Assembly: GCF_004010195.1 (NCBI RefSeq)
Contig: NC_057718.1
Coordinates: 5,809,110-5,873,109 of the forward strand
Direction of reading: 5' to 3'
DNA length: 64,000 nt
DNA from: Chiloscyllium plagiosum
Lineage: Eukaryota
Shown piece after piece: positions 1 through 64,000 of the stretch (positions within the stretch are counted from its first letter, which is position 1; every line of letters begins with the position of its first letter). Below the pieces are notes generated by a model. It worked only from the letters and a program-made list of their open reading frames with translations, did not search any database and was not told where the DNA came from. Both the position numbers and the translations under genes were made by a program.

Positions 1-144
1 TCCAATGTCATGTATTCTCTGCTGGAGACAGTTCTGGGACTCACTGACTGCTGGTGTTTCAGTCTGAGCTGTTGTTTTAGTCAGTGGTGGTTTACTATGC
101 CTCCTACTCTTAGGGGCAGGAGAAGAAGGCAGGTCCCTATCCTA

Positions 145-500
145 GTAAGGACTGCAGATGCTCGAAACCAGAGTTTAGATCAGAGTGGTGCTGGAAAAGC
201 ACAGCAGGTCAGACAGCATCCGAGGAGCAGGAAAATCAATGTTTCAGGCAAAAGCCCTTCATCAGGAATAGAGGCAGGAAGCCTTCGGGGTGGAGAGATA
301 AATGGTGGTGGTGGTGGTGGTGGTGGNNNNNNNNNNNNNNNNNNNNNNNNNNGGGATGGAGGTGATAGGTCAGAGGGGAGGGTGGAGAGGATAGGTGGGA
401 AGGGAGATGGGTAGATAAGACTGTCATGAGGACAGTGCTGAGCTGGAAAGTTGGAACTGAGGCAAGGTGGGGGGGAGGGGAAATGAGGAAACTGGTGAAG
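145..500 (-). mobile_element. Penelope-like element terminal repeat (family A) with adjoining purine-rich segment, spans a small gap
   Basis: Reverse complement matches the repeat at 10900-11045, which adjoins PLE coding sequence; degenerate hammerhead core at ~236-268. Confidence 0.7.
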
Positions 501-1332
501 TGCATTTCCTATCCTACCCCAGCCAGAATGGGAATCAAAGCCTCACTGTTGGCATTATTCCAAACCATGCACTAGCTTCCCAGCCAACTGAGCTAACCGT
601 CCCGGTATGTATCTATATAAGAATAAATGTATCAGCTTTTACTGGTTGTATATTTCCAGATTTTTCTTTTGAACTTCCCTGGTGAGATTTGAATTCACGC
701 CTGAGCACATTGTGTGTCGATTCCCCTGAGCCTTCTGCCTCCTCCGAGGCATTGGAACACTAGGCTGCAGTCAGACAGAATTTCATTTGTTGGCTGGTGA
801 GAGGAAATTTGCAATGAAGTGTGGTTTCTGCTGGACCAAATGCCCAAGCTGGAGTTAAACAGTGGCTTGCTGTGTTTAAATGAGTTACACATTGCTAAGG
901 AAATTATTGGCTGGAAATGGCAAAAAGGAGTTTAGTATTAAATAATTGCAATAGTTCTGTCATCAGGCATCAGCACTCCAAAGGTCAGCTGTATACCTCA
1001 CTGTCACTGCTTCCTAATCCTGTCTCCTACCACTAGGAATGCAAGTTGGAGAAATATAAGACGTGCTACTGTCAAGAGATTAACCATTAGACTCCCAGTA
1101 TCACTCGGAAAATGCCTGCATTTCCTGGAATCGACTGTTGTTACTTTATAAGACCATGACAGCATAAGAAATAGATACAGGAGTAGGTTATTTGCACCCC
1201 TGAGACTGCTCGGCCATTCAATAGGATCATGGCTGATCTGATGTTCCTCACATCCAGTTTCTTGCCCTTTATCCTTAACCCTTGACCCTTTACTGTTCAA
1301 TAATCTATCTATACCAGCCTTAAACATACATG

Positions 1333-1737
1333 ATTTGGAGATGCTGGTGTTAGACTGGGGTGTACAAAGTTAAAAATCACACAATACCAAGGTTATAGTC
1401 CAACAGGTTTATTTGGAAGCACTAGCTTTCAGAGCGCTGCTCCTTCATCAGGTGGTTGTGGAGGATAAGATCGTAAAACACAGAATACATAGCAAATGTT
1501 TACAGTGTGATGTAACTGAAATTATATATTGAAAAAGATCTGGATTGCTTGTTCAGTCTCTCATCTTTTAGAATTAACATGTTGGTTTCAGTTTACCACA
1601 GAGAGCTGTGAGGGCAGTGACCTTGTGTATATATAAGGTTAAAAAATCACACAACACCGGATTATAGTCCAACAGGCTTATTTCGAAGCACTAGCTTTTG
1701 GAGCTCTGCTTCTTCATCAGGTGGTTGTGGAATATAA
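1333..1737 (-). mobile_element. Penelope-like terminal repeat family B, one long and one short tandem copy with a short CR1-like spacer
   Basis: aaaatcacacaacaccaggttatagtccaacagg...ctccttcatcaggtggttgtgg occurs at ~1373 and ~1643; an inverted copy lies at ~5885-6320. Confidence 0.65.
1420..1454 (-). ncRNA. Minimal hammerhead ribozyme motif (PLE family B)
   Basis: Minus strand reads CAC-CTGATGA-A-GGAGC-AGC-GCTCT-GAAA-G-CTA^GTG: intact core, stem I CAC/GTG, stem II with a G.U pair, palindromic AGCT helix III. Confidence 0.65.
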
Positions 1738-1745
1738 AACCGGAA

Positions 1746-4700
1746 GTCATAGAGATATACAGCATGGAAATAGACCCTTCAGTCCAACCCTTCTATGCCG
1801 ACCAGATATCCCAACCCAATCTAATCCCACCTACCAGCAACCGGCCCATGTCCCTCCAAACCCTTTCTATTCATAGACCCATCCCAATGCCTCTTAAATG
1901 TTGTAATTGTACCAGCCTCCACCACTATCTCTGTCAGCTCATTCCATACACTTACCACCCTCTGCGTGAAAAAGCTGTCCCTTAGGTCTCTTTTATATCT
2001 TTCCCCTCTCACCTGAAGCCTATGCCTTCTAGTTCTGGACTCCCCGATCCCAGAGAAAAGACCTTGTCTATTTATCCTATCCATGTCCCTCATAATTTTG
2101 TACACCTCTATAAGCTCACCCCTCAGCCTCCGACGCTCCAGGGAAAATAGCCCCAACCTGTTCAGCCTCTCCCTATAGCTCAAATTCTCTAACCCTGGCA
2201 ACATCCTTGTAAATCTTTTCTGAACCCTTTCAAGTTTCACAACATCTTTCCAATAGGAAGGAGATCAAAATTGCATGCAATATTCCAACAGTGGCCTAAC
2301 CAATGTCCTGTACAGCCACAACATAATCTCCCAACCCCCTGTAATCAATACTCTGACCAATAAAAGAAAGAATAGCAAACTTTATTCACTATCCTATCTA
2401 CCTGCGACTCCATTTTCAAGGAGCTATGAACCTGCACTTGAATGTCTCTTTGTTCAGCAACACTCCCTAGGACCTTACCATTAAGTGTATAAGTCCTGCT
2501 CAGATTTGCTTTCCCAAAATGCAGCACCTCGCATTTATCTGAATTAAACTCCATCTGCCACTTCTCAGCCCATTGACCCATCTGGTCAAGATCCTGTTGT
2601 AATCTGAGGTAACCCTCTTCGCTGTCGACTACACCTCCAATTTTGGTGTCATCTGCAAACTTGCTAACTGTAGCTCTTCTGCTCACACACAAATCATTTA
2701 TTAAATGACAAAAAGTAGAGGAACCAGCACTGATCCTTGTGGCACTCCACTAGCCTCAGGCCTCCAGTCTGAAAAACAACCCTCCACCACCACCATCTGT
2801 CTTCTACCTTTGAGCCAGTTCTGTATCCAAATGGCTAGTTCTCCCTGTATTCCATGACATCTAACCTTGCTAATCAGTCTCCCAAGAGGAACTTTGTTGA
2901 ATGCCTTACTGAAGCCCATATCAATCATATCTACTGCTCTGTCCTCATCAATCCTCTTTGAACCTCTTCAAAATACTCAATCAAGTTTGTGAGACATGAT
3001 TTCCCACGCGCAAAAACCCTTTGGATTACCATGTTGACTATCCCTAATCAGTCCTTGCCTTTCCAAATACATGTACATCTGTCCCTCAAAGTTCCTTCCA
3101 ACAACTTGCCCACCACTGACGTCAGGCTCACTGGTCTGTACTTCCCTGGCTTGTCCTTACCACTCTTCTTAAACAGTGGCACCATGTTAGCCAATCTCCA
3201 GTCTACCGGCATCTCACCTGTGACTATTGATGATACAAATATCTCAGTAAGAGGCCCAGCAATCACCTCTCTAGCTTCCCACAGAGTTCTAGGGTACACC
3301 TGATCAGATCCTGGGGATCTATCGACCTTTATGCATTTCAAGACATCCAGCACTTCCTCCTCTGTAATATGAACCTAGGGTCCCTCAAAGTTCCTTCCAA
3401 CAACTTGCCCACCACTGACGTCAGGCTCACTGGTCTGTACTTCCCTGGCTTGTCCTTACCACTCTTCTTAAACAGTGGCACCATGTTAGCCAATCTCCAG
3501 TCTACCGGCATCTCACCTGTGACTATTGATGATACAAATATCTCAGCAAGAGGCCCAGCAATCACCTCTCTAGCTTCCCACAGAGTTCTCGGGTACACCT
3601 GATCAGATCCTGGGGATCTATCGACCTTTATGCATTTCAAGACATCCAGCACTTCCTCCTCTGTAATTTGGACATTTTGCAAGGTGTCACCTTCTATTTC
3701 CCTAAGTCTATATCTTCCATAACCTTTTCCACAGTAAATACTGTTGCAAAATACTCATTTAGTATCTCCCTCATTTTGTGTGGCTCCACACAAAGGCCGC
3801 CTTGCTGATCTTTGAGGGGCCCTATTTTCTCCCGAGTTACCCTTTTGGCCTTAACGTATTTGAAAAAACCCTTTGGATTCTCCTTAATTCTGTTTACCAA
3901 AGCTATCTTATGTCCCCTTTTTGCCCTCCTGATTTCCCTCTTAAGTATACTCCTACTGGCTTTATACTCTTCTAAGAATTCACTCAATCGATCCTGTTTA
4001 TACCTTACATATGCTTCCTTCTTTTTCTTAACCAAACCTTCAATTTCTTTAGTTATCCAGCATCCCCTATACCTACCAGCTTTTCCTTTCACCCTAACAG
4101 GAATTTACTTTCTCTGGATTCTCGTTATCTCATTTCTGAAGGCTACCCATTTTCCAGCTGTCCCTTTACCTGCGAACATCTGCCCCATTCAGCTTTCGCA
4201 AGTTCTTGCCTAATACCATCAAAATTAGCCTTTCTCCAATTTAGAATTTCAACTTTTAGATCTGGTCTATCCTTTTCCATTGCTATTTTAAATCTAATAG
4301 AATTATGGTCACAGGCCCCCAAGTGCTCCCGCACTGACACCTCCGTCACCTGCCTTGCCTTATTTCCCAAGAGTAGGTCAAGTTTTGCACCTTCTTTAGT
4401 AGGTACATCCACATACTGAATCAGAAAATTGTCTTGTACACACTTATCAAATTCCTTTACATCTAAACCCTTAACAGTATGGCAGTCGCAGTTTATGTTT
4501 GGAAAGTTAAAATCCCCTACCATAACTACTCTATTATTCTTACAGATAGCTGAGGTTTCCTTACAAATTTGTTTCTCAATTTCCCTCTGACTATTGGGGG
4601 ATCTATAATACAATCCCAATAAGGTGATTATCCCTTTCTTATTTCTCAGTTCCACCCAAATAAATTCCCTGTATGTATTTCGAGGAATATCCTCCCTCAG

Positions 4701-5870
4701 CATAGCTGTAATGCTATCCCTTATCAAATATGCCACTGCCCCTCCTCTCTTTCTATCCTTCCTGTAGCATTTATATCCTGGACCATTAAGCTGCCAGTCC
4801 TGCCCATCCCGAGCCATGTTTCTGTAATTGCTATGATATCCTAGTCCCAAGTTCCTAACCACGCCCTGAGTTCATCTACCTTCCTTGTTTGGCCCCTTGC
4901 ATTGAAATAAATGCAGTTTAATTTATTAGTCCTACCTTGTCCGTGCCTGCCCTGACTGTTTGACTCGCTTTTGTTCTCGACTGTACCAGTCTCAGATTGA
5001 TCTCTTTCCTCGTTATCTCCCTGGGTCCACCCCCCCCCCACCCCTCACCTTACTAGTTTAAATCCTCCCGAGCAGCTCTAGAAAATCTCCCTGCCAGTAT
5101 ATTAGTCCCCTTCCAATTTAGGTGCAATCCATTCTGCTTGTACAGGTCACTTCTACCCCAAAAGAGATTCCAATGATCCAAAAATGTGAATCCTTCTCCC
5201 GTACACCAGCTCCTCAGCCATGCATTCATCTGCTCTATCCTCCTATTCCTGCCCTCACTAGCTGGTAGCACTGGGAGTAATCCAGATATTACTACCCTCG
5301 AGGACCTCCTTTTTAAATTTCTGCCTCACACTCTGTAATCTCCCTTCAGAATCTCAACCTTTTCCCTTTCTAGGTTGTTGGTTCCAATGTGGACAATGAC
5401 CTCTTGCTGGCCCGTCTCCCCCATGATGATATTCTGCACCCTCTCTGAGACATCCTTGATCCTGGCACCAGGGAAGCAACACACCATTCTGCTATTCGCT
5501 GCTGGCCACAGAAACGTCTGTCTATACCTCTGACTACAGAATCACCAAACACAATTGATCTCACAATGTACCCCTCGTTGCATAAGAGCCAGTCTCAATA
5601 CCAGAAACATGGCTGTTTGTGCTACGGTCCCCGGAGAATCCATCACCCCCTACATTTTCCAAAACAGCATACTTGTTTGAAATGGGTATATCCACAAAAG
5701 ACTCCTGCACTAGCTGCCTAGCTCTCTTACCTTTCCTGGAGTGATTATATCTGAGGCTTTCCCCCCTTCCTATAACTGCCATCCATCACATATTGTTGCT
5801 GTTGTGAATTCCTCATTGCTTATGTCTCTCCGACCGATCCATTCGATCTGATAAGATTCTCAACCAACCA
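1746..5870 (-). mobile_element. CR1 LINE, near full length, degenerate (ORF1 esterase-like, ORF2 endonuclease + RT)
   Basis: Frameshifted ORFs give GDSVVRG and LHLNWKG (ORF1), VMVGDFNFPNI and LDLLLGN (APE), [30 protein letters not shown] (RT) and LERVQKRFTRM...RRRLRG; short-repeat 3' tail near 1746. Confidence 0.95.
3081..3667. repeat. Tandem duplication of ~288 bp inside the CR1 (3081-3368 and 3380-3667)
   Basis: Two copies differ at about 2 positions and are joined by an ~11-nt linker; the same peptide appears in ORFs 3048-3353 and 3338-3682. Confidence 0.9.
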
Positions 5871-5884
5871 ATCGTATGAATCCA

Positions 5885-6320
5885 TGTACGATTCTGGAAA
5901 TCCGTTTTTTAGATTAGATTCAGTCTGACCATTGTAGCACAGGCAGCTTCACATAGAGCAGCTCACACCTTAAATGCATTATCTGGGCCGACATGTCACC
6001 AATTGTTAAAGTTCACTTGAGAATGTAGCATTTAAAAAAAAGTTTTGTGATTTACATATGAAAGAACTGAAACTAAAATGGTCATTCTAAAAAATGAGAG
6101 ACTTAACAAACAATCCAGGTCTTTTTCAATATATAATTTCAGTTACATCACACTGTAAACTTTTACTATAAATTCTGTGTCTTACAATCTAATCCTCCAC
6201 AACCACCTGATAAAGGAGCAGTGCTCCAAAAGCTAGTGCTTCCAAATAAATCTGTTGGACTATAACCTGGCATTGGTGATTTTAACCTTGTACACCCCAG
6301 TCCAACATCGGCGTCTCCAA
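5885..6320 (+). mobile_element. Penelope-like 3' region and terminal repeat, family B
   Basis: The 6050-6320 part is the reverse complement of 1333-1590; decayed hammerhead ccacctgataaaggagcagtgctccaaaagctagtg at ~6203-6238. Confidence 0.65.
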
Positions 6321-6324
6321 CTGC

Positions 6325-9240
6325 ACAGGAGGCTGTTTAATAAGAGTCTTTGGTGTTAGGGACAAGCTACTGGTATGGATAGAGGATTTGCTGACTGGCA
6401 ATTACAACGATTAGGGATAAATTGGTCTTTTTCATGATAGCAGCAGGTGACTAGTAGAGTTCCACAGGGTCTGTATTGGGACTGCAACTATTCACATTAT
6501 ATTTTAATGATCTGGATGACATTTGCAGATGACACAAAGATAGGTGAAGGGGCAGGTAGCGTTGAGGAAGCAGGGAGGCTGCAGAAGGACTTGGACAGGT
6601 TAGGAGAGTGGGCAAAGAAGTGGCAGATGGAAAACAATATGGGAGAATGTGAGGTGATACACTTTGGTCGGTAGAATAGAGGCATAGACTATTTTCTAAA
6701 TAAAGAAATGTTTCAGAAATCTGAAGCACAAAGGGACTTGGGAATTTTAGTTCAAGATTGTCTTAAGGTTAACATGCAGGTTCATTGGCAATTAGGAAGG
6801 CAAATGCAATATTAGTATTCATTTCAAGAGGGCTAGAACACAAGAACACAGATGTATTGCTGAGACTGTATAAGGCTCTGACCTGATCACATTTGGAATA
6901 TTGTGAGCAGCTTTGGTCCTGTATCTAACGAAAGAAAAGCTGGTATTGGAGGGGTTCCAGAAAAGGTCTATCAGAATGATACCAGGGATGAAGGGCTTGT
7001 TATATGAGGAGTAGCTGAGGACTCTGGATCTGTACTTGATGGAGTTTAGAAGAATCAGGGGGATCTCATTGAAACTTACAGAATACTGAGAGGCCTGGAT
7101 AATGTGGACATGGAGAAGATGTTTCTACTAGAAGGAGAGACTAGGACCTGAGGGCACAGCCTCAGAGTGAAGGAACGATCCTTTAGAACTAAGTTGAGGA
7201 GAAATTTCCTCAGTCAGAGAACACAGGGATAAAAATATTGTTTTTTAGAAAACAGTTCATGTTACAGAAGAGGAAGTGCTGAGGTCTGAAGAACATAAAG
7301 ATTGATAAATCTCTGGGATCTGATCAAATTTATCCCAGAATGTTCTGGGATCGTATGGAAGAAATTACAGGCTCCCACCAGAAATATTTGCATCATCTAT
7401 AACCACGGGTGAGATGCCAGAGGACTAGAGGGTGACTAATGTTGTGCCTTTATTGAAGAAAGGCTGTAAGGAGAAGCCAGGGAACTATAGACCAGTAAGC
7501 CTGACATCGTTGGAGGTGATTCTGAAAGATAAGATTTACATGCATTTGGAGAGGCAAGGACTGATTAGGGATAGTCAGCATGCTGTGCAAGAGAAATCGT
7601 GTCTCACAAACTTGATTTGAGTTTTTTGAGGAAGTAACCAAAAAGATTGATGAAGGCAGCGCAGTAGGTATTGTTTACGTGGACTTTAATAAAGCAGTTG
7701 ACAAGATTCTGCATGGTAGACTAATTAGTAAAGTGAGATAATGTGGGACGCAGGGAGAGCTTGTCAATTGTATACAAAATTGGCTTGATGGTAGGAGACA
7801 AGAGGGTGGTGGTGAAGCGTTGTTTTTTTGTACTGGAGGCCTGTGACCAGTGGTCACAGGGATCAGTACTAGGTCCACTTTTGTTTGTCATTTATATAAA
7901 CAATTTGGATGAGGATTTAGGAGGCATAATTAGTAAGTTTGCAGATGACATCAAAATTGGTGCTATAGTGGACAGTGAAGAAGGTTATTTAAGATTACAA
8001 AGAGATTTTGATCAATTGGGTCAATGCGCTGAGAATTGGCAGATGGAGTTTAATTTGGGTAAATATGAATTATTGCATTTTGGTAAAACAAACAAGGGCA
8101 GAATTTATCCAGTTAATCGTAGGGCCCTGGGCAGTATTGTAGAACAGAGACACCTAGGGCTTCAAGCAAATAACTCTTTGAAATTTGCTTCACAGTTGAC
8201 AGGGTGGTTAAAAGGCATTTGGCATGCTTGCCTTCATTGCTCAGATGAGCACAGGAGTTGGGATGTCATTTTGTATTTGTACAGGATGTTGGTGAGGCCT
8301 TTTCTGGAGCACTGTCTGCAGTTCTGGTCGTGTTAGTATAGGAATGCTATCATTAAATTAGAGATGGTTCAGAAAAGATTTACTAGCATGATGTCAGGAA
8401 TGGATTGGAGATGCCGATGTTGGACTGGGGTGCACAAAGTTAAAAATCACACAACACCGGGTTATAGTCCAACAGGTTTAATTGGAAGCACACTAGCTTT
8501 TGGAGCGAGGCTCCTTCATCAGGTGCTCCAAAAGCTAGTGTGCTTCCAATTAAACCTGTTGGACTATAACCCGGTGTTGTGTGATTTTTAACGTCAGGAA
8601 TGGAGGGTTTGAGTTATAAAAATAGGCTGGGACTTCTTCACTGGAGCACAGGAGGTTGAGGGATGACCTTATCGAGGTTTATAAAATCATGAGGAGCATA
8701 GATGAGGTGAATGGCAAGGGTCTCTTCCCTCGAATGGGGAGTTCAAAACTAGGTGACATATGTTTAAGGTGAGAGAAGAAAGTTCTAAAAGGACATGAGG
8801 GGCCATTTCTTTACACAGAAAGCGGTTTGTGTGTGGAATGAACCAGCAGACAAACTGGTGGACACAGGTACAGTTACAACATTTGAACAGCATTTCGATA
8901 AGTACATAAGTAGAAACAGAATATGATATGGTCAAACATAGGCAAGTGGGACTAGTTTAGTTTGGGAACATAGTCAGCATGGACTAAAGGGTCTGTTTCC
9001 ATGCTGTATGAATCTATGACTCTATGACAGAGGGTGGTCAATCCGTAGAACACATTGCTGCAGAAGGCCGTGGAGGCTCAGTCATTGAGTGTACCTAACA
9101 CAGAGGTAGGTAGGTTTTTGACTATGCAAGGATCAAAAACTATGGGGAGAAGGCAGAGGAATAGGGTTGAGAAACATACCAACCATAATTGAATGGCAAA
9201 GCAGACTCAATGTACTGTTCCTATAACTTATGGTTTATGT
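6325..9240 (+). mobile_element. Nested CR1 fragments: older CR1 3' part (6325-7220 and 9028-9240) interrupted by a second CR1 (~7222-9027)
   Basis: FADDTKIG...LQKDLDRLGEWAKKWQM; the second copy has [25 protein letters not shown] and a ctatgact tail at ~9013-9027, after which the first element resumes. Confidence 0.85.
8405..8592. mobile_element. 188-bp PLE family-B fold-back insertion with 12-bp TSD
   Basis: Perfect 68-bp inverted arms at 8439-8506 and 8525-8592; flanked by gtcaggaatgga at 8393-8404 and 8593-8604. Confidence 0.9.
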
Positions 9241-9639
9241 GGTCACACCAGCACTTTGTACAGTTGCAATAAGTCCCCTAATGTTTTACTCCAACCCCAC
9301 CTTGAAATAAGGGCCAACATTCCATTAGCCTTCTTGGTTGCGTGCTACAGTTGTGCACTAGCTTTCTGTGTTTCGTGCACAAATACCGTGGTGTTGCAGC
9401 TTTCGTCAGTTTTGCCCATTTAAATTATAGTCTGTTCTTTTGTTCTTCATTTCATAATAAACAACTTCACATTTTTCCACATTATACTCCATTTGCCAAC
9501 ATTTTGCCTACTTGCTTAACTTATCAATATCTCTCTGTAAACTGTCAAATGTACATCATTTAATGGATAACATACAGTGGTCTTAAGTAATCATGCCAAG
9601 TAGCCTGTGTTACCGTTATGTGGTCTTGATGTAGAATTA

Positions 9640-11045
9640 ATCGTCTTTTCGGAACGCTGACAACGGTGGGGAGGGAAATATATGTCCAGTGGGTGGGATC
9701 CATTTGGAGGTGCCGGAAGTGGCGGAGGATAATGCGTTGTATGTTGAGGTTGGTGGGGTGGAAGGCGAGGACCGGGGGGTTCTATCCTTGTTGCATTGGG
9801 AGGGGTGGGGTTCAAGGGCAGTGGTGTGAGAAGTGGAGGAGATGAGCTGGAGGGCATCATCAACCACGTGGGAAGGGAAGTTGCGATCGTGGAAGAAGGA
9901 GACCATCTGGGACTTTCTGAGGTGGAATTGGTCATCTTGGGAACAGGTGCAGCGGAGGCGGAGGAATTAGGCATAACGGATGGCATTTTTACAGGAGGTA
10001 GGGTGGGAGGAGGTGTAGTCTAGGTAGCTGTGAGAGGTCCAGGAAGGGAAGGGAGGTTTCCGAGGTGGTCCAGATGAATTTGAGGTTGGGGTGGAAGGTG
10101 CTACCCTACCTCTTGCAAAAATGCCATCCCGTATTCCCAATTCCTCCGCCTCCGCTGGATCTGCTCCCAGGAGGACCAGTTCCACCACAGAACACACCGG
10201 ATGGCCTCCTTCTTTAGAGACTGCAATTTCCCTTCCCACGTGGTTAAAGATGCCCTCCAACGCATCTCGTCCACATTCTGCACCTCCGCCCTCAGACCCC
10301 ACCCCTCCAACCGTAACAAGGACAGAANNNNNNNNNNNNNNNNNNNNNNNNNNNNNNNNNNNNNNNNNNNNNNNNNNNNNNNNNNNNNNNNNNNNNNNNN
10401 NNNNNNNNNNNNNNNNNNNNNNNNNNNNNNNNNNNNNNNNNNNNNNNNNNNNNNNNNNNNNNNNNNNNNNNNNNNNNNNNNNNNNNNNNNNNNNNNNNNN
10501 NNNNNNNNNNNNNNNNNNNNNNNNNNNNNNNNNNNNNNNNNNNNNNNNNNNNNNNNNNNNNNNNNNNNNNNNNNNNNNNNNNNNNNNNNNNNNNNNNNNN
10601 NNNNNNNNNNNNNNNNNNNNNNNNNNNNNNNNNNNNNNNNNNNNNNNNNNNNNNNNNNNNNNNNNNNNNNNNNNNNNNNNNNNNNNNNNNNNNNNNNNNN
10701 NNNNNNNNNNNNNNNNNNNNNNNNNNNNNNNNNNNNNNNNNNNNNNNNNNNNNNNNNNNNNNNNNNNNNNNNNNNNNNNNNNNNNNNNNNNNNNNNNNNN
10801 NNNNNNNNNNNNNNNNNNNNNCCCTCCCCTGCTCACCTATTGTACTCTATGCTACTTTCTCCTCACCCCCACCCTCCTCTAGCTTATCTCTCCACGCTTC
10901 AGGCTCTCTGCCTTTATTCCTGATGAAGGGCTTTTGCCCGAAACGTCAATTTTACTGCTCCTCGGATGCTGCCTGAACTGCTGTGCTCTTCCAGCATCAT
11001 TAATCCAAAATCTGGTTTCCAGCATCTGCAGTCATTGTTTTTACC
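9640..11045. mobile_element. Penelope-like element with inverted structure (minus arm ~9640-10100, plus arm ~10100-11045, gap inside)
   Basis: Peptides YLDYTSSHPTSCKNAI and MASFFRDCNFPSHVVKDAL resemble the PLE RT thumb/linker region and occur on both strands; ends in a family-A terminal repeat. Confidence 0.85.
10916..10951 (+). ncRNA. Minimal hammerhead ribozyme motif (PLE family A), core intact
   Basis: CTGATGA (10920-10926)-A-GGGC-TTTT-GCCC-GAAA-C-GTC^, predicted cleavage after 10947; palindromic ACGT helix III; stem I weak in this copy. Confidence 0.7.
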
Positions 11046-11229
11046 TAGAACCACAAGAACAAGCACCCGAGTTACAAATCTTCTCACAAACTTTGCATAA
11101 CCTGGTGTTGTGTGATTTTTGACTTTGTACAGCCCAGTCCAACACCAGCTCCTCCACATCATAAAGCTTGTACATGGTAGAAGTGTATGTGTTGTGTTCA
11201 GAAGACTAAGAATAAAATTGACTGGAAAA

Positions 11230-11580
11230 TGAATGATTTCAAGTGGTCTTAACTGGGTGGATGTGAAAATAATGTTTCCTCTTTGGAGAGAATCTAGCAT
11301 TAGGCAGCATAGTTTAATAATAAGGTCATGCTCATCTGAAATAGAGATGTGTTTCTCACAGAGATAGGTGAGTCTTTGAAGCTCTCTTCCTCAAAAAGCA
11401 ATAGAAACTGAGCCCTTGGATGCTATTAAGACATAAAGTCTTTCTAAGCAATGGGGTGAAAGGTGCTTGGTGAGAATATGGAGTTGAGGTTACAATTAGA
11501 TCGGTCACAATCACATCGAATGGCTAAGTAGATCTAAGATGCCCACTGGTCAACTCCTGTTCCAAATTTGTCTGTTTATA
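11230..11580 (+). mobile_element. Degenerate CR1 3' end
   Basis: Similar to the other CR1 3' ends in the window (atgtttcctct...gaatctag...tggagttgagg...gaatggc). Confidence 0.65.
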
Positions 11581-11609
11581 ATTTCATCAGTGTCTTTTTC
11601 TTGATCAGT

Positions 11610-12515
11610 AGTACACAGAACATAGATAATAGAATTCCACAACACAGGAATGGGCCCTTTGGCTTATGATGTTATGCTGAAAATGAAACTAATCTGTTTC
11701 ATATCCCTCCATTCCTTGCATATTCATGTGCTTATCTAAATGAAACACCCCTATTGTATCTGCCTCCACTACAACCCCTAGCTGCGACTCCTACTTCTCT
11801 CTTTGAAACATACTTGACCCTCACATCTCCTTCGAACTTTCCAATTCCCACTTTAAATGTATACCATCCCGTCCTTGTACCATTTCCACTCTGGGAAAAA
11901 AATACAGACTGTCAACACTATCCACGCATCTCCTAATTTTATAGACTTCTATCAAGTCTCCCCTCAGCCTCTGCCGCTCCAGAGGAAACAACGCAAGATT
12001 TTCTAGCCGTTCTTTATAGCTCGTACCTTCTAATCAAAGCATCATTCTGATAAACCCATTCTACACCCTCTCCAAAGCCTTCACATCCTTCCTGCAGCAT
12101 GGCAACGAGAAGTGAACACAATACTCTAAGTGGGGCCTAACCAAAGTCTTATAAAGCTGCATCATGACATTCTAACTCTTGTACTCAATAACTGAGCAAC
12201 AAAGGCATGCATGTCATATGCCTTCTTTTTCACCCTACCTACTTGCGTGGCGACTTTCAATGAGCAATGGACTTGAACCCCAAGATCCCTCTGTACATCA
12301 ATGCTGTTCAAGGTCCTACCATTAACTGTATACTTTCCTTAACATTTGATCTCCCGAAGTTCAGCACCTCACACTTACCCAGATTAAACGCCATCTGCCA
12401 TTTCTTTGCTTATATCTAAAATTGATGTATATCTCACTGTCTCCTTTGACAACTCTCTACACTACCACAACTCCACTGATCTTTGTACTGTCTGCAAACT
12501 TACTCACCCACCCAT
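11610..12515 (-). mobile_element. CR1 3' fragment
   Basis: [16 protein letters not shown] at the 5' end; typical CR1 3' ORF/UTR sequence. Confidence 0.85.
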
Positions 12516-12566
12516 CTAGGAGGGAAGAATAGAAAGAGCTAAGAAAGGAAGAAAAGTATATCTTAC

Positions 12567-12635
12567 CTTTTTTGTTGGTTTTCTCAACAGTACTCTCTAT
12601 ATCTATTGTAAAGTTTGGCTGGTTTGTTGGATACA
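12567..12635 (-). CDS. Candidate 69-nt internal coding exon, phase 1/1: (V)YPTNQPNFTIDIESTVEKTNKK(G); product unidentified
   Basis: Acceptor ttgtgtcttcttacag and donor AAG|gtaaga; length divisible by 3; only the phase-1 frame is open; non-repetitive context. Confidence 0.55.
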
Positions 12636-14034
12636 CTGTAAGAAGACACAAATAGTTTGTGGAGGAGATTATCAATCAAGCTATGCAAACAGTTTGCCAT
12701 GCTGGAATCTCATTTGATAATGTATATAATTAGATCTGCTCATACAAACTCTGTTCCTCATATATTAGAACAAGGCAACCCTAATTCAATAATGCTTGTG
12801 ATTCATCCATTTTGATCTCTATTAATCCAAATTACCCACAACAGGCCGTAGACATGATCTTGGTATCAGATATTATCTTTTGGCTTGAAATGTTAACTAA
12901 ATCCCCTTAACTCTCCCCTTGTATCATTTACTGTAAATTACTGAGACATCTTGAGGTCATGAAATTCCATAGGTGTTATAATCCTTTCATGGTGATCAGT
13001 CTCCTACCCGCAGAATTTGTGCAAGAAACTTAAGCGGTGCTTTGGGTGTGAACTTCTCATGCCTTCCTAGCGAGATCTCTGTCAATGCCTCACTCCGACC
13101 TTATCACTCCTTCATTTTATTGATTTGTTCACATCCAGGCCAGCAATGTTTGGTCATCTCGCATTGCCCCAAGGGCAGTTCATAGTCAATTACATCATGA
13201 GAATCTAGAGTCACATGTAGGCCAGACCAGGTAAGGATGGCAGATTTCCTTCATTAAAGAGGATTAATAAACCAGATGAGCATTTTTAGTACAAACATTG
13301 ACAATGATTGACATAGTTACCAGTAGACTCATATTTTATTCCAGATTTTTAAAAATTAAATTCTATTTTCATAACTGCCAAGTTGGGATTTAAACCTGTG
13401 TCCCAGATCACTAACAAGTGGCTCCAGATCACTTGTCCATAACATTACAACCTTGCCACCATCACCTCCTCTAGACTCTAGTATATGTTCACTTATTCTT
13501 TAGACTAATGCCTAATAACTAAGGATTTGTAAATTGTCTGATGAGGAAGTGTTGGACATGCTAGGCTTGTATCCACTGGAGTTTCACAGTGGAAACAACC
13601 TGACTGAAACATACAACATCTAGTGATGTCATGATGAGGGAAATGTAGAAAGGATGCCTGCCTCTTGTGACAGAATCTAGAACCAGGGAGTTGCTGCTTA
13701 AAGATAAGGAAATAGTGATTTAATACAGAGACAACAAGAACTTTTTCTCACCAAACTCTTTCGAACTTTCATTCGAAAAGGGAAGCAAAAACAGAATCCT
13801 TAAATATTTTTGAGGTAGTGGTAGATAGGTTCTTGATACTCAAGGAGGTGAACATCAATCTGCGGTAGGTAGGGATGTGGAAGAATCAGATCAGCTATGA
13901 CCTTATTGAAAGGCAGTGCAAGTTCAAGGGGCTTATTCCTGGACTCCTAATTCCCATGTATATTTGAATGTGTGTACTCTATCCTCTTATTCAGATGTCA
14001 TCCCATCAACCAGATTCTACCCCATTGTACATAG

Positions 14035-14240
14035 AATCATAGAATTCCCAAAGTGTGGAAGCAAGCCATTCAGCTCATTGAGACAATACTGACCTCCAAA
14101 GAGCAATCCACCCAGACGCACCCCCCTACCTGTCTCTGTAACCCTGTATTTGCCATGGCTAACCCACTTAACCTGCACATTCTGACCATTGTGGGGAATT
14201 TAGCATGGCCAATCCACCTCACCTGCACATCTTTGGACTT
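14035..14240 (-). mobile_element. HE1/V-SINE 3' portion
   Basis: gcatggccaatccacctcacctgcacatctttggact matches the V-SINE copies elsewhere in the window. Confidence 0.75.
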
Positions 14241-14341
14241 GTTCATTCTATCGATACCTTGATCGAGAAGTTGAATGGTGTACTCCTTTTCCTTTGTTTA
14301 ATCTCCCTCTTCTTAGATGTTTGGTTGATTGAACCACATAC

Positions 14342-14413
14342 CTTCCCTTCGTTGTACGTCAGGACCTCCTCTTGCAGTCAGTGTCACCCCATCTCCTCGT
14401 GGCCAGCTACCTG
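14342..14413 (-). CDS. Candidate 72-nt internal coding exon, phase 1/1: GSWPRGDGVTLTARGGPDVQRRE (RGD motif); product unidentified
   Basis: Acceptor ttcttgttctttcacag (NAGNAG, 69-nt alternative) and donor AAG|gtatgt; only the phase-1 frame is open; splices in frame to 12567-12635. Confidence 0.55.
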
Positions 14414-15199
14414 CTGTGAAAGAACAAGAACTAAGACATTTGAGATTTATATGAGAAATTAACAAAGTTACTTCACAGTGAAACTCACAGCAAGTTGCAT
14501 TCTTTTAAGGACAAAGGTGACAACAATAACATTGTCGACTCCTTCACAACAATATGAATTTGCTGATAAATCGTGCAAAGATTTAAATGCCATTATCTTG
14601 AGGATCCTTGCCATGAAAACTCAGGTTAAGATGCAATGCTTGTTCAGATAAGCAAACCGCAATCTGACAAAAGGAATGGCAGGTCTCAAGTCTTATTGTC
14701 TTCGTGAATGCAGTAAACATAATTGACCATGACTGTTAAACAGTCCTCGCTTCTCAAGAATAAATTCAAAACGCATTGTTCAGAAACTGAATGGGCAACC
14801 TAGTTACAATCAGAAAATCTCTCATCTAATGTGGGAAAAGGATGAGGGATAGTATAATATTATCCAAATGACCATCTTCCATACCAACTTTTAATTATAC
14901 AGTACCAAAACGTTTCATTATAAATATCTCACCATAACGTATCAACACTGAGATTTGTTAAGGGGACTCTTTGGTCTCATCACCTTCACTTCAGATTCGG
15001 CCTGAAGCCCAACGGGGTTTTAGGTAAGATTACCTTTATTTCTTTATGGATATTATTTGCTTTATTTTAGAGTTTACCAGTAGAAGTTGAAGTTTGGATT
15101 CCCTTATAGAAGTAAGAACTAGTTTTCTTTTCAGGATATTATTTAGCTTTGCAAATTATAGAAGTGGAAAAGGTAAAATTATTATGTCCCATTCATAAC

Positions 15200-18100
15200 C
15201 GCAGCAGTATGTGATGGATGGCAGTTATAGGAAGGGGGAAACGTCTCAGATACAGTCACATAGATGGGTTAACTGCAGGAAAGATAAGAGAGATAGGCAG
15301 CTAGTGCAGGAGCCTTTTGTGGATATACCCATTTCAAACAGGTATGCTCTTTTGGAAAATGTAGGGGGTGATGGATTCTCAGGGGAATGTAGCATGAACA
15401 GCCAAGTTTCTGGTATTGAGACTAGCTCTAATGCAACGAGGAGTACGTAGGGTTCCAAGAGATCAATTGTGTTAGGGGATTGTCTAGTCCGAGGTACAGA
15501 CAGACGTTCTGTGGCCAGCAGTGAAAAGCAGAATGGTGTGTTGCTTTCCTGGTGCCAGGATCAAGGATGTCTCAGAGAGGGTGCAGAATGTCATCACGGG
15601 GGAGACGGGCCAGCAAGAGGTCATTGTCCACATTGGAACCAATGACATAGAAAGGGAAAAGGTTGAGATTCTGAAGGGAGATTACAGAGAGTTAGGCAGA
15701 AATTTTAAAAAGAGGTCCTTGAGAGTAGTAATATCTGGATTACTCCCGGTGCTACGAGCTAGTGAGGGCAGGAATAGGAGGATAGAGCAGATGAATGTAT
15801 GGCTGAGGAGCTGATGTATGGGAGAAGGATTCACATTTTTGGATCTTTGGAATCTCTTTTGGGGTAGAAGTGACTTGTACAAGAAAGACGGACTGCACCT
15901 CAATTGGAAGCGGACTAATATACTGGCAGGGAAATTTGCTAGAGCTGCTCGGGAGGATTTAAATTAGTAAGGTGAGGGGTGGGACCTAGGGAGATAACGA
16001 GGAAAGAGATCAATCTGAGACTTGTACAGTTGAGAACAGACGCGAGTCAAACAGTCAGGACAGACAGGGACAAGGTCGGACTAATAAATTAAACCACATT
16101 TATTTTAATGCAAGGGGCCTAACAGGGAAGGCAGATGAACTCAGGGCATGGTTAGGAACTTGGGACTAGGATATCATAGCAATTACAGAAACATGGCTCA
16201 GGAATGGGCAGGACTGGCAGCTTAATGTTCCAGGATACAAATGCTACAGGAAGGATAGAAAGGGAGGCAAGAGAGGAGGGGGAGTAGCATTTTTGGTAAG
16301 GGATAGCATTACAGCTGTGCTGAGGGAGGATATTTCTGGAAGTATATCCAGGGAAATTATTTGGGTGGAACTGAGAAATAGGAAAGGGATGATAACCTTA
16401 TTGGGATTGTATTATAGATCCCCTAATAGTCAGAAGGAAATTGAGAAACAAACTTGTAAGGAAACCTCAGCTATCTGCAAGAATAATAGGATGATTATGG
16501 TAGAGGATTTTAACTTTCCAAACATAGACTGGGATTGCCATAGTGTTAAGGGTTTAGATGGTGAGGAATTTGTTAAGTGCGTACAAGAATTTTTTTCTGA
16601 TTCAGTATGTGGATGTACCTACTAGAGAAGGTGCAAAACTTGACCTACTGTTGGGAAATAAGGCAGGGCATGTGACTGAGGTGTCAGTGGGGGAGCACTT
16701 GGGGGCCAGCAACCATAATTCTATTAGATTTAAAATAGCGATGGAAAAGGATAGACCAGATCTAAAAGTTGAAGTTCTAAATTGGAAAAATGCCAATTTT
16801 GATGGTATCAGGCTAGAACTTTCAAAAGTTGATTGTGGGCAAATGTTCTCAGGTAAAGGGACGGCTGAAAAATGGGAAGCCTTCAGAAATGAGATAGCGA
16901 GAATCCAGAGAAAGTATGTTCCTGTAAGGGTGAGAGGAAAGGCTGTAGGTATAGCGAATGCTGGATGACTAAAGAAATTGACTGTTTTGTTAAGAAAAAG
17001 AAGAAAGCATATGTCAGGTATAAACAGGACAGATCGAGTGAATCTTTAGAAGAGTATAAAGGCAGTAGGAGTATACTTAAGAGGGAAATCAGGAGGGCAA
17101 AAAGGGGACATGAGATAGCTTTGGCAGATAGAATTAAGGAGAATCTAAAGGGTTTTTACAAATACATGAAGGACAAAAGGGTAACGAGGGAGAGAATAGA
17201 ACCCCTCAAAGATCAGCAAGGCGGCCTTTGTGTGGAGCCACAGAAAATGAGGGAGATACTAAATAAGCATTTTGCATCAGTATTTACTGTGGAAAAGGAT
17301 ATGGAAGATATACTGCAGGGAAACAGATGGTAACACCTTGCAAAATGCCCACATTACAGAGGAGGAAGTGCTGGATGTCTTGAAAAGGGTAAAGGTGGAT
17401 AAATCCCCAGGACCTGATCAGGTGTACCCGAGAACTCTGTGGGAAGTTAGAAAAGTGATTGCTGGGCCTCTTGCTGAGATATTTGTATTATCAATAGTCA
17501 CAAGTGAGGTGCTGGAAGATTGGAGGTTGACTAACGTGTTGCCACTGTTTAAGAAGGGTGGTAAGGACAAGCCAAGGAACTTTAGACCAGTGAGCCTGAT
17601 GTCAGTGGTGGGCAAGATGTTGGAGGGAATTCTGGGGGACAGGATGTACATATATTTGGAAAGGCAAGGGTTGATTAGGGATAGTCAACATGGCTTTGTG
17701 CATGGGAAATCATGTCTCACAAACTTGATTGAGTTTTTTGAGGAAGTAACAAAGAGGATTGATGAGGGCAGAGTGGTGGATGTGATCTATATGGATTTCA
17801 GTAAGGCGTTCGACAAGGTTCCTCATAGNNNNNNNNNNNNNNNNNNNNNNNNNNNNNNNNNNNNNNNNNNNNNNNNNNNNNNNNNNNNNNNNNNNNNNNN
17901 NNNNNNNNNNNNNNNNNNNNNNNNNNNNNNNNNNNNNNNNNNNNNNNNNNNNNNNNNNNNNNNNNNNNNNNNNNNNNNNNNNNNNNNNNNNNNNNNNNNN
18001 NNNNNNNNNNNNNNNNNNNNNNNNNNNNNNNNNNNNNNNNNNNNNNNNNNNNNNNNNNNNNNNNNNNNNNNNNNNNNNNNNNNNNNNNNNNNNNNNNNNN

Positions 18101-18742
18101 NNNNNNNNNNNNNNNNNNNNNNNNNNNNNNNNNNNNNNNNNNNNNNNNNNNNNNNNNNNNNNNNNNNNNNNNNNNNNNNNNNNNNNNNNNNNNNNNNNNN
18201 NNNNNNNNNNNNNNNNNNNNNNNNNNNNNNNNNNNNNNNNNNNNNNNNNNNNNNNNNNNNNNNNNNNNNNNNNNNNNNNNNNNNNNNNNNNNNNNNNNNN
18301 NNNNNNNNNNNNNNNNNNNNNNNNNNNNNNNNNNNNNNNNNNNNNNNNNNNNNNNNNNNNNNGGGGTGACCTTATAGAGGTTTACAAAATTATGAGGGGC
18401 ATGGATAGGATAAATAGACAAAGTCTTTTCCCTGGGGTCAGGGAGTCCAGAACTAGAAGGCATAGGTTTAGGGTGAGAGGGAAAAGATATAAAAGAGACC
18501 TAAGGGGCAACTTATTCACACAAAGGGTGATACGTGTACAGGATGAGCTGCCAGAATAAGTGGTGGAGGCTGGTACAATTGCAACATTAAAGAGGCATTT
18601 GGATGGGTATATGAATTGGAAGAGTTTGGAGGGATATGGTCTGGGTGCTGACAGGTGGGACTAGATTGGGTTTGGATATCTGGTCGGCATGGACTGATGC
18701 GTCTGTTTCCATGCTGTATATCTCTATGACTGTATGACTCTA
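15200..18742 (+). mobile_element. CR1 LINE, near full length, same family as 1746-5870 but opposite orientation, gap inside
   Basis: ORF1 CCFPGARIKDV...HIGTND; APE EDFNFPNIDW; RT FRPVSLMS, SQHGF, DFSKAFDKVPH; tail ctatgactgtatgactcta. Confidence 0.95.
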
Positions 18743-18939
18743 TTAGGAAGGACAGGCGACTGATGATGGCCTAACCTGAAGGTCACATTGGCTGTCCAGT
18801 TACCCTTCACCATGATCATAGTGGCACAGCCAACACTTCATTGTACACACAACTAAATATTTACATACCAAGTACTGTTTACATGCCAAGCTTACCTATC
18901 CTCAGCCACACCCCACCGTACAACCCTCCCTAATGGAGT

Positions 18940-19045
18940 AAAAATCACACAACACCAGGTTATAGTCCAACAGGTTTATTTGGAAGCACTAGCTTTTGGA
19001 GCACTGCTCCTTCATCAGGTGGTTGTGGGCATCTCTAAATCATGA
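18940..19045 (-). mobile_element. PLE family-B terminal repeat fragment with decayed hammerhead
   Basis: aaaatcacacaacaccaggttatagtcc...ctccttcatcaggtggttgtgg. Confidence 0.7.
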
Positions 19046-19283
19046 CTCCCGAAAGGAGTGCGACTCCCTCCCCAGTGCCGAGTATAAACAGCATCTTATC
19101 ATTGTTCAATGTGAATCCATCACGTACAGGACAGCCTTCAAATACTTCATGGAATTCATTTTTATTCAACAATGAAAGCTAACAGAAAACAAACATATTT
19201 GACTCATGGAACGGAATCAAACAGCTTGCCTTTTCAGAAACAGATTTTACAGTTAACGAGTGATCAGTGCACACAGCGTTCGT

Positions 19284-19740
19284 TTACTGGAACAGTGTGT
19301 CAATTAAGTCCTGCCTGGCTGGGTTTCCCAAATGCTTCTGTCCTCTAGAAGGTGATGTTCCTCCAGTTGACTGTCCTCATCTTCCTCCTTGGAAGACTGC
19401 TCCCTATTCTCTCAGATTATCAGCTAGATCATCATCATATTCCCTGTTTGCTCGCTCAATATGTGCTGAGCAGAGCATGCTACGATTATGTGGTACACTT
19501 CGTCTGGTCTGTCCAGACTGAAACAAGCAGTGGAACCTCATCTGCAGGAGGCCTATGGTGATCACCCACTCTTCCACATCGTAGGTCTCACTCCAAAGGT
19601 CAGATAACTGCCCATTGTTCATTTGGAGGAAATGGAATCAAGGATGAAAGACTCTAGCCCTCCTTTATTTCCTGCATAACCTGGAAAAACACGCAGCTCA
19701 CAGAGGTTAGTAAATGCACGCCTGTATTCTCTTAATGCTG
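19284..19740 (-). mobile_element. PIF/Harbinger (HARBI1-like, DDE_Tnp_4) transposase fossil, frameshifted and internally deleted
   Basis: Collinear peptides across frames: FTNLCE..FPG....ESFIL, TIGLLQMRFHCL.QSG, PDEVYHIIVACSAQH, an acidic stretch and ARQDLIDTLFQ*, resembling Harbinger motifs FPGSxHDSFIL, TIGLLKxRFRCL, IIxACCxLHN and the C-terminal RxxLIxxxF. Confidence 0.7.
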
Positions 19741-19819
19741 ACACACTTTCCTCTGGAAAACAGGTGTGACTCAGCAATGTGTGCAGTCTTTGACGGAAAA
19801 CTGGCCTATCAAGCTGCAT

Positions 19820-20605
19820 AGAGTCATAGAGTCATAGGCATCTATAGCACGAAAGCAGACCCTTCGGTCTAACTCGTCCATGCCTACCAGATATACCAAC
19901 CTAATCTAGTCCCATTTGCCATCACTTGGCCCATATCCCTCTAAACCCTTCCTAATCATATACCTATCCAGATGCCTTTTAACTGCTGCAATTATTCCAG
20001 CCTCCACATCCTCCTCTGGCAGCTCTTTCCATACACACACCACCCTCTGCATGAAAATGTTGCCCCTTAGGTCTGTTTTAAATCTTTCTTCTCTCACCCT
20101 AAACCTATGCCCTCTCGTTCTGGACTCCCCGACCACAGGGAAAAGACTTTGCCTATTTACCCTATCTGTGCCCCTCATAATTTTGTAAACCTCTATAAGG
20201 TCATCCCTCAGCCTTCGACCTTCCAGGGAAAACAGCCCCACCCTATTCAGGCTCTCCCTATAGCTCAAACCCTCTAACCCTGGCAGCATCCTTGTAAATC
20301 TTTTCTGAACCCTTTCAAGTTTCACAACATCTTTCCAATAGGAAGGAGACCAGAATTGCAAGCAATATTCCAAAAGTGGCCTAACCAATGTCCTGTACAG
20401 CCACAACTTGACCTCCCAACTCCTGTACTCAATGCTTTGACCAATTATGGAAAGCATACCAAACGCCTTCTTCACTATCCTATCTACCTGCGACTCTACT
20501 TTCAAGTAGCTATGAACCTGCACTTGAATGTCTCTTTGTTCAGCAACACTCCCTAGGATCTTACCATTAAGTATATAAGTCCTGCTAAGGTTTGCTTTCC
20601 CAAAA
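19820..20605 (-). mobile_element. CR1 3' fragment
   Basis: 205-aa ORF LYRTLVRPLLEYC...LERVQKRFTRM...; tail catagagtcatagagtcatag. Confidence 0.95.
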
Positions 20606-20609
20606 TCAA

Positions 20610-21085
20610 AGGTTGATCTCAGATATGGAGGAGAAGGGAGAAGGGAAATAGATTGTACGAGTACTGTTTAGAATTTAGAAGAATGAGAGACAACTTTATT
20701 GAAACATAAGTTTCTTGTGGGTGGGCAGGATGGGTCAATGCGAATAGGTTGTTTCCCCTTGTGGGAGAATCTTGAGAAAGAGGGCGTGATCTTCAAGCAA
20801 AGAGTAGTTCTTTAAAATGGAGGTGAGGAAGAATTTTTCACTCGAAGAATCGTGAGTCTGTGGCATTCTTAACCATAAACAGTGACTGAGACTGGGTCAT
20901 TAAGTATATTTAAGGCTGGGATGGACAGATACTTGATCCATAAGGGATCCATAAGGGAATCAAATGTTATGGGAAAAGGGAAGAAAGTGAAGTTGAGGAT
21001 AACCAAATCTGTACAATCTACTTGAGTAGCAGAGCAGACTCGATGGGCTGAATGACACACTTTTGCTCCCAAGTCCTATAGTCTT
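20610..21085 (+). mobile_element. Degenerate CR1 3' end
   Basis: gaatttagaagaatgagag...gaggaagaatttt...gggctgaatg. Confidence 0.7.
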
Positions 21086-21230
21086 AGAAAATTAGGCGAG
21101 ACAATTTACATTTGAAGTAAATATATAGATTTAATGAAAAGCGTGTAAGTTTGGCGGTTAGCTCAGTTGGCTGGATGCCCGGTTTGATATAGCAATGATG
21201 TCAAACATATTGGTTCGATTCCCACAATTG

Positions 21231-21450
21231 CAGCACAGTGGCACAGTGGTTAGCATTGCTGCCTCACAAATTCAGGAACCTGGGTTTGTTTCCAGATTCA
21301 AGCAGCTCTCTGTATGGAGTTTACACATTCTACATGTGTCTGTGTGGGTTTCCTCCAGGTGGTCTGGTTTCCTCCCACAGTCCAAAGATGTGCAGGTTAG
21401 GTGGATTGGCTGTGCTAAAACTGCCCATTGTGTCCAGAGATGTTCTGGCA
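21231..21450 (+). mobile_element. HE1/V-SINE, 3' truncated
   Basis: tRNA-like head gtggcacagtggttagc plus V-domain tgtgtgggtttcctcc...ggtttcctcccacagtccaaagatgtgcagg. Confidence 0.85.
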
Positions 21451-21884
21451 CCATGGATCCCAGAATATGCTGGCAGTGGTGGGAACATATGCCTACAGTT
21501 AGTGGAAAACAGGACGAACAGGCACCTTTGGAAGTGAGTTTGGGGCAGTTGTGTGAGAAATTTCATTCTGTCTCACAGAGAGAAACTCTCCATGAAATCT
21601 GCCAAAAATGACAGTGAGCAGGTTTCCAGTAAGACTCGACCCTATGTGATCAGTATGGTATATCAATATGGAAAAGAAAATGTATCTGTGATTCACTGAA
21701 AACTTTTATTTATGCAACTCTTTCAAGATACCTTTCATAGGCAATGGAGCATTTTTTAAATCTATGCTTTATTAAACACAGCAATATTCTGACAACAAGG
21801 TCTCAAAATAGCAATGTGATAACGACCAAACAATCTGCCTTTCAGGGTCTGATATTAGATCAATATCTGCCCTACTATTCAAAC

Positions 21885-22015
21885 AGGAGAAAGTGAGGTC
21901 TGCAGATGCTGGAGATCAGAGATGGAAATGTGTTGCTGGAAAAGCGCAGCAGGTCAGGCAGCATCCAGGGAACAGGAGAATCGATGTTTCGGGCATTAGC
22001 CCTTCTTCAGGAATG
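21885..22015 (-). mobile_element. PLE family-A terminal repeat with hammerhead motif (21979-22014)
   Basis: Minus strand ATTC-CTGAAGA-A-GGGC-TAAT-GCCC-GAAA-C-ATC^GATT. Confidence 0.7.
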
Positions 22016-22441
22016 AATAAAACACTTTTGTTTTATTCATTCACATGATGTGGGTGTCACTGGCGAGGCCAGCATTCCTAATTGTCCAGAGGGCAGTTAA
22101 GAGTCAATCACATAGCTGTAGGAGTGGAGTCACATGTAAGCCAGATGCGATAAGGATGACAGATTTTCCTCCCTGAAGGATATAAGTGAAGCAGATAGGT
22201 TTTTGCATCAATTGACAATGATCAATTCAACCCTTAATTCCAGATTTTTATTCAATTCAAATTCCACCATAGTAGGATTTGAAACCAGGTCCCTAGAATA
22301 TTAACCTATAGACTAATAGTTGAGCAATATTATTGCTAGGCCATCACCTCATCCTTATTTACTACTTGTTTCATTGTTAGTTGTTGGAGCTTGCTATGCA
22401 CAAATTAATTGCTGAAATTGTCTAATTTGCAATAGGGCTTA

Positions 22442-23225
22442 GAACATAGAACATAGAACATAGAAGAATACAGCGCAGTACAGGCCCTTCGGTCCTCGAT
22501 GTTGCGCCGATCCAAGCCCACCTAACCTACACTAGCCCACTATCCTCCATATGCCTATCCAATGCCCTCTTAAATGCCCATAATGAGGGAGAGTCCACCA
22601 CTGCTACTGGCAGGGCATTCCATGAACTCACGACTCGCTGAGTAAAGAACCTACCCCTAACATCTGTCCTATACCTACCCCCCCTTAATNNNNNNNNNNN
22701 NNNNNNNNNNNNNNNNNNNNNNNNNNNNNNNNNNNNNNNNNNNNNNNTCCAGATGTGGCTGCACCAGAGTCTTATACAACTGCAACATGACCTCAGTACT
22801 CCGGCACTCAATTCCTCTACCAATAAAAGCCAGTACGCCATATGCCTTCTTCACCGCACTATTTACTTGGGTGGCAACTTTCAGAGATCTGTGTACATGG
22901 ACACCAAGATCCCTCTGCTCATCCACACTACCAAGTATCCGACTGTTAGCCCAGTACCCCATCTTTTTATTACTCTTACCAAAGTGAATCACCTCACGCT
23001 TAGCTACATTGAACTCCATTTGCCACCTTTCTGCCCAGTTCTGCAGTCCCGCTGTAACCTGCCACATCCTTCCTCACTGTCTACAACTCCTCCGACTTTC
23101 GTATCATCCGCAAACTTGCTCACCCAACCTTCTAACCCCTCCTCCAGGTCATTTATAAAAATGACAAACAGCAATGGTCCCAAAACAGATCCTTGCGGAA
23201 CACCGCTAGTGACGGCACTCCAACT
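22442..23225 (-). mobile_element. CR1 3' fragment, (agaacat)n-tailed family
   Basis: [39 protein letters not shown]. Confidence 0.9.
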
Positions 23226-24894
23226 CTTTAAAAAGTAAGATATTGGCCACAAAGTACTTGTGGATGTTTTGAGGTGGCAATGTTGCTATGCAAATGCCAG
23301 TCTTTCATGATAAACGTGCTCACACATCACTGAAATGGTAGTGTTTAGATCAGAATGGTGCTGGAAAACCACAGCAGGTCAGGCAGCTTCTGAGGAGCAG
23401 GACAGGGCAATGTCACATAAAATGGTTAGAGTACTCATCTCCATCATTGTCAGCCCAAATATACCCCACATCATGTCTCTTAACTCCTATTGTTAGTCAG
23501 TTCAGAAGGACCATGCAGATCTCCAATGGTGAAGACATGTTCAACGTGACCACTGACTCTCAGTTGAATATGAAGTCTGTGATTTGCGGAATCTGAAATT
23601 ACATTTAAGAAAGGTCAGAAAGGTTTGATATTTACCTCAAAACTATATAATTACATGAATTTCAAGTGTTATTTCAAAAGAATTGTGCAATTGTGTAAAC
23701 GGTGACTGTGCACTGCTTATTGTACATTGTTGATTTAAAGTACTGACTCATTCATTGGACCTGCTTTGAGTTTTATTACAATCTCCTCAAAGTTTCTTTT
23801 TAAAGCGCAAGGAAGATGGCAACCTCAGTTCTGTGATGAGAGCGACAGAACGTTCAACCAAAGAGATAGTGGTAAAGTGGAAAGGTAATATGATTTGGAC
23901 TCATAATCTGAAAATCTAAACTGATACAGCTAACAGCATTTGAGCTGAAATCACAATGAGTGTTTTGAAAATTTGAAAAAAATTGGAAATACAAATAACT
24001 GGCATCAATAAGCTCACCATGATGCTGTCAGCTTGTTCTAAAACAAATGCCTCAGTAGATCTTTCAGGTGTTGCCTTTCCCCAGTTTATTGATTCCAGTC
24101 TCAAACTGATACAGCTGACTGGAGTGTTGGGAATAAATTACATTTCAGTTTTGCTATGAACATAATAAAAGCCCAAAGGTGTTTCACAGGAAAACTGTCA
24201 AATACTGAATCACACCGGGAATAATAGGATACATGACAAGAAATTGGTCAGAAGGTAGATTTTAATGAGCAATTGAAACAAAGGTTTATTCAAGGCTGAG
24301 TGGACAGTCTCTTGATTGCCAAGGAAGATCGAGGCATGTAGGGGTGGGAAAGAAAGTGGAGTTGTGCTACAATCAGATCAACTGTGATCTTATTGAAAGT
24401 ACGGCATGCTGAGTGGGCTAGGTAGAACATAACATGTAGGAACAGTAATGGATAATGTGACCCATCAAGTCTGCTCCACTAATGAATGATATCATGGCTA
24501 ATTTGATAATCCTCAACTCCATTTTCCTCCCTTACCAATTAAAAATCTGCCTATCACAGCTTTGAATTTACTTAATCAGCCTCACCACTCTCTGTGGTAA
24601 AGAATTCAACAGATTTGTTACCCTCTGAGAGAAAAGATTTCTCCTAATCTATGTCTTTAATGGTTACTCCTTACTCTGAGATTATGCCGGCTGGTCCTAG
24701 GGTCTCCCACTAGGAGAATCAATGTCTCCATATCTACCCCATCAAGCTCCTTAAGATTCTTCTGCTTTTCAATAAGGTCTCCTCTCTTCTAAACTCCGAG
24801 TGTAGGCCCAAATTGTTCAGCTTTTCTTTGTAGTTAAGGGGCCCAAAGTATTCATAGTCTTCCATCTCTAGTCTGACACAGGTGTTATTTAGGT

Positions 24895-25103
24895 TTAAGA
24901 GTGTGGTGCTGGAAAAACTCAGCAGGTCGGGCAGCATTTGAGGAGCAGAAGAATCGACATTTCAGGCAAGAGCCCATCATCAGGATGAATCACTGATGAG
25001 GGGCTCTTGCCCAAAACGTCGACTCTCCTGCTCCTCAGATGCTGCCTGACCTGCACCACACTCTCGTCTCTGATCTCCAGCATCTGCAGTCCTCACTTTC
25101 TCC
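24895..25103. mobile_element. PLE family-A fold-back (two inverted terminal repeats) within an old CR1
   Basis: 24899-24985 is the approximate reverse complement of 24993-25063; a decayed hammerhead core on each arm. Confidence 0.8.
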
Positions 25104-25433
25104 CTGTTACTTAGGTTGAGCAAAACCCATTGGTAATACTCCATCCCATTTGAAATAAAGGTCAGATGTCCATTTGCCTTCCCTATTACCCACTCTTGAT
25201 CCACTTTCTTATGAGCTGTGAAAGAGGGGTAGAAAAGCAATGATATTTTGGGGAGGAGCTCCTGAACTTGGAGCTCATGGAGCTAAAAGCACGTTCATGG
25301 AAAGACTTGAGAACAATGACAGAAAAGTGAAAATTTCTGCATCTGGAGTCAATGCAGCAAGCTCAGCGGTGATGAGTGAATGAGACCTGGATCAAAGTTA
25401 AAATACAGGCAGCAGAGTTTTTGATGTGTTCAA

Positions 25434-27235
25434 GTGCACAGCATGTGGCAGTTTAATTTAGATAAATGTGAAGTCATGCATTTTGTTGGGGGAAACCAGG
25501 GCAAGAGTTATACATTTAATAGTAGGGTCTTGGCTAGTGTTATCAAACAAAAAGACCTAGATGTGCAGGTGCATATTTCCTTGAAGGTGGAGTCGCAGGT
25601 AGGCAGGATGGTGAAGAAGGCATTTGTCACACTTGCTTTCATTGGTCAGAACATGAGTATAGGAGTTGGGATGTCATGTTGCAACTGTACAGGATATTGG
25701 TGAGGCGCTTCTAGAAAATTGAGGGTTTGGTTAAGGGAAGCATATGTCAGGTATAGACAAGATAGATCGAGTGAAAGCTTAGAAGAGCATAAAGGCAGTA
25801 GGAGTGTACTTAAGAGGGAAATCAGGAGGGCAAAAATGGGACATGCGATAGCCTTGGCAAATAGGATTAAGGAGAATCCAAAGGGTTTTTACAAATACAT
25901 GAAGGACAAAAGGGTAACTAGGGAGGGAATAGGAGCCCTCAAAGACCATCAAGGCAGCCTTTGTATGGAGCCACAGAAAATGGGGAAGATACTAAACGAA
26001 TATTTTGAATCAGTATTTACTGTGGAAAAGAATATGGAAGATATAGAATGTAGATGGTGACACCTTGAAAAATGTCCATATTGCAGAGGAGGAAATACTG
26101 GATGTCTTGAAAAGGGTAAAGGTGGATAAATCCCCAGGACCTGATCTGGTGTACCCTAGAACTCTGTGGAAAGCTAGAGAAGTGATTGCTGGGCCCCTTG
26201 CTGAGATATTTGTATCTTTAATAGTCACAAGTGAGGTGCCGGAAGACTTGAGGTTGGCTAACATGTTGCCACACTGTCTAAAAAGAGTGGTAAGGACAAG
26301 CCAGGGAAATATAGACCAGTGAGCCTGATGTCGGTAGTGGGCAAGTTGTTGGAGAGAATGTTGAGGGACAAGATGTATATGTATTTGGAAAGACTGATTA
26401 GGGATAGTCAACATGGCTTTCTGTGTAGGAAATCATGTCTCACAAACTTGATTGAGTTTTTTGAAGAAGTAACAAAGATGATTGATGAGGGCAGAGTGAT
26501 AGATGTGATCTATGTGGGCTTCAGTAAGGCGTTCGACAAGGTTCCCCATGGGAGACTGGTTAGCAAGGTTAGATCTCATAGAATACAAGGAGAACTAGTC
26601 ATTTGGATACAGAACTAGCTCAAATGTAGAAGACAGAGGGTGGTGGTGGAGGGTTGTTTTTCAGACTGGAGCCTGTGACCAGTGGAATGCCACAAGGATT
26701 GATGCTGGGTCCTCCACTTTTTGTCATTTATATAAATTATTTAGAAGCAAACATAAGAGGTACAGTTAGTAAGTTTGCAGATGACACCAAAACTGGAGTG
26801 TAGTGGACAGCGAAGAGGGTTACCTCAGATTACAACAGGATCTTGGCCAGATGGGCCAATGGGCTGAGAAGTGGCAGATGGAGTTTAATTCAGATAAATG
26901 CGAGGAGATGCATTTTGGGAAAGCAAATCTTAGCAGGACTTATACACTTAATGGTAAGGTCCTAGGNNNGGAGGCTGAGGGGTGATCTTATAGAGGTTTA
27001 CAAAATTATGAGGGACATAGATAGGATAAATAGACAAAGTCTTTTCCCTGGGATCGTAGAGTCCAGAACTAGAGGGCATAGATTTAGGGTGAGAGGTGAA
27101 AGATATAAGAATGACAAACAGCAGTGGCCTCAAAACAGTTCCTTGCAGCACATCACGAGTAACTGAACTCCAGGATGAACATTATCCACCATCTGCCACC
27201 CTCTGTCTTCTTCCGGCTAGCCAATTTCTGATCCT
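25434..27235 (+). mobile_element. Composite CR1 fragments (main piece ~25715-27110, same family as 15200-18742), with a short inverted piece at the end
   Basis: ORFs 25719-26985 carry KENPKGFYKY, SQHGF, FSKAFDKVPH, LQQDLGQMGQWAEKWQM. Confidence 0.9.
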
Positions 27236-28300
27236 TAGCGATTGCCAGCCAGTACTCTGGGACTACAATAAGGGTGAACATGACAACAATAAAAGGAAAC
27301 ATTATAAACAGAAATGCAATCAAGGTTTCGCACTGGGCTGATCAGCATTTTCTTGACCTGATTAAAGACAGCATGTTGGAGTCACATGTCTTTCCAGATA
27401 TCCTCTTTGATGGTCATCATCACTAATTAGATGGTTTAATTCTTATTCTCATGTGTGTCATAACATATCAATATCCTCTCCAGTACCTCTGGCATATAGT
27501 AATTTTGTTATTTTAGTTTGCAATATTAACAACTTTCATTTGCTCAGCTATCAACACATTTGTAATACCCAAGAAAAAAAGGCAGAAATTCCATTTGTTT
27601 CACATTTTTTATAAACACAAGACTTTGCAAAGCTTTTTACAATCAATGAAATACTTTTGAGCTGTAGTTACTGCTGTAGCAGTGATTAGGCTATATGACA
27701 GAAAATAGTCAGCATTTCGAGAAAGATAAGCAAAAACAGAAATTGCTGGAGAAACTGTGCGGATCTTGAAAGTGTTATGAGTCCAGTGACTCTTCACCAG
27801 ATGCTTATTTTCTAACAACTTCTGTTTAAGTTTCAGATCCACATCCACAGTTCTTTGTGTTATATTATGGTGAGCAAGATGTTTCTTTGGACTGTTATAA
27901 AATGGAAAGTGATGTTCCAAAAGGATGGTGCTGGGACCACTGTTGTTCATTGCTTACATAAGTGAATTGGACTCAGGATCAGAAGGTCAATTTCACTATT
28001 GAAAGCATAGTAATAAGCTGAGGTAGCAAAGATAATGGTGAGGAAAATTGCGACAAAATATAAGAAGACACTAAAGAGGTTGTTGAATGAGGGTACAAGT
28101 AGAAGTTTTGTATTTTGGTAGGAGAATTAAGAAGGTCATGTTGTTGTTGAAAATAATAATTCCAAGTGGGGTAGAGGAACAAATGGATTTAAGTGTTCCA
28201 GTACATGAATGATTAAAAGGCTAATAAAGCCAGAAGAATGTGTTAGTATAGGGGCTAGTATTTAGATGAATAATAATGCACAGATGATATAGAGACATAG

Positions 28301-28393
28301 CCAGAAGTCACATGACACCAGGTTATAGTCCAATAGGTTCATTTAAAATCACAAGCTTTCGGAATGCCATTCCTCCATCAGGTGAAGTGAGGT
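28301..28393 (-). mobile_element. Short PLE family-B-like terminal repeat insertion with 14-bp TSD, inside an old CR1 (~27880-28980)
   Basis: atatagagacatag at 28287-28300 and 28394-28407; variant hammerhead cac-ctgatgg-a-ggaatg-g-cattcc-gaaa-g-ctt^gtg. Confidence 0.75.
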
Positions 28394-29179
28394 ATATAGA
28401 GACATAGTTAGATCATACTGGAGCACTGCGTACAGTTCTTGTTCCCATATTACTAGAAGAATATAGAGGGATTGGGGAAGGTGCAAAGAATTCTTGTAAT
28501 GATGTTACCAGAACTGACACAACAAACATCAATATGAAGTGAACAGGTTGGGGCTCCTTACTTTAAAAAAGAGAAAGCTGAGCAGCAACCTAGTAGAAAT
28601 GTTCAAAATGATGAAAGTTCAATTGAAATGGTTCAATTATGGTCATTTGCTGTGCTTGTGAGAATTTGCAGTTTCAGGCAAACCTTTGTTACAATGACAC
28701 TATTTGAATAGCTTAGACAGAAGATGTTTGAATCAGGGATCACTAGGGGTCACAAGTACAAGATACATGCTAACTAACTTAAAAAGCAGGAAACTTCGAT
28801 GCTCAGAGTGTACTGAGAATGTGGAACTTACCAGTCCAATGAGAGGTTGAGATGAATAATGCAGAAAGATTTACGAGAAGCCAAATAAACATGTTGAGAA
28901 CGAAGGCAAGCATGTGGGTGAGATGACAAGAGGTGAGAGGAGAATTGTGTTTTGCTTAAAAACTGGAATAGGTCATGGGCAGAGCGTTAATTTTCTGATG
29001 TGCAATGATGACAGCTAGCTTTATTTCAGCACCAATTCTCTGTGGAGATCTCTGTACAGCTAGGCTTAGATGATTAATGTATTCAACAAAGAGATGATTA
29101 ATCAAGTAATGGCTCTTGATTGAGTCTGATTATTCTGTAATAATTAGGAAAACGTAGATTTGCATTAAAAGTTGACTAA

Positions 29180-30290
29180 GATTGTTGACTTGCTTGTTGA
29201 GCTGATAGCTTTGTTTGCAGATGTTTCGTTACCATTCTAAATAACATAATCAGTTAGCTTCTGGTGAAGCATGAGTGTTCTGCCCTGCTTGCTATTTATG
29301 TGTTTGGGTCTGCTGGGGTTGGTGATGTCATTTCAGGTTTTGTTGCTGGTTTTGTTTCTTAGTGGTTGGTATATGGGGTCCAAATCCACATGTTTATTAA
29401 TGGAGTTTGGGGTTGAGTGGCAGGCCTCCAGGGATTCCTGTGCATGTCCTTTTTTGGCTTGTTTTAGCTTAGGTACATTTACATAGTCGAATTGGTGCCC
29501 TTCATTGTCTGTGTGTATGGTTACAATTTGGTCATATCTCCTGGTGGCTAGTTGATATTTGTGTACCCTGGTGGCTAATTTCCTTCCTGTTGGCCCTGTG
29601 TTGTGCTTTTGGCAGTCTATCCATGGTATTTTGTATATCATGTTGATCCTGCTGGTTGTGGGTGTGGGATCTTGTTAATAGGTGTCGTAGAGTGGTGGTG
29701 GGCTTGTGGCTACCATGATACCCAGGGGTCGGAGTAGTCTGGTGATCATTTCTGATATGTTCATAGTATATGGCAGTGTGGTCAGTGTCTTTTGTCTTCC
29801 TGTTGTGACTTGTTGTGTAGGCGTTGGCGGACTGCTCTTTTTGAGCCGTCATTATTTCTGAAATGTTGTGTAAGTGTGCTTCTTCTACTTTGCGCAGCTC
29901 TGAGGTGTCGCAGCGTGTTATAGTTCATTTGAACATTGTTCTGATGCAGCTGTTTTTGGGTGTTAGGATGGTTGCTGCTGTAATTGAGTACTTGGTGTGT
30001 GTAGGTGGCCTTCCTGTATACACTGGTCTGGAGCTCCCCATTGACCTTGCATTCAACCTTTATGTCCTGGAAAATGAATCAGTTGTTGTTCTTTTCCTTG
30101 GTGAGTTTTACGCTAAGGATGTTGTTTATGACTTGGTGAGTTTCTTCTAGCTGTGCACATTCAATAATGACAAAAGTGTCACCTACATAGCAGTTCCACA
30201 GTTTAGGTTGGATAGTGAGCAGTGCTGTCCATTCCAGTCTTTGCATGACCACTTCTGCTATTAGTCCTGATATTGGTGAACCCATGGGAC
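29180..30290 (-). mobile_element. Penelope-like element (family C): RT C-terminal part + GIY-YIG endonuclease, degenerate
   Basis: MGSPISGLIAEVVM, YVGDTF (YVDD-like), IYKIPW.DC....G.TGRKLATRVHKY, LEACHS. Confidence 0.9.
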
Positions 30291-30654
30291 CACTGATATC
30301 AGGACTAATAGCAGAAGCTATCGTGTAAATGGGGAGCTCCAGGCCAGCTTATACATTAAGGACTTATCAGAAATGACCAGCTGACTACTCCAACTCCTGG
30401 GTATCATGTAGCCCACAAACTAACTATACACTACGGCAGCTACTAGCTGCAAAGTTCATCCTTCCAAATTTGTTAAATTTATCACTGTTTTTCAATAAAA
30501 TCTAACATTTACCATCTAAAAGTCCTCTTTTTGTCCTAATTGCTTCAGTCTTGCACAAGCAAAGGTAAATTTATTAAGTTGCTTCCAAATTGCTGACGAC
30601 TTGGGATGGTTGAAATCAATTAAGTTATAAAGAACAAAATTAGAGTAATTTATT

Positions 30655-31170
30655 ATTTGGAAGATCTTTCTCCACGCTTTTGCTTGCACTTCAGCCCCAC
30701 GTTCCTGACCTTTGGGTATCGGGGTTTGGGTAAGATGAGGAACTTCCTTGTGAGTTTGCTCCTGGGTCTGGCCAAGTTGGCCATTAACAGATCCAGGCAG
30801 TGGGTTGTGGAGAGGGTTAACACAGCTGATTGCCTGTTCCTCTTCCACAGTTACGCTCCTGCCCAGGTGGCTTTGGAAAGAAAGCACACAGTATCCACCA
30901 ACCTTGATGCCTTTAGAGAGAGGTGGGCATTAACAAGGGTAGAGTGCTTTCTTTCCCTTTCAACTCCATTTTGATTTAATTACCTCCCTCTCTTCCTCCC
31001 TTTTCATGCATTGCCCTTAATGGCTTTGCATGTAAATTAATCAGTTGAGAAACACAGGTGATTTACTGATGGTGGTTAACAGATGAAAAAAGTACCACAG
31101 GTGATTTAATGATGGAGAAAAAACTGTTCAATTGTGCATAAAAACACTTCTAGATTAAAAAAAAAGAAAG
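30655..31170 (+). mobile_element. L1/Tx1-type LINE 3' end with poly(A)
   Basis: LLLGLAKLAINRSR...F...W resembles Tx1 ORF2 C-termini; A-rich tail at ~31157. Confidence 0.7.
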
Positions 31171-31289
31171 GAACAAAAAACAAATTAGAGTAAAATCAAA
31201 CAGCAAACAAATTTTTTTTAGAAGAGTTGAAAAGAAGATTAGACATTGTTGTGAACTTGGAAAGAACCTCTTTTAGATCACACTGAAAC

Positions 31290-31880
31290 ATTGTACACAA
31301 TTTTGGAGTATGGAGAGATTTTCTTATGGAGAGAGGTTCAGTACTTTGGACCAGTACGCAATGAAGTTTAGAAGAATGCGAGGAGTGTCTATTGAAACAT
31401 GTAAGATTCGAGAACTTCACAGAGAAGATACCAGACAGGTTTCTGCTGCTGGTGGGAGACTTGAGAAGCAAACGGCACAATCTCAGAGTAAGGTGTCATA
31501 CATTTAAATTGGAGATGAAAAGGACTTTGTCCTCTCAGAGGGCAGTGAGTCTATGGCATTCTTTAGCACAGAAGGCTGCTGAGGCTGGATTATTCAGTAT
31601 ATTCAAAGCAGAAATAGATACATTTTTATTCAGTAAGGGAATCAAAGATTATAGAGCAAAGGCAGGAAGGTGGAGTTGAGAAATAAAAGCAGAAATGGCT
31701 AGAAAAACTCAACAGGTCTGGCCAGTATCTGTGGAGTAAAATTTTAATTAGTGTTTCGGGTACGGTGACCATTCTTCAGAAAGGGGTGGTGTGGCTTATC
31801 AGATCAGCCACGATATCACTGAATGGCAGTACAGAGTTGATGGGTTGAATGGCCTACTTCGGCTCCTAATGATCTAAGAT
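31290..31880 (+). mobile_element. CR1 3' end with an inserted PLE terminal-repeat fragment (~31682-31785)
   Basis: SSQRAVSLWHSL...IFKAEIDTFL; the insert carries ctgaaga...cccgaaac on the minus strand. Confidence 0.75.
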
Positions 31881-32057
31881 ACAGTAAATGAAGGATAGTT
31901 ATGTGCATTCAATCCATTCCAATCACTTCCAAACATGATTGATGGGCTGATCTGTTTAGAAACATTGTTTCTGTATGCAACTATTTAGCTGTTTCTAATT
32001 TGTCCTCAAAGGACAATATTTAGAAGACATCTGACTGTATACTGATGTATCAGGTTG

Positions 32058-32420
32058 TGTGTTTCCCAGTTGATTAATTTACATGCAATGCCATTAAGGG
32101 CAATGAAGACCACCAAAGGTGAGGGAGAAAGGGAGTTGACTAAATCAAATGGAGTTGGACGGGAGCAAAAGCACTCTACCCTCGCTAGTGCCCACCTCCC
32201 TCCACAGTGTCAAGAGTGTTGGTGGATACAGCGTGCTGTCTTTCCAAAGACACATGGGCAGGAACATAACTGTGGAGGAAGAGCAGTTCTCATTCCTGAT
32301 GAAGGGTTTTTGTCTGAAAAATCAATTTTCCTGCTCCTCAGATGCTGTCTAACCTGCTGTGCTTTTCCAGCACCACATTCTCGACTCTAATCTCCAGCAT
32401 CTGCAGTCTTCCGTTTTGCC
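32058..32420. mobile_element. Chimeric insertion: inverted Tx1 3' fragment + PLE family-A terminal repeat, bounded by a 16-bp TSD
   Basis: ctgatgtatcaggttg (32042-32057) and ctgatgcatcaggttg (32421-32436); 32058-32287 aligns to the reverse complement of ~30832-31056. Confidence 0.75.
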
Positions 32421-32584
32421 CTGATGCATCAGGTTGCCAATCAAGAGATTGTAGTCTTAATTTTAACTTCTGACCAAAATATAAAAGATCTACATTTAAT
32501 CAGTTGTCAACTGTACATTCCATCTAATTCCATTCCCATTAAATGGACAATTGACAAAAATGTAAAAGGAACGATTTGACTGAC

Positions 32585-32614
32585 TTTGTGACTCTCCATC
32601 AAATTCAGATTCCA
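32585..32614 (-). CDS. Weak candidate 30-nt phase-1/1 micro-exon (xESEFDGESQ)
   Basis: Acceptor ttttcaactacatgtcacag and donor AAA|gtcagt; frame compatible with the other candidates; could be chance. Confidence 0.2.
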
Positions 32615-32995
32615 CTGTGACATGTAGTTGAAAATGAACTAAAAAAAATTACCATATCAAAGTTAAAGAAAAATCCAAAACAAAATAAAGAACAATAGAT
32701 GGATACCTGGATTTGAAATATTAAATCTGTTTCTCTCTCCACAGGTGCTGCCAAATTTGCTGAATTTTTCCAGAACTTACAGTTTTTGTTAAAAGAAAAA
32801 TCTAACTTGTAAAACCCTTCACACAATGGAACTTGAATCCTTGAAAACTTCAGTAATGCTTCACTCCTCATTGGTGTATATTATTGCTGCTTAGACCAAG
32901 CCATGTTTTGCAACACTTTCTGGAATGAGACCATTATTTTGCATTTATTTTCCACAGTCACTTTTTGTCAATGCAGTTTAGCTGGAATACTGTGT

Positions 32996-33152
32996 AAAAA
33001 CAATGACTGCAGATGCTGGAAACCAGATTCTGGTGTAGAGTGGTGCTGGAAAAGCACAGCAGTACAGGCAGCATCCGAGGAGCAGGAAAATCGACATTTC
33101 GGGCAAAAGCCCTTCATCAGGAATACAGGCAGAGTGCCTGAAGGGTGGAGAG
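32996..33152 (-). mobile_element. PLE family-A terminal repeat with hammerhead motif (33089-33124) and short TSD actgtgt
   Basis: Minus strand ATTC-CTGATGA-A-GGGC-TTTT-GCCC-GAAA-T-GTC^GATT. Confidence 0.75.
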
Positions 33153-33192
33153 ACTGTGTTCCAAATCTGGCACCACCCCTTAAAATAATGGG

Positions 33193-33500
33193 CAGCTTGG
33201 CAGTTCAGTGGTTAACACTGCTGCCTCACAGTCCCAGGGACTTAGATACAATTCTACCCTCGGAGGACTGTCTGTCTGGAGTTCACACATTCTCCTTGAG
33301 TCTATGCAGGTTTCCTGCAGGCGTTACATTTCTTCCCACAGTCCAACGATGTGCAGGTTAGATGGATTAGCCATGGAAAATGCAGGATGCCAGGGATATG
33401 GTCAGGGGTGGGTCTGGGTGAGATATTCTTAGGAGGGTTGCTGTGGACTCAATGGATTGAATGGCTGCTTCCAAACTGTGTGGAGATTCTATTCTATGAT
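33193..33500 (+). mobile_element. HE1/V-SINE, degenerate, near full length
   Basis: tRNA-like head, V-domain and ttctattctatg tail. Confidence 0.75.
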
Positions 33501-36147
33501 GTCAAACCTTAGGAGAGATTGTAGAGGAGATTTACTAGAATGTTACCAGGGATAAAGAACTTTGGATATTTGGAGTGGTTGAGGAAACTAGGATCCTTCT
33601 CTTGGAAAAGAAGGGGTTAAGAGTAGATTTAACAGCAATGATCAAAACTTTCAGCTCTTGGATTGCACAAGGAGGAAGGAACTTTTTCCATTGACAGGAG
33701 ATCAGTATTCAGTAGGAACAAACCTACCTCAGTTGAAAACATGGAGAGATTTGTCTGAGCAGTGAATTGTGGTGCTCTGGAATCTATAACCTGGGTGGAA
33801 ACAAATTCAATAATACCTTTCAAAATTGAATCGAATAAATACACTGTGGGAACGTTATTGGAAGGATATCATGAAAGAAAAGGGTGTGGGAACAATTGGG
33901 TAGCTCTTAGACATGATTGACTGAATACCCTTCTTCTGTACTATCTGATTCTGTGATACTAACTGCAGTTTCTTTCAGAAGGCAACACTGGGTAACATTC
34001 TTGAATCAATGCAATGAAAATACCATGACAATGGTATTGAGAAAGAGTTTTAGAAGTTTTATCCAGTGACGATTAAGGATTAGAGATATACTTCCAAGTC
34101 AAGTTTGTGTGTGTTCTGGAGGAGTCTTTGCTGGTGATGGTGATGATAGATACCCCTGCTATCCCTGTTTTTCTAGTTAGTAACGGTCATGGTTTGGAAG
34201 CTGCTGCGTAGGGAGCTTTGTTGAATTACTGGATTGTATCTTTTAGACGTACACATTGTTCCCACTGTGGGACAGAATAGTGGATAAAGGGATTTCCTCA
34301 CTATCCATCAAAGACTGCGACAGTGTATAGATACTCGCTAGGATTTTATTCAGCATGAGACGATTCATCTGATTGGATGTAAATTGTGATTTTGTTGATT
34401 TTTTTTTGTCAACTTATGCTTGTTAATAAGACAGCCCCTATGGAACATCATAGCAATAGGATAAAGCTTAAGTGTGTCAAATATGGAGGGAATGAATGTT
34501 GAAGTTGGTAGGTATGGCACCAACCAAGTGGGCTACATCATCCTGAATGGTGTCAAGCTTGTTGAGTGTCGTTGAAGCTGCACCCATCCAGGAAAGAGGG
34601 GGTGGATAGGTTTGAGGAATCAGTAAATCACAAAATGAGTCAGCCACTGTAGAATTTCCAATATCTGAGCTGCTGTTGTGGTTAAAGTATTTATTTGTTT
34701 GGCCTGCTGTTGTTTCTTCTCCATGGTAAGCCATGGGATGGTAGGCTTTTGCTGATAGCAGTGCCGTAAAACATCACAGGGAGTCAGTTTCATTTACTCT
34801 CACTGGAGATGATTATTGCCTCGCACTTGTGTAGCACAAATGGTACTTGAGCCAATATATTGTCTAGGTAATACTGCAGAGGCTCTTTCAGAGTCAGAGG
34901 AATTGCAAATGGACTGAATACTGCGTGACCATCAGAAAATATTTCCACTTTTGGTCTTACGATAGATGGAAGGTCATTGATGAAACAACCAACACGGGTT
35001 GAACAATTGCAATAGTGTTCCATGGTATAAAATGTTACATTCCTCTTACACACAGTGCATAACTGTGTAATGTACTCGGTAGAGCATCATCACTATCTAT
35101 AATTTCTAAATATTACAAAGTTTTTCCTGTATCGGAATGTTAATCAGGAAAGGAACTCCAGCAACTGAATGACAATGACCACCAAAAAAATAATAAAGCA
35201 TATGAATTCAACCCCAAGAGAAATCTCCAAAAGGTAACTAGTATATTAAAAAGTCATATGAAACAAAAACAAAAGATGCCTGAGAGTACTCAAGCCTGTT
35301 TTAGTCCCAGAGGTCATTTATTCTGTGTATTATGTTGCTAAAATTTCATCTGAATTAGATCTCTCTTCATTGTATGCTATTCCCACAACACCAGCCACAT
35401 ATAAAATGTTATCACCTGCACAGTTTATACTCAGAGTGGGCAGATCTGGAGTGTTGGTTGTTCCTTTGAGAGATCATCATTTGCATGACAGCACGCTTTC
35501 ATTATTTTACATGCTCAGTCTCTCAGTTCACCTCACACCAACAAAACCTTTCTTTCTTACGTCACTGTTCCTGTGCTGATCCAGTTGAGAAACATTACCG
35601 TTACTTTCCTTTCACTGAAATGTCAGTGTTAAGTATATCCACATCCGGCACAGGCTATTCAGGGCAAAACTACATCTTCAACGCTGACGACTGAGCCATT
35701 AGTAATGGTAGTGCTGATTGATTCAGTAATGTTAATTATTAACTGTGTAATAATTGATTGGGCAATTATGGCTGGAATGGTAATGCTGAATGATTTAACA
35801 ATGATTTTGTAACCCAGCAGCTGTTGGTTGTTAGGTGATGTTAGTTGATGTCAAGATGATCTCCAGATCCAAAGTGTCCTTAATAACAGGGGCCATCAAC
35901 TTTGTCTCATTACCAAGGTGGGACAGAATAGTGAATAAAGGGGCTTCCACACTATCCATCAAAGACTGCAACAGTATATAGATACTCGCTAGGATTTTAT
36001 TCAGCATGAGACGATTCATCTGATTGGATGTAAATTGTGATTTTGTTGATATTTTTGTCAACTTATGATTGTTAATTAAGACAGCCCCTATGGAACATTA
36101 TAGGAATAGGATAAAGCTAGCTTAAGTCTTCTAAACCATTGCTCTTA

Positions 36148-36800
36148 GAGTCATGCAACCATAAAGCTGTACAGCATAGAAACAGACCTTTCAGTCCTAC
36201 TCACTGCTGACCAGATATTCTTTATTATTCTCGTCCCATTTTCCAGCATTTGGCCCATATCCCTCTAAACCCTTCCAATTCATATTGCCAAACAGATGCC
36301 TTTTAAATGTTGTAATTGTACCAGCCTCCCCCACTTCCTCTGGCAGCCCATTGCACACACGCATAACCCGCTGTGTGAAACTATTGCTGCTTAGGTCCTT
36401 TTTAAATCTTTCCCCTCTCACATCAAACCCATGCCCTCTAGTTTTGGGCGCCCCCTACCCTGAGAAAACAAACCTTGACTATTCACCCTATCTATGCCCC
36501 TCATGATTTTATAAACTTCTATAAGGTCATACCTCATCCTCCGGTGCTCCAGGGAAAATAGCCCCAGCATATTCGGCCACTCCACTACCTAAACCCTCCA
36601 ACCATGGCAACCATCTTTTCTGAACCCTTTCAAGATTCACAACATCTTTACAATAGCAGGGAGATCAGAATTGAATGCAATATTCCAAACGTGGACCGAC
36701 CAATGTATTGTACAGTAGCAACATGACCTCCTATCACCTACAGTCAATGCACTGACCAATAAAGGCATGCATACCAAAAGCTTCTTTACTCCTATACCTG
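36148..36800 (-). mobile_element. CR1 3' fragment
   Basis: RGERFKKDL...FTQRV...FKRHL. Confidence 0.9.
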
Positions 36801-36829
36801 CATGTTCAGTTTCTTTCTACATAGTGCTA

Positions 36830-37175
36830 ACATCAAATATCCAGATCAGGTATCCTCTACTCTGCTCCCCTCAAACATTCCCAAAACACATACCTCATGA
36901 GGTTAGACATTGAATAAAGCTCCCTCTTCACTGTCCCCATCAAATATTCCCAGGGCAGATACAATGCAGGGTTAGATCCAGAGTACAGCTTCCTGTGCAG
37001 AATAAAGTTTCTTCTATTCTTTTAAACTGAAAGTAAAGATCCCTCTACACTGTCCCTATCAAACACTTCCAGGAGAAGTAGAGCACAGTGTTTGACACAG
37101 AGCAAAGCTCTCTCTACATTGTCCCAATCAAATACTGATAGGGCAGGACAGCACAGGGTTAGATACACTGTCCTG
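36830..37175. repeat. Degenerate ~68-bp tandem repeat, about 5 units
   Basis: Unit approx ggttagatacagagtaaagctccctctacactgtccccatcaaacactcccagggcaggtacagca; ggttaga-like starts at ~36901, 36970, 37090 and 37157. Confidence 0.8.
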
Positions 37176-37194
37176 TTGAACATATAGAAAAGTT

Positions 37195-37697
37195 ACAGGT
37201 AAACTTAAAAGGGTTCAGAAAAGATTTACGACGATGCTGTCAGGGTTGGAGGGCTTGAGCTATAGGGAGAGACTGAATAGGCTGGGGCTATTTTTCTTGG
37301 AGTTTCGGAGGCTGAGGGGTGACCTTATAGAAGTTCATAAAGTCATGAGGGGCATAAAAAGGGTGAATAGACAAGGTACTTTCCCTGGGGTGGGGGAGTC
37401 CAAAACTAGTGGGCATAGGTTTAAGGTGAGAGGGGAAAGATTTAAAAGGGACCTGAGGGGCAACTTTTTCACACAGAGGTGGTACGTGTATGGAACGAGT
37501 TGCCAGCAGAAGTGGTGGAGGCCTGTCCAATTACAATATTTAAAAGACATCTGGTTGGGTACATGAATAGGAAGGTTTTAGGAGGGATATGGGCCAAATG
37601 TTGGCAAATGGAACTAGATCAGTTTAGTATATCTGGTCAGCATGGATGAGTTAGACTGAAAGTCTGTTTCTATGCTGCAAAACTCTATGACTGCATG
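37195..37697 (+). mobile_element. CR1 3' fragment
   Basis: LSYRERLNRLGLF...RRLRGDLIEV...FFTQR. Confidence 0.9.
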
Positions 37698-38564
37698 ACT
37701 CCCAAAATCCCACTTGCCAGACATCCCTTTGCCTGCAAACAAACTACTCCATTCAACCCCGACAAGCTCCTGTCTAATTCTGTCAAAATTTGCCCTGCCC
37801 CAGTTTACAACTATCTTAAAATTAATAGAGTTATGGTCACTGATCCAAAAGTATTCTGCTCAATATCACTTCCATCACCTGTCTTGCCCTATTTCCCAAG
37901 ATTAGGTTGAGTTTTGACCCTTCCTGAGTAGGATCCCCTACAAACTGCTAGAGGAAACTTTCCTGAACAGAATTAACAAATTCCACACAAGTAAGCCTTA
38001 ACGTTGTCGGAATCTGTTTTAAAGAGACTGTTAGGGCAGTTGATAGTTTGCAGAGTGCTATCTGTGTGAAGGAATTTGTGCTATTTCCCAACATTTTCAT
38101 TGTTTCCAATTCAGGAAGTGAATGGTTTATTGAGTGAACACAGGCATTGATCGACACAGAAGCTAAATGACAATGTGTTAGCTCTGTATTCAAGATGGTA
38201 AATCTGATTTGTTGCTGAGAGGTACTCAAACTGTTTGTTAGATACACGCGTTCTCCTTTAAAGGTAACGGGAGTTGTAATCAAAACCCATTGAACCGCTT
38301 TCAATTCAATTATTTTGTTTTGCAACAGCTTTGGTCATGATTAAACATGAGCTAATGTAACAAATCAGTGCTGCAATGATTGGAAAGATTCTGTTTGTCC
38401 AAATTGAGTACTGGTCAATTGGCTGAAATGAAACCTTTCACACTTCTCCACTATCTCATGACCAAATAAAATTACAATTTAATATTTCATCAGCTATTGT
38501 GTGAGACTCCCTGTTCAATAGCTTCATCATGTCACACCTATAAGCAAATAAGCCCAATCTCAGT

Positions 38565-39125
38565 CCGATGCAATACACTCTGACTGTGTGACACTCCCTC
38601 AGTACTGTTATCTGACAAGCAGCATTGCCTCAGTACTGTCCATCCAGTAGTGCAGCACGCTCTAATTAATATCCCTGCAAGATTCACTCGGTACTGACCC
38701 TCTGACAGTTCATACTCCCACAGTTCTGACCCTCCCACAGTGCAACATTCCATCAGTACTGACTGTCCACTGGTGCTGCACTTCCTCAGCACTAACACTC
38801 CGATAGTGTGGCACTCCCTCAGTACTGACCCTCTGACAGTGCGGCACTCGCTCAGTACCAACCCTCCGACAGTGCAGCACTCCATCAACACTGACCCTCC
38901 GACAGTGCACTCTCTGAGAGTTCAACGCCCCTCGGTATTGTCCTGCAACTCTGTATTGCAATCCTTTGGTATCATCCTTCCAATAAAGCAGCACTCTCAC
39001 AGTACAGCCTTCCAACTGCATACATTCCACCAGGACTGACCCTCTGAAGGTGCCACACTCTCTCCATACTGCCCCTCAAATACGGCAGTATTTACCATTT
39101 GACAGTGCATCATGCCTCAGTACGC
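38565..39125. repeat. Degenerate ~33-bp minisatellite, probably derived from a Deu-domain SINE segment
   Basis: Unit approx cagtactgaccctctgacagtgcagcactccct repeated more than 12 times; SINE-like sequence continues to ~39210. Confidence 0.8.
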
Positions 39126-40203
39126 CTGTGTAGTATTTGGGTCTCTGGAGTGGAATTTCAGCCCACAGACTTCTGTTCCAGAGTGGGAAGTGCTGTTAAT
39201 TAAGTCATGGCTAAAACCTTACATCACAAACATTTGAATTGCGAGGTAAGTAGACATCTCAGGGCTGTTTTGGAATGTTCCAGTTTAGTCATTATAGATT
39301 TCAAACTTTCTCATCGATCAGGGAGTTCATTTCACAGTCAGTCAGATTGGTTTTTGCTATGGTGTAAACCTCTCTGAATGCTGAGGGTATTAGAATTGGC
39401 AGCAAAACCTATGGTAGCACCTTGGAGATATACTTTCTAAAGGTATTTTTCACAAAATTTTATGCCAAGTGGCATAAAGAGATATTGGAACATATGGACT
39501 GAAAGCTGGGTAAATGAGGCCCAAATGAAGAAGCATCAGAATGGAAGAGGGCAGAGTAGAGAGATTGAGAGATTCAAGCGATGGTGTTCCATACTTCAGG
39601 GCTGGACAGCTTCAGGAATGGTCATTAATGATTCAAATCAGAGTACTTAGGAGGCCAGAATAGTGGAAACCCAGATATCTCAAAGAATTGCTGATCTCGA
39701 GAAGATTAAGAGATAGCTGGGCAGAATGCAAGGACATCGAGAGGTTTGTCAACTAGGATGGGAATGTCAGACTCAAAGCATTGCCAAACTGAGGGCTCAT
39801 ATAGTTTAATGTACAGAGGGGTAGTATGTGAGCAGGACCTGTGTAATTAGAATTATTTTCGCAATGGACAAGTAAATGTGATAAGTAGCACACTCATGCT
39901 AACGCGGATTGACCGAGTGCATGAATAACAGACAAGACAGCAATTTCATTCTTGACCTGATTTCTTCTAATTTATTGTAAGGTGGCTGAGTATAAGGAGG
40001 CTATTAGGACAGCAGCAGAGTTCTCATTGGGTGCCTTTCATACATAATTAAATATTTTCAAAATGTTACTGGAAATAAATCGTGACAAACTTCTGTACAA
40101 AGACCCTGCACCTGCAGCTGATTACACAGTGCTCTGTTTAAAAGCACCAAGATTCTACAAGGAGGACGAGTTCAATTACTGCTATTTCTGATTGCTCACT
40201 CAC

Positions 40204-40233
40204 TTGGGTGAGAAGATGAAGTTGAGATGGGGA
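40204..40233 (-). CDS. Candidate 30-nt phase-1/1 micro-exon (xPISTSSSHP)
   Basis: Acceptor tcattgttttgtag and consensus donor CAA|gtgagt; length divisible by 3. Confidence 0.3.
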
Positions 40234-42599
40234 CTACAAAACAATGACTGTGTTCATTAAACTTACATTCTGATGCTGGTAACTGACTTGAAATGTTAAC
40301 GTTGGTTCTCTGCACAGAGGCTGCCTGTTGAAGAGTTTTTACCCAAAACATTGATTTTCCTGCTCCTCGGATACTACCTGACCTGCTGTGCTTTTCCAAC
40401 ACCACTCTAATCTTGACTCTGATCTCCAGCATCTGCAGTACCCACTTCCGCCTCACTGGCACTGTGTTTAGTGGGGCTGTGTTCTTTGGAACTATGTTCA
40501 CTGGGGCTGTGTACTCACTTGAAAGGATTAGGATTATCTAATGAAAGGAGACTACACTGTTCCATCTGCTGTTTAGTGAATCAGTAACATGGGAGTGTGA
40601 CATTAAAAGGATGAAGAACACAGGAAGTAAGAGCAAGCTGAGGCTAAAAGGCCCCTTGAGAATAATAATTGGAAGTTGATGCAACAAATAACTGTTACAT
40701 CATGGATCACCACATTTGGCAATGGCCTTTCCAAGTCAAACTGAAGGTAATTTTCACAAATTTACATGCCAAATGGCATAAAGAGATATTGGGACATATG
40801 GACTGGGTCAGTGAGGGCATTAAATAACCTATTAGTTAGATGACTTATTTTCAATCATATTGATTGAAGAAAAGACACCATAACAAACTCAGCCTAGCTT
40901 AACATCGCACATGAAAGAAAGCACATCAGACTTCACCAGAGGAGTCACCTAGCTCATATATTTGAAGCAGTGAATCCCTACAATATTCCAATTTACAGGT
41001 GGTTGAACTGCCCTCAGAACTGCAACTAATACTGGTTTTGGGCAGTAGGAGTGAACAGAAAGTGATCAGCTCATGCAATATATTTCATTGGTCAGTGAAA
41101 CTGCAGCAAAAATTGTCATTGGGATTTGATGAACCTCATAAAGAGAACATGAGGAAACACAAAGAGCACATGTCCCTTTGAAGCTTATTCATCTGATAGC
41201 CCGTAATTCCATTTTTATTGGGCATTTCTAACAAGTGCGCCTGTCTTATCCTGCCTTGAAGATAGCTCTAAATAACTACAGATTTGCATTGGATATCTCT
41301 TCTAACATCTTGCCTTTATTGATTCATTCAACTGGTTTACTCCTCACAAATCCTCATTTTATGACCCCGCCTTATTTTTAACATTTTGACCGAATCTTCC
41401 CCATGGTCTGCAGAGGTAGTTTAACCGAATATAGCTTCTTTGTAGTCACAAAGAAGATTGCAATTTCATTAACATTTACCTCAGGATAACTCTGAGTTTA
41501 GTTCTGATATCCTCCAAAACTCCTACTTGAATTTTCAATGGTTTCCTATGCAACAGCCCAGTGAGAGACAGCACTTTCAAAGATAAGAAGAGCAAAGAAA
41601 ACCAATGCAGAAAATACAGCACTGGATCAAACAAGAGCAGAGAAGCAACCATGAAAATTGGGGACATTCTGTTGGGTGAATTAAATTGATGCTGCAAGAT
41701 TGCCTTTTCTGTAATTATACTGTGCCCTTTTACTAATAAAGGACTAAGTAAATGTTAACTGTAAAGGGTCGGTAAAAAATACAGCTTCATCAGTTAGAAC
41801 AAAGCAGCTGATGCCAGCACATCTCCTAGTTATGGAACTGATATGTAATTACCATCTGACTGCTACCTACTTTAACTTCTTAAAGATTCTTAAATCAGTG
41901 CACAGTGATAATCTCCAAGTTAAAGGGAATTAAGACCATGATCTTCGTGATATATCTCCTTGAACAAACCTGAAGGATGTAAGGGTCACAAGGCCAGTAA
42001 AAGGAACAACTGGACTTCACTTCTCTAGGATTGCTAGTAAGTGAAAGTTACATTGATATTTATAATCTAACACTTGAACTTTGTACACCTGTAAAGATAA
42101 AGTGGACATCATCCTAATGGGGCACTCTCTCATCAGACAGAGATAACTATTGGAAGGGGGAGGTAAGGGGAGAAGTTGAGAAGATGACACAAAGATAGAT
42201 GGATAGTATTCAGGAAGCAAAGAGGCTGCAGAAGGATTTAGGTAAGGAAATTTTGCAAAGAAATGGTAGATGGAATACAATGTGATAAATTGTGAGGTTA
42301 TGCTTTATGGTAGGCAGAATAGAGGCATAGACTAATTTCTAAATGATAAACTCAGCTGGTGTGGGAATTAAAGCCATAATGTTAGCATTGTTCTACATTG
42401 CAAACCAAACATCCAGCTAGCTGGCCCCTTCAATAAGCCTATCATTGCTGATGCTACTTAGAGGAACTAAATTAATTAAATCGATTCAAATTTTTCTAAA
42501 CCACATGTTGAGCGATATAAGGATACATCCAACACCAGAAAAATGAAGTTAAATCAATAGCAAGAAGCCATATAGAATCAGAAGGCATAGGATATGTGT

Positions 42600-44572
42600 G
42601 TGGAGAGTTGAGGAACTACAAAGCAATAAAGGCCTTGAGGGAAGTTATGGATAGGATCCCTAGCAATAGTCAGGATATGGGGAAGAAAATAAATGAGGAG
42701 CTAGAAAAGGTATGTATGAAAGGTGCTATTACATTAATCATGGGGGACTTCCATGGGCAACTGAACTGGGAAAGTCAAGTTGATAGCACATCTCAAGAAA
42801 ATAAATTCAAAGAATATTTACAAGATGGTTTTTTGGAGCAGTTTGTGGTACATCCCATGAGGCATTTGGTGATGTGTAATCAGCAGGAATCAGATATAAT
42901 GGCATTATAGTAAAGTAAAAGTAACTACAAAGACATGAGGGACAAACTGGCCAGAGTTGATTGGAAGGTGACCCTCGCAGGAAAGACGAATGGAGTAGCA
43001 GGTGCTCAAGTTTCAGAGGGTCATTCTGGAGACACAGCAGAAGCTCATCCCAAAGAAGAAGAAACATTCTAAAGGGAGGACAAGGCAACAGTGGCTAACA
43101 AGGAAAGTCAGGGACTGCATAAAAGCAAAAGAAAAAACATACAATGTGGTGAAGATCGATGGGAAGCCTGAGGTTTGAGAAGCCTTTAAAAACCAACAGA
43201 AGACAATTTAAAAAAGCAATAAAGGGGGAGAAGGTGAAATCTGAGGGCAAGCTAGCTAGTAATGTAAAAGAAGATTGCAAGAGGATTTTATTTAGGTATA
43301 TAAAAGTAAGAAAGAGGTAAGAATGGACATTGTACTACTGGAAAATGAGGCTGGAGAAGTACTAATGGGGACCAAAGAAATGGTGAAGGAACTGGATCGA
43401 TAATTTGCATCAGTCTTCACAGTAGAAGACACCAATAGCATACCAAAACTTCAAGAGAGTTAGGGGCAGAAGTGAGTGAAATGGCCATCACTAAGGGAAA
43501 GCTGAAAAGTCTGAAGTGGATTAGTCACCTAGACCAGATGCACAACAGCCTAGCATTCTGAAGGAGATAGCTGAAGAGATTGTAGAGGCATTGGTGGCAA
43601 TCTATCAGGAATAACTGTAGTCAAGGAGGATCCCAGAAGACTGGAAAATAGTAAATATAATGTCTGTGTTTAAGAAGGGAGGGAGGTAGAAGACAGGAAA
43701 CTGTAGGCAGGTTAGCCTGACCTTATCATTGGCAAGATTTTAGAGTCCATAATGAAGGATGAGATTGCGGAGTAGTTGGAAATGCATGATAAAATAAGGC
43801 TGTGTCAGCACGGCTTCTTCAAGGGAGGTCGTACCTGACAAACCTGTACTAATTCTTTCAGGAGATAACAAGCAAGTTAGACAAAGGAGATCCAGTGGAT
43901 GTGATCAATCTGGATTTCTAGAAGGCCTTTGACAAGATGTCGCACAGGAGACTGCTAAATGAATTAAAAACCAATGGTGTTAGAGGCAAGGTACTGGCAT
44001 GGATAGAGAATTGGCTGACCTACAGAAGACAGAGGCTGGGGTTAAAGGGGTTTTTCTCATTATGGTTGTTCGTGACTAGTGGAGTTCCACAGATGTCATT
44101 GTTGGTAACGCAGGAACTGAGGCCATTGTTGCGAAGTTTGCAGATGACACAAAGATAGATGGATAGTATTCAGGAAGCAAAGAGGCTGCAGAAGGATTTA
44201 GGTAAGGAAATTTTGCAAAGAAATGGTAGATGGAATACAATGTGATAAATTGTGAGGTTATGCTTTATGGTAGGCAGAATAGAGGCATAGACTAATTTCT
44301 AAATGGGGAAAGATTTCAGAAATCTGAAGCATGAAAGGACTTAGGTGTCCTAGTTCAGGATTCTCTTAAGGTTAGCATGTAGGTTCAGTTAGGAATTATG
44401 AAGGCAAATGCAATGCTAGCATTCATTTCAAGGGGGTTAGAATACAAGAGCTGAGACTGCATAAGGCTCTGGTCAGACTGCATTTGGAATATTGTGAGCA
44501 ATATTGGTTCCAGCATCTAAGGAAGGATGTGCTGGCCTAGCAAGGGGTCCAGAGGAGGTTTACAAGAATGAT
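42600..44572 (+). mobile_element. Older degenerate CR1 ORF2 (endonuclease to RT), runs into a gap
   Basis: LIMGDF, FLEQFV, gatttctagaaggcctttgacaag (DFxKAFDK), VTSGVPQ, FADDTK; many stops. Confidence 0.9.
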
Positions 44573-46254
44573 NNNNNNNNNNNNNNNNNNNNNNNNNNNN
44601 NNNNNNNNNNNNNNNNNNNNNNNNNNNNNNNNNNNNNNNNNNNNNNNNNNNNNNNNNNNNNNNNNNNNNNNNNNNNNNNNNNNNNNNNNNNNNNNNNNNN
44701 NNNNNNNNNNNNNNNNNNNNNNNNNNNNNNNNNNNNNNNNNNNNNNNNNNNNNNNNNNNNNNNNNNNNNNNNNNNNNNNNNNNNNNNNNNNNNNNNNNNN
44801 NNNNNNNNNNNNNNNNNNNNNNNNNNNNNNNNNNNNNNNNNNNNNNNNNNNNNNNNNNNNNNNNNNNNNNNNNNNNNNNNNNNNNNNNNNNNNNNNNNNN
44901 NNNNNNNNNNNNNNNNNNNNNNNNNNNNNNNNNNNNNNNNNNNNNNNNNNNNNNNNNNNNNNNNNNNNNNNNNNNNNNNNNNNNNNNNNNNNNNNNNNNN
45001 NNNNNNNNNNNNNNNNNNNNNNNNNNNNNNNNNNNNNNNNNNNNNNNNNNNNNNNNNNNNNNNNNNNNNNNNTCCCTAATTTGTTCAGAGGAGATCATGG
45101 TCCAAGGGCCATTAATTACAGCTGCAGGTGCAGAAATGTTTCTCCCAAGAGTGGGCCTCTTTTGCTCAATACTTTCATGGGATTGACCAAAAGCACATAA
45201 ACAACAACAGCAGGAGTAGGCCATTTGGCCCATCGAGCCTGCTCCAGGATTCAATAAGATCATGGCTGACGTTTTCATGGACTCAGCTCCACTTACCCAC
45301 CCTCTCACCATAACCCTTAATTCCTTTACTGTTCAAAAATCTATCTGTCTTTGCCTTAAAACATTCAAGGGGGTAGCCTCAACAACTTCACTGGGCGGGG
45401 AATTCCACAGATTCACAACCCTTTGGGTGAAGACGTTCCTCCTCAACTCCATTCTAAATCTGCTCCTCCTTATCTTGAGGCTGTGCCCCCTAGTTTTATT
45501 CAAAGCTGGCACTTATTCCAAATCTTAGTCACTGCCAAGAGGTGATGAGGGATCTCCTTCTTGAATGGCTTTAGTTTCTGTTATGCACGTTGTCTCACCG
45601 TGGTTCCTAATATTTAATTTGGAGGAAATTTCCGCTCACTCATATTGTTTCTGCACTACATTCACAAAATGTCATGATCTGTTTTTACACAGAATGCAAA
45701 AAAGGCACTAAGCTGTGAGTCCCTCCAAAAAGGCAATGGGCAATGATAAAGTGGTTTCATTTTGTCTGAATCCTCATTCAACTCTATCAGCTTTGCCTTC
45801 CTGGCACGTGCCGAGTCTAGAGCCTATCAGGAGTCTACCATTCATTAACTGCGGGGCTTTCTAAGTAAGCAATGTAACACCCAAAAGACTCTTTGTGCAT
45901 TGTCAGCATAACCTCCACAACAGCTCGGTCTCTGGAGATGGGAAACTGCACTGCCCACGAACTTCCTAGTGCATTTGTTGCAATCAATCTTTTTCATCGC
46001 TGATCCATTGGGATGGAGAGGGTGTATGAAAACAGTGGGATGACGACATCGTCATGCAGAATTGTGAGTTGAGTAATTCGACATGGGAAGTGATGCTAAT
46101 TAACGGGTCTGTATTATTTGCTCAATGATACACTGGTGAAAAACACTGCATTGTTATTAAGTTGAGGAGCTGACAGCTGCAGCAGCTCAGCACATTTATG
46201 CACCGGGTGGTTAGATTAGAGAGAAGCAAGCTTGGTCCATGGCTGGGTCAGGAC

Positions 46255-46812
46255 TGGGTGTGTGATTTTGCGTGTGTGTGTTTGTCCGCGTGTTTTATGT
46301 ATTTCTGTGTGTATGTCTGCCTGTGTGCGTGTCTGCCTGTGTGTGTGTGTGTGTGTACACGCGTGCATGTGAGCTAGAGCTGTACAGCATGGAAACAGAC
46401 CCATTCATTCCAACTCTTCCATGTCGACCAGATATCCTAAATCAATCTGGTCCCATTTGCCACCATTTGGCCCATATCCTTCTAAACCTTTCCTATTCAT
46501 GTACCCATCCAGATGCTTTTAAATGGTGTAATTGTACCAACCTCCACCAATTCCTATGGCAGCTCATTCCATACATGCAGCATCTTTGCATGATAATGTT
46601 ATCCCTTAACTCCCTTTTAAATCTTTCCCCTCTCACCCAAAATCTATGCCATCTTGTTTTGGACTCCCATAACCTGGGAAAAAAATACTTTGGCAATTCA
46701 CCTTATCCTTGCTCCTCATGATTTTATAAACTTTTGTGTGGATGCATATGAGAGTGTGTATCTTTGTGTCTGTGCATGTGTGTGAGTTTCTGTGTGTGTG
46801 CTTGTGTGTCCA
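46255..46812. repeat. TG-rich microsatellite split by a minus-strand CR1 3' fragment (~46375-46735)
   Basis: (TG)n-like tracts on both sides of CR1 3' sequence. Confidence 0.85.
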
Positions 46813-47590
46813 TTTTCAGAGTAACTGTGTCTTTTGCTGTGTCTAAGAGTTATCAGTTGAACCCCACTTCAAACTGTCCTGAGACAGAAGTCTCAGAATA
46901 AGGAGTCAGTTCTGGTGTAATGCTCACAATTAAGGAATAGAAATAGAATGGCACCCATTGTTTTCCCATCATTGCCACTACCACAGTCTTATGTCATGTC
47001 ATTTCACCTGTAAGTGGATTGCAAGTCAGTCTGATGACCCTGGATCATAAAAAAAATCGTTACTTGAACAAATGCAATAACCTCCAGACCATCAGAACTC
47101 CAGAGAACGTTAGACATTTTTAAGTTGCAATTATAAAATGTACATTCTAAAAGAGGACTGCTAAGGTCAAAAAAAAGAAGTGAGGTTGCAGATGTAAATG
47201 ACATGGCAGTCTACAGAGAGACCCATGCAATGTCACACCTCAAGATGCAAAGGGAACAGCACTTTAAAGGGGGAAGAGACACGTCTAAACAGACTGAACT
47301 ATGTTCTTTTGTGACTACAGAGATAAACAGACACTGAAGAGCCCCTGCTTAACAGCAAGCTAGACCCTGTGGATTATGTCCCAAACTGCAGACACACTTG
47401 TGTTTTCTTTTTCCCCTTGAAGAATTCACAAGAGCCAGTTTTCACCTTCACAGGAGTGGTCTAGTGGAACCTCGGTACATGAGTGTGATGGGAGGTTCGG
47501 GTAAGTGTGAAGACTAGCCTTGATTCAAGAAATAGGGTGCTCTGAAGGTTACATTTGCAAATTCTCTGCTTGTCACGCCTGGGTTGCAAT

Positions 47591-48235
47591 TGTAATGGGC
47601 CAGGCCAGATCCCCTCAAAATATATTAAGAAGGCAGCCTAGACCCTATCTTTTTCTTATTTGAAAGGCAAATGTAATGTGCTGTGTTCTCGATGCAATTC
47701 AATTGGTCAAACTACTTTGCATAATTTATTTAAACAGATTAAACAACAAAAGAAAGAACTTAGAGTAATTTAACTCTATTGGAAAATGTAATAGAATAAT
47801 GGATACGGAACTATCACTAATTTGGCAATATCCCATAAATGCACCTCTTGGCGAAAAGGCAAAATGAGAAAAATAGATTTGTCTCACAGGTAATCCAGCA
47901 GCAGAGAGAAACCCCAGCTTTTAGCTGTAACTGAGAGAGGGAAAAGGTCACTACTACTATTTCAAACCTCCTGCAGCTTCTGCCATGTTGAAAGCCAACA
48001 GCATCTGCTTAAAGTTAACCTTAAAACTAAAAAAAATTAGAAATACTGGACTGTGAGAGCTGGCCACTTCCATCCAGGCTGCTTCTACTGTTCCAACTTT
48101 AAAAAAAACCCCAAAGCCTCACCAGCTGTTTTATTTTATTGGCTTCCCAAGTAGACAGCTCAGACCTCTGTCTTAAAACCTCTCTTCAAGGAAAACCAGG
48201 ACAAAAGAACCTTTTAAAGCCACAACATTGTCATA
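47591..48235 (-). mobile_element. Solo LTR, related to 53209-53818
   Basis: Minus strand starts tatgacaatg and ends ttttgaggggatctggcctggcccattaca, homologous to both ends of the other LTR; TSD unclear. Confidence 0.7.
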
Positions 48236-48319
48236 CAGGTAAAGTGTTCCTCTTTCTCTGAGTGCTGGATGTCAGTGAGTTAGCAATGCAAAAGGAAACA
48301 GAACAACTTCACAACAGAT

Positions 48320-48612
48320 GGCACAGTGGCTCAGTGGTTAGCGCTGCTGCCTCACAGTGCCAGGGACCCAGGTTAGATTCCAGCCTCGGGTGACTGTCTG
48401 TGTAGAGTTTGCACATTCTCCCTGTGTCCGCATGGGTTTCCTCCCACAGTCCAAAGACATACAGCTCAGGTGAATTGGCCATGCTAAATTGCCTATAGGA
48501 TTAGTTGCATTAGTCAGAAGGTAATGGGTCTGAGTGGGTTACTCTTCGGTGGGTCGGTGTGGACTTGTTGGGCCGAAGGGCCTGTTTCTACACTGTAGGT
48601 AATCTAATCTAA
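48320..48612 (+). mobile_element. HE1/V-SINE, full length
   Basis: A-box gtggctcagtggtta, B-box-like ggttagattcc, V-domain, CR1-like 3' end gggccgaagggcctgtttc and (taatc)n tail. Confidence 0.9.
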
Positions 48613-49159
48613 CATTCTCACACGACAAGTTAGACTGAAGGGTCTGTTTCTGTGCTGTACATCTCTATGACCCTGAATGCTGGAATTCAGTTACAGTTGA
48701 AAGGAATCTTTTCTTTTACATTTTGAATTGACTCCTATTTCTAATCTGGGTACATGTGTGTTGTATTCTGAATTCTTCTCATGTTTAGGAATGAATAAGC
48801 TTGTTAATAAGCTCTTAATTCAAGAAAACCAAGTTAAATTAGCTGCTTTAAAACAAAATATAGGTTCATTTGGGTGTAGGAGAAAGGCCCCCACAGGGAA
48901 AGGACCCAGTTTGAATTTAGCCCAACACTGACCAGCTGAGGACGGTGAATTAAGAAGAGGAATCAGTTCCTTCCTCCTGACCTGGGAATTTAGCAATTTG
49001 GGATATCACTTTGGAGTTATAACAAGTTGGGAATACTTGTCTGGAGTCTGGGGCAACACAACCTCAGGTTGATATAAAGCAGTGGTAAAATGGACTGTTT
49101 TATGAGTTAACCGGTATAGAGAGAAGAAATGTATAATTTGAGACTGTGTGAACTTGACT

Positions 49160-49405
49160 ATATGTATGTGTGTGCAAATGCGTGTGCTTGTGCTTGTGTG
49201 TGCATGCATGTGTCTAAGTGCATGTGTGTGTGTGTGCAAGTGCGTGTACATGCATGCAAACCTATTTGTGTATGTGCAAGTATGCACAAGCGCACACTTG
49301 TGTATGTGTGAGCATGTATGCACATGGGTGTGTGCATGTGTGTGCATGCATGCGTGTTTATGCATGTGTATGTGTGTGCACCTGTGTGCACATGTGTATG
49401 AGAGA
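49160..49405. repeat. Degenerate alternating purine-pyrimidine (TG/CA/TA) microsatellite
   Basis: tgtgtgcatgcatgtgt-type low-complexity tract. Confidence 0.9.
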
Positions 49406-49884
49406 GTCTGTGCTTTTCAAATCCATGCTGTGTAAACTTAGGACATATACTTGTGTGTATTTCAATCATTGCATGTACTGTCCCTCACAACCTGGACTAG
49501 CTCACAAATTCAGTAATGTTCACATGGATGTGTGAATAGTGTCAGGCATCTGGTTCTCTTTAATTAATGGTTGCCAAGTGCATGATCCTTTTGAGATTGG
49601 TACATGCCACCCATTCGAAGGGGAATTAGCTGGTGTTCAGCCAGTTTCATTAATACAAACCATCATCTCAAAGCTTACAGTAATTAAATGAGAAGGTCCA
49701 CAAACTCAGAAAATAATTCATCAAAGGATTGACAGAATTTCTGGGAAACTGTCAACAATAGAAAATCACTGTTTGTTTCTTTGCCTGAAGGTTTCAGCAA
49801 TATCCCGTTACGTCGAGGGTGGGAAATCCGGAAAATCCATGTGGAATTTTGAACAAGGGAACTCTGACTTGGCTTGTACACATG

Positions 49885-50103
49885 GTTAGAGATTCATTCG
49901 GCCCACCCCACAAGCTATCCCTGCAGCCCCAGCTTTCCCACAGCTTACCCACCCAGCCTTCACATCCCTGGACACTATGAGCAATTTCCCATGGCCAATC
50001 CACCCTAACCTGCACATCTTTGGACTGTTGGAGGAAACCGGAGCAGCCAGAGGAAACCCAAGAGGACATGAGGAGAATGTGCAAACTCCACACAGACAGC
50101 GAT
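49885..50103 (-). mobile_element. HE1/V-SINE lacking its head
   Basis: cctgcacatctttggactgttggaggaaaccggagc...gcaaactccacacagaca. Confidence 0.85.
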
Positions 50104-50179
50104 CAGAAAACTTCTGGTCATGCAAGTAATCTGAGTGAAAATGTTCAACAAAGTCATCACTCGATCTGCATTTTGTCTC

Positions 50180-50830
50180 CTCGATGATCGTGGGGATGAA
50201 GACCTTGTCATATACGGAGCGGGTGAGGAGTCTGGAGCTATGTTTGACTGAGTTCAGAAAGATGAAGGGGGATCTCATTGAAACCAAGACAGGCCTCAAT
50301 GGAGTGGAGGTGGTGAAGATGCTTCCACTAGAAGGAGAGATGAAGTCCCAAAGGCACAACCTCACAGTGAAGGGGTGACCGTTTAGAACTGAGATGAGGA
50401 GGAATTTCTTCAGCCAGAGGGTAGGGAATCTGTGGAACTCATTGCTACATAAGGCTTGGAGGCTACATTGTTGAGTTTACTTAAGACAGAGATAGATGGG
50501 TTCTTGATTTGGCAGACGATCAAGGGTTACGTGGAAAAGGCAGGAGGATGGAGCTGAGGAACATATCAGCCATGATTGAATGGCAGAGTAGACACATTGG
50601 GCTGAATGCTGGAGATCAGAGTCGAGAGTGTGTTGCTGGAAAAGCAGGTCTGGCAACATCCAGGGAGCAGGAGAATCAACGTTTCGGGCCCTTATTCCTG
50701 ATGAAGGTCTTTTGCCTGAAACGTCAATTGTCCTGCTCCTCAGATGCTACCTGACCTGCTTTGCTTTGCCAGCACCGTACTCTCAACACTGGGCTGAATG
50801 GCCTAATTCTGTTCCTATATCTTGTGATCT
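50180..50830 (+). mobile_element. CR1 3' end containing a PLE family-A fold-back insertion (~50609-50787)
   Basis: The insert is flanked by cattgggctgaatg and cactgggctgaatg; hammerhead core CTGATGA at 50698. Confidence 0.8.
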
Positions 50831-51819
50831 TATACAGAGGAGAACATGTTGTAAACTCTAAGTAGAGGACAGTAATGTGAAAAAAAACAATGATTGCTTT
50901 GCTTGAAAGGAATGTTTTGGTTCCTAAGCAGCAGAAGATGACATTAAAGTGAAATGTTAACTTTATTGTTATCACTGTTGAAGGACCTGCTCAGAACCAC
51001 GTCGAAAATTCAATGTTTAACTGGATTGATTTCATTGTTGTTTGTCAGAGTTTGTAATACAAACATTCACTGATGGATCATTGACCATACTTCGGAAATG
51101 TTGCAGTCAGTGCAAAACATTGTGGGACACCCTGGAAACAGGAAAATACACAAAATGAGAATGAGTTAATCTTTGTTGCTTGTCTGAACTTTCCCTTTAT
51201 CAGCTGCTGATGGAACAAAGGCAAAAGTTAGCATTTATGTGAACCTTTGTTGATCTCAGAACATCCCAAAGCACTTTTCTGGCAATGTGTGTCACTGTTG
51301 TAATACAGGGCTGGCTGTACACACAGGGCAATTTTTTCTATTTCAAATTTCCACTCTCTAAGTTTCTCCTTATCTCTATGTTTTGTTATTTTCTTTGCGC
51401 GGCCTGCAAAACCCAGACAAGAATGGCTGACTCACCGGGTTTGTGGTGGAGCCAATGGTATTTTAACCTTGCATCAAGACAGGAGGAACAGGCAGACATA
51501 ACCTGTTGTGATCCATTAACCCAGAGAGCAGGGATGAACCAAAACAGCTTTACTGTCCTCTTATAGGCTCTCCATACACAGAGACACTGGCAGCTCTCTC
51601 TACTGTTCAGTAGCCAGAACTGACAGACGCGATACATCTCCTGCCAGGATGCTTCCAGAATTGAGAAATCCCGCTTTGGAAGAAATCCACAGAGGGGCCA
51701 TTTGACACAGTGAGAAGGCACAGCTTGATCTGTTTGTGAAATCTCGGAGGGGCTGACATCATTATTGCACATTTGGTCCCTTCAACTACTCCCTGATAAA
51801 ACTTAGTGAGTCAGATCGC

Positions 51820-52280
51820 CTCAGGTCTTCCGGAGTTGAGAGGGTTGGCTGATGAGGACATATTGAGTTGACTGGAACTATACTCATCGGAATTGAGAAG
51901 AGTGAGGGGGAGGGATCTCATAGAAACATAGAAAATTATGATGAGAATAGATAAGACAGAAGCAGGGAAGTTGTTTCCACTGGCTGGTCAAACTAGAACT
52001 AGGGGGCATGCCCTCAAAATAAGGGGGAGCAAATTTAGGGCTGAGCTGAGGAGGAACGTCTTCACCCAGAGGGTTGTGAACCTGTGGGATTCCCTGCCCA
52101 GTGAAGCAGCTGAGGTTACATTGTTGAATGTTTTTAAAGCAAAGATGGATTTTAGAACAGTAAAGGAATTAAGGGTTATGGTGAGTGGGTGGATAAGTGG
52201 AGTTACCACGATCTTATTGAATGGCGAAGTAGGCTTGCTGGGCCAGATGGCCTACTCCTGCTCCTGTCTCTTATGTTCTC
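51820..52280 (+). mobile_element. CR1 3' end
   Basis: TRTRGHALKI...FTQRVVNLWDSLP. Confidence 0.9.
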
Positions 52281-53208
52281 ATGAAGCTTCTTTCCTTTCT
52301 TATACACCGATAACAAATAATGGGGGCTCAGCAGCAGAACAAACTGCATCACATTCAATTCACTTTTGGTTTGGACAGGGTTTCAAAAGCTCTGATTTCT
52401 GGGACTTGTATTTCCCTTCATAATCCATCACCCCCTGGTATTATCAATTCTTTAGCATTAAGGTCAATCTTTGAGCACCATCAAATATGATCAGGGATCC
52501 TCTTGATCATTCAATGGATTTATTCAAAATTTCTGTCTTGCTCATCAACTTTGACTTCAAATTACTCCTGATTCTCTCTCAATCTTTGAAAAGTTTTGAC
52601 AATTTTACTAAATGAGGGAAACCAGGGAGTTTCTGGACACCTAACCCAGCCACAAAGGACTTGCATGTTGCTGAAAAAAATGCTTATGTTGGTGAATCTT
52701 TTCATCGCACACTCATCAGGACATTTCACAAGAATACAAATTCATAATCCTTAATTCCTTTACTGTTCTAAATTGGTTGGCATTCCCATGGAGAATACTG
52801 ATTGACAGTTAACCATCAGGCATTGCTAAATGTTAAACCAAACAGATTTTCTCAGATTGGTTAGGACATTGGGAGAGTCTAGGATTAGAGAGAATAATCT
52901 CAAGATAGAGGGACACCAATTTAACACTGAGATGAGGAGGAGTTTATTTTCCCAGAGAGGTAAGTGTCTTTGGAATTCTTTGAAAACTGTGGGGCAGAGT
53001 CCTTGTGTATATTTAAGATAAATTCTTGATCAATGAGGAAGCAATAGGGGAAAGAGTAGGAAAGTGGATGTGAGGAGTGAGGGATCAATCCATAGTTCTA
53101 TAAAATGGTAAGAGCAGACTCAAAGAACCAGATGACCTACTCCTGTTCCTATTTCTTTTAGTCTTATGGTCTTAAAGGCATACCTGACACTCCAATTATG
53201 GAAGGTAA

Positions 53209-53818
53209 TGTGACAATGCTGCTCCTTTAACAAGGTTATGCTGTACTTGGTTTTTTTCACAATAGGTCACAAAGGCAGAAGTTCCAGTATATCTGGAAAT
53301 ATCTACTAATGAAAGCTTTTAAGTCTTTCTTTTAAAACACTTGTATAATGAAAGGGGAGTGGCCAGTTCAGGGTTCGGTTTGGTTTGGTTTTTCGTGAGC
53401 TTTAGTGAAGCTGCTGATCAAAGAAAACTGCTGGGGAGGAGAAGGTTCCAGATTCACCAGAGGTTTTCTGGCTACCTCTCTCACTGTCATCTCTCATGGA
53501 AGAATCCTGTGTATGATTTTATCTTTTTTTGCCAAGGGGTGTTTTTTGGGATGTCGCAGGTATTTGGAACAGCATCATTAAGTTGCGATAGAGTTGTTTG
53601 GGTTTTCAAATAGGTTAGGTTATTCTAAATTCGGTCCTCTTTTGCTCGTGTTTCATTCAGTAGCTTGTAAATAAATGCTTTTTTTTTGTTAAACTGAGTA
53701 GTTGTGCCAACTGCATCCCTTCTGGAATATCCACTACACAACTGCTTAAACAACGAGAAACGTTAGTGTGGGCTATCTCCTTAAAATGTTTTGAGGGAGT
53801 CTGGCCTGGTGCATAACA
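53209..53818 (+). mobile_element. Solo LTR (610 bp), probably Ty3/Gypsy-type
   Basis: TGTGA...TAACA termini, near-perfect 4-bp TSD gtaa/gtga, aataaa at ~53670. Confidence 0.75.
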
Positions 53819-55589
53819 GTGATGAAGATGAAGCAACTGGAAACATGAAGTCTTAATGAGTAACAGAACATGTGGAAGTGCAACTGAGGTAACTATGGGG
53901 GTTGATAGACCTACCAAAAATATTAATAAGCAGAATGTCTGAGAACGTGTCTTTGGAAGGGACCCATGGCAGTGAGAAATCCACTTAGGATTGAGAAGGA
54001 AGGAACATTCAGTCATATTCTTAATCAGCTCAAAGCAGAGTAATCATGGAGATTTTGCCTCTGAAGATCTGAAGATCTCACAGTCATGGGAGTCAGAAAC
54101 CCTCGTCAGTTAGACATTGCACACTTCTCTCCTCTTTTATCTACACTGAGAAACGTTGAGAAGGAGGTACACCTGAAACCCATCTCAATCCTTGTCATAC
54201 ATCAATCAGTTTCTGATTGTGAAATTCCTGCTGCAATCTCGTTTATTGTTAAGACCATTAATCATCACCAAGAAGCAAAAAAAAGGTCTATTTTGGCATG
54301 AACAGCTGCCAGTTATTTCTCGGATTTTCATTCTCTTCTTTTGGATGTTTTTGGCTTGTCTGTTTTATTTCTTTTTCTTTTTGTAAGAACATAAGGGACG
54401 TAAGCAGGCCTTTGGGTATGCATTGTCACTTAATAAGATGACCTTCACTGCAATTGCACTTCCCCACCCAATCCCCATGTCCCTTGATTCAATTATAATC
54501 CAAATAACTATCAGTTCCAATCCTGACTACATTCAATGGCTGAGTACCTGGTGTATGACATTTAAAGTGATGAAATTTTTCCTCATATCAGCTCCAAATG
54601 CTCCTCATGTGGAGAGTGACTCTTGGCATTAGATTTTGTAGCATCGCAGCCTCACCATCTTAGGCTGTTTGGAATTCTATTGCATTGAGGTCGATGCTCA
54701 GTCTTCTAATTTCCAGAGGGACTGGACACATTTTGTTCATCTCTCCTCATAGAACAACACTGTCATCCCAGGAAACAATCTAGCGAATTTTTGTTGCAAG
54801 TTCCAAGGTGTTTCCTCCCTCTATTCATTCTTTCCCTTCCAACCCCCCCCCCATTCTTTGATTTGATTTATTTATTGTCACCTATGCCTTGTTCTGAAAT
54901 ACAGTGAAAAGTACAGTTTGTTCTGATGCAACCTGATAGTTCCATTCCTGAGTGGTCTCATGTTATAAGAAAATTGCATAATAGCCATTCCATTTAAATC
55001 AATGGGACCTGAATTACATTATAGCCAATACAGGTAAGGAATGTTCACGTTCTTCGAATAATGGTCCAAATTCTTCAGTTGCATTATAGCCAATTCACAT
55101 TGAAGTAACGTGCATTATACTAGAACCGACTTGTATTGTATATTATTGCCACACATCTTAAAACACAGAAAAATAAACCAAAACATGGAATACAAAGGGA
55201 AAGGAGTCCTCCTTGTTAAGTGCTCCATCATGGGCCATGGACCTGGTGGCCAGACACGAATCCCGCTCGCCCTGCTACTGCTATTGGAATGTAAGTCACC
55301 CACTCTTCAATGCCATCTCGCCTCCGTTTATGCCCTCGCCACTCTGAGTCATCGCTGGATCTCGCCAATGGAGATGCCACCAATACTACTGGCCACTGCA
55401 CCAGCCGAAACTGGACTCTGCTGCTTCAGGCCCACTTCACTAACCCGGCTGCTGATGGCACCAGGTCCTGTAATTGGCCAAATCCCGCCCCCGCCGCCAT
55501 CTTTGTGAATCGGTGCTGGATGCAGATGCTCTGGGAACCAAAGCACACCTCCGAAGCAGCAGCCGTGAGTCAGCACTAGGGTCCCCATT

Positions 55590-58130
55590 CAAAAGAGAAC
55601 AAAAAAGAACAGAAGAGAAGTACAGCGCAGGAACAGGCCCTTCGGCCCTCCAAGCCTGTCCCAATCATCGTGCCCTAACCAAACTAATAAACAAACTTCT
55701 TGTCCTTGTCCGGTCCATCTCCCCCATTCCCTTCCTATTTGTGTAACCATCCAGATGCCTCTTGAATGTTGCCAACATGCCTGCTTCCACCACCTCTTCT
55801 GGCAGTGTGTTCCAAGTTCCTACCACACTCATAGAATAGGATACCTCCAGTGTGGAAACAGGCCCTTCGGCCCAACAAGTCCACACTGAATCTCTGAAGG
55901 GTGTCCCACCCAGACCCATTTCCTGAACCTATTACTCTACATTTACCCCTGACTAATGCACCTAACCTACGATGGGCAATTTCACAAGCGTGGACAAAGG
56001 GTCAGTTAGACTCTAAACCTCAGCTCTTTTCTCTCCTTACAGATGCTGCCAGACCTGCTGAGATCTTCCAGCATTTTCTCTTTAGGTTTCAGATTCCAGC
56101 ATCTGCAGTAATTTGCTTTTATCCAGTGTTTAACCCACTGCCACCTCTCTCCCAGGAATGCCTACCCTGAAGAAATACTGCTCTTCCCTCCGACAGGATT
56201 TTCGTTTGTCTCTCTCCCCGTCCACCTTCACTGCTTTCCTTTTCTCTCTCAGTTTTAGACAAGGTATTTACTAAGACTCGCTTCCACAGCCATATTTCCT
56301 TCCTCAGTGACTGTCCTTGCTTCCGACTTACTCCACGTGGATTTCAACTCAAATCCCACCCTGCATGCAGCCTCCAGGATTACAGGTACTTGCACGATAT
56401 ACAACATTTTTCCAACTGCTGTTCTCGCTGCATCCTAAAAGCCACACTCAGGGCCATGCGCCGCCACATGAAAGCACTCGACATCTCTCTCCAGCAGCAC
56501 CGACTTACTCTCTCTCAAAGCTGTCCTGGTCCACAGTTTCATTTCATCCTTCGTATTATTTGACGCTTTAACTCCAAACTTTTCCTGTTAATGCAGATGT
56601 TAAGGTACGCAAGCTTCAACTTCTCATCCACACCCTTGCCCACCCTCCACCTTCCAAGTCCCAATCCCTCGAACCCCATCTCTTCCAGCCCCAGCCCTTG
56701 CCGTGTGTTCACCAAACCCTCTGACCTTCCCCTCTCTGAGGCTGAGTGTGCTGTTCTCAGCAAAGGACTCAGCTTTGTACCCTTACGTCCCCACCTCAAT
56801 GAATTCAGGCTCGACATGATGCTGAGCTCTTCTTCCATCGCCTTCGTGCTCACTTCTTTGGGCAAGAGTCCTTCCCCCGCTCCACAGATCCTTTCATATC
56901 CCTCCAACATTCCACCTCTAATTGGACACCCCCGCCAGGACAATTTCCTGTCCTTGATTTTTTCATTGACAATTGTCGACCGGACATTGGCCGCCTTAAT
57001 TTCTCTGCCCCTCTTATCCATTCCAACCTCTCTCCATCCGAACTTTCTGCCCTTCGCTCCCTTAGGTCCAACCCCAACCTTGTCATCAAACCTGCTGACA
57101 AAGTGGGTGCTGTTGTCATCTGGCGTACTGACCTCTACCTCGCAGAGGCTGAGCGCCAACTCTCAGATTCTTCCTCCTACCTACCCCTGGAGTATGACCA
57201 CACCATTGAGCATCAAACCATTGTCTCCAACGCCGTGACTGACCTCATTTCCTCTGGATGCCTCCCCCTCACAGCTTTCAACCTCATAGTCTCCCAACCC
57301 CAGACAGCCCGTTTCTACCTACTCCCCAAAATCGACAAGAAGGACTGTCCCGGCAGGCCCATTGTGTCAGCATGCTCCTGCCTCACTAAACTTATTTCCT
57401 CCGACCTTGACTCCATCCTTACTCCTCTGGTTCACTCCCTCCCCACCTACAACCGGGATTCCTCTGATGCCCTGCGACACATTGACAGCTTTCAATTCGC
57501 AGGCCCTAACCACCTTCTATTCACCATGGATGTGCAATCTCTTTATACCTCCATCCCACACCAAGACGACTTGACAGTTCTTCGCTCTAGCATTGACAAA
57601 GAGTCAGTTAGACTCAGCTCTTTTCTCTCCTTACAGATGCTGCCAGACCTGCTGAGATTTTCCAGCATTTTCTCTTTGGGCAATTTCACATGACCAATTC
57701 ACCTATCCTGCATATCTTTGTACTGTGGGAGGAAACTTGAGCACCTGGAGGAAACCCACTTAGACACGGGGAGAATGTGCAAACTCCACACAGACAGTTG
57801 CCTGAGGTTGCAATTGAACCTGGGTCCCTGGTGCTGTGAAGCAACAGTGCTAACGAATGAGCCACCGTGTCACTCTCTGTGGAAAAAAATCTACCTTGCA
57901 CATCTCTATGGAATCTTCCCCCTCTCACCTTAAACCTGTGCCCCTCTGTAATTGAAACTTCAAACCTAGGGAAAGAAACCTCTGTCTACCCACCCTATCT
58001 ATATCTCTCATAATTGTGTAGGCCTCTATCAGGTCTCCTCTCAGCCACTGTCTTTCCAGTGAAAACAATCCTAGTTTTTTTTTAACCTTTCCTCATAGCA
58101 AATGCCCTTGAACCCAGGCAACATCCTGGT
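55590..58130 (-). mobile_element. CR1 3' fragment (55590-55830 and 57871-58130) interrupted by a V-SINE (55831-57870), itself interrupted by a PLE
   Basis: The CR1 and SINE sequences each resume collinearly across the inserts. Confidence 0.8.
55987..57676 (+). mobile_element. Penelope-like element, internally deleted, with direct terminal repeats and a 14-bp TSD
   Basis: LSKGLSFVP, KPADKVGAVVIW, RFYLLPKIDK, PGRPIVS, FTMDVQSLYTSIPH; ~90-bp direct repeats at both ends; tgggcaatttcaca at 55973-55986 and 57677-57690. Confidence 0.9.
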
Positions 58131-58564
58131 CATTCACATATATATCTCTGATATCCCTCAATTTTCCATTACAATTGAAATAAAATTTAGCATCTCAAAG
58201 ATTAAATTTAAGAGGAAAATGGCATAAACTTGATCTCAATCCCCTTACATTTAGAGGACTAAGGTGCCCATATGACCATACCTGTTAAAATATTAATTGG
58301 ATTTTATTGGGTGGATATGGGGAAAATATTTTCTCTGGTTGAGAATAAAAAATGAGGGATCTATCACTAGGATATTCGGGAAGAAAATCATGATTTATTT
58401 CTGAAATAGGGCAGTAGAAATTTGGACTCCTGTCCAAAGATTGTCGATGCTGAAGCATCTGGAATGAACATGTTTCCATGGCACGTTTTCATCGTCTCTG
58501 GTTTGCCTGATTGAGAAGAAAAAGGAAAGAGGAATTTCCAGTATCCTTGCTGTAATTAATCCTT

Positions 58565-58720
58565 GATGTGGAGGTGCCAGTGTTGGACAAGTTCGATGTC
58601 ACATGACACCAGGTTATAGTCCGACAGGGGTTTACTTCAAATCACAAGCTTTTGGAGCGCTGTTCCCTCATCAGGTGAAGTCATTTCACTGTAACCTGAT
58701 GTTGTGTGACTTCTGATGTT
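58565..58720. mobile_element. PLE family-B terminal repeat with a short inverted arm
   Basis: gtcacatgacaccaggtta...catcaggtg followed by taacctgatgttgtgtgac. Confidence 0.65.
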
Positions 58721-59803
58721 ATCAACCCATGTTGATTTCTCTCCTTTTGCTCAACTGCTACTTTCCACATATCATTCCTTTGGGGATTCTGGGGTCTGTG
58801 TTTTATTTCAAGCTGGGAATCTGTCGACAACCTTTCATCTTACAATTTGTGCAGTTATCATGCAAGCATAACAGAGTATAACAGGTCTGAAGAAATTAGT
58901 GAACTCTGGTTTCTCTCCATAGATGCTGTCAGACCTGCTGAGTTTCTCCGGCAATTTCTGTACCTGTTTTAGTTTCTGTTTTCCAGCATCTGTAACTCTT
59001 TCAGCTTTTTGATGCAAATTTCTTGATGCCTCACTGAGTTTCTCTTGATTAGACCGGCAATTCTAAAAGCAGTTGGTTTTGTATATTTCATGTGGCTTGC
59101 TTGGGCTTTTCGGTGACCATAGCAGCATTTCTAAATCAACGATATCCTTTCGAAATCCATTTTTAGACCACGAATATCTGGGGTGTTAAAGGTAAATGAA
59201 GCAATTTGAATATTGTTACAGTCATAACTCCATTCGTGATGTGTTGGTTCACTGTTGAGTTGGAGCTTTCAAATCCCACACTCAGAACCTAGGCACAAAC
59301 ATCAGTGCCATACTGAGGGAATGCTACTCTGTTTGGAAGTGCCTTCATTTAATCAAGCTATCGACACAGAATGTTTCCATTTCATTAGAGGGTTCAGGGC
59401 TACATTCTGTGACCAATGCTGTTAGGGAATTTTTCTCTCAGTCTTCCTCCTCTTAGAGTCATTGTCATAGAGTCACACAGCACAGTAACAGACCTTTCGA
59501 TCCAACCAGTCCATGCTGACCATAATCCCAAATTAAACTGGTCTTGCCTGCCTGCTCCTGGTTTGTATCCCTCCAAATCTTCCCTATTAATGTTCTTATC
59601 TAAGTATATTTTCTTCTGGTCTGCCTGATGAGGAATGCTCGGTAAATTCTGTTCCCTGGGCACTGCCCTATGAGAACTGCTGCCATTTGATGTGAGTTCC
59701 CTAAAAAGAACTGCCTTCTACCCTTGTAATTGCATCATGTTTCCAAAAAAGGTAGCTTACAGTCTATCAACTGTCTGAACCCTTTTGACCAATGACCACG
59801 AGA

Positions 59804-59917
59804 CAGTTTCTCATGAAGAAGGGCTTATGTCCAAAACGTCGATTCTCCTGCTCCTCGGATGCTGCCTGGCCTGCTGTGTTTTTCCATCATCACATTTTTC
59901 AACTCAGTTTCTCATGA
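59804..59917 (+). mobile_element. PLE family-A terminal repeat fragment bounded by the direct repeat cagtttctcatga
   Basis: gaagaagggcttatgtccaaaacgtcgattctcctgctcctcggatgctgcc; the 13-nt direct repeat starts at ~59804 and ~59905. Confidence 0.7.
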
Positions 59918-60289
59918 TGTTGGGTGAGCTTCGAACCTTTGCCCACCTTAGTTTGAAGGCTAGTTTTCATTCCTTGCAAGCACAAACCTTTATGTTATTG
60001 AAAACAATACACTGATAATGGGGTACATTTGGCACCAAATAAATTATTGACACTAGTTCAACATGTATCATAACCTCAGAATTTCTCACAATGCTTCCCT
60101 TTTATTTTTCCATGCTAGAAGTTTAGAAGGTTAATTATTGTTGTAATAGTTATTAAATGAAATCTCCTGCTACACAGTAAACACTAGGAAAATTAAGTTG
60201 TTTTTTAAGCGACTTTGATATCCAGCAGTATCAACCAATATAATCAAAGCCAAAAATTATCTAATCATTGATTCCAGAGACAAGAGGTT

Positions 60290-60727
60290 TGCCTTAACAA
60301 GGGGTTGATCAGTTTAGGCCCAGATTGTCTAGTGTTTAGAAGAGTCAGAGGTGATCTAATTGAAAGATATAAAATGCTAAAGGTAATTGACAAAGTAGAG
60401 GTAGGGAGGGTGTTTTCCCATGTGGGGAAATCTAAAACAGGAGGATTAGAGGTAGCCGATTCAAAACAAAGATGAGGAGAAATTATTTATCTCAAAGGAT
60501 CATGAATCTGTGGAATCCTCTCCCTCAGAACCCACTGGACATTGGGACATTGAGTAAATTTAAGGCAGAGGTAGACTGATTTTTATTTAGTCATGGGTTG
60601 AACGGTCATGAAGAGAAGACAAGGAGTTGAGGCAGTAATGAGATCAGCCGTGATCATTCCAAATGGTGGAGCAGGCTTGAGGGGCTGAATAGCCTACTCT
60701 TCTTCCTAATTCTTACGTTCTTATGAC
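60290..60727 (+). mobile_element. Degenerate CR1 3' end
   Basis: tttagaagagtcagaggtgatctaattgaa...gggctgaatagcctactc. Confidence 0.75.
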
Positions 60728-61727
60728 TCGTGTTGTTTGTGGGATCTTGATGGATCCAATTTGGCTGCTACATTTTCTACATTACAAAGTAACCGGCCTT
60801 CAGTCATACCTAATTTGCTGCAAAGCTCTTCAGGATTAACCGAAACCATGACAGTCATGATTTCAATGAAGATTGTTTCTTTAACAAATTAAGTCCTCCC
60901 TGACTAATTATATGTATGGTTCATGGTCTCTTTGGTCTTCAGCAAATATATTCATTGCAGGTCATAAGTCAGTGAGCTGCTGATATTTCTTTTCCCAGAG
61001 TTGTTTTGCTTTTGGTTGTAGATAAGAGATAGATTTGTACATCAAATGTATGAAATCACAGCAAGGAAGTTCACCGGAGATGAAAAGTGGGAGCTTGGAA
61101 TGCTTCTGGAAACTTTGCTCAGAGTTTCCTCAGCTGCAGCTGCATCTGTATCGCCTGACTCCTGCAGAGCCAGATGTTGAGATTGTGTGATCACATGATG
61201 ACTCGACAGGATTTCCTGCCCTGGGATTAATGGCAGCAGCTGACGATGTGGTTCGGTTTTTGCCTAAACCTATCTCACTGGATTTATGTCACGCTAGCAA
61301 CGCACCTACTCATTTTTAACAAAATCCAAAAGCAGTAAATAAGAATCAAACTTTCAATTAAGCAACTCAACCTCTGAACATACCACTGAAGCATCACCCC
61401 ATCGCTGTTACTATTCCCGTAAATATTAACATGAAGAGAGTTCTAAGCAGCCACGTGAGGGAGACATCAACGGACATGATTTTACATTTATATAATTTTT
61501 ACTTACTAAATTACTTGAACCAACTTAATCATAGAACTTTATGGTACAGCCAAGGCCCTTTGAACTATTAAAATAAATGCTGAAAATGTGTTGCTGGAAA
61601 AGCGCAGCAGGTCAGGCAGCATCCAGGGAACAGGAGAATAAATGTCAATTAACAGCCAAGGGCCATTTCAGGCAAAGAGGTAAATTTTACTTTAAATAGC
61701 CGATACAATAATATACATCACGTGAAG

Positions 61728-62004
61728 TTACATGTAATGCATTACTTCCCTGCGTATACATGCGGTGCCATGTGCAATCTCACATTCTGTCCAACGTGGT
61801 CTCTGCTTTGGAGCATCTGTCATTATCGCCTCAATTGGTTTGCCCCCTGAGCCGCATTCACAAGGAGCCACATTCCATCTGACATTTTTGGATATGTTTG
61901 TCGACAAATTGACAAATCCATTCTCACTCATATCATGACAGTCTTGATGGTCCTGAATTCCTGAAGACTGCCTTCGCTGATCCTCTTCAACAGTCTTAAT
62001 GGCT
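61728..62004 (-). CDS. Possible terminal coding exon of an unidentified gene (AIKTVEEDQRRQ...IRREVMHYM*)
   Basis: Open frame of 91 codons to the stop in non-repetitive sequence, preceded by acceptor-like ttttggtgttaccag; no homologue recognised. Confidence 0.25.
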
Positions 62005-62052
62005 CTGGTAACACCAAAATGGCAACATCACATGTGGCCCAATACACAACTC

Positions 62053-63060
62053 AATAGACAATAGACAATAGGTGCAAGTGTAGGCCATTCTGCCCTTCGA
62101 GCCAGCACCACCATTCATTATGATCATGGCTGATCATCCTCAGTTAGTATCCTGTTCCTGCCTTATCCCCATAACCCTCGATTCCACTATCCTTAAGAGC
62201 TCTATCCAACTCTTTCTGGAAAGTATCCAGAGACTTGGCCTCCACAGCCTTCTGGGGCAGAGCATTCCACACACCCACCACTCTCTGGGTGAAGAAGTTT
62301 CTCCTCAGCTCTGTTCTAAATTTTGGGAGAAGATTTGTAACTCGGGTGCTCGTTGTTGTGGTTCTGTTCGCCGAGTTGGGAACTTGTGTTGCAGACGTTT
62401 CGTCCCCTCTCTAGGTGACATCCTCAGTGCTTGGGAGCCTCCTGTGAAGCGCTTCTGTGATGTTTCCTCCGGCATTTGTAGTGGTTTGAATCTGCTGCTT
62501 CCGGTTGTCAGTTCCAGCTGTCCGCTGCAGTGACCGGTATATTGGGTCCAGATCGATGTGCTTATTGATTGAATCTGTAGTTGAGTGCCATGCCTCTAGG
62601 AATTCCCTGGCTGTTCTCTGTTTGGCTTGTCCTATAATGTCCTGGTGAGTTGTTGTCTGAGAGTGGCTGTTGGTTTGTGTGCTGTTATGAGTCCTAGTGG
62701 TTGCAGTAGTCTGGCTGTCAGTTCAGAAATGTTTTTGATATATGGTAGTGTGACTAGTCCTTTGGGTTGTGGCATGTCCTCATTCTGTTGTCTTTCCCTT
62801 AGGCATCTGTTGATGAAATTGGGGGGGTGTCCGTTTTTGGTTCGGGACTCACCCATCAGCGGAAACATGCTTCCTGCCTCCAGAGTGTCGAATCCTTTAA
62901 TAATCTTATATGTCTCAATCAGATCCCCTCTCAGCCTTCTAAACTCAAGGATATATAAGCCCAGTCACTCCAATCTTTCAACGTAAGATAGTCCCGCCAT
63001 TCTGGGAATTGACCTGGTGAACCTACGCTGCACTCCCTCAATAGCCAGAATGTCTTTCCT
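62053..63060 (-). mobile_element. CR1 3' fragment interrupted by a PLE family-C fragment (~62321-62835)
   Basis: (caataga)n tail; the PLE gives NFINRCL...TLPYIKNISELTARLLQPLG...HKPTATLRQQL. Confidence 0.85.
62391..62430 (-). ncRNA. Minimal hammerhead ribozyme motif (PLE family C), best-preserved copy
   Basis: Minus strand GCA-CTGAGGA-T-GTCACC-TAGAGA-GGGGAC-GAAA-C-GTC^TGC: core intact, stem I GCA/TGC, stem II 5 of 6 paired. Confidence 0.75.
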
Positions 63061-64000
63061 CATTTACCATTCCTATGTTCTGCAATATATTCTTCACAAC
63101 CGGATAATAAACATAGCAATACAGTGTGTGCTTTATCCTCAGAGACTTGATTCAACACTAGAATCTGCTTATAGAATGCCAAATAGAAATATGTTTCGTT
63201 TGGATAGAAACCCACTCATTTCTTCTCTACGGAAATTCTCAAATTGTTCTGAGTCACCAAAACAGAAAACAGGTTTTCCCAACCCCACTCTAATTAACGG
63301 CCTATTTACCCTTTGTTTCTTAGCTGTTTATCCCAATATCAAGCCCAAGTCACATCAGCATTTCTTGAAAAATTAAAATGTAATAATAATCAAGAAACCA
63401 ACTAACCGATTAATCCTCTTTCAGAACACTACCCGGCATTCTGAGTTTCAGGATATGTGAAAATAAAGAAATGCATGTTTTCTAAAGGTCAAAGGTCAGT
63501 TCAGGAATTACAATTCATGTTACTAAATTAATAGTGTCCCATCTTAACTGCAGAGGTTACAGCCTAGCAGTACTGTTGTCCAGGGTAATAACCTGTGGTT
63601 TGAATCTCATTATGGTAACTGATGGAATTTGAATTCAACAAAAATCTGGAAATAAGAGTTGAATGATGATCACAAAACTGTTGTTGATTGTTTAAAGCAA
63701 AACTCCATCTGGTTCACTGATGCTCTTTAGAGAAGGAAACTGCATCCTTACCTGGTCTGGCCTGTATGTGATTCCAGCACTGTGGCTGACTGCTGACTAC
63801 CTCTGGGTAATTAGGAATGGGCAATCAATGCTGGCCCAGCCAGCAATACCTGCATCCCACAATTGAATGTTAGACAACAGCCTAAACACAGCAGTTAGTA
63901 ATGAGACATCTCACCCCTTCATAGCATGAGGCAAAAGGGAACAGTAGGAGAAAGTGAGGACTGCAGATGCTGGAGATCAGAGTCGAGTGTGTGGTGCTGG

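Follow-up and report, generated by a model that had tools for sequence, protein, structure and literature searches.

The genome of Chiloscyllium plagiosum carries, in a stretch of 64,000 nucleotides of contig NC_057718.1 (positions 5,809,110 to 5,873,109, forward strand; hereafter the window), a short motif reminiscent of the hammerhead ribozyme core that recurs on both strands. This locus raises the question of what the motif is, which repeats disperse it through the genome, and whether its position within these repeats relates to self-cleavage or to the ends of the RNA from which they were copied.

Recurrence of the motif in the window

A preliminary description of the window had listed 16 positions with a hammerhead-like core, and all 16 carry a CTGANGA-N-stem II-GAAA-NNTH motif or a mutated version of it, with exact coordinates shifted by 3-4 nt for some of them (6207 and not 6203; 8494 and not 8491). 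Our census reached 18 full and 2 partial copies in 62,385 non-N bases, including two family A copies beyond that list (40325-40352(+) and 59813-59840(+)). This represents about one motif per 3.5 kb, in line with the density of one every few kilobases that had been claimed. When the 3' tails of the three main families, defined below as A, B and C, were searched against the window by blastn, 14, 9 and 3 HSPs were recovered, respectively, and the recurrence of the motif stems from repeat copies and not from independent motifs.

A strict descriptor, combining the core, G10.1-C11.1, a helix II of at least 4 bp, a palindromic 15.2/16.2, U16.1 and H17, with helix I not required, retained one window site (10920-10947), and none in 200 dinucleotide-preserving shuffles (mean 0.0, maximum 0). 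A loose regular expression matched 16 sites of the window, 10 of them belonging to families A, B or C and 6 being unrelated sequences without a helix II. A chance origin of the motif is excluded. The full copies are distributed as follows:

238..265 (-): decayed copy of the family A motif, altered by C11.1>T, G16.2>A and C17>T
1423..1451 (-): family B motif whose one change, C11.1>T, falls at a CpG; its tail is 1330-1593(-)
1692..1720 (-): decayed family B motif, with G12>A among its changes, in an older partial tail, 1632-1764(-)
6207..6235 (+): decayed family B motif bearing G8>A and G12>A, in the tail 5874-6320(+)
8494..8522 (-): family B hammerhead, G12>A, at the turn of the perfect inverted repeat 8468-8562, a snap-back-like head-to-head pair
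10920..10947 (+): family A hammerhead, the sole window copy passing the strict descriptor; position 1.1 is A, which gives a C.A pair at 1.1-2.1
18990..19018 (-): family B hammerhead, G12>A and a CpG change in the loop; the copy begins ~10 nt upstream of C3
21983..22010 (-): older subfamily of family A (N7=A, loop UAAU, G16.2>A), inside a ~120-140 nt solo unit, 21900-22017, that starts at helix I
24956..24983 (-): family A motif on the left side of a head-to-head inverted pair, bearing C11.1>T and C15.2>T
24993..25020 (+): family A motif on the right side of the inverted pair with 24956..24983(-), bearing G12>A
28353..28381 (-): older B-like subfamily, helix II GGAAU/AUUCC, helix I UCAC/GUGA, H17=U, A9>G
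32296..32323 (+): decayed family A motif with 5 changes; its solo unit, 32292-32408, begins at helix I
33093..33120 (-): family A motif altered at just one CpG (C15.2>T)
40325..40352 (+): family A motif in advanced decay, with 7 changes
50698..50725 (+): family A motif bearing C11.1>T plus one change in helix II; it forms an inverted pair with 50606-50689(-), of which it is the right arm
58646..58674 (-): older B-like subfamily, G12>A, helix II mismatch, helix I UCAC/GUGA
59813..59840 (+): decayed family A motif, with C3>A and G12>A among its changes
62394..62427 (-): family C motif with an intact core, intact stems and one change in loop II; predicted cleavage between 62394 and 62393

The two arms of the inverted pair 24956-24983(-)/24993-25020(+) have a private loop, CUCU, in common, which points to a single event at their origin.

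Motif anatomy and Penelope-like context

The stems of the families are those initially proposed, with GGGC/GCCC and GUC in family A, GGAGC/GCUCC, CUA and a helix I CAC/GUG in family B, and GUCACC/GGGGAC, GUC and a helix I GCA/UGC in family C, the helix II of which includes an internal A.G mismatch. Helix III is indeed reduced to a palindrome, ACGU or AGCU. Pairs and covariation were counted by script on 15 hand-picked representative copies of four families (A-D), as a MAFFT alignment of these representatives shifted family B by one column. The covariation announced in the preliminary description is real: helices I and II are wholly different among families A, B, C, D and their subfamilies, and are still paired. 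Variants also occur within families, helix II being GGAGC/GCUCC or GGAAU/AUUCC in family B, the 2.3-1.3 pair of helix I G-C or U-A in family C, and the 10.2-11.2 pair A-U or G-C in family D. Helix I comprises 3-4 pairs with a distinct sequence in B, C and D, and is weaker in A, in which 3 of 4 positions pair and an internal U.U is found.

Variation in the core region of the 15 representatives is limited to N7, where all four bases occur, to the loops and to an inserted base. This extra base between 9 and 10.1 is present in every representative, as an A in 11 of them, a U in 3 and a G in one. The adjacent 10.1-11.1 pair is G-C in 12/15 and G.U in 3/15, where T replaces C11.1 (a CpG-type change). 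The 15.2-16.2 pair is C-G or G-C in 13/15, U-A in one and U.G in one, while the 15.1-16.1 palindrome is ACGU/AGCU in 13/15, with AUAU and AUGU found once each in decayed relatives of family C. H17 is C, A or U, and never G. The core, CUGANGA...GAAA...U16.1 H17 in type-I order, is intact at 10920-10947, at 62394-62427 and in the majority sequences of families A, B and C, and four tails (A-D) devoid of other visible similarity share this same core with different paired helices.

Rfam represents hammerheads by the families type I, II, III, HH9 and HH10. An Infernal search with these models, which the preliminary description had put forward as a check, gave no match at the gathering thresholds or at E<=10, either in the whole window, in the region 10880-10990 (111 nt) or in two 1.8-kb loci (L067 and L050), because the models need a helix III and loop contacts that are absent from these motifs. 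The top Rfam matches (MIR860, mir-297 and others) were discarded as artefacts of the inverted repeat 8468-8562 and of TG-rich low complexity near 49130-49450. This calls for caution in annotation, Rfam models overlooking the whole class of minimal hammerheads of Penelope-like elements (PLEs).

The reading frame upstream of a family A tail (locus L031, 826-1509(-)) matched the Pfam reverse transcriptase (RT) domain RVT_1 at 31.3 bits (cut-off 29.6) and had 285 homologues at E<=1e-10, the best named ones being bamboo shark proteins from Chiloscyllium punctatum (91% identity). One homologue, P0036, combines RVT_1 at 29.4 bits (cut-off 29.6) with a C-terminal GIY-YIG domain at 25 bits (cut-off 22.6), and this GIY-YIG region is matched by the frames that immediately precede the A, B and C tails, with E of 7e-24, 1e-6 and 5e-9, respectively. 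Searched with Pfam, the family C frame alone gave a weak GIY-YIG match (E 0.097) and the endonuclease-region frames of families A and B gave none; against solved structures, the RT fragment had no match and the family B endonuclease fragment had chance matches only. The PLE origin advanced in the preliminary description was upheld, with an RT/GIY-YIG frame upstream of families A, B and C and the motif in the 3' tail, 76-98 nt before the sharp 3' end of the latter. Furthermore, the 5' ends of copies are variable and inverted 5'-truncated arms are common, as expected if PLEs insert by target-primed reverse transcription; earlier work likewise reports inverted and partial-tandem arrangements for PLEs (PMC8557442). 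The following PLE features were delineated in the window:

9632..10096 (-): family A PLE frame (P0002 residues 473-647) forming an inverted, 5'-truncated arm, head to head with 10102-10326
10102..10326 (+): PLE reading-frame piece, 88% identical to P0002 residues 523-597, same family A copy, upstream of the gap
10822..11045 (+): family A PLE 3' tail following the N run 10328-10821, with a sharp 3' end at 11045, located 98 nt past the end of its hammerhead
56501..57690 (+): fragment of the frame of a further PLE (58% identity to P0002 residues 109-399), with no attached tail in the window
62318..62722 (-): 3' end of a family C PLE, whose insertion terminates at 62318, 76 nt past the hammerhead

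In this last element, the frame 62414-62722(-) ends in ...STEDVT-stop, with its TAG stop inside loop II of the hammerhead. An upstream copy of the pseudo-LTR, which a full element should possess, was not found in the three regions upstream of long frame copies (one of them mostly N), and these regions share nothing with one another or with the tails. APE and RT fragments at 2348-4871(-) had suggested that family B might be a LINE tail, which was rejected since longer B copies have a GIY-YIG-type frame upstream; the APE-type LINE fragments of the window are repeats separate from the PLEs. Judging from sequence, the motifs are very probably minimal type-I hammerhead ribozyme motifs (min-HHR) located in the non-coding 3' tails of at least three PLE families.

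Decay, cleavage and the ends of the copied RNA

The decay of these motifs through CpG mutation, already suspected in the preliminary description, is clear: counted per site, change is 4-8 times more frequent at the CpGs of the motif than at other sites, and C11.1 or G12 was lost in this way in 13 of the 18 window copies. As read from their sequences, nearly all window copies would be dead relics, most of them knocked out at the C11.1-G12 CpG. Genome-wide, exact intact motifs numbered 45,889 for family A, 12,463 for family B and 4,963 for family C, with none for reversed control patterns, amounting to at least 63,315 sequence-intact copies in three families. Outside CpG sites, the divergence of the motif is about half of the tail average (0.012 vs 0.026 in A, 0.028 vs 0.054 in B, 0.006 vs 0.026 in C). 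In no tail does the motif stand out as the one most conserved stretch, with 14/138, 30/217 and 15/272 tail windows being as conserved or more so. In addition, the subfamily of the copy at 10920 is highly amplified (copies 94-100% identical), though its A at 1.1 breaks the helix I pair beside the cleavage site. This intact population offers ample natural variation for testing the constraint on minimal hammerhead positions, and the coexistence of intact and CpG-killed copies with an amplified broken-helix-I subfamily bears on whether PLEs need cleavage.

According to published work on such motifs, a single copy would be unable to form helix III, and two copies, carried by one tandem or read-through transcript or by two RNAs, would pair their palindromes and swap their helix I strands into a double hammerhead. 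The latter would cut after H17, probably aided by the element's own protein, and a working motif would be needed in the source copies only. Dimer cleavage of minimal hammerheads is reportedly the subject of a paper by Lunse, Weinberg & Breaker in RNA Biol. In ViennaRNA, dimers with the designed helix II and an intermolecular helix III reached -16 to -21 kcal/mol, against -23 to -28 for minimum-energy dimers of other structure; thermodynamic folding favours other monomer and dimer structures over the double hammerhead, and is not informative for a hammerhead. Among RNA reads from a related organism, 347 cover the family C tail without any cluster of ends at the predicted cleavage site, in what is a weak test, most reads being 90-95% alike and the library being a poly-A single-cell one. 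PLE minimal hammerheads have a low in vitro activity (PMC4209133). In the accessible part of a study on an Anolis PLE (PMC11167929), the hammerhead is protein-assisted, its mutants still insert in vitro, and core mutants did not impair template use in that system either.

The 5' ends of the copies showed a further pattern. Starts falling within -10 to +5 nt of C3 were observed for 31 of 56 family A copies (3.3 expected) and 8 of 42 family B copies (1.3 expected), and for none of the 29 copies of family C, these positions being HSP ends that are approximate to a few nucleotides. Among the clustered family A cases, about half are ~140-nt solo units flanked by unique sequence on either side; inspection of the solo unit by eye for Pol III promoter boxes gave nothing convincing, and a TTTT run lies inside it. 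Genome-wide, 8,824 head-to-head joints were counted for family A and 1,741 for family B (controls 0), in which the 5' halves of the hammerheads face each other across 0-24 nt (A) or 0-20 nt (B), and 23 head-to-head HSP pairs occur in 295 kb. Head-to-tail joints, from a tail end to the next hammerhead, amounted to 21 exact matches in the genome. We found no description of this pile-up of 5' ends and joints at helix I in the PLE-hammerhead literature consulted.

We tentatively propose, as a possibility that falls short of being probable, that the min-HHR marks the extreme 5' end of the copied RNA in these shark-type PLE families. A discrete RNA made of the hammerhead and the tail fits both the solo units, which extend over ~125-140 nt from the first base of helix I, and the joints located 0-10 nt upstream of C3. 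Its 5' end could be set by the transcription start, or by a protein-tethered RT halting at the edge of its own binding module. If true, the hammerhead and tail block would be a self-sufficient SINE-like parasite of PLEs, which would account for tens of thousands of intact hammerheads in one genome, and the hammerhead would define an end or dock a protein as much as act as a ribozyme. Where PLE templates begin can be probed from this accumulation of 5' ends and inversion joints at the start of helix I, which is a concrete and testable clue.

Other explanations have to be weighed against that of PLE-borne ribozymes. The hammerhead and tail block may have been kept mainly as a protein-held RNA module marking the template end, with cleavage dispensable or vestigial and the ~125-140 nt block copied in trans as a SINE-like unit. 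Such a module would account for the 5' starts at C3 in families A and B, for the solo units with unique flanks among family A clustered cases, and for head-to-head joints in numbers (8,824 and 1,741) that controls never approach (0). The amplification of the A1.1 subfamily despite its broken 1.1-2.1 pair and the absence of RNA read ends at the cleavage site go in the same direction, as does the protein-assisted Anolis hammerhead, whose core mutations left insertion unaffected (accessible part of PMC11167929). Against such a module, the full catalytic core, including positions that matter for chemistry only (G5, A6, G8, G12, H17 not G), is kept in four unrelated tails. Moreover, family C lacks the clustering altogether (0/29), HSP ends are approximate to a few nucleotides, and the core mutants that spared template use in vitro imply that the core was not needed for binding there either (same part of PMC11167929). 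On balance, we hold this account for doubtful, though worth keeping in mind.

It appears quite unlikely that the copies are tandem non-LTR retrozymes, excised by their hammerheads, circularised and copied from circular RNA. Both the window and the fetched loci contain scattered copies, either single or inverted, and no arrays. The 21 exact head-to-tail joints that such a process could have left are very few beside at least 45,889 intact family A motifs, and head-to-head joints at a fixed 5' end are easier to reconcile with a linear RNA, which has an end, than with a circular one. These points outweigh the type-I hammerhead with a palindromic helix III, which is also that of animal retrozymes, and the ties of retrozymes to PLE pseudo-LTRs along with their report in one cartilaginous fish, as given in the accessible part of a recent preprint (Li, Clavereau & Pollet 2026). 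As for a mere resemblance, whether in a repeat where CTGATGA and GAAA happen to flank a hairpin or in the tail of an ordinary SINE or an APE-type LINE, it could be invoked from the LINE APE endonuclease and RT fragments near some window copies and from the silence of the Rfam hammerhead models. Against it stand the four otherwise dissimilar tails with the same core and different paired helices, the 200 shuffles free of descriptor matches and the GIY-YIG type, not APE, of the directly upstream frames, which leave it a very small probability.

Relation to known hammerhead systems

Taken as min-HHRs of PLEs, these motifs are of a kind already described and their conceptual novelty is small: work available since 2014 already covers PLE hammerheads, their dimer design, their covarying families and the very large numbers they reach in lower vertebrates (Cervera & de la Pena 2014, PMC4209133). 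With the min-HHRs of metazoan pseudo-LTRs reported in that study, they share the core boxes, the extra base 9/10.1, G10.1-C11.1, the palindromic 15.2-16.2, the lack of helix III and a short open helix I, the strands of which are 3-5 nt long in other vertebrates (supplement alignment). They also share the presence of several consensus families per genome with compensatory changes, and of mostly single copies in truncated elements, with some pairs on opposite strands. By contrast, the host group here is a shark, and no shark appears in the main text or in one supplement file of PMC4209133. Helix II is 4-5 bp long in families A and B, against 6-8 bp for many PLE motifs, and family C differs from the motifs of that study by a reading-frame stop codon in loop II. 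Our literature search for sharks with PLE hammerheads found no paper describing such a case, and one Chondrichthyes species was sampled for retrozymes according to the accessible part of the 2026 preprint.

Compared with the Poseidon element PAc of Anolis carolinensis, as presented in the accessible part of Frangieh et al. 2024 (PMC11167929), common traits include the RT and GIY-YIG domains, a hammerhead overlapping the reading frame, a genomic tail defined by the start of reverse transcription, and public reads without ends at the cut site. However, the PAc frame begins at helix II, whereas here the motif follows the frame (A, B) or spans its stop codon (C), and, unlike in PAc, the motif lies 76-98 nt before the tail end. 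Animal non-LTR retrozymes, from the accessible parts of Cervera & de la Pena 2020 (PMC7229834) and of the 2026 preprint, likewise have a type-I hammerhead with a palindromic helix III and are short non-coding units related to PLE pseudo-LTRs, with dispersed monomer copies; yet they are defined by tandem arrays and circular RNAs, and arrays are rare here (21 joints). With the Rfam hammerhead families, the catalytic core and the type I helix order are held in common, but the helix III hairpin and the loop-loop contacts are absent here. Finally, copy number sets this genome apart, with at least 63,315 intact motifs versus ~4,000 in coelacanth and ~9,000 in Xenopus (PMC4209133, with a different descriptor), revealing an unusually large min-HHR population in a genome of the cartilaginous-fish type.

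Hammerhead motifs in the window and their anatomy

The preliminary description had placed a minimal hammerhead ribozyme motif (min-HHR) at 16 positions of the window, and the motif was recovered, present or as a mutated version, at all 16. Exact coordinates were confirmed for 18 copies (by repeat family: A 10, B 7, C 1), and the copies at 40325 and 59813 were absent from the original list. In hammerhead numbering, the following copy displays the core from C3 to A9 and from G12 to A14, with a single extra base following A9, a 4 bp helix II with G10.1-C11.1 as closing pair, and a helix III reduced to A15.1-C-G-U16.1, then C17.

10920-10947 (+): family A hammerhead, CTGATGA-A-GGGC-TTTT-GCCC-GAAA-CGTC

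A strict descriptor retrieved this single site from the window, against none in 200 dinucleotide-preserving shuffles, while a loose regular expression produced 16 matches, 10 from families A, B and C and 6 unrelated. Comparing by blastn one natural tail per family (the non-coding 3' part of the element holding the motif) with the window yielded 14, 9 and 3 high-scoring segment pairs (HSPs) for A, B and C, of which 18 covered the whole motif and 2 part of it, i.e. ~1 per 3.5 kb once the 1,615 N, in six runs, are set aside. The motif therefore recurs because it sits in repeats. Exact intact motifs in the 3.56 Gb assembly reached 45,889 for A (32 nt pattern leaving N7 and two loop bases unspecified), 12,463 for B and 4,963 for C, with 0 for reversed control patterns. 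The Infernal search with Rfam hammerhead models proposed in the preliminary description was run and gave zero matches at any threshold tried on the window, short stretches and fetched loci, a silence consistent with models built on motifs having a helix III hairpin. The TG/CA-rich low-complexity stretch at 49130-49450 attracted a series of spurious microRNA/snoRNA matches below threshold.

Cervera and de la Peña 2014 (PMC4209133) reported four features that lie outside the search descriptor and yet recur in the min-HHRs of Penelope-like elements (PLEs). Fifteen natural copies were parsed, drawn from families A, B and C and from a fourth one, D, which came to light in fetched loci:

L034:1652-1681: family D hammerhead
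L012:333-362(-): family D hammerhead

The extra base after A9 was present in 15/15 copies. The 10.1-11.1 pair was G-C in 12 and G.U in 3, and 15.2-16.2 was C-G or G-C in 13 and U-A in 1 (all 14 palindromic), the last copy, a decayed family C relative, having U.G. H17 was C, A or U and never G, and N7 took all four bases. Helix I, which is not a requirement of the descriptor used, had 3-4 pairs of distinct sequence in each of families B, C and D. The parsed helices bear out the earlier claim that stems change between families while staying paired.

Helix sequences in the four families
Family A: helix II GGGC/GCCC; helix I weaker, AUUC/GAUU with internal U.U
Family B: helix II GGAGC/GCUCC or GGAAU/AUUCC; helix I CAC/GUG or UCAC/GUGA
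Family C: helix II GUCACC/GGGGAC or GUUAC/GUGAU-type; helix I GCA/UGC or CUCA/UGAG
Family D: helix II GAGUC/GACUC; helix I AGUU/AACU

Family D helix II was also seen as GG(C)UC/GACC(U) besides GAGUC/GACUC, and one copy has the palindrome ACGU where the other has AGCU.

Penelope-like elements carrying the motif

Genome searches with three window copies returned 1,500 (A), 2,734 (B) and 1,994 (C) first-look candidates, with identities to the window copy of 94-100%, 89-100% and 94-100% among the 40-41 matches listed per family. All three families share a sharp 3' end (window 11045 for A, about 1329 for B, 62318 for C), located 98, about 94 and 76 nt from the hammerhead end, respectively, and variable 5' ends. 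Longer copies revealed a reading frame upstream of the tail. Pfam identifies the family A frame L031:826-1509(-) as a reverse transcriptase (RVT_1, 31.3 bits, cut-off 29.6). Out of 614 candidates, 285 are homologues at E<=1e-10; Chiloscyllium punctatum (91% identity) provides the best named ones, together with other sharks and rays. Among the 285, P0036 (806 aa, full length) scored slightly below the cut-off for RVT_1 (29.4 bits vs 29.6), and its C-terminal GIY-YIG domain passed (25 bits vs 22.6). Frames immediately upstream of the tails aligned to this GIY-YIG region with E 7e-24 (A), 1e-6 (B) and 5e-9 (C); Pfam itself gave a weak GIY-YIG match on the family C frame alone (E 0.097) and none on the family A and B fragments upstream of tails. 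A GIY-YIG domain behind a reverse transcriptase characterises endonuclease-bearing PLEs, and on sequence grounds families A, B and C are the tails of such elements. Together, motif features and upstream PLE frames uphold both the original observation and its interpretation as PLE minimal hammerheads. Assigning family B to a LINE tail was wrong, as the APE/RT fragments of the window belong to unrelated LINEs and the family B frame aligns to the GIY-YIG region.

Retroelement reading frames in the window
9632-10096(-): PLE frame piece (tblastn)
10102-10326(+): PLE frame piece (tblastn)
29965-30285(-): PLE frame piece (tblastn)
56501-57690(+): PLE frame piece (tblastn)
2348-4871(-): APE-type endonuclease/RT LINE fragment, unrelated to the hammerhead families
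7737-8333(+): APE-type endonuclease/RT LINE fragment, likewise unrelated
16170-16622(+): APE-type endonuclease/RT LINE fragment, likewise unrelated

The family C frame enters the motif, ending in ...STEDVT-stop with its TAG stop codon within loop II, so that coding sequence and ribozyme motif overlap; in the window, 62414-62722(-) stays open across the 5' half of hammerhead 62394-62427, as does the frame in loci L069-L077. Family B loci (e.g. L043:1020-1160, L040, L047) contain, between the stop codon and the ~510-nt 3' untranslated region, a microsatellite-like stretch that is CA-rich or C-rich and varies among copies. Runs of ~500 N at 10328-10821, 17829-18362 and 44573-45072 lie inside or adjoin retroelement reading frames, and many family A loci carry an N run at a constant place directly upstream of the tail, a placement for which assembly gaps in complex PLE insertions and withheld stretches are both candidate causes. 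Three tail ends adjoin within 10822-11162, suggesting repeated insertion beside existing PLE tails:

10822-11045: family A tail
11047-11095: family C tail, last 49 nt
11097-11162: family B tail, last 66 nt

5' ends and inverted joints at helix I

The 5' starts of HSPs concentrated within -10..+5 nt of C3. With HSPs touching the query start, a run of N or a locus edge set aside (A 33, B 25, C 1), 31/56 internal starts fell there in family A and 8/42 in family B, vs 3.3 and 1.3 expected if uniform; family C had 0/29. The upstream flank was an inverted arm in about half of the family A helix-I starts, most remaining cases being solo units of ~140 nt with both flanks unique. Facing hammerhead 5' halves were found genome-wide at 8,824 loci for A (0-24 nt apart) and 1,741 for B (0-20 nt apart), and because the spacers vary, they reflect many events rather than one amplified unit. 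The window holds three such head-to-head pairs:

8468-8562: head-to-head pair
24903-25054: head-to-head pair
50606-50776: head-to-head pair

At 8468-8562, two family B tails form a perfect inverted repeat (38-nt arms, 18-nt spacer) whose turn falls inside the hammerhead, and a private GT insertion common to both arms points to one snap-back event. The Rfam match of this pair to the plant microRNA MIR860 (55 bits, cut-off 89) was rejected. Another head-to-head joint, between 9632-10096(-) and 10102-10326(+), lies inside a family A PLE reading frame, its arms beginning at residues 473 and 523 of the PLE protein P0002; here the inverted arm, truncated at its 5' side, sits apart from the hammerhead.

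The pattern at helix I is consistent with a template RNA that would have a defined 5' end there, either as transcription start or as the point where a reverse transcriptase tethered on the hammerhead module would halt; cDNA self-priming would come next. A retrozyme route through circular RNA is a poorer fit, exact head-to-tail joints numbering only 21. Inverted 5'-truncated arms are known in PLEs, according to PMC8557442, and the supplement of PMC4209133 notes a further motif lying on the other strand; in the texts consulted, we found no description of joints concentrated on the first helix I base.

Decay, cleavage and relation to known hammerheads

Computed from 39 (A), 41 (B) and 21 (C) copies, per-site change at motif CpG positions was 0.12, 0.24 and 0.05, and other kinds of change over all motif sites together amounted to 0.028, 0.032 and 0.014. 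C11.1-G12 is the CpG linking helix II to GAAA, and 13/18 window copies have lost C11.1 (5) or G12 (8), in agreement with the earlier view that most copies are decayed at CpG. No window copy other than 10920-10947 and 62394-62427 is unimpaired; 1423 and 33093 carry a single CpG change apiece. The expectation that the core is better conserved than its flanks was borne out in part: in each family, non-CpG divergence in the motif is about half of the mean for the tail, but the motif is not the single best window, 14/138 (A), 30/217 (B) and 15/272 (C) windows being conserved at least as well. In this sample of mostly young copies, picked by similarity to window copies, better conservation of the motif than of the tail thus finds weak support, not proof.

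From the literature, a lone copy would not close helix III; two copies would join their palindromes, ACGU to ACGU or AGCU to AGCU, swap helix I strands and form two complete active sites that would cut after H17. Dimers tested in PMC4209133 showed low activity, and PMC11167929 describes protein-assisted cutting by an Anolis PLE hammerhead and in vitro insertion without need for the hammerhead. In the subfamily of 10920 (window 10948; loci L002-L030), A replaces G at 1.1, a CpG-type change after C17 that breaks the helix I pair beside the cut site; this subfamily is numerous despite the broken pair, and 94-100% identical among the matches listed. In 347 raw RNA reads that cover the tail of family C and come from a related organism (~10:1 in one orientation, mostly 90-95% alike), no cluster of read ends occurred at the predicted cut 62394/62393, and energy-based folding preferred structures other than the double hammerhead. 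These three lines argue, none decisively, that cleavage is not strongly required. The reads hint at sense-strand family C transcripts, library design and passenger transcripts being uncontrolled. Their depth on the tail 62318-62640 increases toward the element 3' end.

Our literature search did not find these families described for cartilaginous fishes; a 2026 preprint surveying retrozymes samples one Chondrichthyes species. We regard the finding as correct and well characterised, and its novelty as modest: judged by their sequences, the motifs are the known PLE minimal hammerhead, and the cichlid, lamprey and coelacanth motifs of the PMC4209133 supplementary alignment likewise have 3-5-nt helix I strands.
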